In this document: one piece after another, positions 1-24,000 of the stretch
How positions within the stretch are numbered: position 1 is the stretch's first letter
Layout of the letters: each line of letters begins with the position of its first letter
DNA from: Clostridia bacterium
GTDB lineage: Bacteria; Bacillota; Clostridia; Monoglobales; Monoglobaceae
Direction of reading: 5' to 3'
Length of the DNA stretch: 24,000 nucleotides
Assembly (NCBI GenBank): GCA_045648565.1
Contig: JAZROF010000064.1
Location: forward strand, 8,969-32,968
The notes under the pieces: generated by a model
The model's database searches: none
Seen by the model: the letters and a program-made list of their open reading frames with translations, nothing else
What the model was told of the DNA's origin: nothing
Program-made: the position numbers and the translations under genes

Positions 1-137
1 GCCTCAATTATATGCATTTCGCGAACGGAAATGTCAGACCGTCCAATGCTTCTAAGGCTCTGGTCCTCCCAAGCGAGAATTTCATTAAAAGCCGTAACAA
101 AAAATTCATTAAGCTGTTCTTTTTGATTAGGTTTCAA
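1..137 (-). CDS. MarR-family (FabT-like) transcriptional regulator, N-terminal part; the gene continues beyond the window
   Basis: Minus-strand translation reads (L/M)KPNQKEQLNEFFVTAFNEILAWEDQSLRSIGRSDISVREMHIIEA. The pattern FN-IL--E--SL ... D-S-+EMH-IE is typical of the N-terminus of MarR/FabT-type regulators. The proposed TTG start at 135-137 is preceded by GGGGG about 8 nt upstream. Too short to appear in the ORF track, and the start codon is uncertain. Confidence 0.45.
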   Translation of the reverse strand, partial: MKPNQKEQLNEFFVTAFNEILAWEDQSLRSIGRSDISVREMHIIE

Positions 138-165
138 ATCATTCGCCCCCAATACTTTTATATTC

Positions 166-190
166 AAATAGTTTGAACTTAAAACTATTT
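166..190. promoter_or_regulatory. Perfect 9-bp inverted repeat AAATAGTTT-N7-AAACTATTT, candidate operator for the adjacent MarR-like regulator
   Basis: The repeat was read directly from the sequence. Its right arm overlaps the -10 (187-192) and the predicted start region of the minus-strand promoter that drives the MarR-like gene. Confidence 0.35.
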
Positions 191-215
191 TATCATACTG
201 AAAATATGATGTCAA
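187..215 (-). promoter_or_regulatory. sigma-A type promoter for the MarR-like gene
   Basis: On the minus strand: TTGACA (210-215), a 17-nt spacer, then TGaTAAAAT with the -10 at 187-192. Confidence 0.5.
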
Positions 216-247
216 GAAAATTTTGTAAAATATGTTTTGTATTTCAA

Positions 248-276
248 TTGACAAGGAAAAAATAGAGTGATAAAAT
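248..276 (+). promoter_or_regulatory. sigma-A type promoter for the rubredoxin gene
   Basis: TTGACA at 248-253, a 17-nt spacer, an extended -10 TGaTAAAAT with TAAAAT at 271-276, and the RBS AAAGGAGAG at about 297-305. Confidence 0.6.
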
Positions 277-310
277 ATAAATATATATTTATAATAAAGG
301 AGAGATAAAA

Positions 311-466
311 ATGAAAAAATATGTTTGCCCTTGCGGTTATGTTTACGACCCTGAAATTGGGGAACCGGATAGCGGAATTGCTCCGGGAACACCCTGGGAA
401 GAAGTTAGTGAAGACTTTGTTTGCCCTGTTTGCGGACTTGATAAAAGTGCTTTTGAAGAAGAATAA
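311..466 (+). CDS. Rubredoxin (51 aa), with an atypical CxC first cysteine pair
   Basis: Translation: [51 protein letters not shown]. It is collinear with clostridial rubredoxins (YxCxxCGYxYDP...GxxPGTxF/W...WxCPxCG). Strong RBS. Absent from the ORF track because it is under 60 aa; the track's 321..503 ORF is the wrong frame. Confidence 0.9.
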
Positions 467-470
467 AAAT

Positions 471-533
471 AAAAGGTGTGGAAACGGCGGTACTTCTCCC
501 TAAGAAGTACCGCCGAAATCCACACCTTTTTTG
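471..533. terminator. Bidirectional rho-independent terminator
   Basis: Two-tier hairpin. The outer stem pairs AAAAGGTGTGGA (471-482) with TCCACACCTTTT (519-530). The inner stem pairs CGGCGGTACTTC (485-496) with GAAGTACCGCCG (504-515). An A-tract lies upstream and a T-tract downstream, and it sits between convergent genes. Confidence 0.85.
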
Positions 534-668
534 TTACATAATGTCCTGTATCATTCGTTTTGCACATTTGCATCTTTTTTTCATTTTTTTCATATAAGCA
601 GGGTCTGTCATCATAATTGCTCCTGCCGCAAGAGAAGCACCTGCAATAACGCCTACTATAAATCGCAT
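534..668 (-). CDS. Small membrane protein (44 aa), hypothetical
   Basis: Translation: MRFIVGVIAGASLAAGAIMMTDPAYMKKMKKRCKCAKRMIQDIM. AAGGAGG lies 7 nt upstream of the ATG. The start is 15 nt downstream of the PRC-barrel gene stop, and the stop codon abuts the terminator. It has a hydrophobic N-terminus and a basic C-terminus. Below the ORF-track size cutoff. Confidence 0.6.
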   Translation of the reverse strand: MRFIVGVIAGASLAAGAIMMTDPAYMKKMKKRCKCAKRMIQDIM

Positions 669-683
669 TTTTTTTGCCTCCTT

Positions 684-1118
684 TTAGTTTTTTACATCTA
701 TATTTTTTCCGTTTATGTTTATTTTATTTATATCTAAATAGGTGGTTTTTTTAAAAATATTTTCAGAAAATAAAAATCCTTCAATTTCCCCCGTTTCAAA
801 GTCAAAAACCATATCTCTCCCAATGCCGATTTTTTGTCTGTTCTTAAGAAAATCGCATCGGGAGATGTTTTTCTTAAAGGTTATGCCATCGTATTGCGGA
901 TGGGAAACCTCGCTGACAAAGATTTTTCCTTTCTTATATGTTGTGATGGAGGATGGGCAAATCCAGTTGCGGAGCGGAACGATACTGTTGCTTGACATAT
1001 AATAGCCTTTTATAGTGCCACTATCTGAAAATGCCACATCTGAAACTTTACCCAAATAAGTTTTTGTTTTATTGTCATAAACTTTTGTGTTTATAAATTT
1101 TCTTGCATTTTTTATCAT
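684..1118 (-). CDS. PRC-barrel domain protein (YlmC/YmxH-like, apparently two tandem barrels)
   Basis: 144-aa ORF. Segments such as GKVSDVAFSDSGTIKGYY and GIGRDMVFDFETGEIEGFLF resemble the PRC-barrel/YlmC sporulation-protein signature. An RBS (AAAGAAAGGAAAA) lies upstream. Confidence 0.65.
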   Translation of the reverse strand: MIKNARKFINTKVYDNKTKTYLGKVSDVAFSDSGTIKGYYMSSNSIVPLRNWICPSSITTYKKGKIFVSEVSHPQYDGITFKKNISRCDFLKNRQKIGIGRDMVFDFETGEIEGFLFSENIFKKTTYLDINKININGKNIDVKN

Positions 1119-1174
1119 TGGTTTTCCTTTCTTTAAACAAATTTACTAAAAATCGTCTAAATGTTATATATTCC

Positions 1175-1203
1175 TTGACTATTTTTGAGTTTTGGTGTAT
1201 TAT
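1175..1203 (+). promoter_or_regulatory. sigma-A type promoter for the DUF1015-hom-thrB-lysC operon
   Basis: TTGACT at 1175-1180, a 17-nt spacer, and TATTAT at 1198-1203. Confidence 0.5.
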
Positions 1204-1237
1204 GATAGGAGCAGAATTATTTTCAGGAGGTAAGTTT

Positions 1238-2545
1238 ATGGCAAATGTAATACCTTTCAAAGGGCTTCGGTACAATACTGAAATGTTTAAAAATCTTAAC
1301 GATGTTACCGCCCCTCCTTACGATATAATTTCAAATGAGGAGCAATCTGCTCTTTATGAAAAAAGTGAGTATAATATTGTCAGGGTTGACTATGGTAAAA
1401 CCTATGATACTGACGATGAAAATAATAATAAATACACCCGTTCAGGAGAAATGTTTGCTGATTGGATAGAAAAGGGCATTCTTAAAAAGGATGAAAAGCC
1501 TTCCTTTTATATATACGAACAGGTTTTTGAGTATAACGAAGCACCAATTTCTCTAAAGGGAATAATCTCTTTAGTTGAGATTGAGGAGTTTGACAAGAAA
1601 ATCGTTCTTCCTCACGAAAATACACTCTCTAAGGCAAAGACTGACAGGTTTGATTTAATGAGCACAACTAATGCAAATTTAAGCCAGATTTATTCTCTTT
1701 ATCTTGATGAGGATAAGGCTGCTCAAAAGCTTATTTCACAGTATTCAAAAGGTAAGCCTGATATTTCTTTTGTTACAGATGATAATATAACCCAGAATGT
1801 GTGGATTATTTCCGACACTGAAAAAACTGCAGAAATTACCAATGTCTTTAAGGATAAGCAATTGTTTATTGCAGACGGTCATCACAGATACGAAACTGCT
1901 TTAAACTTCCGTAATAAAAAGCGTCAGGAAAATCCGGGAGTAGAAAATGCACCATATGATTATGTTATGATGATGCTCACTTCAATGGGTGATAGCGGTC
2001 TTTTGGTATTTCCGACACACAGGATGATTAAAGATCTTCCTGAGTTTGATGAAAATATGCTCACAGGGTGTTTAACAGAGGACTTTACAGTGTCTAAAAT
2101 TTATTTTACCGAGGGCAATTATGAAGAAATTATAATGGATAAAATTTCTTCTGTATTAAACGAAAAATGCTTTGCTCTTTATACCGGCAAAGATTATTAT
2201 TACCGTTTTGAGCTTAAAAATACCGACGTAATAAACGATTATATAACTGATATGTCTTCAGCATATAAAAATCTTGATGTAACGCTTCTTCACACCCTTG
2301 TTTTAGAGAGGTTTTTGGAAATTGACCAAAATAATATGGCAAACCAGAAAAATCTTTTCTACACAAGAGATGCAAAAGAAGCAATTGAGGCGGTTAAGAA
2401 TGGTGAGTATCAATGCTCGTTCTTAATAAATGCAACAAGCGTTGCTGAAATTAAAGAGGTTTCACTGGCAAATGAGAAAATGCCTCAAAAATCAACATAT
2501 TTCTGGCCGAAATTGGTTACGGGAATTGTTATTAACAAGTTTTAA
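1238..2545 (+). CDS. DUF1015 family protein
   Basis: Start chosen at the ATG at 1238 (MANVIPFKGLRYN...), with GGAGG 7 nt upstream. The track's upstream extension from 1103 overlaps the divergent gene. The motifs IPFKGLRYN, PPYD, ADGHHRYETA and FPTHR are characteristic of DUF1015. Confidence 0.85.
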   Translation: MANVIPFKGLRYNTEMFKNLNDVTAPPYDIISNEEQSALYEKSEYNIVRVDYGKTYDTDDENNNKYTRSGEMFADWIEKGILKKDEKPSFYIYEQVFEYNEAPISLKGIISLVEIEEFDKKIVLPHENTLSKAKTDRFDLMSTTNANLSQIYSLYLDEDKAAQKLISQYSKGKPDISFVTDDNITQNVWIISDTEKTAEITNVFKDKQLFIADGHHRYETALNFRNKKRQENPGVENAPYDYVMMMLTSMGDSGLLVFPTHRMIKDLPEFDENMLTGCLTEDFTVSKIYFTEGNYEEIIMDKISSVLNEKCFALYTGKDYYYRFELKNTDVINDYITDMSSAYKNLDVTLLHTLVLERFLEIDQNNMANQKNLFYTRDAKEAIEAVKNGEYQCSFLINATSVAEIKEVSLANEKMPQKSTYFWPKLVTGIVINKF

Positions 2546-2570
2546 GCCTTGAGAAAGGAAGGATACACTT

Positions 2571-3770
2571 ATGAAAATTGCAATTATGGGTTTTGGTGTT
2601 GTTGGAAGCGGAGTTGGAGAGCTTCTTATAACCAACGCTAAAAACATTGCAAAAAAAGCAGGGGATACTATAGAAGTTAAGTATATTCTTGACCTTCGTG
2701 ATTTTCCTGACAGTCCTTATAACTGTTTTATTAAGGATTTTAATGAAATTTTAAATGACCCTGAGATTGAGGCTGTTGTTGAAGCGATGGGCGGAACTGT
2801 TCCCGCTTATGAGTTTACGAAAAAGCTTCTTCTTTCCGGTAAACACGTTGTTTCTTCAAATAAGGAGCTTGTTGCAAAGCACGGGACAGAGCTTTTGCAA
2901 ATCGCCAAAGAAAAAAGTATAAATTATCTCTTTGAGGCAAGTGTTGGGGGCGGTATTCCGATTATAAGACCTCTTATTTCAAGCCTTACGGGAAATGACA
3001 TAACGGGTATTGTCGGTATCTTAAACGGAACTACAAACTATATCTTAACCCAGATGATTAAAAACGGAAAGTCATTTGCCGAGGCACTTTCTGAGGCTCA
3101 GGAAAAGGGTTATGCCGAAAAAGACCCAACAGCAGATGTTGAGGGGATTGACACTTGCCGAAAGATTGCGATTTTAGCATCACTCGCTTACGGCAAGAAT
3201 GTAAATTGCGAAAAAATACCAACAGAGGGAATAACAAAGATTACAACGGAGGACGCAAGTTATGCTCAGGCAATGGGTTACAGCGTTAAGCTTGTTGGAC
3301 AGTGTGTTAAGGTAAAGAAAGGCGTTTTCGCCCGTGTTTGCCCGGCATTTATTGATTTAGACAGCCCTCTTGCAAATATTTCCGATGTATTTAACGGAAT
3401 TTTGGTTCAGGGTGAGTCTTTGGGAGATGTTATGTTCTACGGAAGAGGGGCAGGAAAGCTTCCTACTGCAAGTGCGATGGTTTCTGACCTCGTTGATGTT
3501 GCAAAGCACAGAAACACAAATATCCGAATTTTATGGAATGAGGCGGACGAGGATTATTTAAAAGATGGCAGTCAGCAAAAGTATGCTTATTACTTAAGAT
3601 TATCAGGAGACGCTGACGGATTTGATGAATATAAGGTTAAAAAGCTTGACGGTCTCACAAATGAATTTGCAGTTATAACAAAACCTTTAAGCGAAGAAGA
3701 ATTGTCAGTGGCTTTAGAATCAGCTCCTTTTAAAGGACATGAGGTTTTAGGAAAAATAAGGGTGATATAA
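2571..3770 (+). CDS. hom: Homoserine dehydrogenase
   Basis: N-terminal Rossmann motif MKIAIMGFGVVGSGV, central motifs FEASVGGGIPII and NGTTNYIL, and a C-terminal ACT-like tail. Confidence 0.95.
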   Translation: MKIAIMGFGVVGSGVGELLITNAKNIAKKAGDTIEVKYILDLRDFPDSPYNCFIKDFNEILNDPEIEAVVEAMGGTVPAYEFTKKLLLSGKHVVSSNKELVAKHGTELLQIAKEKSINYLFEASVGGGIPIIRPLISSLTGNDITGIVGILNGTTNYILTQMIKNGKSFAEALSEAQEKGYAEKDPTADVEGIDTCRKIAILASLAYGKNVNCEKIPTEGITKITTEDASYAQAMGYSVKLVGQCVKVKKGVFARVCPAFIDLDSPLANISDVFNGILVQGESLGDVMFYGRGAGKLPTASAMVSDLVDVAKHRNTNIRILWNEADEDYLKDGSQQKYAYYLRLSGDADGFDEYKVKKLDGLTNEFAVITKPLSEEELSVALESAPFKGHEVLGKIRVI

Positions 3771-4673
3771 ATGATTAAGGTGAGAGTTCCCGCAACAAGT
3801 GCAAATATGGGAGCAGGTTTTGATAGCCTTGGTATTGCTCTTACTATGTATAATTATGTTTCTATTGAAAAAATAAGCGGACCTACTGAAATAAAGGTAA
3901 TCGGCGAGGGTGAGAGTTTTCTTCCAACAAATGAAAATAATCTTATTTATAAATGCGTAGAGAAGATTTTCAAAGAGGCTGGCGAGAAGATGGTAAACAT
4001 TCGGCTTGTTATGGAGAATAATATTCCGATAACAAGAGGCCTTGGAAGTAGCAGTGCAAGTATAGTTGGCGGTCTTTTTGCCGCAAATGCCCTGCTTCAA
4101 GAACCCTTTAGCAAAGAGGAACTTCTCAATATGGCGGCAGAAATTGAGGGGCACGGAGATAATGTTACACCTGCGGTTTTTGGCGGGTTTTGCGTTAATG
4201 TTCCGTCGAAAAACAAGATAAATTATATTAAAGCCCCTGTTAAAGATGATTTGGAGTTCGCCACTTTTATTCCTGACTTTTTCTTGCAAACGAAAAAGTC
4301 AAGGGCAGCACTTCCTGAAAAAGTGCTTCACCGTGATGCAGTATTTAACGTGGGAAGAAGTGCTCTCCTTACAGCGAGTATTATTTCAGGAAAGTATGAA
4401 AATATCAGGACTTCTATGGGGGACAGACTTCATCAGGATTATAGAAAGAAGTTTATTCCCGGTATGGGAGAAATATTTGACCTATGTTATAACAATAAAG
4501 CCCTTGGGGTTTACCTAAGTGGCGCAGGTCCAACCATTATAGGAATTTTAAATGGCAGGTCTTCTGCCTTTGTTGAAAAGGTTGAGCCTACATTAAATAA
4601 AAAAATGAAAAATTGGCATCTTAGTATTCTTAAAGCGGATAATGAGGGTGCTGTTATATTAGGAGGTTTTTAA
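3771..4673 (+). CDS. thrB: Homoserine kinase
   Basis: VPATSANMGAGFDSLG and the GHMP-kinase motif PITRGLGSSSA. The start codon directly abuts the hom stop. Confidence 0.95.
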   Translation: MIKVRVPATSANMGAGFDSLGIALTMYNYVSIEKISGPTEIKVIGEGESFLPTNENNLIYKCVEKIFKEAGEKMVNIRLVMENNIPITRGLGSSSASIVGGLFAANALLQEPFSKEELLNMAAEIEGHGDNVTPAVFGGFCVNVPSKNKINYIKAPVKDDLEFATFIPDFFLQTKKSRAALPEKVLHRDAVFNVGRSALLTASIISGKYENIRTSMGDRLHQDYRKKFIPGMGEIFDLCYNNKALGVYLSGAGPTIIGILNGRSSAFVEKVEPTLNKKMKNWHLSILKADNEGAVILGGF

Positions 4674-5882
4674 ATGTCCATTGTTGTTCAGAAATTTGGC
4701 GGCAGCTCAGTTGCAGATGCGGCAAAGGTTTTAAATGTTGCATCAAGAGTTGTTGAGACTTACAAAGAGGGAAATGATGTGGTGGTTGTTGTTAGTGCCC
4801 AGGGCGATACAACAGACGACTTAATCGATAAGGCGAAAGAGATAAATCCAAACGCCTCAAAGCGTGAAATGGATATGCTCCTGTCCAGCGGTGAGCAGAT
4901 TTCAATAGCTCTTCTTGCTATGGCTATTGAAAAGCTTGGATGCCCTGTAATTTCTCTTACAGGCTGGCAGGCAGGGTTTAGAACAAACTCAAATTATTCT
5001 AACGCCCGTATCGATAAAATTGACACTGAAAGACTTATGTCAGAGCTTGACAAGAAGAAAATCGTTATCGTGGCAGGTTTCCAGGGCATTAACCGTTATG
5101 AAGATATAACAACCTTCGGCCGAGGCGGAAGCGACACATCTGCCGTTGCAATAGCATCTGCAATCCACGCAGACAAATGCGAGATTTACACTGATGTTGA
5201 CGGGGTTTATACAGCAGACCCCCGTATAGTAAAGAATGCTCAGAAGCTTGATGAAATTACTTATGATGAAATGCTTGAGCTTGCAAGTCTCGGTGCTAAT
5301 GTGCTTCACAATCGCTCAGTTGAAATGGCTAAAAAATATAATACCCGTCTGGAAGTTAAGTCAAGTTTTGAAAAGATAGACGGAACAGTTGTCAAGGAGG
5401 TTATTAAAATGGAAAAAATGTTAATAAGAGGCGTTGCCCGTGATAATGATGTTGCAAGTATTTCAATAGTTGGTGTTCCTGATACACCTGGGATTGCGTT
5501 TAAGGTATTCTCTCATCTTTCAAAGAAAGGCATCAATGTTGATGTTATTTTGCAGTCAATCGGCAGAGAAAACAAGAAAGATATTTCTTTCACAGTTCAA
5601 AAGGCTCATCTTGATGAAGCAATCGCTACATTAGAGGCTGAAAAGGAAAATCTCGACTTTGAGACAATCAAACACAGAGAAGATCTTTCCAAGGTTTCAA
5701 TAGTTGGTGCAGGTATGACTTCAAATCCTGGCGTTGCAGCTAAAATGTTTGAAGCTCTTTATAATGCGGGAATCAATATCCATATGATTTCAACATCTGA
5801 AATTAAAGTTTCAGTTTTAATCAATGTTGAAAAAGCGGAAAGAGCCGTTCAGGTTGTTCACGAAGCTTTCTTCGGCGCATAA
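4674..5882 (+). CDS. lysC: Aspartate kinase (LysC / AK-II type, two C-terminal ACT domains)
   Basis: VQKFGGSSV, KREMDMLLSSGEQIS, GRGGSDTSA and SIVGAGMTSNPGVAAKMF...STSEIKVS. It is collinear with Bacillus LysC. The start abuts the thrB stop. Confidence 0.95.
   Translation: MSIVVQKFGGSSVADAAKVLNVASRVVETYKEGNDVVVVVSAQGDTTDDLIDKAKEINPNASKREMDMLLSSGEQISIALLAMAIEKLGCPVISLTGWQAGFRTNSNYSNARIDKIDTERLMSELDKKKIVIVAGFQGINRYEDITTFGRGGSDTSAVAIASAIHADKCEIYTDVDGVYTADPRIVKNAQKLDEITYDEMLELASLGANVLHNRSVEMAKKYNTRLEVKSSFEKIDGTVVKEVIKMEKMLIRGVARDNDVASISIVGVPDTPGIAFKVFSHLSKKGINVDVILQSIGRENKKDISFTVQKAHLDEAIATLEAEKENLDFETIKHREDLSKVSIVGAGMTSNPGVAAKMFEALYNAGINIHMISTSEIKVSVLINVEKAERAVQVVHEAFFGA
5409..5882 (+). CDS. lysC: Candidate in-frame internal translation product of lysC (ACT-domain beta subunit, 157 aa)
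   Basis: AAGGAGG at 5394-5400 sits 8 nt upstream of the in-frame ATG at 5409 (codon 246), exactly at the kinase/ACT boundary. Nested alpha/beta expression is established for Bacillus subtilis AK-II and Corynebacterium LysC. Confidence 0.45.
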   Translation: MEKMLIRGVARDNDVASISIVGVPDTPGIAFKVFSHLSKKGINVDVILQSIGRENKKDISFTVQKAHLDEAIATLEAEKENLDFETIKHREDLSKVSIVGAGMTSNPGVAAKMFEALYNAGINIHMISTSEIKVSVLINVEKAERAVQVVHEAFFGA

Positions 5883-5889
5883 GAAGTGT

Positions 5890-5921
5890 AAGCCTCCTTC
5901 TCGCAAAAGGAGGCTTTTTTT
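5890..5921 (+). terminator. Rho-independent terminator after lysC
   Basis: AGCCTCCTT (5891-5899) pairs with AAGGAGGCT (5907-5915), followed by a T7 tract. Confidence 0.85.
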
Positions 5922-5957
5922 ACCTTAAAAAAAGTTCGAAAAAAATCGCAAAATCCC

Positions 5958-5986
5958 TTGACATTACGGGGAAGCTGTGATAAAAT
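5958..5986 (+). promoter_or_regulatory. sigma-A type promoter for the 85-aa ORF
   Basis: TTGACA at 5958-5963, a 17-nt spacer, and TGaTAAAAT with TAAAAT at 5981-5986. Confidence 0.6.
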
Positions 5987-6014
5987 GAAATAAGATTTTT
6001 TTAGGAGGCGAAAA

Positions 6015-6272
6015 ATGATGTTTTTTGGAAGAAAGCATTCTTCAAATTCATCTAAAGATGCAAATAGCTTTGCACCTTGTTTTCGCAGTGCAAAAAAATC
6101 TTCTAAAGTTGCTAATACTTCAGGCATTGTTTTTTCAATGTCTGTTTTTTTATGTATAGCTCTATGCCTAATTATAGCTCTATGCCTAATTGATATTATA
6201 GGAATAGCTTTACTAAGCATTATAATTCTTGGGCTAAGTACGAAAAAGCAAACGGCAGGAAATACTTTTTAA
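6015..6272 (+). CDS. Small membrane protein (85 aa), hypothetical
   Basis: AGGAGG at 6003-6008 lies 6 nt upstream of the ATG. The gene has its own promoter and its own terminator. The N-terminal half is basic and Ser-rich, and the C-terminal half is Ile/Leu-rich and hydrophobic (VFLCIALCLIIALCLIDIIGIALLSIIILGL). I recognise no family. Confidence 0.6.
   Translation: MMFFGRKHSSNSSKDANSFAPCFRSAKKSSKVANTSGIVFSMSVFLCIALCLIIALCLIDIIGIALLSIIILGLSTKKQTAGNTF
6156..6191 (+). repeat. Perfect tandem duplication of the 18-bp unit ATAGCTCTATGCCTAATT (x2), in frame (IALCLI-IALCLI)
   Basis: Read directly: 6156-6173 is identical to 6174-6191. Confidence 0.95.
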
Positions 6273-6291
6273 AGTTAATTGACTTAAAGGT

Positions 6292-6325
6292 TGCGGTTTT
6301 GCTTTTTCGGCAAAACCGCATTTTA
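6292..6325 (+). terminator. Rho-independent terminator (possible attenuator ahead of the long operon)
   Basis: TGCGGTTTTGC (6292-6302) pairs with GCAAAACCGCA (6310-6320), with a 7-nt loop, followed by TTTTATGTTATTT. Confidence 0.75.
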
Positions 6326-6351
6326 TGTTATTTAAATGGCAGGAGGCTAAT

Positions 6352-7146
6352 ATGAATATTATAGATTTTCATTCACATATATATCCAGAAAAGATTGCTG
6401 AAAAAGCCGTGGAAAGCGTTGGCGAGTTCTATGGAGTAGATATGGACGGCAAGGGAACGGCAAAGACTCTTTTAAAAGAGGGTAAAAAGTGTGGAGTTAC
6501 AAATTATGTTGTTCACTCTGTTGCCCTTACTGCATCAAGAGTTGAGGCTATAAATGACTATATAGCTTCTGAGTGCAAAGCACATAAAGAGTTCCACGGT
6601 TTCGGGACAATGCACGCAGACTTTGAAAATAAAATTGAAGAAATAGAAAGAGCAAGAAAAATGGGGCTTTTGGGCGTTAAAATCCACCCCGATACCCAGC
6701 TTTTTAATATGGATGATAGGAGAATGTTTGAGCTTTATGACTACCTAAGACAGGAAAATATTCCTCTCCTAATCCACTGCGGAGACTATCGATATGATTA
6801 TTCACACCCAAGACGACTTAAAAAGCTCCTGCGTGAGTTCCCCGGGCTAACGGTTATCGGTGCCCACTTCGGAGGCTGGTCTATGTGTGATTTAGCTTAT
6901 GAATATCTGGCAAAAGAAAACTGCTATGTCGATACATCAAGCTCATTCTGGATGCTTGGGATGAAACGGGCAAAGGAGCTTATAAGACTATACGGAGCCG
7001 AGAGAGTTGTTTTCGGTTCGGACTTTCCTATGTGGAGTGTTTCAGAAGAGCTTGAAAGGTTTTTAAGTATGAAATTAACGGACGAAGAAAACAGTCTGAT
7101 TCTATATAAAAATGCTGAGAAGATTCTTAAAATTAAGGAGTGTTAA
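6352..7146 (+). CDS. Amidohydro_2-type TIM-barrel metal-dependent hydrolase
   Basis: Start chosen at MNIIDFHSHIYPEK, with AGGAGG 5 nt upstream. DFHSH near the N-terminus, IHCGD in the middle and GSDFP near the C-terminus are the metal-ligand pattern of this superfamily. Confidence 0.85.
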   Translation: MNIIDFHSHIYPEKIAEKAVESVGEFYGVDMDGKGTAKTLLKEGKKCGVTNYVVHSVALTASRVEAINDYIASECKAHKEFHGFGTMHADFENKIEEIERARKMGLLGVKIHPDTQLFNMDDRRMFELYDYLRQENIPLLIHCGDYRYDYSHPRRLKKLLREFPGLTVIGAHFGGWSMCDLAYEYLAKENCYVDTSSSFWMLGMKRAKELIRLYGAERVVFGSDFPMWSVSEELERFLSMKLTDEENSLILYKNAEKILKIKEC

Positions 7147-7148
7147 AA

Positions 7149-8564
7149 ATGACTGAGATTTTTATATCTGATATAACTTTAAGAGAAGAAGGAAAGCAGG
7201 GCGGATATGCCTTAAGCTTTAAAGAAAAAATAGAGGTTGCAAAAATTCTTGACAAGATAAATGTGTCTGTTATTGAAACTGCACCTATTAAAAACGGAAA
7301 AACTGATATTTTATATCTTCATTCCGTTGCACCTATTATTAAAAACAGCGTCCTCTCTTGCCCAGTTGGTCTTGACGTTGAGGCGGTAGAGAAAACCTAT
7401 GATGCAATTAAAGATGCAAAGAAACCAAGAATTCATATAATGGTTCCTGTGTCAACTGTCCAGATGGAATATATCTGCAACAAAAAGCCAAAGGCAGTTC
7501 TTGCCCTTTCTGAAGAAGTTATTAAAAAAGCAGTTTCTCTTTGCCCTGATGTTGAGGTTTCCTTAATGGACGCAACAAGAGCGGAAAAGGAATTCCTTTA
7601 TGAAATTATCGAAAAGGTAATTGATTGTGGAGCAAAGACCATAACAATATGCGACAGTGCGGGTGAAATGCTCCCATCTGAGTTTGAAAGCTTTTTAAAG
7701 GATTTATTTGACGCTGTTCCTAAAATGAAAGAAACCCAGGTTTCTGTTGAGTGCAGCGACTCTCTTAATATGGCAGCGGCTTGTGCCCTTTCTTGTATAG
7801 GCAGCGGAGTTACCCAAATTAAGACCTCTGTTGTTTCCCACGAATATCCCCGTCTTAGTGCGGTTGCAAAGGTATTCCGCGAAAAAGGGGACTCTCTCGG
7901 TGTTAAAACAGGAATAAATATGGCTGTTTTAGATAACAGCGTTAAGAAAATTAAGCTTATGACAAGGGGCGGAAATTCATATACACCGTTTGATAACGGA
8001 ACAAATACTACTGCCGAAAATATTGAGCTTTCTTCAAACGATGATATAGCATCAGTTAAACTTGCAGTTAAAAAGCTTGGCTATGACTTATCTGAAGAGG
8101 ATAATGCCAAGGTTTTTGATGAAGTTGTTAAGGCTTCAAAGAATAAAAAAGTTGGCTCAAAGGAGCTTGATGCAATCGTAGCCTCAGTTGCTATGCAGGT
8201 TATCCCTACATATAAGCTTAAGAGCTATGTTATAAACAACGGAAACATAATTACCCCAACCGCTCATATTGAGCTTGAAAGAGACGGGGAAGTGCTTCAG
8301 GGCTTTTGCATTGGGGACGGTCCTATTGATGCGGCGTTCCTTGCAATTGAGCAGATAACAGGCCACCACTTTGAGCTTGATGATTTTCAGGTTCAGGCTG
8401 TAACCGAGGGCCGTGGCGCTATGGGCTCAAGCATTGTAAAACTTCGCCACAACGGAAAGCCATTTTCCGGAAAAGGTATTTCAACTGATATTATCGGGGC
8501 AAGTATCAATGCTTATATAAACGCCCTTAACAAGATTTGCTTTGAAGAGGAGGATGAGAGATGA
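7149..8564 (+). CDS. 2-isopropylmalate synthase homolog with a degenerate catalytic domain and an intact LeuA-type C-terminal regulatory domain (probable pseudoenzyme)
   Basis: Collinear with LeuA over its full length. Three catalytic motifs are changed: LRDGEQ becomes LREEGKQ (7179-7199), HxHxD becomes ECSDS (7749-7763), and GERAGN becomes SHEYPRL. The C-terminal GDGPIDAAFLAIEQITG ... QAVTEGRGAMGSSIVKL...GKGISTDIIGASINAYINALNKI is well conserved. Start at the ATG at 7149, with AAGGAG 9 nt upstream. Confidence 0.8.
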   Translation: MTEIFISDITLREEGKQGGYALSFKEKIEVAKILDKINVSVIETAPIKNGKTDILYLHSVAPIIKNSVLSCPVGLDVEAVEKTYDAIKDAKKPRIHIMVPVSTVQMEYICNKKPKAVLALSEEVIKKAVSLCPDVEVSLMDATRAEKEFLYEIIEKVIDCGAKTITICDSAGEMLPSEFESFLKDLFDAVPKMKETQVSVECSDSLNMAAACALSCIGSGVTQIKTSVVSHEYPRLSAVAKVFREKGDSLGVKTGINMAVLDNSVKKIKLMTRGGNSYTPFDNGTNTTAENIELSSNDDIASVKLAVKKLGYDLSEEDNAKVFDEVVKASKNKKVGSKELDAIVASVAMQVIPTYKLKSYVINNGNIITPTAHIELERDGEVLQGFCIGDGPIDAAFLAIEQITGHHFELDDFQVQAVTEGRGAMGSSIVKLRHNGKPFSGKGISTDIIGASINAYINALNKICFEEEDER

Positions 8565-11023
8565 AATTATCCTTTTCCACAAACAAGTGGAACGATATAA
8601 CCCTTTCAGAGTTTTTCGACTTAGCAGGGGAATATAAGTTTGACGGAATAGAAATCCATGATGTTTCAAAGCTTAAAGAGGCGGATTTGAAAGACGCTCC
8701 TTGGCGAATGATAGAAAGCGGAATAAAAATTTCCTGTATCGACATGGTAAAGGATATTTCCAAAGAAAGGGATGAGGCAAAAAAAGAGCTTATAAGATGC
8801 CTTGAAGTTGCCGAAATTCTTAAAGCACCTTACATAAGACTTAAAGCTCTTTTAGAAGAAGGGGTTGAGGAGTTTTTAAGAGAGAACCTTTCTCTTGCAG
8901 AAGAAAAGGGAGTGGTTTTGCTTATTGAAACCGCAGGGGTTTATGCAGATACAGAAAAGCTCCGTGACCTTTTGACAAACTTTGCAAGTGATACTTTGGC
9001 GGCTTTATGGGATGTCCACTATCCATATAGAATGCATGGGGAAACTCCTGAAAAGTCAATTACAAATTTAGGCGCTTATGTAAAGCATATTCATATAAAG
9101 GACTCTGAAAGTCTTGAAACAAAAAGCCTTGTGGGCGAGGGCAACCTCCCTATCAATCAGTTTATGGAGGCCCTTAGAAGCGTAAACTATGACGGATTTT
9201 TCTCAATTGAGTGGAATCCTATTTGGGACGAAGAGATAAGCGAGGTTGATATAATATTTCCACACTTCGTAAGCTTTATGTCAAGATATAAAGGCTTATC
9301 AAGAGGAAAATCTGCTCTGTATGACAATAAAACAAAGACGGGAAAGTTTCCCTGGAAGAAAGATGCTCTTATTGAGAAAACCTTTTCTCAGGTTCTTGAT
9401 AAAATGGTTGAGGAATTCCCTGACCAATACGCATTTAAATATACAACTCTTGATTACACAAGAACATATTCACAGTTTCGGGACGATGTTGACACCTTTG
9501 CAAGAAGCTTAATGGCTATGGGTGTCCGCCCCGGGCACCACGTTGCAGTATGGGCAACAAATGTTCCTCAGTGGTACATAGCTTTCTGGGCGACAACAAA
9601 AATCGGAGCGGTTTTGGTTACAATGAACACCGCTTATAAAATCCACGAGGCAGAGTATCTTTTAAAGCAATCCGACACTCATACCCTTATTATGATTGAG
9701 GGGTATCGTGATTCCGATTATTCAGGAATTATTGCTGAGCTTTGTCCTGAACTTGAAAACACAAAAGAGGGAGAGCCTCTCCACGCAAAGAGACTTCCGT
9801 TCCTTCGAAATGTTATAACAGTGGGCTTTAAGCAAAAGGGCTGCACAACATGGGAAGAGGCAATTGATAAAGCGGACAGCGTTCCTCTTGATGAGGTTTT
9901 AAGAGTTGCATCAAAGGTTAATGTAAACGATGTCTGCAATATGCAGTATACATCAGGAACAACAGGCTTTCCGAAAGGGGTTATGCTTACCCACTATAAT
10001 ATAGTCAATAACGGTAAGTGTATCGGCGACAGAATGGATTTATCCACGGCAGACAGAATGATGATTCAGGTGCCAATGTTCCATTGTTTCGGTATGGTTC
10101 TTGCTATGACCGCAACAATGACTCACGGGGGAACACTCCTCCCACTTCCTTATTATTCTCCAAAGCCTGCCCTCTCTTGCGTAAATCAGGAGAGAATAAC
10201 CTGTTTCCACGGCGTTCCAACAATGTTTATTGCAATGCTTGAGCACCCTGATTTTGAAAAGACTGACTTTTCTTATATGAGAACGGGTATTATGGCTGGT
10301 TCTCCTTGTCCTGAGGCTATTATGAATCAGGTTGTTGAGAAAATGAATATGAAGGAAATCACAATTGTTTATGGCCAGACAGAAGCGTCTCCGGGTTGCA
10401 CAATGAGCAGTACGGACGACAGCATTGAAGTCAGAGTTACAACTGTTGGAAGAGCGCTCCCTGAAATTCAGTGTAAGATTGTTGACCCTGAAACCGGGGA
10501 AGACCTTCCTGATAATGTTACGGGCGAATTTGTTGCCAAAGGCTATAACATTATGAAAGGCTATTATAAAATGCCAGAGGCTACTGCGGCGGCAATTGAT
10601 AAAGACGGCTGGCTCCATACAGGAGACCTTGCACTTCGCACACCTGAGGGAAATTATAAGATAACAGGCAGACTTAAAGATATGATTATCCGTGGTGGAG
10701 AAAATATTTATCCGAAAGAAATTGAGGAATTTATTTATACCCACGAAAAAGTCAAGGATGTTCAGGTTATCGGTATTCCTGATGAGCAGTACGGCGAAGA
10801 AATTATGGCTGTTATAATCTTAAAAGACGGGGAAGAAATGACAGTTGATGAAATGAAAGATTATATAAGAGCGCATATGGCAAAGCATAAGTGCCCGAGA
10901 TATATTGATTTTGTCCAAGAATTCCCAATGAATGCGGCGGGCAAAATTCTTAAATATAAGATGCGTGAAGACGCGGCAAAGAAACTTAATATCAAGAAAG
11001 TTGACGGCATTGTTGCCGACTAG
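8561..11023 (+). CDS. Fusion protein: N-terminal xylose-isomerase-like TIM barrel (sugar-phosphate isomerase/epimerase fold, about aa 1-250) plus C-terminal AMP-forming acyl-CoA ligase (about aa 265-820)
   Basis: The N-terminus (LSFSTNKW..FDGIEIH...IRLKA...LLIET...HIHIKD...FSIEW) has the AP_endonuc_2/TIM pattern. The C-terminus has YTSGTTGFPKGVMLTH, YGQTE, GWLHTGD, RLKDMIIRGGENIYP and GKILK. It is a single uninterrupted frame, and its ATG overlaps the upstream stop (ATGA). Confidence 0.85.
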   Translation: MKLSFSTNKWNDITLSEFFDLAGEYKFDGIEIHDVSKLKEADLKDAPWRMIESGIKISCIDMVKDISKERDEAKKELIRCLEVAEILKAPYIRLKALLEEGVEEFLRENLSLAEEKGVVLLIETAGVYADTEKLRDLLTNFASDTLAALWDVHYPYRMHGETPEKSITNLGAYVKHIHIKDSESLETKSLVGEGNLPINQFMEALRSVNYDGFFSIEWNPIWDEEISEVDIIFPHFVSFMSRYKGLSRGKSALYDNKTKTGKFPWKKDALIEKTFSQVLDKMVEEFPDQYAFKYTTLDYTRTYSQFRDDVDTFARSLMAMGVRPGHHVAVWATNVPQWYIAFWATTKIGAVLVTMNTAYKIHEAEYLLKQSDTHTLIMIEGYRDSDYSGIIAELCPELENTKEGEPLHAKRLPFLRNVITVGFKQKGCTTWEEAIDKADSVPLDEVLRVASKVNVNDVCNMQYTSGTTGFPKGVMLTHYNIVNNGKCIGDRMDLSTADRMMIQVPMFHCFGMVLAMTATMTHGGTLLPLPYYSPKPALSCVNQERITCFHGVPTMFIAMLEHPDFEKTDFSYMRTGIMAGSPCPEAIMNQVVEKMNMKEITIVYGQTEASPGCTMSSTDDSIEVRVTTVGRALPEIQCKIVDPETGEDLPDNVTGEFVAKGYNIMKGYYKMPEATAAAIDKDGWLHTGDLALRTPEGNYKITGRLKDMIIRGGENIYPKEIEEFIYTHEKVKDVQVIGIPDEQYGEEIMAVIILKDGEEMTVDEMKDYIRAHMAKHKCPRYIDFVQEFPMNAAGKILKYKMREDAAKKLNIKKVDGIVAD

Positions 11024-11037
11024 AAAGGATGATAGAT

Positions 11038-12096
11038 ATGGAAATTAAAATTACAAAAACAACTACTCCGAAAGCAAAGCCAACAGGCAAACTTGGATTT
11101 GGTAAGGTTTTCACAGACCATATGTTCGTTATGAACTACACAGAGGGAAAGGGCTGGCACGATGCAAGAATCGTTCCTTATGATAAGATTACCCTTGACC
11201 CATCCGCTATGGTTTTCCATTACGGTCAGGAAATGTTTGAAGGCCTTAAGGCTTATATGGGAAAAGACGGTAAGGCAAGACTCTTCCGTCCTGATATGAA
11301 CGCAAAAAGAACAAACGCAACAAATAAGAGACTCTGCATTCCACAGCTTCCTGAGGAAGACTTTGTTGAGGCAGTTCGAGCAGTTGTTGAGGTTGATAAA
11401 GACTGGATTCCGACAGAAGACGGAACATCACTTTATATCAGACCATTCATTATTGCAACTGACGAATTTTTAGGGGTTGCCCCATCTAAGACATATCTTT
11501 TTATTATAATTCTTTCTCCAAGCGGTGCTTACTATGAAAGCGGTCTTGCTCCGGTTGGAATCTGGATTGAAGATGACTATGTTCGAGCTGTTAAGGGCGG
11601 TATCGGTTTTGCGAAAACTGGCGGAAACTATGCGGCATCACTCGCTGCTCAGGTTAAGGCTCATGACGACGGCTATTCTCAGGTTCTCTGGCTTGACGGC
11701 GTTGAGAGAAAGTATATTGAAGAAGTTGGCGCAATGAACATTTTCTTTAAGATTGACGGAAAAATCGTAACTCCTATGCTCAGCGGAAGTATCCTCCCTG
11801 GTATAACAAGAGATTCTGTTTTGGCTCTTTGCCGTCAGTGGGGTATGGAAGTTGAAGAAAGAAAGATAAGCGTTGATGAGCTTATTGAGGCTCAGAAGAG
11901 CGGCAGACTTGAAGAATGCTTCGGAACAGGCACAGCGGCAGTTATTTCTCCTGTTGGTAAGCTTCGCTATAAAGACGATGTTATGCTTATAAACAATAAC
12001 GAAATCGGCGAAGTAAGTCAGAAGCTCTATGATACAATAACAGGTATCCAGTGGGGCAAGATTGAGGACGAAAATAAATGGACATTAATGGTTTAA
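11038..12096 (+). CDS. ilvE: Branched-chain amino acid aminotransferase
   Basis: GFGKVFTDHMF, FHYGQEMFEGLKAY, LYIRPF, GGNYAASL and GITRDS are class-IV BCAT signatures. Start placed at the ATG at 11038 (RBS AAAGGA 8 nt upstream); the in-frame ATG at 11029 remains possible. Confidence 0.92.
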   Translation: MEIKITKTTTPKAKPTGKLGFGKVFTDHMFVMNYTEGKGWHDARIVPYDKITLDPSAMVFHYGQEMFEGLKAYMGKDGKARLFRPDMNAKRTNATNKRLCIPQLPEEDFVEAVRAVVEVDKDWIPTEDGTSLYIRPFIIATDEFLGVAPSKTYLFIIILSPSGAYYESGLAPVGIWIEDDYVRAVKGGIGFAKTGGNYAASLAAQVKAHDDGYSQVLWLDGVERKYIEEVGAMNIFFKIDGKIVTPMLSGSILPGITRDSVLALCRQWGMEVEERKISVDELIEAQKSGRLEECFGTGTAAVISPVGKLRYKDDVMLINNNEIGEVSQKLYDTITGIQWGKIEDENKWTLMV

Positions 12097-12773
12097 ACCC
12101 TAAAAGAATAACGGTTTTTGCAGGGCATTACGGAAGCGGAAAGACCAATATCGCAATAAATTATGCGTTAATGCTTTCCAAGAACAGCGATAAGGTTTCA
12201 ATTGCGGACCTTGATATTGTTAATCCGTATTTTCGGACAAAGGATTCGGCAAAGGCTCTTTCGGAGGCGGGAGTTAAGCTTATCTCCTCCGAATATGCAA
12301 ACACCAATGTTGACACTCCTGCTCTTCCTGCCGAGATTTATTCGGTTTTCGAGGATAAAAGTCAAACGGCGGTAATCGATGTTGGTGGGGATGACAGAGG
12401 TGCCCTTGCCCTCGGTAGATATGTTCCCTTTATGGAAGAAGAGGGGAATTATGAAATGCTCTTTGTTATAAACAAGCATAGATTTTTAACAGGGGATGCC
12501 GAAAGAACCATTGAGATTATGAAAGAAATTGAGAGTGCGGCAAAATTCGCATTCACGGGGATTGTCAATAACTCTAATATTGGAGAAGAAACAACAGCCC
12601 AAACAGTTTTAAACTCGGTTTCTTATGCAAAGGAGGTTTCGGCGCTGTCCGGACTTCCGATTAAAATGACAACTGTTAAAAGCTCCCTTTATGACGAGCT
12701 TAACGGCAAAATAGAAAACACTATGCCACTTGACCTTTATGTCCGGCAATCGTGGCTTAAAAACAAGGAATAA
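12078..12773 (+). CDS. P-loop NTPase (SIMIBI-class, MinD/GPN-like), cysteine-free
   Basis: Walker A GHYGSGKT, DLDIVNPYF, Walker B/G3-like AVIDVGGDD, and NKHR. The start overlaps the ilvE 3' end by 19 nt, with GAGGA 7 nt upstream. Confidence 0.75.
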   Translation: MDINGLNPKRITVFAGHYGSGKTNIAINYALMLSKNSDKVSIADLDIVNPYFRTKDSAKALSEAGVKLISSEYANTNVDTPALPAEIYSVFEDKSQTAVIDVGGDDRGALALGRYVPFMEEEGNYEMLFVINKHRFLTGDAERTIEIMKEIESAAKFAFTGIVNNSNIGEETTAQTVLNSVSYAKEVSALSGLPIKMTTVKSSLYDELNGKIENTMPLDLYVRQSWLKNKE

Positions 12774-12822
12774 AATAATGCTTATGGGGGTCATTCCCCG
12801 GCGGCTTAAGGAGGAAAAATAA

Positions 12823-13026
12823 ATGGCAAAGGTTACATTTAATGAAAATTTGTGTAAGGGTTGCGGACTTTGCGTAACTGCTTGTCCAAAGCATATTGTA
12901 GCACTTAAAGACACATTAAACGCAAAAGGCTATAGCCCGGCAGGGGTTACAGACCCTGAGGCTTGTATTGGTTGTGCGTTTTGCGCGACGATGTGCCCCG
13001 ACTGCGTTATAACAGTAGAAAAATAG
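12823..13026 (+). CDS. 2-oxoacid:ferredoxin oxidoreductase delta subunit (2x[4Fe-4S] ferredoxin)
   Basis: 67 aa with two motifs, CKGCGLCVTACP and CIGCAFCATMCP. RBS AAGGAGG. Confidence 0.9.
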   Translation: MAKVTFNENLCKGCGLCVTACPKHIVALKDTLNAKGYSPAGVTDPEACIGCAFCATMCPDCVITVEK

Positions 13027-13029
13027 GCT

Positions 13030-13124
13030 AAATTTTCCCTGAACACTTCGTTTTAAGCAAAACAAACCTCTCGCAGTATAAACGATACAGCTTCGGATTT
13101 GATTTGCTTAATCAGGAAAAATTT
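13030..13124 (+). other. Long imperfect intercistronic hairpin (about 95 nt) between the delta and alpha subunit genes
   Basis: AAATTTTCCCTGA (13030-13042) pairs with TCAGGAAAAATTT (13112-13124) at 12 of 13 positions. TTAAGCAAA (13053-13061) pairs with TTTGCTTAA (13103-13111) at 9 of 9. CAAACC (13063-13068) pairs with GGATTTG (13095-13101) with one bulge. There is a 10-nt bulge at 13043-13052. Confidence 0.4.
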
Positions 13125-13171
13125 CCCACTATTTTTGGAATAGCGAGATTTTCATAGAAAGGAAGAATAAA

Positions 13172-14239
13172 ATGAGTGAAAAAGTTTTAATGAAAGGTAA
13201 CGAAGCTTTGGCAGAAGCCGCTATTATGGCAGGTTGTCGTCATTACTTCGGTTATCCGATAACACCGCAGACAGAAGTTGCGGCATATATGTCAAAAAGA
13301 CTCCCTAAAATTGAGGGCGGAGTATTTTTGCAGGCAGAAAGTGAAGTTGCAGCCATCAATATGGTTATGGGCGTTGCTGCAACAGGTAAGAGGGTTATGA
13401 CATCCTCTTCAAGCCCGGGTATATCTTTAAAGAGTGAGGGTATTTCCTATATTGCAGGATGCGACCTCCCGGCGTTAATCGTTAATGTTCAGCGTGGCGG
13501 CCCAGGTCTTGGGGGTATCCAGCCAAGCCAGTCTGACTATACTCAGGCAACAAAAGGCCCTGGCCACGGGGATTTCAGACTTATCGTTTTAGCTCCTGCA
13601 TCAGTTCAGGAAATGGTTGATATGACAGTTAAGGGCTTTGACCTTGCTGATAAGTATCAGATGCCTGTTATGCTTTTATCTGACGGAACAATGGGCCAGA
13701 TGATGGAGCCTGTTTCTCTTGATATAAGCGAAGTTAAGACATACGAAAAGCCTTGGGCAGTGAATGGAACAAAGGGTGAGAGAAAGCCAAATATCGTAAA
13801 CTCTCTCTACTTAAAGCCTGACGAACTTGAAAAGGTTAACTTTGAAAGATATGAGCGCTATGCTAAAATCGAAGCAGAAGAAGCTCTTTGGGAAGAATAT
13901 AGGATGGATGACGCCGAAGTTTGTATTGTTGCATTCGGTGTTGCCGCAAGAGTTTCTCAGAACGCAATCGACAGAGCAAGAGAAAAGGGCATTAAGGTTG
14001 GTATGATAAGACCGATTACTCTTTGGCCATTCCCGAAAGAAGCACTTAAAAAGGCAAGTGAAAAGGTTAACAAGTTTATCTCTGTTGAGCTTAATATGGG
14101 CCAGATGATAGACGATATCCGTCTTGCAATTGAATGCAAAAAGGAAGTTCTCCTCTGCAACCGCACAGGCGGTATGATTCCGACAGTTGAGAATGTTCTT
14201 TCAAAAATTGACGAAGCTATAGAAGGAGGCAGAAAATAA
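13172..14239 (+). CDS. vorB: 2-oxoacid:ferredoxin oxidoreductase alpha subunit (VorB/KorA type)
   Basis: KGNEALAEAAIMAGCRHYFGYPITPQTE, LQAESEVAAINMV and GPGLG. The roughly 355-aa alpha subunit of four-subunit OFORs closely resembles the archaeal VorB-type sequence as I remember it. Substrate specificity is not provable by eye. Confidence 0.85.
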   Translation: MSEKVLMKGNEALAEAAIMAGCRHYFGYPITPQTEVAAYMSKRLPKIEGGVFLQAESEVAAINMVMGVAATGKRVMTSSSSPGISLKSEGISYIAGCDLPALIVNVQRGGPGLGGIQPSQSDYTQATKGPGHGDFRLIVLAPASVQEMVDMTVKGFDLADKYQMPVMLLSDGTMGQMMEPVSLDISEVKTYEKPWAVNGTKGERKPNIVNSLYLKPDELEKVNFERYERYAKIEAEEALWEEYRMDDAEVCIVAFGVAARVSQNAIDRAREKGIKVGMIRPITLWPFPKEALKKASEKVNKFISVELNMGQMIDDIRLAIECKKEVLLCNRTGGMIPTVENVLSKIDEAIEGGRK

Positions 14240-14982
14240 TGGCAGTAGTATTTGAAAAACCAAAGGGCTTAACTGATGCAGTTCTTCATTATTGCCCAGG
14301 TTGTACTCATGGTATTATTCATAGATTAGTTGCTGAAGCTTTAGATGAGCTTGGCGTAACAGACAGAGCAATTGGTGTTGCTCCTGTTGGATGCTCCGTT
14401 TTTGCTTATAACTATTTCAACTGCGATATGGTTCAGGCGGCTCACGGTCGTGCTCCGGCAGTTGCAACAGGTGTTAAACGCTCCGACCCTAATAATATTG
14501 TATTTACATATCAGGGTGACGGCGACCTTGCGGCTATCGGAACAGCTGAAACTGTTCACAGTGCAGCAAGAGGTGAAAACATTACAGTTATTTTCGTAAA
14601 CAACGCAATCTACGGTATGACAGGCGGACAGATGGCTCCAACAACCCTTCCGGGACAAATTACACAGACCTCTCCATACGGTAGAGATGTAGAAAAGGTT
14701 GGCTATCCTGTTAAGGTTTGCGAAATGCTTTCACAGGTTGACGGTGCAACTTATCTTGAAAGAGTTGCCGTAAACAATGTTAAGAATGTTAAAGCTGCAA
14801 AGGCTGCTATTAAGAAAGCGTTTAAGAATCAGATTGAAGGCAAGGGCTTCTCTTTAATCGAAGTTTTATCAACTTGTCCGACAAACTGGGGCCTTGCACC
14901 AACTAAGGCGATTGAGTGGCTTGAAGAAAATATGATGCCTTATTACCCACTTGGAGTATATAAGGACAAGACAGCGGAGTAA
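14239..14982 (+). CDS. 2-oxoacid:ferredoxin oxidoreductase beta subunit (TPP-binding)
   Basis: YCPGCTHG and GDGD...NNAIYGMTGGQ (TPP motif). Its ATG overlaps the alpha-subunit stop (TAATG). Confidence 0.9.
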   Translation: MAVVFEKPKGLTDAVLHYCPGCTHGIIHRLVAEALDELGVTDRAIGVAPVGCSVFAYNYFNCDMVQAAHGRAPAVATGVKRSDPNNIVFTYQGDGDLAAIGTAETVHSAARGENITVIFVNNAIYGMTGGQMAPTTLPGQITQTSPYGRDVEKVGYPVKVCEMLSQVDGATYLERVAVNNVKNVKAAKAAIKKAFKNQIEGKGFSLIEVLSTCPTNWGLAPTKAIEWLEENMMPYYPLGVYKDKTAE

Positions 14983-14995
14983 GGAGGAAAAGAAA

Positions 14996-15532
14996 ATGAA
15001 TAAAGAAATACTTATTGCAGGCTTTGGCGGACAGGGTATTTTATTCTCCGGAAAGTTCCTTGCCTATGGCGGTCTTATCGACGGAAAAGAAGTTTCCTGG
15101 CTCCCGTCTTATGGTCCTGAAATGCGTGGCGGCACAGCCAATTGCAGTATCATTTTAAGCGATAATAAAATCGGCTCTCCAATCGTTGATAAGCCGGATG
15201 TTTTAATCGCAATGAATGCTCCGTCTTTTGACAAGTATATAACAGAAGTAAAGTCAGGCGGAATGGCTATTGTTGATAGCTCACTCATTGATAAAAAGAG
15301 CGAAAGAGACGATGTTGAGGCATATTATATTCCTGCAACCCGTCTTGCATCAGAAGAAGGTCTTACAGGCCTTGCAAATATGATTATTTTAGGTCTTTTC
15401 CTTAAAAAGACCAACCTTATGACTGACGAGCTTATCGAGGCGGTTATGAAGAAGATTGTTCCGGCTAAAAAGCCACAGCTTTATGACCTTAATATGAAAG
15501 CTATTCAATTAGGTTATAACTACGAAGCGTAA
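14996..15532 (+). CDS. 2-oxoacid:ferredoxin oxidoreductase gamma subunit
   Basis: Start chosen at MNKEILIAGFGGQGILFSGK, with AGGAGG 8 nt upstream. SYGPEMRGG is typical of gamma subunits. The track's start at 14951 overlaps the beta subunit. Confidence 0.9.
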   Translation: MNKEILIAGFGGQGILFSGKFLAYGGLIDGKEVSWLPSYGPEMRGGTANCSIILSDNKIGSPIVDKPDVLIAMNAPSFDKYITEVKSGGMAIVDSSLIDKKSERDDVEAYYIPATRLASEEGLTGLANMIILGLFLKKTNLMTDELIEAVMKKIVPAKKPQLYDLNMKAIQLGYNYEA

Positions 15533-15554
15533 TAAAAAAAGGAGGTTTAAGATT

Positions 15555-16106
15555 ATGAACGAACAGATTAAAGATATTGGTATGCGTCTTGCAACTCTTC
15601 GTGATGATATGGAAATTTCTGCTTGTGAAATGGCCGAGAAGCTTGGGGTTAGTGAAGATATTTATATGGCGTATGAAAAAGGAGAAATGGACTTTTCGTT
15701 TAGCTTAATTTATAAGGCTGCCGAAATTCTTGGCGTTGATATTCTTGACCTGATAAGCGGCAGCGCGCCAACAATTTCTATGTGTTGTATGGTTAAAAAG
15801 GGCAAAGGCTTTTCTGTTAAAAGAGAAGATGAATATGACTATAAGCATCTTGCCTATACATTCAGAAACAAAAAGGCAGAGCCATTTTTAGTAACTATTC
15901 ACCCTGACGAAAAAACACCGGTTATGCACGCCCACGACGGTCAGGAATTCAACTATGTCATATCAGGCAAAATGATACTTTACATAGGCGATATTTCCTA
16001 TGAACTTTCAGAGGGCGACAGTGTTTATTTTGATGCAAGCGTGCCTCACGCCGAGGTGGCGCTTGGAGACAAAGAAGCACAATTTATCGCCGTTGTTATG
16101 AAATAA
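15555..16106 (+). CDS. XRE-family HTH plus cupin-domain transcriptional regulator
   Basis: The N-terminus IGMRLATLRDDMEISACEMAEKLGVSEDIYMAYEKG is an XRE-type HTH. The C-terminus HAHDGQEFNYVISG...GDSVYFDASVPH is a cupin motif. Confidence 0.85.
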   Translation: MNEQIKDIGMRLATLRDDMEISACEMAEKLGVSEDIYMAYEKGEMDFSFSLIYKAAEILGVDILDLISGSAPTISMCCMVKKGKGFSVKREDEYDYKHLAYTFRNKKAEPFLVTIHPDEKTPVMHAHDGQEFNYVISGKMILYIGDISYELSEGDSVYFDASVPHAEVALGDKEAQFIAVVMK

Positions 16107-16134
16107 GACAGAAAAAATTTAGAGGTGATAAAAA

Positions 16135-17820
16135 ATGGCAATATATGAAAAATTTGTGGGTGCAACGAGGGATGATTTTATCTCACTTAAAGATGCCCAG
16201 AAAAACTATACGCTAAGCTACAACGATGATTTTAACTTCGCTTATGATGTTGTTGACGAGCTTGGCAAAACAAAACCCGATAAGCTGGCTATGCTTTGGG
16301 TTTCAAAGGACGGCGAAGAAAAGAGATTTACTTTCGCCGATATGATGTATTATTCAAATAAAGCGGCAAGTTACTTTAACTATATGGGAATTCGCAAGGG
16401 CGACAAGGTTATGCTTGTTTTAAAGAGAAGCTATTATTTCTGGTTCTGTATTTTAGGGCTTCATAAAATCGGAGCAGTTGTTGTTCAGGCGACCAATATG
16501 CTTAAAGCGAAAGATTATGTCTATCGGTGCAACGCAGGAAAAATAAAGGCTGTTGTTGTGACGGGAGACGGAATGGAAACTGAGTATTTTGACGAGGGCG
16601 AAGGACAATACGAAACAATCGAAAAGAAATTCGTTCTTGGTCATAAAAAAGCAGGAGATGACTGGATTGACTTTGAAGCGGGTTTTGAACTTGCTAACCC
16701 TGACTGGCAAAGACCAACAGGGGACCAGGCGGTTATGGCGGACGATATGATGCTTATGGCGTTCTCTTCAGGAACATCAGGCTATCCGAAAATCATTACC
16801 CATAACTTTAAATACCCTCTCGGTCATATTATGACTGGTGTGTTCTGGCACAGAGTTATTGATGGCGGACTTCATTTTACAATTTCCGACACAGGCTGGC
16901 TCAAATCCCTCTGGGGCAAGATTTACGGCCAGTGGTTCGGGGAAAGTGCGGTTTTGGTTTATGATTTTGACAAGTTTGACGCAAAGGATATTTTAAGCAA
17001 ACTTGAAAAATACAAAGTAACAACTTTCTGCGTTCCGCCGACTATGTATAGAATGCTTCTTGAAAACGATGTAAGTAAGTATGATTTATCTTCTCTTACT
17101 CATTGCTGCACAGCAGGAGAGGCATTAAACCCTGAAATCTATAATAACTGGCTTAAAGCCACAGGGCTTAAGCTTTACGAGGGTTTTGGTCAGACCGAAA
17201 CAACCCTTTGTATAGCGACAATTTATCCTTGGTCAGAGCCAAATCCTGGGGCAATCGGCTTCCCTGTTCCGGGCTATGATGTGCATATTTTAGGAGAGGA
17301 CGGAGAGTCCTGCCCAAGAGGTGCAACAGGGGAAATCTGTATAAGAGTGTTAAGTCAGGCACGTAAAACCTGCGGACTTTTGGATACTTATAATTTCAGC
17401 GAGGAGGATACAAAAAAAGCCCTCCACGATGGTTTTTATCATACGGGGGACACAGCGTATCGCGACGAAAAGGGAACTTTCTGCTATGTTGGACGAAATG
17501 ATGATGTTATTAAATCCTCAGGTTACAGAATCGGGCCTTTTGAAATTGAAAGCGTTATGCTTGAACATCCTGCGGTAAAGGAAGTTGCGGTAACAGGTGT
17601 TCCTGACCCAATCCGTGGTTTTGCGGTTAAGGCAACGGTTGTTCTTTCGGATAAATACTTCCCGTCAGATGAACTTACAAAAGAGCTTCAAAAGTATGTT
17701 AAGGATAACACAGCACCATATAAATACCCGAGAGTGGTTGAATATGTTGATGCTCTTCCAAAAACCTTTAACGGTAAAATAAGAAGAAGCGAAATACGCG
17801 ACAAAGATACATTGGTATAA
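16135..17820 (+). CDS. AMP-forming medium/short-chain acyl-CoA synthetase (MACS/ACSM-like)
   Basis: FNFAYDVVD, FSSGTSGYPK, YEGFGQTE, YHTGD and SSGYRIGPFEIES, with the C-terminal NGKIRR catalytic Lys motif. Confidence 0.85.
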   Translation: MAIYEKFVGATRDDFISLKDAQKNYTLSYNDDFNFAYDVVDELGKTKPDKLAMLWVSKDGEEKRFTFADMMYYSNKAASYFNYMGIRKGDKVMLVLKRSYYFWFCILGLHKIGAVVVQATNMLKAKDYVYRCNAGKIKAVVVTGDGMETEYFDEGEGQYETIEKKFVLGHKKAGDDWIDFEAGFELANPDWQRPTGDQAVMADDMMLMAFSSGTSGYPKIITHNFKYPLGHIMTGVFWHRVIDGGLHFTISDTGWLKSLWGKIYGQWFGESAVLVYDFDKFDAKDILSKLEKYKVTTFCVPPTMYRMLLENDVSKYDLSSLTHCCTAGEALNPEIYNNWLKATGLKLYEGFGQTETTLCIATIYPWSEPNPGAIGFPVPGYDVHILGEDGESCPRGATGEICIRVLSQARKTCGLLDTYNFSEEDTKKALHDGFYHTGDTAYRDEKGTFCYVGRNDDVIKSSGYRIGPFEIESVMLEHPAVKEVAVTGVPDPIRGFAVKATVVLSDKYFPSDELTKELQKYVKDNTAPYKYPRVVEYVDALPKTFNGKIRRSEIRDKDTLV

Positions 17821-17857
17821 AACAAAAAGAGAGATGAAAAATCTCTCTTTTTGTTTT
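17819..17857. terminator. Bidirectional rho-independent terminator
   Basis: AACAAAAAGAGAGAT (17821-17835) pairs with ATCTCTCTTTTTGTT (17841-17855) around a 5-nt loop, between convergent genes. Confidence 0.85.
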
Positions 17858-18554
17858 ATAAGAATAATGAAGCAATAACTGTTAAAAGTCCGCAAAGACC
17901 GATTGCGATACCGCTCATTGCTCCCTCGGTTCTTCCAAGTTTAATTGCCTGGGTTGTTCCAAGAGCGTGGCAGGAAGCTCCAATTCCAAGTCCTGCGGCA
18001 ACGGAGTTGTCGATTTTAAACCACTTTATAAAGTATGGGCACATAATCGCCCCGAAAAGTCCTGTAACAAAAACCGCTGCTGATGCAATGGGGGCGTATC
18101 CACCAATTTTTTCTGCAAGAGGCATTGCAATAGCCGTCGTAACTGATTTTGGGATAAGGGATTTAGTGATTGCCTCATCAATTCCAAAAAATCTGCAAAG
18201 GAGAAGAACTGATGCAACAGAAACAATGACTCCGACAATAGTTCCAGCCAAAATAGGAAGAAGATTTTTAATTATAAGGTCACGCTTTTCATACATTGAA
18301 ACCGCCAAAGCTGCCGTTGCAGGAGGGAGGAACAAAAGAATTATATTTCCACCCGAGCTGAAATTTTCAATTGGAATTTTCAAGCAGTAATAAAAAATCC
18401 AAAGAAAAATGACGCTGATTATTAAAGGGTTTACAATTGGTTTATCATATCTTTTTGCTATAAGCTTAGCAAAATAAAAGAAAATAAGAGCAAGAGTAAC
18501 GCCGAAAATCGAAGACTTTGAAAGCTTAAGAATTTCTTCATATATATTATACAT
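17856..18554 (-). CDS. lrgB: LrgB/CidB family membrane protein
   Basis: 232-aa polytopic membrane protein with LrgB-like segments (PLIISVIFL, LLPPATAALAV, SLIPKSVTTAIAM, ASCHALGT). It overlaps the upstream lrgA-like gene by 8 nt. Confidence 0.85.
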   Translation of the reverse strand: MYNIYEEILKLSKSSIFGVTLALIFFYFAKLIAKRYDKPIVNPLIISVIFLWIFYYCLKIPIENFSSGGNIILLFLPPATAALAVSMYEKRDLIIKNLLPILAGTIVGVIVSVASVLLLCRFFGIDEAITKSLIPKSVTTAIAMPLAEKIGGYAPIASAAVFVTGLFGAIMCPYFIKWFKIDNSVAAGLGIGASCHALGTTQAIKLGRTEGAMSGIAIGLCGLLTVIASLFL

Positions 18555-18915
18555 TTTTCTTCCCCTTTCGATTCATAAAAAGCATAACGCCTTTAACTGT
18601 GTAGGCTGTTGCAAAAAATGTAAATATAGTTGTCATGCAACATATAAGAATGAATTGCCACCAGACATTCTTAATAGCCTCAAAATAATTTACAATGTCA
18701 ACAGTTGGCGGAATAAAGAAAAATGCCATATTATTGAGGAAAAAATCCGACATTCCTTTAATTTTATCTACTTTAACAGCCTTTATGATAAGAAGAATGA
18801 AAAGAATAATCATCGCAATAACCGATCCCGGAAAAGGGAAAGGGAGGACTGCCGACATTATATCTCCAACTAAACAAACACCGAAAAATACTGCAAATTG
18901 AAAGATAATATTCAT
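18547..18915 (-). CDS. lrgA: LrgA/CidA family holin-like protein
   Basis: Start chosen at MNIIFQFAVFFG, with GGAGAG 7 nt upstream. 122 aa with four hydrophobic segments (LPFPFPGSVIAMIILF), paired with lrgB. Confidence 0.8.
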   Translation of the reverse strand: MNIIFQFAVFFGVCLVGDIMSAVLPFPFPGSVIAMIILFILLIIKAVKVDKIKGMSDFFLNNMAFFFIPPTVDIVNYFEAIKNVWWQFILICCMTTIFTFFATAYTVKGVMLFMNRKGKKNV

Positions 18916-18993
18916 AATTTTTACTCTCCAAATTAAAGATGCATATAGTTTACCACGAATTGGGATAAAATACAAGCAATTATGCAGATTTTA

Positions 18994-19023
18994 TTGACAG
19001 AAAAAGGTTTTTTGTGATAAAAT
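18994..19023 (+). promoter_or_regulatory. sigma-A type promoter for the DUF1273 gene
   Basis: TTGACA at 18994-18999, an 18-nt spacer, and TGaTAAAAT with TAAAAT at 19018-19023. Confidence 0.55.
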
Positions 19024-19041
19024 TACTTTTGAGGTGTTTTT

Positions 19042-19518
19042 ATGACCTATGAAAAAGAAAAAACCTGCTCATTTACGGGGCACAGAATTATCCCAAACAG
19101 CGAGAAACAGTTTATAAAAGATAAAACAGAAGAAATCTGCCGTATGCTTATAAAAAGGGGTTTTGAAAATTTTATATGTGGCGGTGCTTTAGGGTATGAT
19201 ACATTAGCCCAGGAGTGTATTTTAAAACTTAAAAAAGACTATCCGAATATCAGGCTTATTTTGGCTATACCTTGCCTTGGGCAACATAAAAACTGGAGAA
19301 AAGCCGATATTGAAAAATATGAAAAAATATTAAGCCTTGCCGATGAAAAAATTTATGTTTCTGAAGAATATTCTCCCGACTGTATGAAAAAGCGAAATCG
19401 GTTTATGGTGGATAAAAGCAGTGTGTGCGTTGCCTATGCTAAAAAAGTTACGGGCGGAACGGCATACACAGTTAAATATGCGGTTGAGGAAAGCAGGGAA
19501 ATAATCTTCGTGAGATAG
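19042..19518 (+). CDS. DUF1273 / SLOG-family protein (YpsA-like)
   Basis: CSFTGHR, ICGGALGYDTLAQE, LAIPC...Q...W and GGTAYTV match the YpsA/SLOG nucleotide-binding fold pattern. Confidence 0.8.
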   Translation: MTYEKEKTCSFTGHRIIPNSEKQFIKDKTEEICRMLIKRGFENFICGGALGYDTLAQECILKLKKDYPNIRLILAIPCLGQHKNWRKADIEKYEKILSLADEKIYVSEEYSPDCMKKRNRFMVDKSSVCVAYAKKVTGGTAYTVKYAVEESREIIFVR

Positions 19519-19539
19519 TATAAAAAATTTTGAAATTGC

Positions 19540-19568
19540 TTGACAAAGTGATACTTGTGTGGTAAAAT
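19540..19568 (+). promoter_or_regulatory. sigma-A type promoter for rpmH
   Basis: TTGACA at 19540-19545, a 17-nt spacer, and TGgTAAAAT with TAAAAT at 19563-19568. Confidence 0.6.
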
Positions 19569-19647
19569 AGAAATACTGCTTGTATATAATTAACTTTTGC
19601 AAAAGGCAAAAGCTTTTATACCAATTTATTGAACAGGAGGGACTACA

Positions 19648-19782
19648 ATGCTTAGAACATTTCAGCCTAAGAAAAGACATCGCAAAATGGAGCATGGCTT
19701 TAGAAAGAGAATGGCAACAAAAAACGGCCGTAAGGTTTTGGCCAGAAGAAGATTAAAAGGCAGAAAGAGATTGTCAGCCTAA
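19648..19782 (+). CDS. rpmH: 50S ribosomal protein L34
   Basis: Translation: [54 protein letters not shown]. Below the ORF-track cutoff. Confidence 0.95.
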
Positions 19783-19804
19783 GACGCCTTTGGGCGTCTT
19801 TTTG
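19781..19804 (+). terminator. Hairpin plus T-tract between rpmH and rnpA (partial terminator)
   Basis: AAGACGCC (19781-19788) pairs with GGCGTCTT (19793-19800), followed by TTT. Confidence 0.6.
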
Positions 19805-19821
19805 ACTTTTTTTAGAGTATT

Positions 19822-20157
19822 ATGGGCAATATTATCAGTTTAGACCGTGATGGGCAGTTCCAAAAACTGTATAAAAAAGGGAAGTCTGTCGTTTCTCCGT
19901 GTCTTATTGTTTATGTTAAGAAAAACGGGCAAAGCTATAACAGGCTTGGCATAACTGCAAGTAAAAAAATAGGCAAGGCAGTTGTCAGGAACCGTGCAAA
20001 ACGGCGTATCAGAGAACTCTATCGGACGAATTTAGATAATCTTAAGATTGGATATGACTTTGTTATCGTGGCAAGGTCTAAAACGGCAAGTGTTGACTAT
20101 GGCACTCTTTTGTCGGCGTTTATGTCCGCAGTAGAGAATTTAGGTGTTTTAAAATGA
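19822..20157 (+). CDS. rnpA: Ribonuclease P protein component
   Basis: RLGITASKKIGKAVVRNRAKRRIRE is the RNase P protein signature, and the gene sits directly after rpmH. Confidence 0.92.
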   Translation: MGNIISLDRDGQFQKLYKKGKSVVSPCLIVYVKKNGQSYNRLGITASKKIGKAVVRNRAKRRIRELYRTNLDNLKIGYDFVIVARSKTASVDYGTLLSAFMSAVENLGVLK

Positions 20158-20381
20158 ATAAGAGTTCGCGATTATTAGGGGAAGTAGTTATTCTCCCTAT
20201 CAGGTTTTACAGAAAGTATATTTCACCAATGAAAAAACCTTGCTGTAAATATTATCCCACCTGCTCAAAGTATGCCATTTTGGCAATCCGTAAGTATGGT
20301 CCCATTAAGGGAAGTGTAAAGGGTGCGTGGCGGATACTTCGGTGCAACCCCTTTTCTAAGGGTGGGGTGGACGAGCCTTAA
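20154..20381 (+). CDS. yidD: Membrane protein insertion efficiency factor YidD
   Basis: YRKYISPMKKPCCKYYPTCSKYA...RILRCNPF..GGVD. Its ATG overlaps the rnpA stop (ATGA). Confidence 0.92.
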   Translation: MNKSSRLLGEVVILPIRFYRKYISPMKKPCCKYYPTCSKYAILAIRKYGPIKGSVKGAWRILRCNPFSKGGVDEP

Positions 20382-20407
20382 ATAATTAAGAAAATACGAG
20401 GAATGTT

Positions 20408-21472
20408 ATGGAATATATTGAAATATTTTTTGGTGCAATACTTGGCTTTTTATACAAAATCATAGGAAACTATGGTGTGTCTATTGTCTTGTTCACACTT
20501 TTAGTAAAACTTGCTATTTTTCCTCTTGATTTAAAGCAGAGAAAGTCAACTGCGAGAATGCAGAAAATCCAGCCTGTTTTAAATCAGCTACAGAAAAAAT
20601 ATGCAAATGACAGAGAAAAATTAAACAAGGAAATTGCGAAGGTTTACAGTGAATATAAGATAAGTCCTATGAGCGGATGTCTTCCTATGCTCATTCAACT
20701 TCCGATTATATTTGCTCTCTATTGGGTAATCCGTCAGCCCATCACTTATATGATGGGAATAAGAGAAGTTGCTGACCAGGCTTTAATTATAGTTAACTTT
20801 AATGATTGGGCTGTATTAAATCAGGGCGAATTGACAGAAGGACTTAAAAAGTTATATGAAAACGGGCAGAAAATTACAGGGAATAACTATTCTATGTATG
20901 AAATTCAGATAGCACAGCTTATCCACCATAGTAAAGACCTTGTGGGCTTTATTGGTGAAACAGCAAAAGCAAATGGTTTAGGGGCAATCAAAAGCCTTAA
21001 TTTAAACACAGTTGACTTTACCTTCCTTGGCTTAAACCTTGCGGACACTCCAAGCTTTGGTAAAATCGGTTCACTGATTGTGGGAAATGTTTCGAATCTT
21101 ACCTGGCATGACGCCGCTTTATGGCTCATTCCGCTTGGTTCAGGGCTATCTTCCTGGGTTTCAACAAGATTTACTCAAGGGATGAATGCTGAAAAGAAAG
21201 ACAAAAACAGAGTTATTCCGGAAAACGAAAAGACAAAAGACGATAAGGCAAACTCAATGAAGACTATGACAATGATGATGCCGCTTATCTCTGCATGGTT
21301 TACATTCTCGTTCCCTGCAGCACTTGGTCTTTACTGGATTATAAGCAATATAATTCAACTTATTCAGTTGTTTATTGTAAATAAATTTGTTATGCCTAAG
21401 TTGGAAAACGAATCATTTAAAGGAGATTATATAGATGTTAAGGAAAATCGAAAAAAGCGCAAAAAACATTAA
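20408..21472 (+). CDS. yidC: Membrane protein insertase YidC/Oxa1 family
   Basis: LLVKLAIFPL, MQKIQP, SPMSGCLPMLIQLPIIFALY, GLYWIISN and a basic C-terminal tail. The long loop between hydrophobic segments makes it larger than Bacillus SpoIIIJ. Confidence 0.9.
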   Translation: MEYIEIFFGAILGFLYKIIGNYGVSIVLFTLLVKLAIFPLDLKQRKSTARMQKIQPVLNQLQKKYANDREKLNKEIAKVYSEYKISPMSGCLPMLIQLPIIFALYWVIRQPITYMMGIREVADQALIIVNFNDWAVLNQGELTEGLKKLYENGQKITGNNYSMYEIQIAQLIHHSKDLVGFIGETAKANGLGAIKSLNLNTVDFTFLGLNLADTPSFGKIGSLIVGNVSNLTWHDAALWLIPLGSGLSSWVSTRFTQGMNAEKKDKNRVIPENEKTKDDKANSMKTMTMMMPLISAWFTFSFPAALGLYWIISNIIQLIQLFIVNKFVMPKLENESFKGDYIDVKENRKKRKKH

Positions 21473-22232
21473 TGAAGCTCTCAGCCTTGCAGCAGAGGAG
21501 CTTGGGGTTACACCTGAGGAACTTTCCTACGAGGTTACCCGTGAGGTTGGAAAAGGTCTTATGAAGTTTTTAGTCGGCACAGAGGTTGACATTGTTGCCT
21601 GGGTAACAAAAGAGGCTGAAGCTGAAGAAGCTAAGCAGACAAAAAAACCTGAAAAGAAAGAAAAGACAGAGCCTAAAAAAGCAGTTAAAACAGAGGAAAC
21701 TAAAGAGGAAGAGATAACTGAAAAGAAGAGCAAAAATGAGCCTCGTGCTGATTTTGTCATTCCGAAAGAAAGCGTTGATGACGCTAAAATGTTCCTTGGT
21801 GAAATGCTTAAGAAAATCGGCTTTGATGCAACACTTTCAGTTAAGCTTGACGGCAACACAATTTATATTGATGTTGCAGGCGATAAGATGGGACTTTTAA
21901 TCGGCAAGAGAGGGGATACTTTAGATGCTGTTCAGTATCTCACAAGTCTATATGTAAACAAGGGCAAGGGACAGTATATTAAAGTTACTGTAGACACAGA
22001 AAACTATCGTGCAAAGAGAGAAGAAACCTTAGTCCGTCTTGCAAAAGGTCTTCAAAGACGAGTTGTAAAGGATAAGATGGACGTTACTCTTGAGCCAATG
22101 TCACCAAACGAGAGAAGAATTATCCATGCAACTTTACAGCATGATAAGAGAATAAAAACTTACAGCATTGGAGAAGAGCCAAACCGCCGTTTGGTTGTTG
22201 CATATGCAAAGAAAGATGACGTTGAAGAATAA
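21435..22232 (+). CDS. jag: RNA-binding protein Jag/KhpB (Jag_N-KH-R3H)
   Basis: The N-terminus AKNINEALSLAAEELGV matches Jag_N, followed by a Lys/Glu-rich linker, the KH-type GLLIGKRGDTLDAVQYL and the R3H-type ERRIIH. AAAGGAG lies upstream, and the gene overlaps the yidC tail by 38 nt. Confidence 0.9.
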   Translation: MLRKIEKSAKNINEALSLAAEELGVTPEELSYEVTREVGKGLMKFLVGTEVDIVAWVTKEAEAEEAKQTKKPEKKEKTEPKKAVKTEETKEEEITEKKSKNEPRADFVIPKESVDDAKMFLGEMLKKIGFDATLSVKLDGNTIYIDVAGDKMGLLIGKRGDTLDAVQYLTSLYVNKGKGQYIKVTVDTENYRAKREETLVRLAKGLQRRVVKDKMDVTLEPMSPNERRIIHATLQHDKRIKTYSIGEEPNRRLVVAYAKKDDVEE

Positions 22233-22237
22233 TATTT

Positions 22238-22270
22238 AAAGCACTACTTTTTTGTAGTGCTTTAGTTTTA
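22238..22270 (+). terminator. Rho-independent terminator after jag
   Basis: AAAGCACTAC (22238-22247) pairs with GTAGTGCTTT (22254-22263), followed by AGTTTT. Confidence 0.75.
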
Positions 22271-22379
22271 GAACGGGGACATATGGCAGGTGGAATGGTT
22301 TTTATGTTTCTACCCAACTATGGAACTAATAAGCTTTTGTTGGATTTAAAAAGAAGAAATAATAAGAAGGATAAATACT

Positions 22380-23636
22380 GTGAAATACTTAGATGCATAT
22401 ATAAAGAGGACAATAAAATATTTTAAAATATTGATAAAATGGTTAATTGTTTCACTAATCATAGGAGCAATTGGTGGATTTATAGGGAGCTTTTTTCATA
22501 TAAGCATTGATTTTGTAACAAATTTAAGAGAAAAAAATGGCTTTATAATTCTTTTTCTTCCCATAGCAGGACTTATAATAGCGGGACTGTATCACCTTTT
22601 TCAGACGAAAGGGAAAATTGATACCAATCAGGTAATAGAAGCTGTCAGAAACAATGACAAGGTTCCCTTTGTAATGATGCCTCTTATATTTATAAGCACA
22701 GTTATAACGCATATGTTCGGCGGCTCTTCAGGACGAGAAGGAGCGGCACTTCAACTTGGCGGAAGTCTTGGTTATAATTTGGGGAAGGTTTTAAAATTCA
22801 GTAAAAATAATATGCGGATACTTATTATGTCGGGGATGAGCAGTGTGTTTTCGGCATTATTCGGAACACCGCTTACTGCAGCTGTCTTTTCTATGGAGGT
22901 TACAAACGTAGGAGAGTTTCAATATGCAGGAATTGTGCCTTGTGTATTTTCATCAATAATCTCCTTTTTTATCAGCCAAAAATTAGGATTAAGGGCTGTT
23001 AAATTTGATGGGATTATTCCCGAAACATTTGGCTTATTGAATATAGGTAAAATTATAGTTTTAGCACTTTTGTGTGCAATAGTGTCCATAATTTTTTGTA
23101 TGGCTATTAAGAAAAGTGAATTTTTGATGTCAAAGCTTTTTAAGAACAGATATGTTCGTGCTTTTATTGGCGGGTTAATAATTGTGGGTTTAACTATTTT
23201 AGTTAATTCCCAGGATTATAACGGAGCCGGAATGAATGTTATTACACGGGCTATGACTGGTAGTGTTAACAAAGAGGCGTTTATATTAAAGATTGTTTTT
23301 ACAGCGTTAACTGTAGCCTCAGGCTTTAAAGGCGGTGAAATTGTTCCGGCTTTCTTTGTCGGGGCAACCTTTGGAAGTGCAGTGGCACCGATTTTGGGAA
23401 TAAATCCTATGTTTGCCGCTGCAGTGGGAATGATTACACTGTTTTGCTGTGTTGTAAACTGCCCAATTGCATCAATATTATTATCTTTAGAGGTCTTTGG
23501 TGCAGAGGGATTGGTATTCTTTGCAATAGCAGTTGCTATTGGATATATGATGTCAGGTAATTTTGGACTGTATAACAGGCAAAAAATTCTTTATTCGAAG
23601 CTTGATTGTGAAGTTATTGATAAATATACAAGATAA
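22380..23636 (+). CDS. CLC-family anion channel/antiporter, short form without CBS domains, with CLC-F-like motifs
   Basis: GSSGREGAALQ at 22731-22745 carries the gating Glu (E120). GTPLTAAVF is present. GGEIVP at 23331-23348 replaces the canonical GxFxP. GTG start with GAAGGA about 10 nt upstream; there is no in-frame ATG nearby. Confidence 0.88.
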   Translation: MKYLDAYIKRTIKYFKILIKWLIVSLIIGAIGGFIGSFFHISIDFVTNLREKNGFIILFLPIAGLIIAGLYHLFQTKGKIDTNQVIEAVRNNDKVPFVMMPLIFISTVITHMFGGSSGREGAALQLGGSLGYNLGKVLKFSKNNMRILIMSGMSSVFSALFGTPLTAAVFSMEVTNVGEFQYAGIVPCVFSSIISFFISQKLGLRAVKFDGIIPETFGLLNIGKIIVLALLCAIVSIIFCMAIKKSEFLMSKLFKNRYVRAFIGGLIIVGLTILVNSQDYNGAGMNVITRAMTGSVNKEAFILKIVFTALTVASGFKGGEIVPAFFVGATFGSAVAPILGINPMFAAAVGMITLFCCVVNCPIASILLSLEVFGAEGLVFFAIAVAIGYMMSGNFGLYNRQKILYSKLDCEVIDKYTR

Positions 23637-23655
23637 AATTAATCGTATTAAGAAA

Positions 23656-23685
23656 CAAAAAACGAGGCATTTGCCTCGCTTTTTG
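23656..23685. terminator. Bidirectional rho-independent terminator
   Basis: CGAGGC (23663-23668) pairs with GCCTCG (23673-23678), flanked by an A-tract and a T-tract, between convergent genes. Confidence 0.75.
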
Positions 23686-23688
23686 TTT

Positions 23689-24000
23689 TTATAAGGAAAT
23701 ATATTGAGAGGGGTTTTGGGTTTCCCCGTGTCTGGTAACTTCAAAGTGAAGATGTGCTTTTTCATCTCCCTCTAAAACTGAGCTGTTTCCAACAGAACCG
23801 ATTGCATCTCCCTTTGTCACCTTTCTGCCAACCTCAATGAAATTTTTATCGGCAAGGTTTCCGTAAAGAGTTTTTATACTGCCCTCATGCCCGATTACAA
23901 CCACTATTCCTAACTTGTCATCTTCAAAAACCTCTTCAACAACTCCATCGGCTGAGGCAGAAACAATAGTGCCGTTTTTTGAGGCAATATCAATTCCCTG
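23689..24000 (-). CDS. M23 family metallopeptidase (LytM domain), C-terminal part; the gene continues beyond the window
   Basis: The minus frame is open to the window edge: QGIDIASKNGTIVSASADGVVEEV...VVVIGHEGSIKTLYGNL...GDAIGSVGNS....AHLHFEV..HGETQNP. The GIDI, HxxG and HLHFE motifs are M23 signatures. The track's start at 23904 is an internal GTG. Confidence 0.85.
   Translation of the reverse strand, partial: QGIDIASKNGTIVSASADGVVEEVFEDDKLGIVVVIGHEGSIKTLYGNLADKNFIEVGRKVTKGDAIGSVGNSSVLEGDEKAHLHFEVTRHGETQNPSQYISL

Follow-up and report, generated by a model that had tools for sequence, protein, structure and literature searches.

A gene cluster for probable salvage of leucine, isoleucine and valine from branched volatile fatty acids in a Clostridia bacterium

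Layout of the cluster and its leader

The analysed DNA (the window, 24,000 nt) carries eleven + strand genes at 6352-17820. The co-directional packing claimed in the original prediction was reproduced by the ORF listing of the window at every gene and junction, and Pfam and NCBIfam agreed with its domain content (two ligases, an IlvE-type aminotransferase, a four-subunit 2-oxoacid:ferredoxin oxidoreductase (OFOR) and others). The genes, the evidence for each and the junction to the next gene were as follows.

6352-7146, +, Amidohydro_2, metal-dependent hydrolase/decarboxylase-like (Pfam, E 8e-33); 2-nt gap
7149-8564, +, LeuA-like, HMGL-like and LeuA_dimer domains (Pfam, NCBIfam); 4-nt overlap
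8561-11023, +, LigA fusion, AP_endonuc_2 and AMP-binding domains (Pfam, NCBIfam); 14-nt gap
11038-12096, +, IlvE, branched-chain aminotransferase, class IV type II (NF009897, 511 bits, cut-off 307); 19-nt overlap
12078-12773, +, P-loop NTPase, Walker A GHYGSGKT (weak ParA/CbiA-type match); 49-nt gap
12823-13026, +, OFOR delta subunit (VorD), 2x[4Fe-4S] ferredoxin-like (NCBIfam); 145-nt gap
13172-14239, +, OFOR alpha subunit, POR_N and PFOR_II domains, NCBIfam 'VorB' (NF005507, 544 bits, cut-off 399); 1-nt overlap
14239-14982, +, OFOR beta subunit, TPP-binding (Pfam, NCBIfam); 13-nt gap
14996-15532, +, OFOR gamma subunit (Pfam, NCBIfam); 22-nt gap
15555-16106, +, XRE-cupin, XRE-type HTH_3 and Cupin_2 domains (Pfam); 28-nt gap
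16135-17820, +, LigB, MACS/MbcS-type short branched-chain acyl-CoA ligase, AMP-binding (PDB, NCBIfam, tree)

The cluster is bracketed by a strong hairpin upstream (6292-6320) and a terminator-like hairpin downstream (17825-17853). The flanking features were as follows.

5958-5986, +, sigma-70-like promoter, TTGACA-17-TAAAAT with a TG extension (11/12 matches)
6015-6272, +, leader ORF of 85 codons with an AGGAGG ribosome-binding site (ORF listing)
6241-6252, +, putative antiterminator 5' strand (CGAAAAAGCAAA), 100% complementary to 6298-6309 (inverted repeat)
6292-6320, +, intrinsic terminator/attenuator hairpin, 12-bp stem then TTTTATGT (terminator scan, inverted repeat)
17825-17853, no strand assigned, hairpin AAAAAGAGAGAT-loop-ATCTCTCTTTTT, then GTTTT, directly after the last stop codon (sequence reading)

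Within the cluster the terminator scan gave weak hairpins only, none with a T tract, in line with the earlier claim that internal terminators are absent. The hairpin total (17) was near that expected from shuffles (12.0, sd 4.2). The downstream hairpin was found by reading the sequence and was not called by the consensus scan; it is probably a bidirectional terminator common to the cluster and the convergent lrgB gene. The true boundaries lie slightly beyond 6352-17820, at the promoter, leader and flanking hairpins. The original prediction, whose region began at 6352, had overlooked the upstream regulatory leader.

The element at 5958-5986 was the sole good promoter candidate for the operon and lies downstream of the aspartate-kinase terminator (5890-5916). 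The leader ORF encodes a Cys-containing, polar N-terminal half and an Ile/Leu-rich tail (of the final 50 residues, 11 are Ile and 9 are Leu). Homologues were found at the equivalent position in L003, L005, L006, L007, L009, L011, L015, L017, L021, L046 and L087 (locus labels). The strand at 6241-6252 sits within the final codons of the ORF, and its duplex with 6298-6309 was calculated at -17.2 kcal/mol (z = -3.8 against shuffles). The terminator, 32 nt 5' of the first gene, overlaps the antiterminator target, so that the two pairings are mutually exclusive; its left arm GCGGTTTTGCTTTT is kept in relatives. Equivalent pairing was present in 12/12 loci of this leader type, and the duplexes in L003, L007, L009 and L015 were not better than shuffles (z -0.6 to -1.5). 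The ORF is a candidate regulatory leader peptide, whose translation would probably decide between antiterminator and terminator. Against attenuation, an ORF of 85 codons greatly exceeds classical leader peptides in length, and its product could instead be a small membrane protein, the terminator then being that gene's own.

Conservation and the accessory proteins

Species-representative genomes with the LeuA-like gene number at least 580; they are from gut and rumen anaerobes and span several phyla. Neighbourhoods were surveyed at 82 related loci, and members were counted in the 60 that were well covered. The LeuA-like gene has as recurrent neighbours IlvE, the P-loop protein, VorDABG, XRE-cupin and the second ligase (IlvE 25/60, P-loop 30/60, VorD 30/60, VorA 28/60, XRE-cupin 34/60, LigB 31/60), and Amidohydro_2 was present in 15/60. 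Conservation applies either to the whole set or to modules that recombine. The full 11-gene order was kept in L003, L005 and L086, a PFOR-like protein lies directly 3' of LigA in 7 loci, and in L001, L018 and L027 IorAB is encoded close to LigA on the other strand.

This survey, proposed with the original prediction, showed that the gene set is not unique to this genome. Since it recurs in dozens of genomes, its juxtaposition is not due to chance. Eleven genes brought together from unrelated operons might be suspected from the 145-nt spacer between vorD and vorA and from the recombination of modules (Amidohydro_2 moves, VOR is replaceable, LigB copy number varies). This reading is effectively refuted by the identical order in several genomes that share 60-74% identity in the LeuA-like protein and by the co-occurrence of modules in dozens of loci across phyla; internal terminators were also not found.

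The LeuA-like protein retains the fold of isopropylmalate synthase (IPMS) together with the allosteric domain of LeuA. Every member has lost subdomain I and the catalytic metal site, in agreement with the earlier description of a dead IPMS homolog. Residues vary at the D/H/H metal-ligand positions (E/Q/K; E/S/Q/R; S), E/S/Q-x-S stands in place of HxH, the GERAGN motif is gone and a deletion has removed the HESGIHQDG subdomain. Conservation is highest in the regulatory domain (column identity averages 0.74, compared with 0.54 in the barrel). An isopropylmalate or citramalate synthase that has diverged and is still active, with leucine T-boxes marking ordinary leucine biosynthesis and an incidental ligase link, would fit the best NCBIfam matches (LeuA equivalogs), the structural matches (IPMS, MAM, homocitrate synthase) and the T-box(Leu) control typical of leu genes in Firmicutes. 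It is very improbable given the lost or variable catalytic motifs, including the metal Asp, and a score of 296 bits where the cut-off is 532. Nor do leuB/C/D travel with the gene, as the 82 loci held no recurrent family beyond the cluster's own genes (leuB/C/D were not queried by name). Its fixed neighbour is the ligase: the TIM-barrel/ligase fusion lies directly 3', its start codon overlapping the LeuA-like stop codon, in 78/79 evaluable loci. In the leucine branch the TIM-ligase has the LeuA-like protein as an obligate partner, and we propose that the latter may serve as a leucine sensor for LigA, a pairing likened to HisZ acting on HisG.

LigA consists of a xylose-isomerase-like TIM barrel (~residues 1-260) followed by an ACSF2/PRK12583-like AMP-forming acyl-CoA ligase (NCBIfam NF009233, 700 bits, below the cut-off of 832). 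No characterised close relative using isovalerate was found. The TIM-domain metal ligands E123/D151/H178/E217 (E-D-H-E) are kept in the window and in ~78% of the family, which hints at a catalysis that the salvage model does not need. In one subclade they are replaced by K/N/R/A and the fusion is retained.

Amidohydro_2 carries an N-terminal HxH motif (DFHSHIYP), and the structures closest to it are BB4693, which is uncharacterised, and decarboxylases of the LigW/ACMSD type. Its position varies among loci, and it also occurs in L087, a cluster lacking the Leu module. It is an optional cluster member with no part in the salvage scheme.

The LeuA-like protein, TIM domain and Amidohydro_2 could alternatively be real enzymes and not regulators, catalysing an unrecognised leucine-specific step such as the formation or repair of the ligase substrate or the 2-oxoacid, with the remaining pathway as proposed below. 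In L069, L070 and L075, for instance, all three stand under a Leu T-box. The TIM domain, with its canonical ligands, folds like ketose 3-epimerases, which deprotonate beside a 2-keto group; the LeuA-like protein has invariant polar residues (D8, E43, S102, E136, D141, R144, D169, K225); and Amidohydro_2 has HxH as a candidate metal motif. We regard this as possible though unlikely: the subclade with substituted TIM ligands is still fused, no LeuA-like member has kept the metal site or subdomain I, Amidohydro_2 is missing from three quarters of loci, and the sequence isovalerate, isovaleryl-CoA, 2-oxoisocaproate, leucine is complete with no extra step.

The P-loop protein always lies directly 5' of VorD in the locus maps, with equal counts (30 and 30) in well-covered loci, and is probably an assembly or maturation factor of the oxidoreductase. 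In many relatives the HTH and cupin domains form the N-terminal part of the ligase itself (fusions of 750-800 aa); XRE-cupin is thus a dedicated partner of LigB. Adjacency, fusions and co-occurrence now place the LeuA-like, XRE-cupin and P-loop genes, to which no role had previously been given; Amidohydro_2 is still unexplained.

T-boxes and ligase assignment

T-boxes in related loci were taken from Rfam calls above the gathering score. All parsed T-boxes before LeuA-like/TIM-ligase genes (21/21) specified Leu (CUG or CUC). Those before LigB-type genes specified Ile (12 AUC) or Val (5 GUA or GUC), and the Ile and Val leaders fell in separate clades of the MACS/MbcS-type ligase tree. Window LigB forms a sister clade to these Ile-T-box and Val-T-box paralogs. 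The window was searched for a T-box and none was found. Some other loci have leader peptides of 30-39 codons, e.g. ANILLLIAIIILAII, 5' of a conserved terminator.

T-boxes induce genes when the cognate tRNA is uncharged. Leaders of this kind before ligase genes in relatives point to both the direction (anabolic) and the branch (Leu, Ile, Val) of the pathway. If the product were instead branched acyl-CoA, with IlvE and VOR running oxidatively and the ligases priming branched-chain membrane fatty acids, or the cluster serving branched-chain amino acid fermentation, induction by uncharged tRNA would be counter-productive, because a scarce amino acid would be degraded. OFORs are reversible, and P-loop/VOR units probably exist in fermentative clusters too; in S. 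aureus, MbcS, which is the best NCBIfam family of LigB, functions in lipid priming (PMC10026030, PMC11167679). This direction is nevertheless improbable, as AMP-forming ligases do not conserve energy, neither ptb/buk nor an ADP-forming synthetase was found in the window or the 82 loci, and no recurring fab genes were found nearby.

LigB matched PDB 3etc, an AMP-binding protein of Methanosarcina acetivorans, with 649 bits (E 6.8e-194); we take 3etc to be the 2-methylbutyrate-using Macs of that organism. M. acetivorans Macs uses 2-methylbutyrate (PMC10455477). The MbcS score of LigB was 411.6 bits, below the cut-off of 850. MbcS activates 2-methylbutyrate and isobutyrate, and isovalerate is a poor substrate (PMC10026030), which would explain a separate ligase type for leucine. 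From these similarities LigB is proposed to activate 2-methylbutyrate and isobutyrate, and LigA, by its Leu-specific leaders in relatives, to be the isovalerate-CoA ligase of the leucine branch.

Proposed salvage pathway

The cluster probably directs a starvation-induced salvage synthesis of leucine, isoleucine and valine from isovalerate, 2-methylbutyrate and isobutyrate. The route from branched acid through acyl-CoA and 2-oxoacid to amino acid, as originally predicted, is supported by the conserved gene set, the T-boxes and the match of LigB to 3etc. Exogenous branched volatile fatty acids would first be activated by the two AMP-forming ligases, LigA feeding isovalerate into the leucine branch and LigB feeding 2-methylbutyrate and isobutyrate into the isoleucine and valine branches. 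The acyl-CoAs would then be reductively carboxylated by the VOR-type four-subunit OFOR and its P-loop companion with reduced ferredoxin as donor, and the 2-oxoacids transaminated by IlvE.

Leucine feedback on LigA may be conferred by the LeuA-like protein, and XRE-cupin may be the sensor or regulator module of LigB, the counterpart of LeuA-like for LigA; any regulatory role of the TIM domain is likewise conjectural. Expression would be tied to amino-acid demand by Leu, Ile and Val T-boxes in relatives and, in the window, by the putative attenuator. Related loci in hundreds of species reveal a link to amino-acid starvation, and the accessory genes can be sorted by branch.

Gene content, borders and recurrence of the cluster

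The eleven + strand genes at 6352-17820, with all predicted gaps and overlaps between them, were reproduced exactly in an ORF listing, and the domain calls of the original prediction were upheld by Pfam and NCBIfam for the cluster proteins. Terminator-like hairpins inside the cluster were weak and near shuffle expectation. The true borders were located just outside the first and last genes.

Features of the cluster and its borders
5890-5916, terminator of the aspartate kinase gene, upstream of the cluster's control region (hairpin scan)
5958-5986, + strand, promoter-like site
6015-6272, + strand, leader ORF of 85 codons with a good ribosome-binding site
6292-6320, + strand, 12-bp terminator hairpin, ending 32 nt upstream of the first gene
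6352-7146, + strand, Amidohydro_2 protein (Pfam/NCBIfam)
7149-8564, + strand, HMGL-like + LeuA_dimer protein, termed LeuA-like (Pfam E 5e-38 and 9e-33)
8561-11023, + strand, AP_endonuc_2 TIM barrel fused to an AMP-binding ligase, termed LigA or TIM-ligase (Pfam/NCBIfam)
11038-12096, + strand, aminotransferase IlvE (NF009897, 511 bits, cut-off 307)
12078-12773, + strand, P-loop protein of 231 aa (weak ParA/CbiA similarity only)
12823-13026, + strand, 2x[4Fe-4S] delta subunit of the 2-oxoacid:ferredoxin oxidoreductase (OFOR), 67 aa (Pfam/NCBIfam)
13172-15532, + strand, alpha, beta and gamma subunits of the OFOR (alpha: NCBIfam NF005507 'VorB', 544 bits, cut-off 399)
15555-16106, + strand, HTH_3 + Cupin_2 protein, termed XRE-cupin (Pfam/NCBIfam)
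16135-17820, + strand, second AMP-binding ligase, termed LigB (Pfam/NCBIfam)
17825-17853, hairpin AAAAAGAGAGAT/ATCTCTCTTTTT directly after the last stop codon, common to the cluster and the convergent lrgB

The hom-thrB-aspartate kinase operon of the threonine branch is located directly upstream (2571-5882, with its own terminator at 5890-5916), and a DUF1015 protein is encoded at about 1229-2545. In the close relative L005 (L numbers denote the related loci compared), DUF1015 and homoserine dehydrogenase genes are also near, but on the other strand. Downstream, lrgB and lrgA (17856-18975, - strand) converge on the cluster, followed by rpmH (19648-19782), rnpA, yidC and jag at 19648-22232 (+ strand), genes characteristically found around the replication origin. 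Over the window, cumulative GC skew rose monotonically, giving no switch. The vorD-vorA spacer (13027-13171) is 145 nt, unusually long between delta and alpha OFOR genes, and holds an inverted repeat (approximately 13124-13148) which was scored as terminator-like on the - strand; the corresponding spacer is 177 nt in L005 and 13 nt in L003.

Homologs of the LeuA-like protein numbered thousands in a protein search. The closest 120, 56-93% identical and from Clostridia and Oscillospiraceae MAGs, were labelled 'hypothetical protein' by NCBI, and 'hypothetical protein [Clostridia bacterium]' was also the name given to members of the 93%-identical cluster. With each GTDB species represented by a single genome, a scan gave at least 580 carrier genomes. 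Among the matches listed, carriers were nearly all uncultured rumen or gut anaerobes, mostly Clostridia (Oscillospiraceae, Acutalibacteraceae, Christensenellaceae, Lachnospiraceae, Faecousia); Lentisphaeria, Thermoguttaceae, Abditibacteriota, Spirochaetales and Coriobacteriia were also represented, and a cultured carrier was Erysipelotrichaceae bacterium NK3D112 (L058).

For the neighbourhood survey the window's proteins were mapped onto 82 non-redundant loci. Presence and absence were counted by tblastn, since ORF calling was misled by antisense frames where loci were GC-rich (clusters c9, c13-c15). In counts drawn from the best 80 of at least 580 loci, which therefore lean towards the window's relatives, the TIM-ligase directly followed the LeuA-like gene in 78 of 79 evaluable loci, and the 60 loci flanked by 9 kb or more contained IlvE (25), P-loop protein (30), VorD (30), VorA (28), XRE-cupin (34), second ligase (31) and Amidohydro_2 (15). 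Identity to the window's proteins over the loci was 65-93% for the ligase domain, 38-81% for the LeuA-like protein and 27-73% for the TIM domain. The complete 11-gene order was found again in L003, L005 and L086; the survey proposed with the original prediction thus places the full order beyond this genome.

Parts of the cluster behave as modules. L087 carries the leader ORF, Amidohydro_2, IlvE, P-loop, VorDABG, XRE-cupin and LigB genes without the LeuA-like/TIM-ligase pair, and in L001, L018 and L027 the LeuA-like, TIM-ligase, IlvE and Amidohydro_2 genes sit beside an IorAB/PaaK/ACT unit. A PFOR-type enzyme of 1170-1210 aa is encoded directly after the TIM-ligase in seven loci (L034, L044, L053, L060, L062, L063, L068), and stands in for VorDABG beside the ligase in Lentisphaeria, Coriobacteriia and some Lachnospiraceae. 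A Glu/Leu/Phe/Val-dehydrogenase-like gene takes the place of IlvE in L061 (13887-14924). In L058, the locus of the cultured carrier, the LeuA-like/TIM-ligase pair is accompanied by two HTH-cupin-ligase fusions and by the beginning of a P-loop/VOR unit. The recurring theme across loci is a ligase, some OFOR and an aminating enzyme.

Predicted pathway and its probable control by amino-acid demand

The cluster would act by acid activation, followed by ferredoxin-dependent carboxylation of the acyl-CoA and then transamination. This route from branched acid through acyl-CoA and 2-oxoacid to amino acid, as originally proposed, was supported by the VOR-type alpha subunit and IlvE, both of which pass their NCBIfam cut-offs, the delta, beta and gamma subunits also being encoded; both ligases fell below equivalog cut-offs. 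LigB matched PDB 3etc, an AMP-binding protein of M. acetivorans which we take to be the Macs that uses 2-methylbutyrate, with 649 bits (E 6.8e-194). Its best NCBIfam family was MbcS (NF047394) at 411.6 bits, under the curated cut-off of 850, so that by sequence LigB belongs to the broader MACS subfamily and is not an MbcS equivalog. LigA is ACSF2/PRK12583-like and TIM-fused, scoring 700 bits, below the NCBIfam equivalog cut-off.

MbcS activates 2-methylbutyrate and isobutyrate and hardly isovalerate (PMC10026030), M. acetivorans Macs takes 2-methylbutyrate (PMC10455477), and both favour alpha-branched acids (PMC10026030, PMC10455477); a separate type of ligase is therefore expected for the leucine branch. 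The TIM-fused ACSF2/PRK12583-like enzyme, the one under leucine control in related loci, is the probable candidate. No bacterial isovalerate-CoA ligase of this type was found described in the searchable literature. Substrates, flux, complex formation and attenuation are throughout what we infer from sequence, gene context and analogy.

T-box leaders scoring above the Rfam gathering threshold were found in related loci. All loci were scanned for T-box sequence and Stem I geometry, and specifiers were read by a rule-based parse (codon, next base usually purine, 4-bp helix, one base, GAG) compared with the Rfam consensus columns; 18 hits were unparsable and lie outside the parsed set. Directly upstream of the LeuA-like gene, 21/21 parsed T-boxes carried CUG or CUC (Leu). 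Upstream of MACS-type ligase genes, 12 carried AUC (Ile) and 5 GUA or GUC (Val). Two 'Gly' specifier calls were rejected as mis-parses, one of them sitting in the Val clade of the ligase tree. By neighbour joining, the MACS-type ligases fell into three clades, corresponding to the Ile-T-box enzymes, the Val-T-box enzymes and the window's unfused enzyme.

All three specificities occur within one locus in L031, L036-L039, L041, L042, L057-L059, L069, L070 and others, the Leu T-box being located before the LeuA-like/TIM-ligase pair, the Ile T-box before the first of two HTH-cupin-ligases and the Val T-box before the other. The Leu and Ile T-boxes of L042 are divergently oriented, with only ∼160 nt between them. 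Other RNA elements near the cluster in relatives were a THF riboswitch (L039, 7597-7697), a Gut-1 sRNA (L059, 1296-1371) and, ∼430 nt upstream of the LeuA-like gene on the opposite strand, a c-di-GMP-I riboswitch (L060, 9495-9568, - strand).

A T-box switches its gene on when the cognate tRNA is uncharged, and the ligases would therefore be induced by lack of one specific branched-chain amino acid. Such control, as read from the leader sequences, fits synthesis and not degradation. Leu, Ile or Val T-boxes precede the ligase genes in orthologous loci; the window itself carries a candidate attenuator only. Rfam reported neither a T-box (RF00230) nor another riboswitch, whether at the gathering score over the 24 kb or in a permissive search of 5850-6400 that admitted hits to E = 10. 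An L20-leader hit (25.7 bits, threshold 58.7) was discarded as the terminator hairpin only.

The 85-codon leader ORF encodes 11 Ile and 9 Leu in its last 50 residues. Within its final codons, CGAAAAAGCAAA (6241-6252) is a perfect 12-nt complement of 6298-6309, a target that overlaps the left arm and loop of the terminator stem (6292-6302 / 6310-6320). The duplex was calculated at -17.2 kcal/mol (z = -3.8 against shuffles). Homologous ORFs of 77-114 codons, with a FAPC/S..SA motif and an Ile/Leu-rich tail in common, were found upstream of the cluster in eleven other loci, each followed by a terminator with a conserved left arm, GCGGTTTTGCTTTT, and each with an upstream complement. Equivalent terminator/antiterminator pairings were present in 12/12 loci of this leader type, four of which were no better than shuffles.

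The leader of the window is a candidate leader-peptide attenuator in place of the T-box of its relatives. Its ORF is long for such a leader, at 85 codons against 14-32 in classical cases and 30-39 in the short version of relatives, and leader-peptide attenuation is unusual in Clostridia; alternatively, the ORF may encode a small membrane protein and the terminator may belong to that gene. Also within this region, an imperfect inverted repeat (5992-6014 / 6080-6102, 78% complementary) spans the ribosome-binding site of the leader ORF, and a ∼19-nt tandem duplication (agctctatgcctaatt...) at 6156-6192, read by eye, encodes IALCLI twice; the repeat search, at its settings, reported no direct-repeat family.

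Loci with neither a T-box nor a long leader ORF have leader peptides of 30-39 codons upstream of the LeuA-like operon, for example MNMSAFFTANILLLIAIIILAIIKQDKNSAVCRVLR and MLKFAMFNLINLLSAILCLLSLNGKNSAICRV, with Ile/Leu runs and a conserved C-terminus NSA(V/I)CRV.

Short leader peptides (locus, coordinates)
L016, 7641-7748
L018, 9795-9893
L027, 9210-9329
L047, 319-417
L050, 9728-9841
L073, 2522-2632
L076, 7573-7683
L077, 9783-9893
L079, 9799-9903

Downstream of these peptides come a conserved RNA element, AATAGCGCTGTTTGTCGTG, and a terminator. Inspection showed AATAGCG to be the reverse complement of CGCTATT, the Ile-codon stretch in the short-leader loci, and CUGUUUGUCGUG to be able to pair, mainly by G-U, with the terminator at its left arm and loop. 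As predicted from sequence, these pairings form the classical 1:2 / 2:3 / 3:4 layout. Since a T-box, a long leader ORF or a short leader peptide is located upstream of the operon, the three appear to be interchangeable devices for sensing branched-chain amino-acid supply at one position.

The LeuA-like protein, the TIM domain and the accessory genes

The fold of the LeuA-like protein matched isopropylmalate synthase (IPMS) structures (AF2 model, pLDDT 83). Compared with N. meningitidis IPMS, DTTLRDGEQ is replaced by DITLREEGKQ and HCHND by ECSDS, and the GERAGN motif and HESGIHQDG subdomain (subdomain I) are absent, either deleted or replaced; pLDDT of the model falls below 50 at residues 274-290. 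Over 76 family members the three metal-ligand positions vary (E/Q/K/M; E/S/Q/R; S), and the regulatory domain is best kept, with a mean column identity of 0.74 against 0.54 for the barrel. The curated equivalog cut-off was failed (best 296.6 bits against 532). The prediction of a dead IPMS homolog therefore holds: with metal ligands and catalytic subdomain I lost and the regulatory domain conserved, the protein is dead as a Claisen-condensing enzyme yet under strong selection. HMG-CoA-lyase-type or reverse-Liu chemistry was considered and rejected on account of the lost metal site.

By analogy with HisZ and HisG, the LeuA-like protein may give leucine feedback on the first, ATP-consuming step, a role that we put forward tentatively. 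It is suggested by the retained regulatory domain, by the Leu T-boxes, by its constant place beside the ligase gene, whose start codon overlaps the LeuA-like stop codon, and by the HTH-cupin sensor module holding the equivalent place in the Ile and Val units.

The TIM domain of LigA matched PF01261 (68.5 bits, cut-off 31.1; model pLDDT 93.6). Foldseek returned ketose 3-epimerases (TM about 0.75) and generic sugar epimerases and isomerases at 14-21% identity. The modelled resemblance to xylose-isomerase-like barrels is generic only and gives no functional assignment. The window has the E-D-H-E metal ligands, as do ∼78% of members; about 20% of the family have lost them, and a subclade has K/N/R/A in their place. 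When the TIM domain was used in a word-indexed search, all hits were truncated pieces of the fusion; standalone relatives, found by exhaustive profile search, are ∼265-270 aa, score ∼200 bits to the profile and retain E-D-H-E. One of these (L089, 367-1176) lies beside a GT2/GtrA glycosyltransferase on a 3.6-kb contig, a single and uninformative context. The domain may serve as a docking platform or as an enzyme. A keto-acid C3 epimerase for the isoleucine branch was rejected, as the pair is under Leu T-boxes and 2-oxoisocaproate is without a C3 stereocentre.

HTH and cupin domains were found fused N-terminally to the MACS-type ligase in many genomes, as proteins of 750-800 aa (HTH_3/HTH_19 + Cupin_2 + AMP-binding).

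HTH-cupin-ligase fusions (locus, coordinates)
L058, 14296-16557
L058, 16806-19196
L039, 14221-16617
L086, 195-2480, - strand

By this Rosetta-stone fusion the XRE-cupin would be the dedicated partner of that ligase and not a generic regulator. The accessory genes had been described as without a role; this still applies to Amidohydro_2, which is optional, shifts position among loci and had distant decarboxylase matches only in a PDB sequence search, but not to the XRE-cupin. The P-loop protein is encoded directly upstream of VorD throughout and contains GxxGSGKT Walker A and DVGGDD motifs; its PDB matches were at Walker-A level only, and that it matures the Fe-S/TPP enzyme is a guess.

Relation to known systems and significance

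Allison and co-workers reportedly established that rumen and gut anaerobes reductively carboxylate isovalerate, isobutyrate and 2-methylbutyrate to Leu, Val and Ile; this classical work is said to have dealt with fluxes and activities, not genes. The cluster predicts the same three steps in carriers that are likewise rumen and gut anaerobes, and adds genes, a T-box partition and accessory proteins. The original prediction that the combination maps onto no described system was borne out in the searchable literature, where no description was found of the conserved gene organisation, the one-ligase-per-amino-acid T-box partition, the obligate LeuA pseudoenzyme/TIM-ligase pairing, the HTH-cupin-ligase fusions or the leader-peptide variants; the chemistry, however, is the long-known rumen reductive carboxylation. 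Each catalytic component is from a known family, and this is not a categorically new system.

LigB is similar in sequence to MbcS (Staphylococcus aureus) and Macs (Methanosarcina acetivorans), but is tied to VOR, IlvE and amino-acid T-boxes instead of lipid priming, and has an HTH-cupin partner. The OFOR has the delta, alpha, beta and gamma subunits of the four-subunit VOR/KOR enzymes (vorDABG; the anabolic VOR of methanogens), from which it differs in being constantly preceded by the 231-aa P-loop protein. The LeuA-like protein shares with LeuA the fold, LeuA_dimer and the GDGPIDA motif of the regulatory domain, and its relatives are under Leu T-boxes; unlike LeuA, it is without metal ligands and subdomain I, is paired with a ligase and does not have leuBCD among its recurrent neighbours. 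HisZ is a catalytically dead HisRS paralog which makes the short-form ATP-phosphoribosyltransferase HisG histidine-sensitive. The LeuA-like protein may follow the same logic, as a pseudoenzyme derived from an end-product-binding enzyme and encoded beside the first committed, ATP-consuming step, the likeness being one of analogy only.

Control of ilv-leu in Bacillus subtilis is by a T-box, and that of ilvGMEDA, ilvBN and leu in E. coli by leader-peptide attenuation. Some relatives of the cluster use Leu, Ile and Val T-boxes; in others, and probably in the window, control is by I/L-rich leader ORFs and alternative terminator/antiterminator pairings; in contrast to those operons, the genes here are of a salvage route and not the de novo pathway. 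BirA is a bifunctional adenylating enzyme and repressor. Relatives likewise fuse an HTH DNA-binding domain to an adenylate-forming ligase, but the folds differ, and in the window HTH-cupin and ligase are separate genes.

A fuller scheme would be a modular branched-chain amino-acid salvage system with its own sensor per ligase, in which the dead LeuA docks via the TIM barrel to give a leucine-sensitive LigA, the HTH-cupin couples 2-methylbutyrate and isobutyrate ligases to transcription, and the three branches are gated separately by Leu, Ile and Val T-boxes or, in some lineages, by Ile/Leu-rich leader-peptide attenuators. As a whole this scheme is less probable than not. Were it to hold, ANL ligases with allosteric equipment would form a new class, and Clostridia would offer a rare instance of attenuation by leader peptide.

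Branched short-chain fatty acids are plentiful products of protein fermentation in gut and rumen, and are needed by some fibre-degrading bacteria. To our knowledge, the genes for re-using these acids in amino-acid synthesis have not been pinned down. The signature of LeuA-like + TIM-ligase, HTH-cupin-ligases and P-loop-VOR-IlvE, present in hundreds of mostly uncultured species, could predict branched-acid cross-feeding from metagenomes, and the T-box specifiers give each ligase a likely amino-acid branch, and hence substrate, without biochemistry. NK3D112 is a cultured host usable for experiments. In the LeuA-derived pseudoenzyme there is a concrete candidate for feedback regulation of a new kind, and the system is of solid interest for gut and rumen microbiologists and for researchers of pseudoenzymes and attenuation.

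Follow-up and report, generated by a model that had tools for sequence, protein, structure and literature searches.

Within the window, a 24,000-nucleotide stretch of contig JAZROF010000064.1 from a Clostridia bacterium, an operon on the plus strand carries a gene whose product resembles 2-isopropylmalate synthase (LeuA, or IPMS) along its whole length and is predicted to be catalytically dead; we call it dead LeuA. The gene and its surroundings comprise:

5958-5986, plus strand: sigma-70-like promoter, TTGACA-17-TAAAAT with an extended TG (11/12 matches, the best in the region)
6015-6272, plus strand: small leader ORF encoding 85 aa, whose C-terminal half is hydrophobic and rich in Ile and Leu (Shine-Dalgarno sequence AGGAGG)
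6292-6320, plus strand: strong intrinsic terminator hairpin just 5' of the first gene, a 12-bp stem followed by a T run (-18.5 kcal/mol)
6325-7146, plus strand: Amidohydro_2 (PF04909) protein, the first gene of the operon (E=8e-33)
7149-8564, plus strand: predicted catalytically dead LeuA paralog of 471 aa, the main finding
7161-7832, plus strand: its degenerate HMGL-like TIM barrel, residues 5-228 (Pfam, E=5e-38)
7185-7187, 7566-7568, 7749-7751 and 7755-7757, plus strand: codons at catalytic positions of that barrel, E13, M140, E201 and S203
8154-8537, plus strand: its LeuA_dimer allosteric domain, residues 336-463, with GDGPIDA at 389-395 and G426 at 8424-8426 (Pfam, E=9e-33)
8561-11023, plus strand: partner fusion protein of 820 aa, its start overlapping the LeuA-like stop as ATGA (PRK12583, 700 bits)
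8561-9280, plus strand: xylose-isomerase-like TIM barrel of the fusion, residues 1-240
9386-11020, plus strand: AMP-forming acyl-CoA ligase of the fusion, residues 276-820
11029-12096, plus strand: branched-chain amino acid aminotransferase IlvE (NF009897, 511 bits against a cut-off of 307)
12078-12773, plus strand: P-loop (CbiA/ParA-like) ATPase, found at 40 loci
12823-13026, plus strand: 2x[4Fe-4S] ferredoxin-type delta subunit of the 2-oxoacid oxidoreductase
13172-15532, plus strand: 2-oxoisovalerate-type 2-oxoacid:ferredoxin oxidoreductase (VorB model NF005507, 544 bits against a cut-off of 399), with alpha at 13172-14239, beta at 14239-14982 and gamma at 14951-15532
15555-16106, plus strand: HTH-cupin protein paired with the second ligase, found at 43 loci and always directly upstream of ACS2
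16135-17820, plus strand: second acyl-CoA ligase (ACS2), a MacsMa homolog (3ETC, E=7e-194)

An aspartokinase terminator (5890-5916) precedes the promoter. The small ORF behind that promoter contains 9 Leu and 11 Ile and is a candidate leader peptide or small membrane protein, and the hairpin that follows it is a candidate attenuator. Four related loci (L003, L005, L006 and L007) have an equivalent leader ORF and conserve a similar terminator hairpin, while L090 has an 86-aa gene at the same position as the leader; all five loci are without a T-box. The Amidohydro_2 gene, whose stop lies 2 nt before the ATG at 7149, adjoins the pair formed by dead LeuA and the fusion in 21 of 85 loci.

The ORF at 7149-8564 is real, with AAGGAG placed 8 nt 5' of its ATG and a TGA stop at 8562-8564. 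Pfam recognizes HMGL-like (PF00682) and LeuA_dimer (PF08502) domains in the product, and BLASTP aligns it collinearly with E. coli LeuA (b0074) over residues 3-471 at 26% identity, bearing out the end-to-end collinearity claimed in the initial annotation. The structure model has a pLDDT of 92 overall and above 95 in the barrel, and Foldseek matches it to 3EWB, 3EEG and 3RMJ with TM 0.85-0.94 and rmsd 1.6-2.4 A. Scores against curated LeuA models fall below their cut-offs: 296.6 bits against 532 for the best such NCBIfam model (NF002086), and 257 bits against 599 for TIGR00973. An exact-sequence lookup of the protein returned no identical entry on record; its nearest relative, in GCA_045578465.1, is 93% identical. 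Used as a PDB sequence query, the regulatory domain gave a weak match to the Leptospira CimA domain 3F6G and nothing else.

Catalytic positions of the LeuA-like protein

Every catalytic position that we tested is lost. When the protein is aligned to LeuA with exact indexing, the Asp/His/His metal triad falls on E13, E201 and S203. The initial annotation had described the catalytic motifs as erased, and this holds with one correction: it read LRDGEQ as LREEGKQ, with the Asp lost and one residue gained, and the Asp is indeed replaced by Glu, but the motif aligns gap-free to L11-R12-E13-E14-G15-K16 and there is no extra residue. Both His of HxHxDxG are gone, as it had said, the first being E201 and the second S203, with C202 and D204 kept between and after them. 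GERAGN, also reported lost, has given way to unrelated residues, with 4 positions deleted. The segment that it gave as HESGIHQDG (HxSGIHQDG in general form) is missing together with about 30 surrounding residues, both here and in 105 of 105 family members. The general-base Glu (sxED) is M140, a loss that the initial annotation had not mentioned. We considered a re-ligated metal site, with Cys and Asp at the His positions, and rejected it, since exact indexing gives E201 and S203 and the metal positions are hypervariable across the family.

The same losses run through the relatives. None of the 105 family representatives keeps the D/H/H triad, and only 3 have even a single His. The general-base column holds Glu in 24, Leu in 23, Ile in 13, Val in 10 and other residues in the remainder; because the true-LeuA reference P0238 also has Met at this position, loss of the general base weighs less than loss of the metal triad. 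The Arg of LRDGEQ is present as R12 in the window's protein, while its column reads Arg in 34, Lys in 26, Cys in 17 and others across the 105. In LeuA this Arg binds the 2-oxoacid carboxylate, and the catalytic His of HxSGIHQDG corresponds to His379 of M. tuberculosis IPMS. The lost catalytic columns are hypervariable among the 105 members, with no new consensus, and the accessory domain HCS_D2 (PF22617) is found in 0 of 93 members, with LeuA_dimer in 93 of 93. In M. tuberculosis IPMS, changes at R80 and E218 destroy activity, with E218A abolishing it (PMC10464499), and the accessory domain is essential (PMC9860122). We regard the loss of the catalytic residues as strongly supported by the alignments, and predict that the protein has no IPMS activity.

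The family and its regulatory domain

Tracing the distribution of the degenerate form, a check that the initial annotation had proposed, showed that the family spans over 100 clusters when grouped at 50% identity and occurs at no fewer than 591 genomic loci. The hosts are mostly uncultured gut and rumen Clostridia. The family is large, old, functional and under strong purifying selection, and it is not decaying: dN/dS of the gene is 0.053 overall, 0.068 in the barrel and 0.02 in the regulatory domain.

Conservation within the family is steepest toward the C-terminus. Pairwise identity is 57% in the regulatory domain and 35% in the barrel, whereas true LeuA shows the reverse gradient, with about 41% in the regulatory domain and about 50% in the barrel. 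Of 68 positions conserved at 85% or more, 42 lie in the regulatory domain; G389, G391, D447 and N461 are invariant, as is the GxGPxDA loop. G426 aligns with E. coli G462, the residue whose change to Asp (G462D) gives feedback resistance, and 104 of the 105 members have Gly there. The high conservation that had been ascribed to the LeuA_dimer domain is thus confirmed, this being the best-conserved part of the protein, and, judged by these sequence comparisons, it is the functional core of dead LeuA. The barrel keeps the ancestral pocket residues D8, T10, S102, D141, R144 and D169 at 92-99%, and has a family-specific motif, P100-x-S-x-x-x-M-E-Y-x4-K113, with Q-M-E-Y on the active-site helix. Together these suggest that the barrel may serve in binding or as an interface instead of being simply inert. 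Motifs specific to the family also lie on the surface, at F24, P100, M106-E107-Y108 and K113 in the barrel and at E409-L-D-D-F413 and L432-R433 in the regulatory domain.

Two transitional LeuA forms, P0244 and P0256, which keep D/H/H while HxSGIHQDG is absent, were considered as possible family members and rejected. Both are located in ilv/leu operons, where one adjoins an intact paralog; neither neighbours the ligase fusion, and they are a separate phenomenon. No leuBCD genes were found in the neighbourhood of the dead-LeuA gene, and no true LeuA was found near the module across the 85 loci searched, a result that applies to the loci and not to the rest of the genomes.

The ligase partner and the link to leucine

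The fusion gene lies directly downstream of dead LeuA in 81 of 85 loci, and in the other 4 the contig ends there. The ATGA overlap that had been taken as translational coupling is present at 8561-8564 and recurs in 35 of the 81 related loci; 41 of the 81 gene pairs overlap, and the gap is at most 30 nt in 73. The pairing and coupling of the two genes are invariant features of the family. Within the fusion family, identity is 76% in the ligase domain and 46% in the xylose-isomerase-like barrel. For the ligase, the top NCBIfam model is PRK12583, which describes a generic subfamily and whose cut-off is not reached. As for the barrel, Lys takes the place of its canonical metal Glu in a third of homologs, a homolog search with this domain found no characterised relative, just fragments from the same fusion family, and a fold search returned generic sugar isomerase/epimerase barrels at 14-21% identity.

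Further downstream, the order P-loop, Fer4, Vor is kept without exception in the 40 loci that have the P-loop gene. The Vor genes adjoin dead LeuA in only about half of loci, whereas the ligase fusion is always adjacent. The best NCBIfam match of the second ligase is MbcS, below its cut-off, and its homolog MacsMa prefers 2-methylbutyrate (PMC10455477). This context of Vor, IlvE and branched-acid ligase fits a pathway from branched-chain fatty acids.

A T-box lies upstream of the dead-LeuA gene in 46 of 86 loci (nhmmer; 103-125 bits against the Rfam model), and in all 46 the specifier columns read C, T and C/G, giving CUC or CUG, both Leu codons; one such T-box lies at 9712-9939 of locus L051. 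In these relatives the pair is under Leu-specific T-box control. T-boxes on the neighbouring HTH-cupin and ACS2 modules instead specify AUC (Ile, 25 cases) or GUA/GUC (Val, 11). The AMP-forming nature of the ligases and the induction by uncharged tRNA each indicate that the pathway runs in the biosynthetic direction. Nothing in the window reached the Rfam gathering score, and at E up to 1 the leader gave only weak, chance-level matches, so the window lacks a T-box; since the leader here consists of a small ORF and a terminator, leucine-specific control of this operon would be by extension from its relatives.

A proposed role, its rivals and its precedents

We think it probable that dead LeuA is an obligate partner of the ligase in the leucine arm of a pathway from branched-chain fatty acids to amino acids, most likely sensing leucine. 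In this arm the fusion ligase would turn isovalerate into isovaleryl-CoA, VorABCD would convert that to 4-methyl-2-oxopentanoate by ferredoxin-dependent reductive carboxylation, and IlvE would transaminate the 2-oxoacid to leucine. Dead LeuA would bind leucine through its conserved regulatory domain and signal to the ligase, and in its leucine-bound form would throttle this ATP-consuming entry step. We infer the binding of leucine, the physical complex, the inhibitory sign of the signal and isovalerate as the substrate of the ligase; with these, the pairing probably puts leucine synthesis from isovalerate under leucine feedback. We advance more tentatively, as a reading that falls a little short of probable, that an isovalerate-CoA ligase gained its leucine-sensing allosteric subunit by exaptation of a LeuA pseudoenzyme, so that the feedback module of de novo leucine synthesis moved to a salvage route. 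The initial annotation had supposed a subunit that persists for sensing or scaffolding and is coupled to the fusion, and this gains indirect support from the adjacency in 81 of 85 loci, the coupling, the conservation of the regulatory domain and of G426, and the Leu T-boxes at 46 loci. As ligand it had offered a branched-chain amino acid or a 2-oxoacid. Among these leucine is favoured, and the 2-oxoacid is disfavoured because only 34 of 105 members conserve Arg12, which would bind it.

The invariant adjacency and coupling would also be expected if dead LeuA were an obligate structural or activating subunit that serves the folding, oligomerisation or specificity of the ligase, much as MbtH-like proteins do for adenylating enzymes, with LeuA_dimer as a dimerisation module only. 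The family-specific surface motifs in both domains could be its interfaces, and Pfam labels the LeuA_dimer domain both allosteric and dimerisation. We nevertheless consider it unlikely as a full account: the ligand-loop residues shared with LeuA (GxGPxDA, G426, G441, G443 and D447) are the most invariant positions of the protein, which exceeds what dimerisation alone should require, and the Leu-specific T-box ties the module to leucine status. A structural role and leucine sensing are not mutually exclusive.

A second possibility gives the work to the remodelled barrel, which might bind a small molecule such as 4-methyl-2-oxopentanoate, isovaleryl-CoA or an isopropylmalate-like acid and act as a sensor of it, or as an adaptor for channelling between ligase and Vor, and not as a leucine sensor. 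The retained pocket residues and the Q-M-E-Y motif on the active-site helix are consistent with this, and channelling complexes between DRE-TIM proteins and CoA-dependent partners do exist, with DmpG/DmpF (1nvm) among our fold matches. It is improbable, however, given that the carboxylate-binding Arg is found in so few members, that the metal which binds the 2-oxo group is gone, that conservation is lower in the barrel than in the regulatory half, and that Vor is adjacent in about half of loci as against all of them for the ligase.

Purifying selection on the barrel and the conserved polar residues of its catalytic face (D8, S102, E107, Y108, K113, D141, R144 and D169) could further be read as signs of an enzyme with new, metal-independent chemistry, possibly acting with the fused xylose-isomerase-like barrel on the substrate or product of the ligase. 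We give this very little credence, as the lost ligands and base have no conserved replacement at what are now hypervariable positions, the accessory subdomain with which LeuA closes its active site and holds acetyl-CoA has been deleted, and the pathway logic of ligase, Vor and IlvE requires no extra step. That the gene is decaying into a pseudogene, or is an ordinary leuA under a wrong annotation, as a database name for one member would have it, is refuted by ORFs intact in hundreds of genomes at a dN/dS of 0.05, by the absent catalytic motifs and sub-threshold LeuA model scores of the window's protein, by the hypothetical-protein calls on other members and by a neighbourhood lacking leuBCD.

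The preferred role, that of a leucine-sensing ligase partner, has parallels in known systems. With LeuA itself (TIGR00973 / PRK00915; E. coli b0074; N. meningitidis 3RMJ), dead LeuA has in common the domain order, the barrel fold, the GxGPxDA loop and the G462 equivalent. It differs in being about 40-50 residues shorter and below every curated LeuA cut-off, in lacking the metal site, general-base Glu, GERAGN and HxSGIHQDG, in its reversed conservation gradient, and in being encoded never in a leu operon and always upstream of the acyl-CoA ligase fusion. HisZ, a HisRS paralog that has lost catalysis, senses histidine as the regulatory subunit of short-form ATP-phosphoribosyltransferase, with both complex and allostery proven. 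Dead LeuA would resemble it as a dead paralog of an enzyme in the metabolism of the same amino acid that has kept the amino-acid-binding module and is encoded with a pathway-entry enzyme; the two differ in fold and parent enzyme, the partner here is an adenylate-forming salvage ligase, and complex and allostery are in our case inferred. IlvN and IlvH, the ACT partners of acetohydroxyacid synthase, are likewise small-molecule sensors encoded beside a committed enzyme, whereas in dead LeuA the sensor would be an entire degenerate enzyme, made up of barrel, linker and LeuA_dimer, with no ACT domain. At locus L001, the gene of an ACT protein stands next to those of a phenylacetate-CoA-ligase-like protein and an indolepyruvate oxidoreductase, which makes the locus an aromatic counterpart of the ligase and oxidoreductase arrangement described here. 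The DmpG/DmpF aldolase-dehydrogenase (1NVM, 4JN6) also pairs a DRE-TIM barrel with a CoA-dependent enzyme, but DmpG is active with its metal site intact, and dead LeuA has its site erased and a ligase as partner.

Rumen bacteria reductively carboxylate branched-chain fatty acids to branched-chain amino acids, a physiology described from the 1960s onward. The acyl-CoA ligases, VorABCD, IlvE, the rumen and gut anaerobe hosts and the amino-acid-specific T-boxes all match it; the LeuA-derived subunit and the xylose-isomerase-like barrel on the leucine-arm ligase are additions to the classical scheme, and our searches turned up no publication on either. Nor did literature searches aimed at an IPMS pseudoenzyme or at this operon yield a prior description. 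Isovalerate, isobutyrate and 2-methylbutyrate are required by many of the bacteria that degrade fibre in rumen and gut, and the genes and controls by which these become leucine, valine and isoleucine are poorly defined; three T-box-specified ligase modules make that question testable. If the proposed role is correct, dead LeuA would be a clear and widespread addition to the few pseudoenzymes known to have been recruited as allosteric subunits, the first from the LeuA/DRE-TIM family, and a regulatory domain would have moved between pathways by retention of the whole dead enzyme. Taken with the Ile and Val T-box ligase modules, VorABCD and IlvE, it would also define for the first time at gene level how rumen and gut Clostridia assimilate branched-chain fatty acids, regulation included.

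Database names for the family vary. NCBI labels the members P0066, P0079 and P0084 hypothetical proteins, and JGI labels one member 2-isopropylmalate synthase, a name that would wrongly credit its bearers with de novo leucine synthesis in metabolic reconstructions.

A LeuA homolog with a lost active site

The LeuA-like gene opens with an ATG at 7149, behind an AAGGAG Shine-Dalgarno site, closes with a TGA at 8562-8564, and encodes 471 aa. Its domains and motif readings, the latter from alignments to solved IPMS structures and true LeuAs, are as follows.

Features of the LeuA-like protein
Residues 5-228: HMGL-like barrel (Pfam, E=5e-38)
Residues 336-463: LeuA_dimer domain (Pfam, E=9e-33)
LRDGEQ element: L-R12-E13-E14-G15-K16, gapless alignment
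HxH, first His: E201
HxH, second His: S203, with C202 and D204 retained
General-base Glu of sxED: M140
GERAGN: four residues deleted, the rest unrelated
HxSGIHQDG block: missing

The nearest NCBIfam type is bacterial LeuA, far under the curated cut-offs (NF002086, 297 bits vs 532; TIGR00973, 257 bits vs 599). BLASTP against E. coli LeuA (reference sequence from NC_000913) aligns residues 3 to 471 collinearly at 26% identity, bearing out the end-to-end collinearity claimed in the initial annotation, and the sole large gap lies opposite E. coli AHSSGIHQDG. That annotation also described the catalytic motifs as erased, and the structure and LeuA alignments agree: E13, E201 and S203 occupy the metal triad, and both GERAGN and HxSGIHQDG are lost. 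To its motif list we add the loss of the general base (M140), and we drop the extra residue it had placed in LRDGEQ, as the gapless alignment needs none. The AlphaFold model is confident (pLDDT 92), with a barrel that superposes on IPMS catalytic domains at 1.6-2.4 Å and a full chain that matches M. tuberculosis LeuA, the leucine-bound form 3FIG included.

A word-indexed search finds hundreds of full-length relatives, and in an exhaustive search of 50%-identity representatives more than 100 clusters of 450-490 aa precede the first true LeuAs, at ~500-516 aa. We aligned 105 family members with five LeuA-like sequences that have the metal triad, three of these being full LeuAs. Asp/His/His survives in none of the 105, all of which are gapped throughout the HxSGIHQDG columns, and the HCS_D2 accessory domain occurs in 0 of 93 members. 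Across the 105, residues are hypervariable at all three ligand positions, at the general base and in LRDGEQ; the Asp-ligand position, for example, is occupied by E (18), Q (13), N (11), K (10), D (9) and others. Because the lost positions show no substitute consensus among these members, nothing points to a re-ligated metal site, which we rule out. From its residues, no LeuA-type condensing activity is predicted for the protein. NCBI labels three family members (P0066, P0079 and P0084) as hypothetical proteins and JGI labels one member 2-isopropylmalate synthase; the protein is a LeuA homolog and should not be filed under that name, because the defining catalytic features fail.

The gene is under strong purifying selection: against the 93%-identical ortholog in the related locus L090, dN/dS is 0.053 overall, 0.068 in the barrel, 0.09 in the linker and 0.02 in the regulatory domain. 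The family inverts the conservation gradient of true LeuA, with pairwise identities of 35% in the barrel, 25% in the linker and 57% in the regulatory domain, compared with 48-56%, 38-51% and 38-43% among three true LeuAs. The regulatory domain is thus preserved, as initially proposed. Within it G389, G391, D447 and N461 are invariant, true LeuAs included, and the GDGPIDA loop, G421, A424, G426, G441, G443 and T446 are nearly so. G426, a Gly in 104 of 105 members, aligns with E. coli G462, and the G462D variant is described in the literature as the feedback-resistant form of E. coli LeuA (PMC6345581). We conclude that the LeuA-like protein is functional and ancient. Its barrel has 29 positions conserved at 80% or more, 21 of which hold ancestral LeuA residues (including D8, T10, S102, D141, R144 and D169), together with a family-specific motif, P100-x-S-x-x-Q-M-E107-Y108-x4-K113, plus F24; the barrel is therefore not inert filler, and may serve as an interface or a residual ligand pocket.

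Two other proteins, P0244 (8001-9551 in loci L087/L088) and P0256 (8001-9494 in L086), keep Asp/His/His and lack the HxSGIHQDG segment. Both are encoded in ordinary ilv/leu operons, where one of the genes is followed directly by an intact 528-aa LeuA/CimA paralog, and they are a separate, partly disabled kind of LeuA.

The ligase partner and its operon

Gene order in the window
6325-7146, position 1: Amidohydro_2 (PF04909) gene
From 7149, position 2: LeuA-like gene
From 8561, position 3: xylose-isomerase-like TIM barrel::AMP-forming acyl-CoA ligase fusion, ATGA overlap
From 11029, position 4: IlvE
12078-12773, position 5: P-loop (CbiA/ParA/Mrp-like) ATPase, 231 aa, 19-nt overlap with the end of ilvE
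From 12823, position 6: 2x[4Fe-4S] delta subunit
13172-15532, position 7: 2-oxoacid:ferredoxin oxidoreductase alpha, beta and gamma subunits
15555-16106, position 8: HTH-cupin protein
16135-17820, position 9: second ligase (ACS2)

The fusion lies immediately downstream of the LeuA-like gene on the same strand in 81 of 85 loci, and the contig ends in the other four. Stop and start overlap in 41 of the 81 pairs, and the ATGA overlap first reported in the window recurs as a 4-nt overlap in 35; a further 32 pairs have gaps of 0-30 nt. The LeuA-like protein is thus dedicated to the ligase fusion. Within the fusion family the ligase domain shows 76% identity and the barrel (residues 1-240, window 8561-9280) 46%. 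A fold search with this barrel returns generic sugar isomerase/epimerase barrels only, and in 23 of 68 homologs Lys replaces its canonical metal Glu (E123), so it too may be non-catalytic.

The neighbouring genes encode the steps that lead on from acyl-CoA to amino acid. The alpha subunit of the oxidoreductase scores above the VorB cut-off (544 bits vs 399), making the complex of the 2-oxoisovalerate type (Vor). The second ligase is a close homolog of Methanosarcina MacsMa (PDB 3ETC, E=7e-194), whose preferred substrate is 2-methylbutyrate (PMC10455477), and its best NCBIfam match is staphylococcal MbcS. The HTH-cupin gene always precedes ACS2, so every ligase has an upstream partner of ligand-binding type. 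Across the 85 loci the block of Vor, P-loop, ferredoxin, HTH-cupin and ACS2 genes adjoins the pair in about half, in variable arrangements, IlvE in 27, and the amidohydrolase is tightly linked in 21, upstream in some and after the ligase in others. The role of the Amidohydro_2 protein in the pathway of ligase, Vor and IlvE is not evident. In each of the 40 loci with the P-loop ATPase, its gene comes straight before the ferredoxin and Vor genes, and the ATPase may serve the oxidoreductase as a maturation or Fe-S delivery factor.

Scanning one genome per species gives at least 591 loci with the LeuA-like gene. The best 80 of these all come from uncultured MAGs, most of them gut and rumen Oscillospiraceae, Acutalibacteraceae, Faecousia and Lachnospiraceae; a few bins carry the names of other phyla. 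Carriers binned as Synergistaceae, Lentisphaeria, Coriobacteriaceae/Eggerthellaceae, Salinivirgaceae, Cryptobacteroides or Abditibacteriota (L030, L028, L019, L033, L036, L068, L070, L079) could be explained by horizontal transfer of the module or by mis-binning. Upstream of the module, window 1103-5882 holds a DUF1015 gene, homoserine dehydrogenase, a GHMP (homoserine) kinase and an aspartokinase with ACT domains; this order recurs in L090, which places the module among amino acid biosynthesis genes. Genes for an AzlC/AzlD branched-chain amino acid exporter adjoin the cluster in L005 (20576-21404).

T-boxes and leaders

A recurring upstream translated string, QRAGGWCEP, proved to be T-box RNA. 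Rfam places T-box leaders (103-120 bits, gathering score 93) immediately ahead of the LeuA-like gene in nine of 10 loci; in L059 it reports none at the gathering score, and an nhmmer profile built from the nine detected leaders finds the T-box there. With this profile 46 of 86 loci have a T-box, located 40-240 nt ahead of the gene. Its alignment gives specifier columns of C (46/46), T (46/46) and C (31) or G (15), that is CUC or CUG. In 35 of 46 a purine comes next, and reading in either overlapping frame gives a mixture of non-synonymous codons. With a Leu specifier, uncharged tRNA-Leu is the predicted inducer that switches the LeuA-like/fusion pair on. In these relatives the pair is part of the leucine starvation regulon.

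T-boxes of their own also precede the HTH-cupin plus ACS2 modules; the specifiers, AUC (Ile, 25) or GUA/GUC (Val, 11), were called by regex register, which is less rigorous than the Leu profile alignment. Loci with two such modules, e.g. L021 and L025, generally have one Ile and one Val T-box. This makes three ligase modules, one per branched-chain amino acid, feeding the Vor complex and IlvE.

Examples of module T-boxes
L025: 14060-14290 and 16662-16906
L021: 7730-7502 and 5029-4788
L037: 4734-4511

L059 has a cobalamin riboswitch (9265-9477, minus strand) close upstream of the module, on the opposite strand. No T-box was found in the window or its closest relatives (L003, L005, L006, L007, L090), which have another leader.

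Leader layout
5958-5986: promoter
6015-6272: small ORF with a good Shine-Dalgarno site, 82-96 aa in the window and relatives
6292-6320: strong, conserved terminator hairpin just before the first gene
Relatives: L003 9630-10000, L005 8858-9206, L006 7664-8024, L007 9627-10000, L090 7948-8294

The small ORF is Ile/Leu-rich with a hydrophobic C-terminal half; the leader could act by attenuation through an unusually long leader peptide, or could combine an attenuator with a small membrane protein.

Proposed control of branched-acid entry

The three arms, the AMP-forming ligases and induction by starvation point to a biosynthetic direction, in which reductive carboxylation of isovalerate, 2-methylbutyrate and isobutyrate leads to Leu, Ile and Val. 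We infer that the fusion ligase activates isovalerate and that the dead LeuA dimerises, binds leucine through its conserved allosteric domain, and passes this signal to the ligase, probably via barrel-to-barrel or regulatory-domain contacts, which would place the ATP-consuming entry step under end-product control. Control of this step would resemble that of the de novo route by true LeuA. Lost catalysis, invariant ligase pairing and a best-conserved regulatory domain support the sensing or scaffolding pseudoenzyme initially suggested, and the protein would work like a pseudoenzyme regulatory subunit; its proposed ligand, a branched-chain amino acid or 2-oxoacid, is narrowed to leucine by the Leu T-boxes of relatives. 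Leucine binding, complex formation with the ligase and the ligase substrate are all proposals, and here the model is weakest.

Two alternatives overlap with this model. The protein could be a leucine-independent scaffold or activator of the ligase, which the pairing would equally accommodate and the Leu T-boxes do not favor, or a sensor of 2-oxoacid or acyl-CoA through its remodelled barrel, where the family-specific motif would fit and the stronger conservation lies in the regulatory domain. A third rival, a residual catalysis of some kind, could draw on the conserved barrel residues and is disfavored by the hypervariable catalytic positions.

Literature searches found no description of an IPMS pseudoenzyme, the ligase fusion or the operon. 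A pseudoenzyme recruited as partner or sensor is a known type, with HisZ/HisG as the parallel in logic on the proposed model; we rate the parent family and the client enzyme as new. A dead LeuA, an invariant ligase partner and three T-box-specified arms should surprise specialists, and the old question of branched-chain fatty acid assimilation by rumen and gut anaerobes becomes directly testable.

L001/L002 also have an aromatic version of this arrangement of ligase, oxidoreductase and sensor: a few kb from the LeuA-like pair, at 168-4236 on the minus strand, lie genes for an indolepyruvate-oxidoreductase-like pair, a phenylacetate-CoA-ligase-like protein and a small protein with an ACT domain. 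The ACT protein of L001 parallels the logic proposed for the dead LeuA.

Follow-up and report, generated by a model that had tools for sequence, protein, structure and literature searches.

A xylose-isomerase-like barrel joined with an acyl-CoA ligase: a candidate enzyme of gut and rumen Clostridia for leucine synthesis from isovalerate

What does a bacterium gain from joining a xylose-isomerase-like TIM barrel to an AMP-forming acyl-CoA ligase in a single polypeptide? The question is raised by a frame at 8561..11023 of a 24,000-nucleotide stretch of clostridial DNA (the window; all features given here lie on its plus strand). The initial annotation had described an uninterrupted frame of 820 codons, an AP_endonuc_2 pattern over residues 1 to about 250 and, after a short linker, a complete adenylate-forming ligase, and all three points held on re-reading. 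The frame is one ORF with no internal stop. Its N-terminal barrel (residues 1-245; 8561..9295) matches Pfam AP_endonuc_2 (PF01261) at residues 19-219 with 68.5 bits against a cut-off of 31.1, and its ligase (9371..11023, including the stop codon) matches AMP-binding (PF00501) at residues 281-669 with 304 bits (cut-off 29.9) and AMP-binding_C (PF13193) at residues 720-795 with 67.8 bits (cut-off 24.5). Between them lie the linker and the N-terminal lead-in of the ligase (residues 246-270; 9296..9370). The linker quoted in the initial annotation falls at about residues 244-268, and the truly variable tether comes to about 10 residues because the second half of the linker is conserved (N256, G261, W265, and K267) and the alignment to the PRK12583 ligase profile begins at residue 267. 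In the structure models, residues 245-252 have a pLDDT below 50, and the full-length model has a pTM of 0.61. The fused protein is currently annotated only as "AMP-binding protein", and a literature search found no paper that treats either the barrel-ligase architecture or acyl-CoA ligases under T-box control.

The fusion is real and very widespread in gut and rumen Clostridia. Using residues 150-400 as a junction-spanning query and counting end-to-end matches inside frames of 820-900 amino acids, the fused frame turned up in about 85 of the 151 genomes for the order; for the class, about 150 of 399 sampled genomes had it. The sampled genomes are related to each other, and these counts are not independent. 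One cultured carrier is Anaerobacterium chartisolvens. The recurrence of the same single frame in both samples settles the initial concern that a frameshift or stop might lie at the junction. All 14 loci inspected from other genomes likewise carry a single ORF, of 818-932 amino acids, more than 597 species records have the fused architecture, and all three domains are present in over 120 protein clusters (73-97% identity). A tree places the origin of the fusion in a single event with 97% branch support. It had also been suggested that fused and split forms be sought in relatives; the fused form proved common, and stand-alone barrels were seen as well. These barrels share 25-35% identity with the fusion barrel, and in the three genomes inspected they sit among unrelated neighbors such as phosphoglucomutase or an EF-G-like gene, none of them adjoining a ligase. 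Ligase-only relatives at 53-57% identity were rejected as split versions of the fusion, as they occupy unrelated contexts without T-boxes. A triple fusion of LeuA-like protein, barrel, and ligase was not found among longer proteins, which is weak evidence.

The ligase part has the sequence features expected of the ANL superfamily, with both domains above the curated cut-offs and a complete set of core motifs. Read in the translation, these are the phosphate-binding loop YTSGTTGFPKG at 463-473, YGQTE at 604-608, TGD at 687-689, the hinge motif GRLKDMIIRGGENIYP at 703-718, and GKILK, with the catalytic lysine of the C-terminal domain, at 794-798. All of them are invariant in the alignment of fused proteins, as are 233 of the 560 ligase residues when 15 fused proteins of several families are compared. 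The C-terminal part is predicted to be a working AMP-forming acyl-CoA ligase. Its subfamily is less clear-cut. The best NCBIfam match is PRK12583, at 700.6 bits over profile positions 12-556 of 558, but this score lies below the membership cut-off of 832 bits, and the MbcS equivalog (NF047394, cut-off 850 bits) is absent from the 25 best matches.

Immediately upstream lies a LeuA-like gene (7140..8564) with Pfam HMGL-like and LeuA_dimer domains, a catalytically degenerate isopropylmalate synthase (IPMS) homologue that keeps LeuA_dimer as a conserved regulatory domain and whose stop overlaps the start of the fusion (ATGA). It holds this position in 71 of 80 loci. Every NCBIfam score to an IPMS equivalog is far below its cut-off, and the HxH and LRDGEQ motifs are replaced; among 100 orthologues these motifs are variable and the C-terminal domain is conserved. 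The module often has a third member, an Amidohydro_2 protein (6325..7146; PF04909), adjacent in 43 of 80 loci, whose nearest solved structure is the uncharacterized BB4693. The idea that the LeuA-like protein, barrel, and Amidohydro_2 protein stand in for LeuCD and LeuB was rejected because orthologues of the LeuA-like protein differ in their active-site motifs and no dehydrogenase accompanies them.

The barrel itself is well predicted (AlphaFold, pLDDT 92.8 and pTM 0.89 for residues 1-260) and resembles many solved members of the xylose isomerase-like fold, with TM scores of 0.72-0.80. Foldseek places it at TM ~0.77 to Art22, L-ribulose 3-epimerase, IolI, UlaE, and AsbF at 14-22% identity. 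No search assigned it to a specific subfamily: the best NCBIfam matches reach at most 44.5 bits against cut-offs of 200-465, the PDB sequence search gave no specific subfamily, and the ESM Atlas returned generic barrel clusters only. By alignment to MJ1311 and a ligand survey, the Glu-Asp-His-Glu metal tetrad is intact in the window protein (E123, D151, H178, and E217). In the wider family, the tetrad is kept in 80 of 134 sampled fused proteins and at least one ligand is lost in the other 54. The losses amount to one to three ligands per protein in at least three lineages (D151N/H/E/Q, H178R/K, and E217A/V/I). Such proteins stay fused to a highly conserved ligase, and all 54 have the LeuA-like partner. 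Fusions without that partner (solitary forms) all keep the tetrad and lie nearest to the stand-alone barrels in the tree. The worry that the barrel might be a degenerate appendage lacking its metal ligands therefore does not apply to the window protein but does touch a good part of its family. Because the fusion and the conserved ligase persist in the 54 proteins that have lost ligands, any function common to the whole family must be independent of the metal site. We regard the barrel as a conserved accessory domain, acquired once, whose classical metal site is dispensable across the family and whose shared role is most likely non-catalytic, in docking or regulation, probably involving the LeuA-like protein. 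Barrel distances do track those of the N-domain of the LeuA-like protein (partial r 0.67 with the ligase controlled for, compared with 0.07 for ligase versus LeuA-like distances given the barrel), although saturation of the two regions, both fast-evolving, may account for part of this correlation. What the non-catalytic reading leaves unexplained is the intact tetrad under purifying selection in the lineage of the window.

That tetrad speaks for the proposal in the initial annotation, namely a bifunctional enzyme whose barrel would isomerize, epimerize, or dehydrate a keto- or hydroxy-acid and hand the product, possibly by channeling, to the ligase for thioesterification. The fusion is indeed conserved, the tether is short, and the barrel is under purifying selection (dN/dS 0.06-0.07 versus 0.02 for the ligase); the placement of the tetrad-keeping solitary forms next to stand-alone barrels fits as well. 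There is also a precedent in AsbF/AsbC, where a TIM-barrel dehydratase feeds an adenylating enzyme, and AsbF is among the fold matches of the barrel. However, loss of ligands in 54 of 134 members with retention of the fusion is hard to reconcile with an essential catalytic step, the barrel has no specific characterized relative, no recurring neighbor hints at a sugar-acid or keto-acid substrate, and an isomerase or dehydratase step would be superfluous for leucine precursors. We consider a bifunctional enzyme unlikely, although of the competing explanations it survives best.

The initial annotation had also hoped that the fusion could define the true substrate of the operon. Regulation in relatives serves this purpose better than the barrel does. 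T-box leaders induce genes when the cognate tRNA is uncharged. Rfam identifies such leaders just upstream of the LeuA-like/fusion operon at three loci (L014, L064, and L082) and directly before LeuA-less fusions at two more (L148 and L155), and the Rfam alignments place a CUC (Leu) codon in the specifier loop of all five. A motif scan of about 140 loci gave CUC in 53 leaders and CUG in 1 ahead of the LeuA-like gene; directly ahead of the fusion it gave CUC in 8, and no non-Leu specifier was found in front of either gene. The MbcS-like ligase paralogues carry AUC (Ile) specifiers in 13 cases and GUA (Val) in 3, and locus L117 has one of each on its MbcS-like ligases. The specifier heuristic left 83 of the 172 T-box-motif matches without a reading, and Rfam alignments were used to check 7 specifiers. 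In the window itself, Rfam searches found no T-box at the gathering threshold or at E values up to 1; the leucine signal comes from its relatives. A T-box before the LeuA-like gene could be an ancestral inheritance from leuA, and only the 8 direct cases argue independently. Leucine T-boxes before the fusion in relatives point to the leucine branch, i.e., isovalerate.

The genes downstream, all co-directional, point the same way. The fusion is followed by IlvE, a branched-chain amino acid aminotransferase (11029..12096; NF009897, 511.5 bits, cut-off 307), a member of the cluster at 29 of 80 loci, and by a CbiA/ParA-like P-loop protein (12078..12773; weak Pfam ParA and CbiA matches) that sits beside VorB in 31 of 80 loci and travels with the oxidoreductase genes. 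The 2-oxoisovalerate:ferredoxin oxidoreductase genes (12823..15532; Pfam POR_N, TPP_enzyme_C, and POR) encode a small ferredoxin-like subunit (12823-13026, a Cys-rich ORF of 67 amino acids), VorB (13172-14239; NF005507, 544 bits, cut-off 399), a beta subunit (14239-14982), and a gamma subunit (14951-15532). A Pfam-identified HTH-cupin regulator (15555-16106) and a second, MbcS-like acyl-CoA ligase (16135-17820; best NCBIfam match MbcS, 411.6 bits, cut-off 850) complete the cluster, which hom, thrB, and lysC adjoin. VorB, IlvE, and the CbiA-like gene occur together in the cluster at about 30 of 80 loci. Four of five genomes with a solitary fusion have VorB above the cut-off, and it was not found in one genome that carries the fusion (G534, 92% complete). 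Searches for ilvC, ilvD, leuB, and leuC found none of them in the source genome G000 (80% complete), G005, G010 (93%), or G020 (98%), and the same search matched in 14 of 14 control genomes.

Leucine T-boxes, the VorB/IlvE cluster, and the negative search for ilv/leu genes lead us to favor, by a modest measure, an isovalerate-CoA ligase. The ligase domain would first activate isovalerate (or another acid that is a leucine precursor) as a CoA thioester; reductive carboxylation of isovaleryl-CoA by the VorB-type oxidoreductase would give 4-methyl-2-oxopentanoate, from which IlvE would make leucine by transamination, a rumen-type salvage route in place of the isopropylmalate pathway. The barrel would be an accessory, non-catalytic part that docks or regulates, probably with the co-translated LeuA-like protein, which retains an effector-binding domain. 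Labor would be divided, with the fusion on the leucine branch and the MbcS-like paralogues under Ile or Val T-boxes. We infer which way flux runs and what the barrel does, and the substrate from regulation and neighboring genes only. Tentatively, one may go further: a dead isopropylmalate synthase may have been kept as a leucine-sensing subunit that docks on the barrel of the isovalerate-CoA ligase and imposes end-product feedback on leucine salvage, the barrel being a pseudoenzyme adaptor in many lineages.

The closeness of the ligase to PRK12583, a medium-chain or "fatty acid" group for which it scores below the cut-off, would count against isovalerate. As the best family match, it favors a general CoA ligase of medium-chain fatty acids, employed in lipid or fatty-acid metabolism, with incidental amino-acid neighbors, and the solitary forms, which have no recurrent neighbor family, and the T-box-free ligase-only relatives suit that explanation as well. 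It is nonetheless improbable given the leucine T-boxes, which lie directly before the fusion in 8 solitary loci and precede the operon in a further 54, and the recurrence of co-directional clustering with VorB and IlvE. More improbable still is a catabolic cluster that ferments branched-chain amino acids, with the ligase working backward to yield ATP from acyl-CoA, AMP, and pyrophosphate. IlvE and the oxidoreductase catalyze reversible reactions, and the same genes could serve oxidation, but a leucine-degrading operon would call for the reverse of induction on uncharged tRNA-Leu, the search for de novo ilv/leu genes was negative, and the adjoining hom, thrB, and lysC are biosynthetic. An assembly or sequencing error joining two genes, for which no evidence was found, has practically no chance of being the explanation and is ruled out by comparisons across genomes, the identical single frame being present in hundreds of independent assemblies, complete genomes included.

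Many gut and rumen Clostridia, small-genome uncultured ones included, appear to be without the standard branched-chain amino acid pathway. If the fusion is their leucine-branch ligase, genome-based predictions of amino-acid auxotrophy and of branched-chain acid cross-feeding in gut and rumen would change, and a genetic marker would become available for the way "isoacid" feed supplements affect growth. The barrel (in many lineages) and the LeuA-like protein, two degenerate enzymes, would then be a clear example of recycling into regulatory parts beside a highly conserved ligase. Should the feedback proposal also be true, together with the separate Ile- and Val-T-box ligases it would explain genetically why rumen and gut Clostridia require branched-chain acids. 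New here are the leucine T-boxes upstream in relatives, via the LeuA-like gene 54 times and directly 8 times, and the Ile and Val T-boxes on MbcS-like ligases.

How does this system compare with those already known? With the xylose-isomerase-like barrels (ketose 3-epimerases, IolI, UlaE, MJ1311, Art22, and AsbF) the window protein has in common the fold and the E-D-H-E pattern, but its barrel is distant in sequence, fused to a ligase, and stripped of ligands in many members. The PRK12583 "fatty acid CoA ligase family" gives the best full-length match to the ligase part, yet its model has no N-terminal barrel and its cut-off is not reached. The partner gene is collinear with 2-isopropylmalate synthase LeuA, retains LeuA_dimer, and, like leuA in many Firmicutes, stands behind a leucine T-box in relatives; it differs in its replaced or variable catalytic motifs and in being paired with the barrel-ligase instead of leu genes, and no leuB, leuC, or leuD was found for its product. 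In classical physiology, rumen bacteria convert branched-chain acids to acyl-CoA, 2-oxoacid, and amino acid by reductive carboxylation. The route proposed here is identical, and no paper found in our literature search assigns the activation-step genes or the regulation of that process. MbcS of Staphylococcus aureus is likewise an AMP-forming ligase, a scavenger of short-chain acids with branched chains, which uses 2-methylbutyrate and isobutyrate, is poor on isovalerate, has a single-ligase architecture, and feeds fatty-acid synthesis (PMC10026030). A relative of MbcS sits in the window cluster, and its orthologues carry the Ile or Val T-boxes, whereas the ligase of the fusion belongs to another subfamily, carries a TIM barrel, and is leucine-regulated, judging by the T-boxes of its relatives.

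The fusion of a xylose-isomerase-like TIM barrel to an AMP-forming acyl-CoA ligase that was proposed in the initial annotation is encoded by a single open frame of 820 codons (8561..11023, + strand) with three Pfam domains above cut-off: the barrel (PF01261, residues 19-219), AMP-binding (residues 281-669) and AMP-binding_C (residues 720-795). The ligase core motifs, all of which had been called present, are legible in the window translation and invariant across 24 aligned fused proteins. The linker quoted there was also located, though the true tether is only about 10 residues because the ligase family profile alignment begins at residue 267; model confidence is low at residues 245-252. The junction, flagged for a possible frameshift or sequencing error, is no artefact. 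Both halves lie in one ORF in 14 loci of other genomes. A junction query (residues 150-400) also found full-length matches inside frames of 820-900 aa; at the order level about 85 of 151 genomes had one, and at the class level about 150 of the 399 that were sampled. The same three domains recur in more than 120 protein clusters (73-97% identity) named only "AMP-binding protein" or "fatty-acyl-CoA synthase", and scanning one genome per species gave at least 597 confirmed relatives among the 600 stretches listed. Records named among the matches listed include Oscillospiraceae, Acutalibacteraceae, Ruminococcus, Lachnospiraceae, Christensenellaceae, Anaerobacterium chartisolvens and Dehalobacter. 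In a barrel-domain tree, a single branch with 97% support divides fused from stand-alone barrels, which is consistent with one fusion event.

Across families, identity is 65-88% in the ligase versus 28-63% in the barrel. Comparison of close relatives puts dN/dS at 0.06-0.07 in the barrel and about 0.02 in the ligase, and therefore both halves are under purifying selection. The barrel is modeled as a high-confidence fold (pLDDT 92.8) and is a generic superfamily member, with TM of about 0.77 and 14-22% identity to Art22, L-ribulose 3-epimerase, IolI, UlaE, AsbF and others; no specific relative was found by sequence in NCBIfam or the PDB. The initial annotation read the fusion as channeling from an isomerization, epimerization or dehydration at the barrel to CoA thioesterification, a view at odds with a barrel lacking its metal ligands. 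That interpretation stands in part: the fusion is real and the window protein has all four canonical ligands (E123, D151, H178 and E217), but the metal site is dispensable family-wide. The tetrad is kept in 80 of 134 fused proteins of the sampled loci and not in 54 (about 40%), in an alignment that is unambiguous around the four positions. The changes comprise D151N + H178R + E217A or S (23 proteins), D151N/H/E/Q with E217V or I (about 20), D151N alone or with H178K (6) and, in the remainder, single changes. On the tree these losses map to three or more lineages, all inside one well-supported group, and a universal need for the barrel metal site is excluded.

In 71 of 80 species-level loci the gene next upstream, in the same orientation, is LeuA-like (window 7140-8564); most of the other nine loci are cut by contig ends. 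In the window the stop of the LeuA-like gene overlaps the fusion start (ATGA). Other neighbors are an Amidohydro_2 gene (43/80), VorB, IlvE and CbiA-like genes (about 30/80) and an HTH-cupin gene with a second ligase (21/80). The Amidohydro_2 protein (6325-7146), often the third component of the LeuA-like/fusion module, is closest to the uncharacterized BB4693 structure (3irs). The CbiA/ParA-like P-loop protein (12078-12773) overlaps the end of ilvE, occurs together with the VorB genes at 31 of the 80 loci and may be an oxidoreductase maturation factor. Genome G035 has a ZMP/ZTP riboswitch (L020:4598-4683, minus strand; 60.4 bits against a gathering score of 39) located a few kb upstream of its cluster. 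Against the isopropylmalate synthase of Neisseria, the LeuA-like protein aligns E-C-S with the His-x-His metal motif, its substrate and acetyl-CoA motifs are replaced, and all its synthase equivalog scores are far under cut-off. Among 100 orthologues the catalytic motif regions are variable, not merely changed, and of the 91 positions with ≥90% conservation about 60 fall in the C-terminal LeuA_dimer domain. Judged from these sequences, the LeuA-like protein is likely a pseudoenzyme that retains its effector-binding domain and acts as a sensor.

Our preferred reading, and the weakest part of the account, is that the barrel would be a docking or regulatory domain acting with the LeuA-like protein, possibly conveying leucine feedback. 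Fusions with a degenerate metal site all have a LeuA-like neighbor where the flank permits a view. In pairwise distances the barrel correlates with the LeuA-like N-domain (r 0.88), also with the ligase controlled for (partial r 0.67), and the ligase shows no such correlation once the barrel is controlled for (partial r 0.07). This is suggestive only, because the barrel and the LeuA-like N-domain are both fast-evolving. The barrel may instead be catalytic in ancestral, ligand-intact forms, perhaps in the window protein too. The LeuA-like neighbor stands beside 99 of 134 sampled fusions; of the 35 without it, the upstream flank rules out truncation for 26, for which no recurrent neighbor was found. 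These LeuA-less fusions form a short-branched group adjoining the stand-alone barrels, and the tetrad is kept in all.

T-box leaders in related genomes tie the ligase of the fusion to an amino acid. Rfam places T-boxes just ahead of the LeuA-like/fusion operon in three loci (L014, L064 and L082; 114-124 bits) and directly ahead of LeuA-less fusions in two (L148 and L155; 110-112 bits). The specifier, read as the triplet that precedes the final unpaired base in the specifier loop, is CUC (leucine) in all five. A scan of all loci, whose genomes are related to one another, used a rule drawn from the Rfam alignments: a T-box core motif, the base helix of stem I, and the codon on the loop's 3′ side. 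It left the specifier unresolved in 83 of 172 motif matches and gave 53 CUC and one CUG leaders ahead of the LeuA-like gene and eight CUC leaders directly ahead of solitary fusions; it found no other specifier at these positions. No T-box was found on ligase-only relatives. In these data the barrel is retained and under selection, and the T-box-controlled ligase always keeps it. The MbcS-like ligase paralogues of related clusters (counterparts of window 16135-17820) instead carry AUC (Ile, n = 13) or GUA (Val, n = 3) leaders, as at L064:9644-9895 (Ile, above the gathering score) and L117:8605-8862 and 11337-11600 (one Ile, one Val; 84 and 74 bits, E 5e-18 and 2e-15, under the gathering score), with further cases at L048, L055, L062-L065, L069, L071, L080, L086, L089, L094 and L101. 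Some loci carry both types, which suggests that each branched-chain acid has its own ligase. A further T-box, whose specifier could be UCC or UUC, lies downstream of the Amidohydro_2 gene and precedes a 435-aa ORF (L014:11317-11565; L128, minus strand, near 2304). No T-box was found in the window, and since none lies at 6015-6325, operon control must differ in this lineage. That region holds an ORF of 85 codons, preceded by a promoter-like site, within which 18 bases are exactly duplicated in tandem (about 6160-6195). After the ORF come a GC-rich hairpin and a T run, just ahead of the operon.

The oxidoreductase alpha subunit encoded downstream is VorB (544 against a cut-off of 399), IlvE is also above cut-off, and VorB is above cut-off in four of five genomes with a solitary fusion. 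Searches for ilvC, ilvD, leuB and leuC, whose families were matched in 14 of 14 control genomes, gave nothing above cut-off in the window's own genome (G000, 80% complete) or its relatives G005, G010 (93%) and G020 (98%). Matches resembling leuC and leuB were confined to an aconitase-sized frame adjoining an isocitrate-dehydrogenase-like frame (C29:13272-16331 in G000). MbcS of S. aureus activates 2-methylbutyrate and isobutyrate and is poor on isovalerate, with a Km >500 µM (PMC10026030). Together, the T-box specifiers, VorB and IlvE, the ilv/leu searches and the MbcS substrates fit three ligases for three acids, of which the fusion ligase would serve the leucine branch. It would convert isovalerate to isovaleryl-CoA, which would then be reductively carboxylated and transaminated. 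Leucine synthesis by this route in rumen bacteria is classical physiology, and our literature search found no paper assigning genes to the acid-activating step. What is new here is an acyl-CoA ligase that bears an unprecedented, widely conserved N-terminal barrel and is tied to leucine supply.
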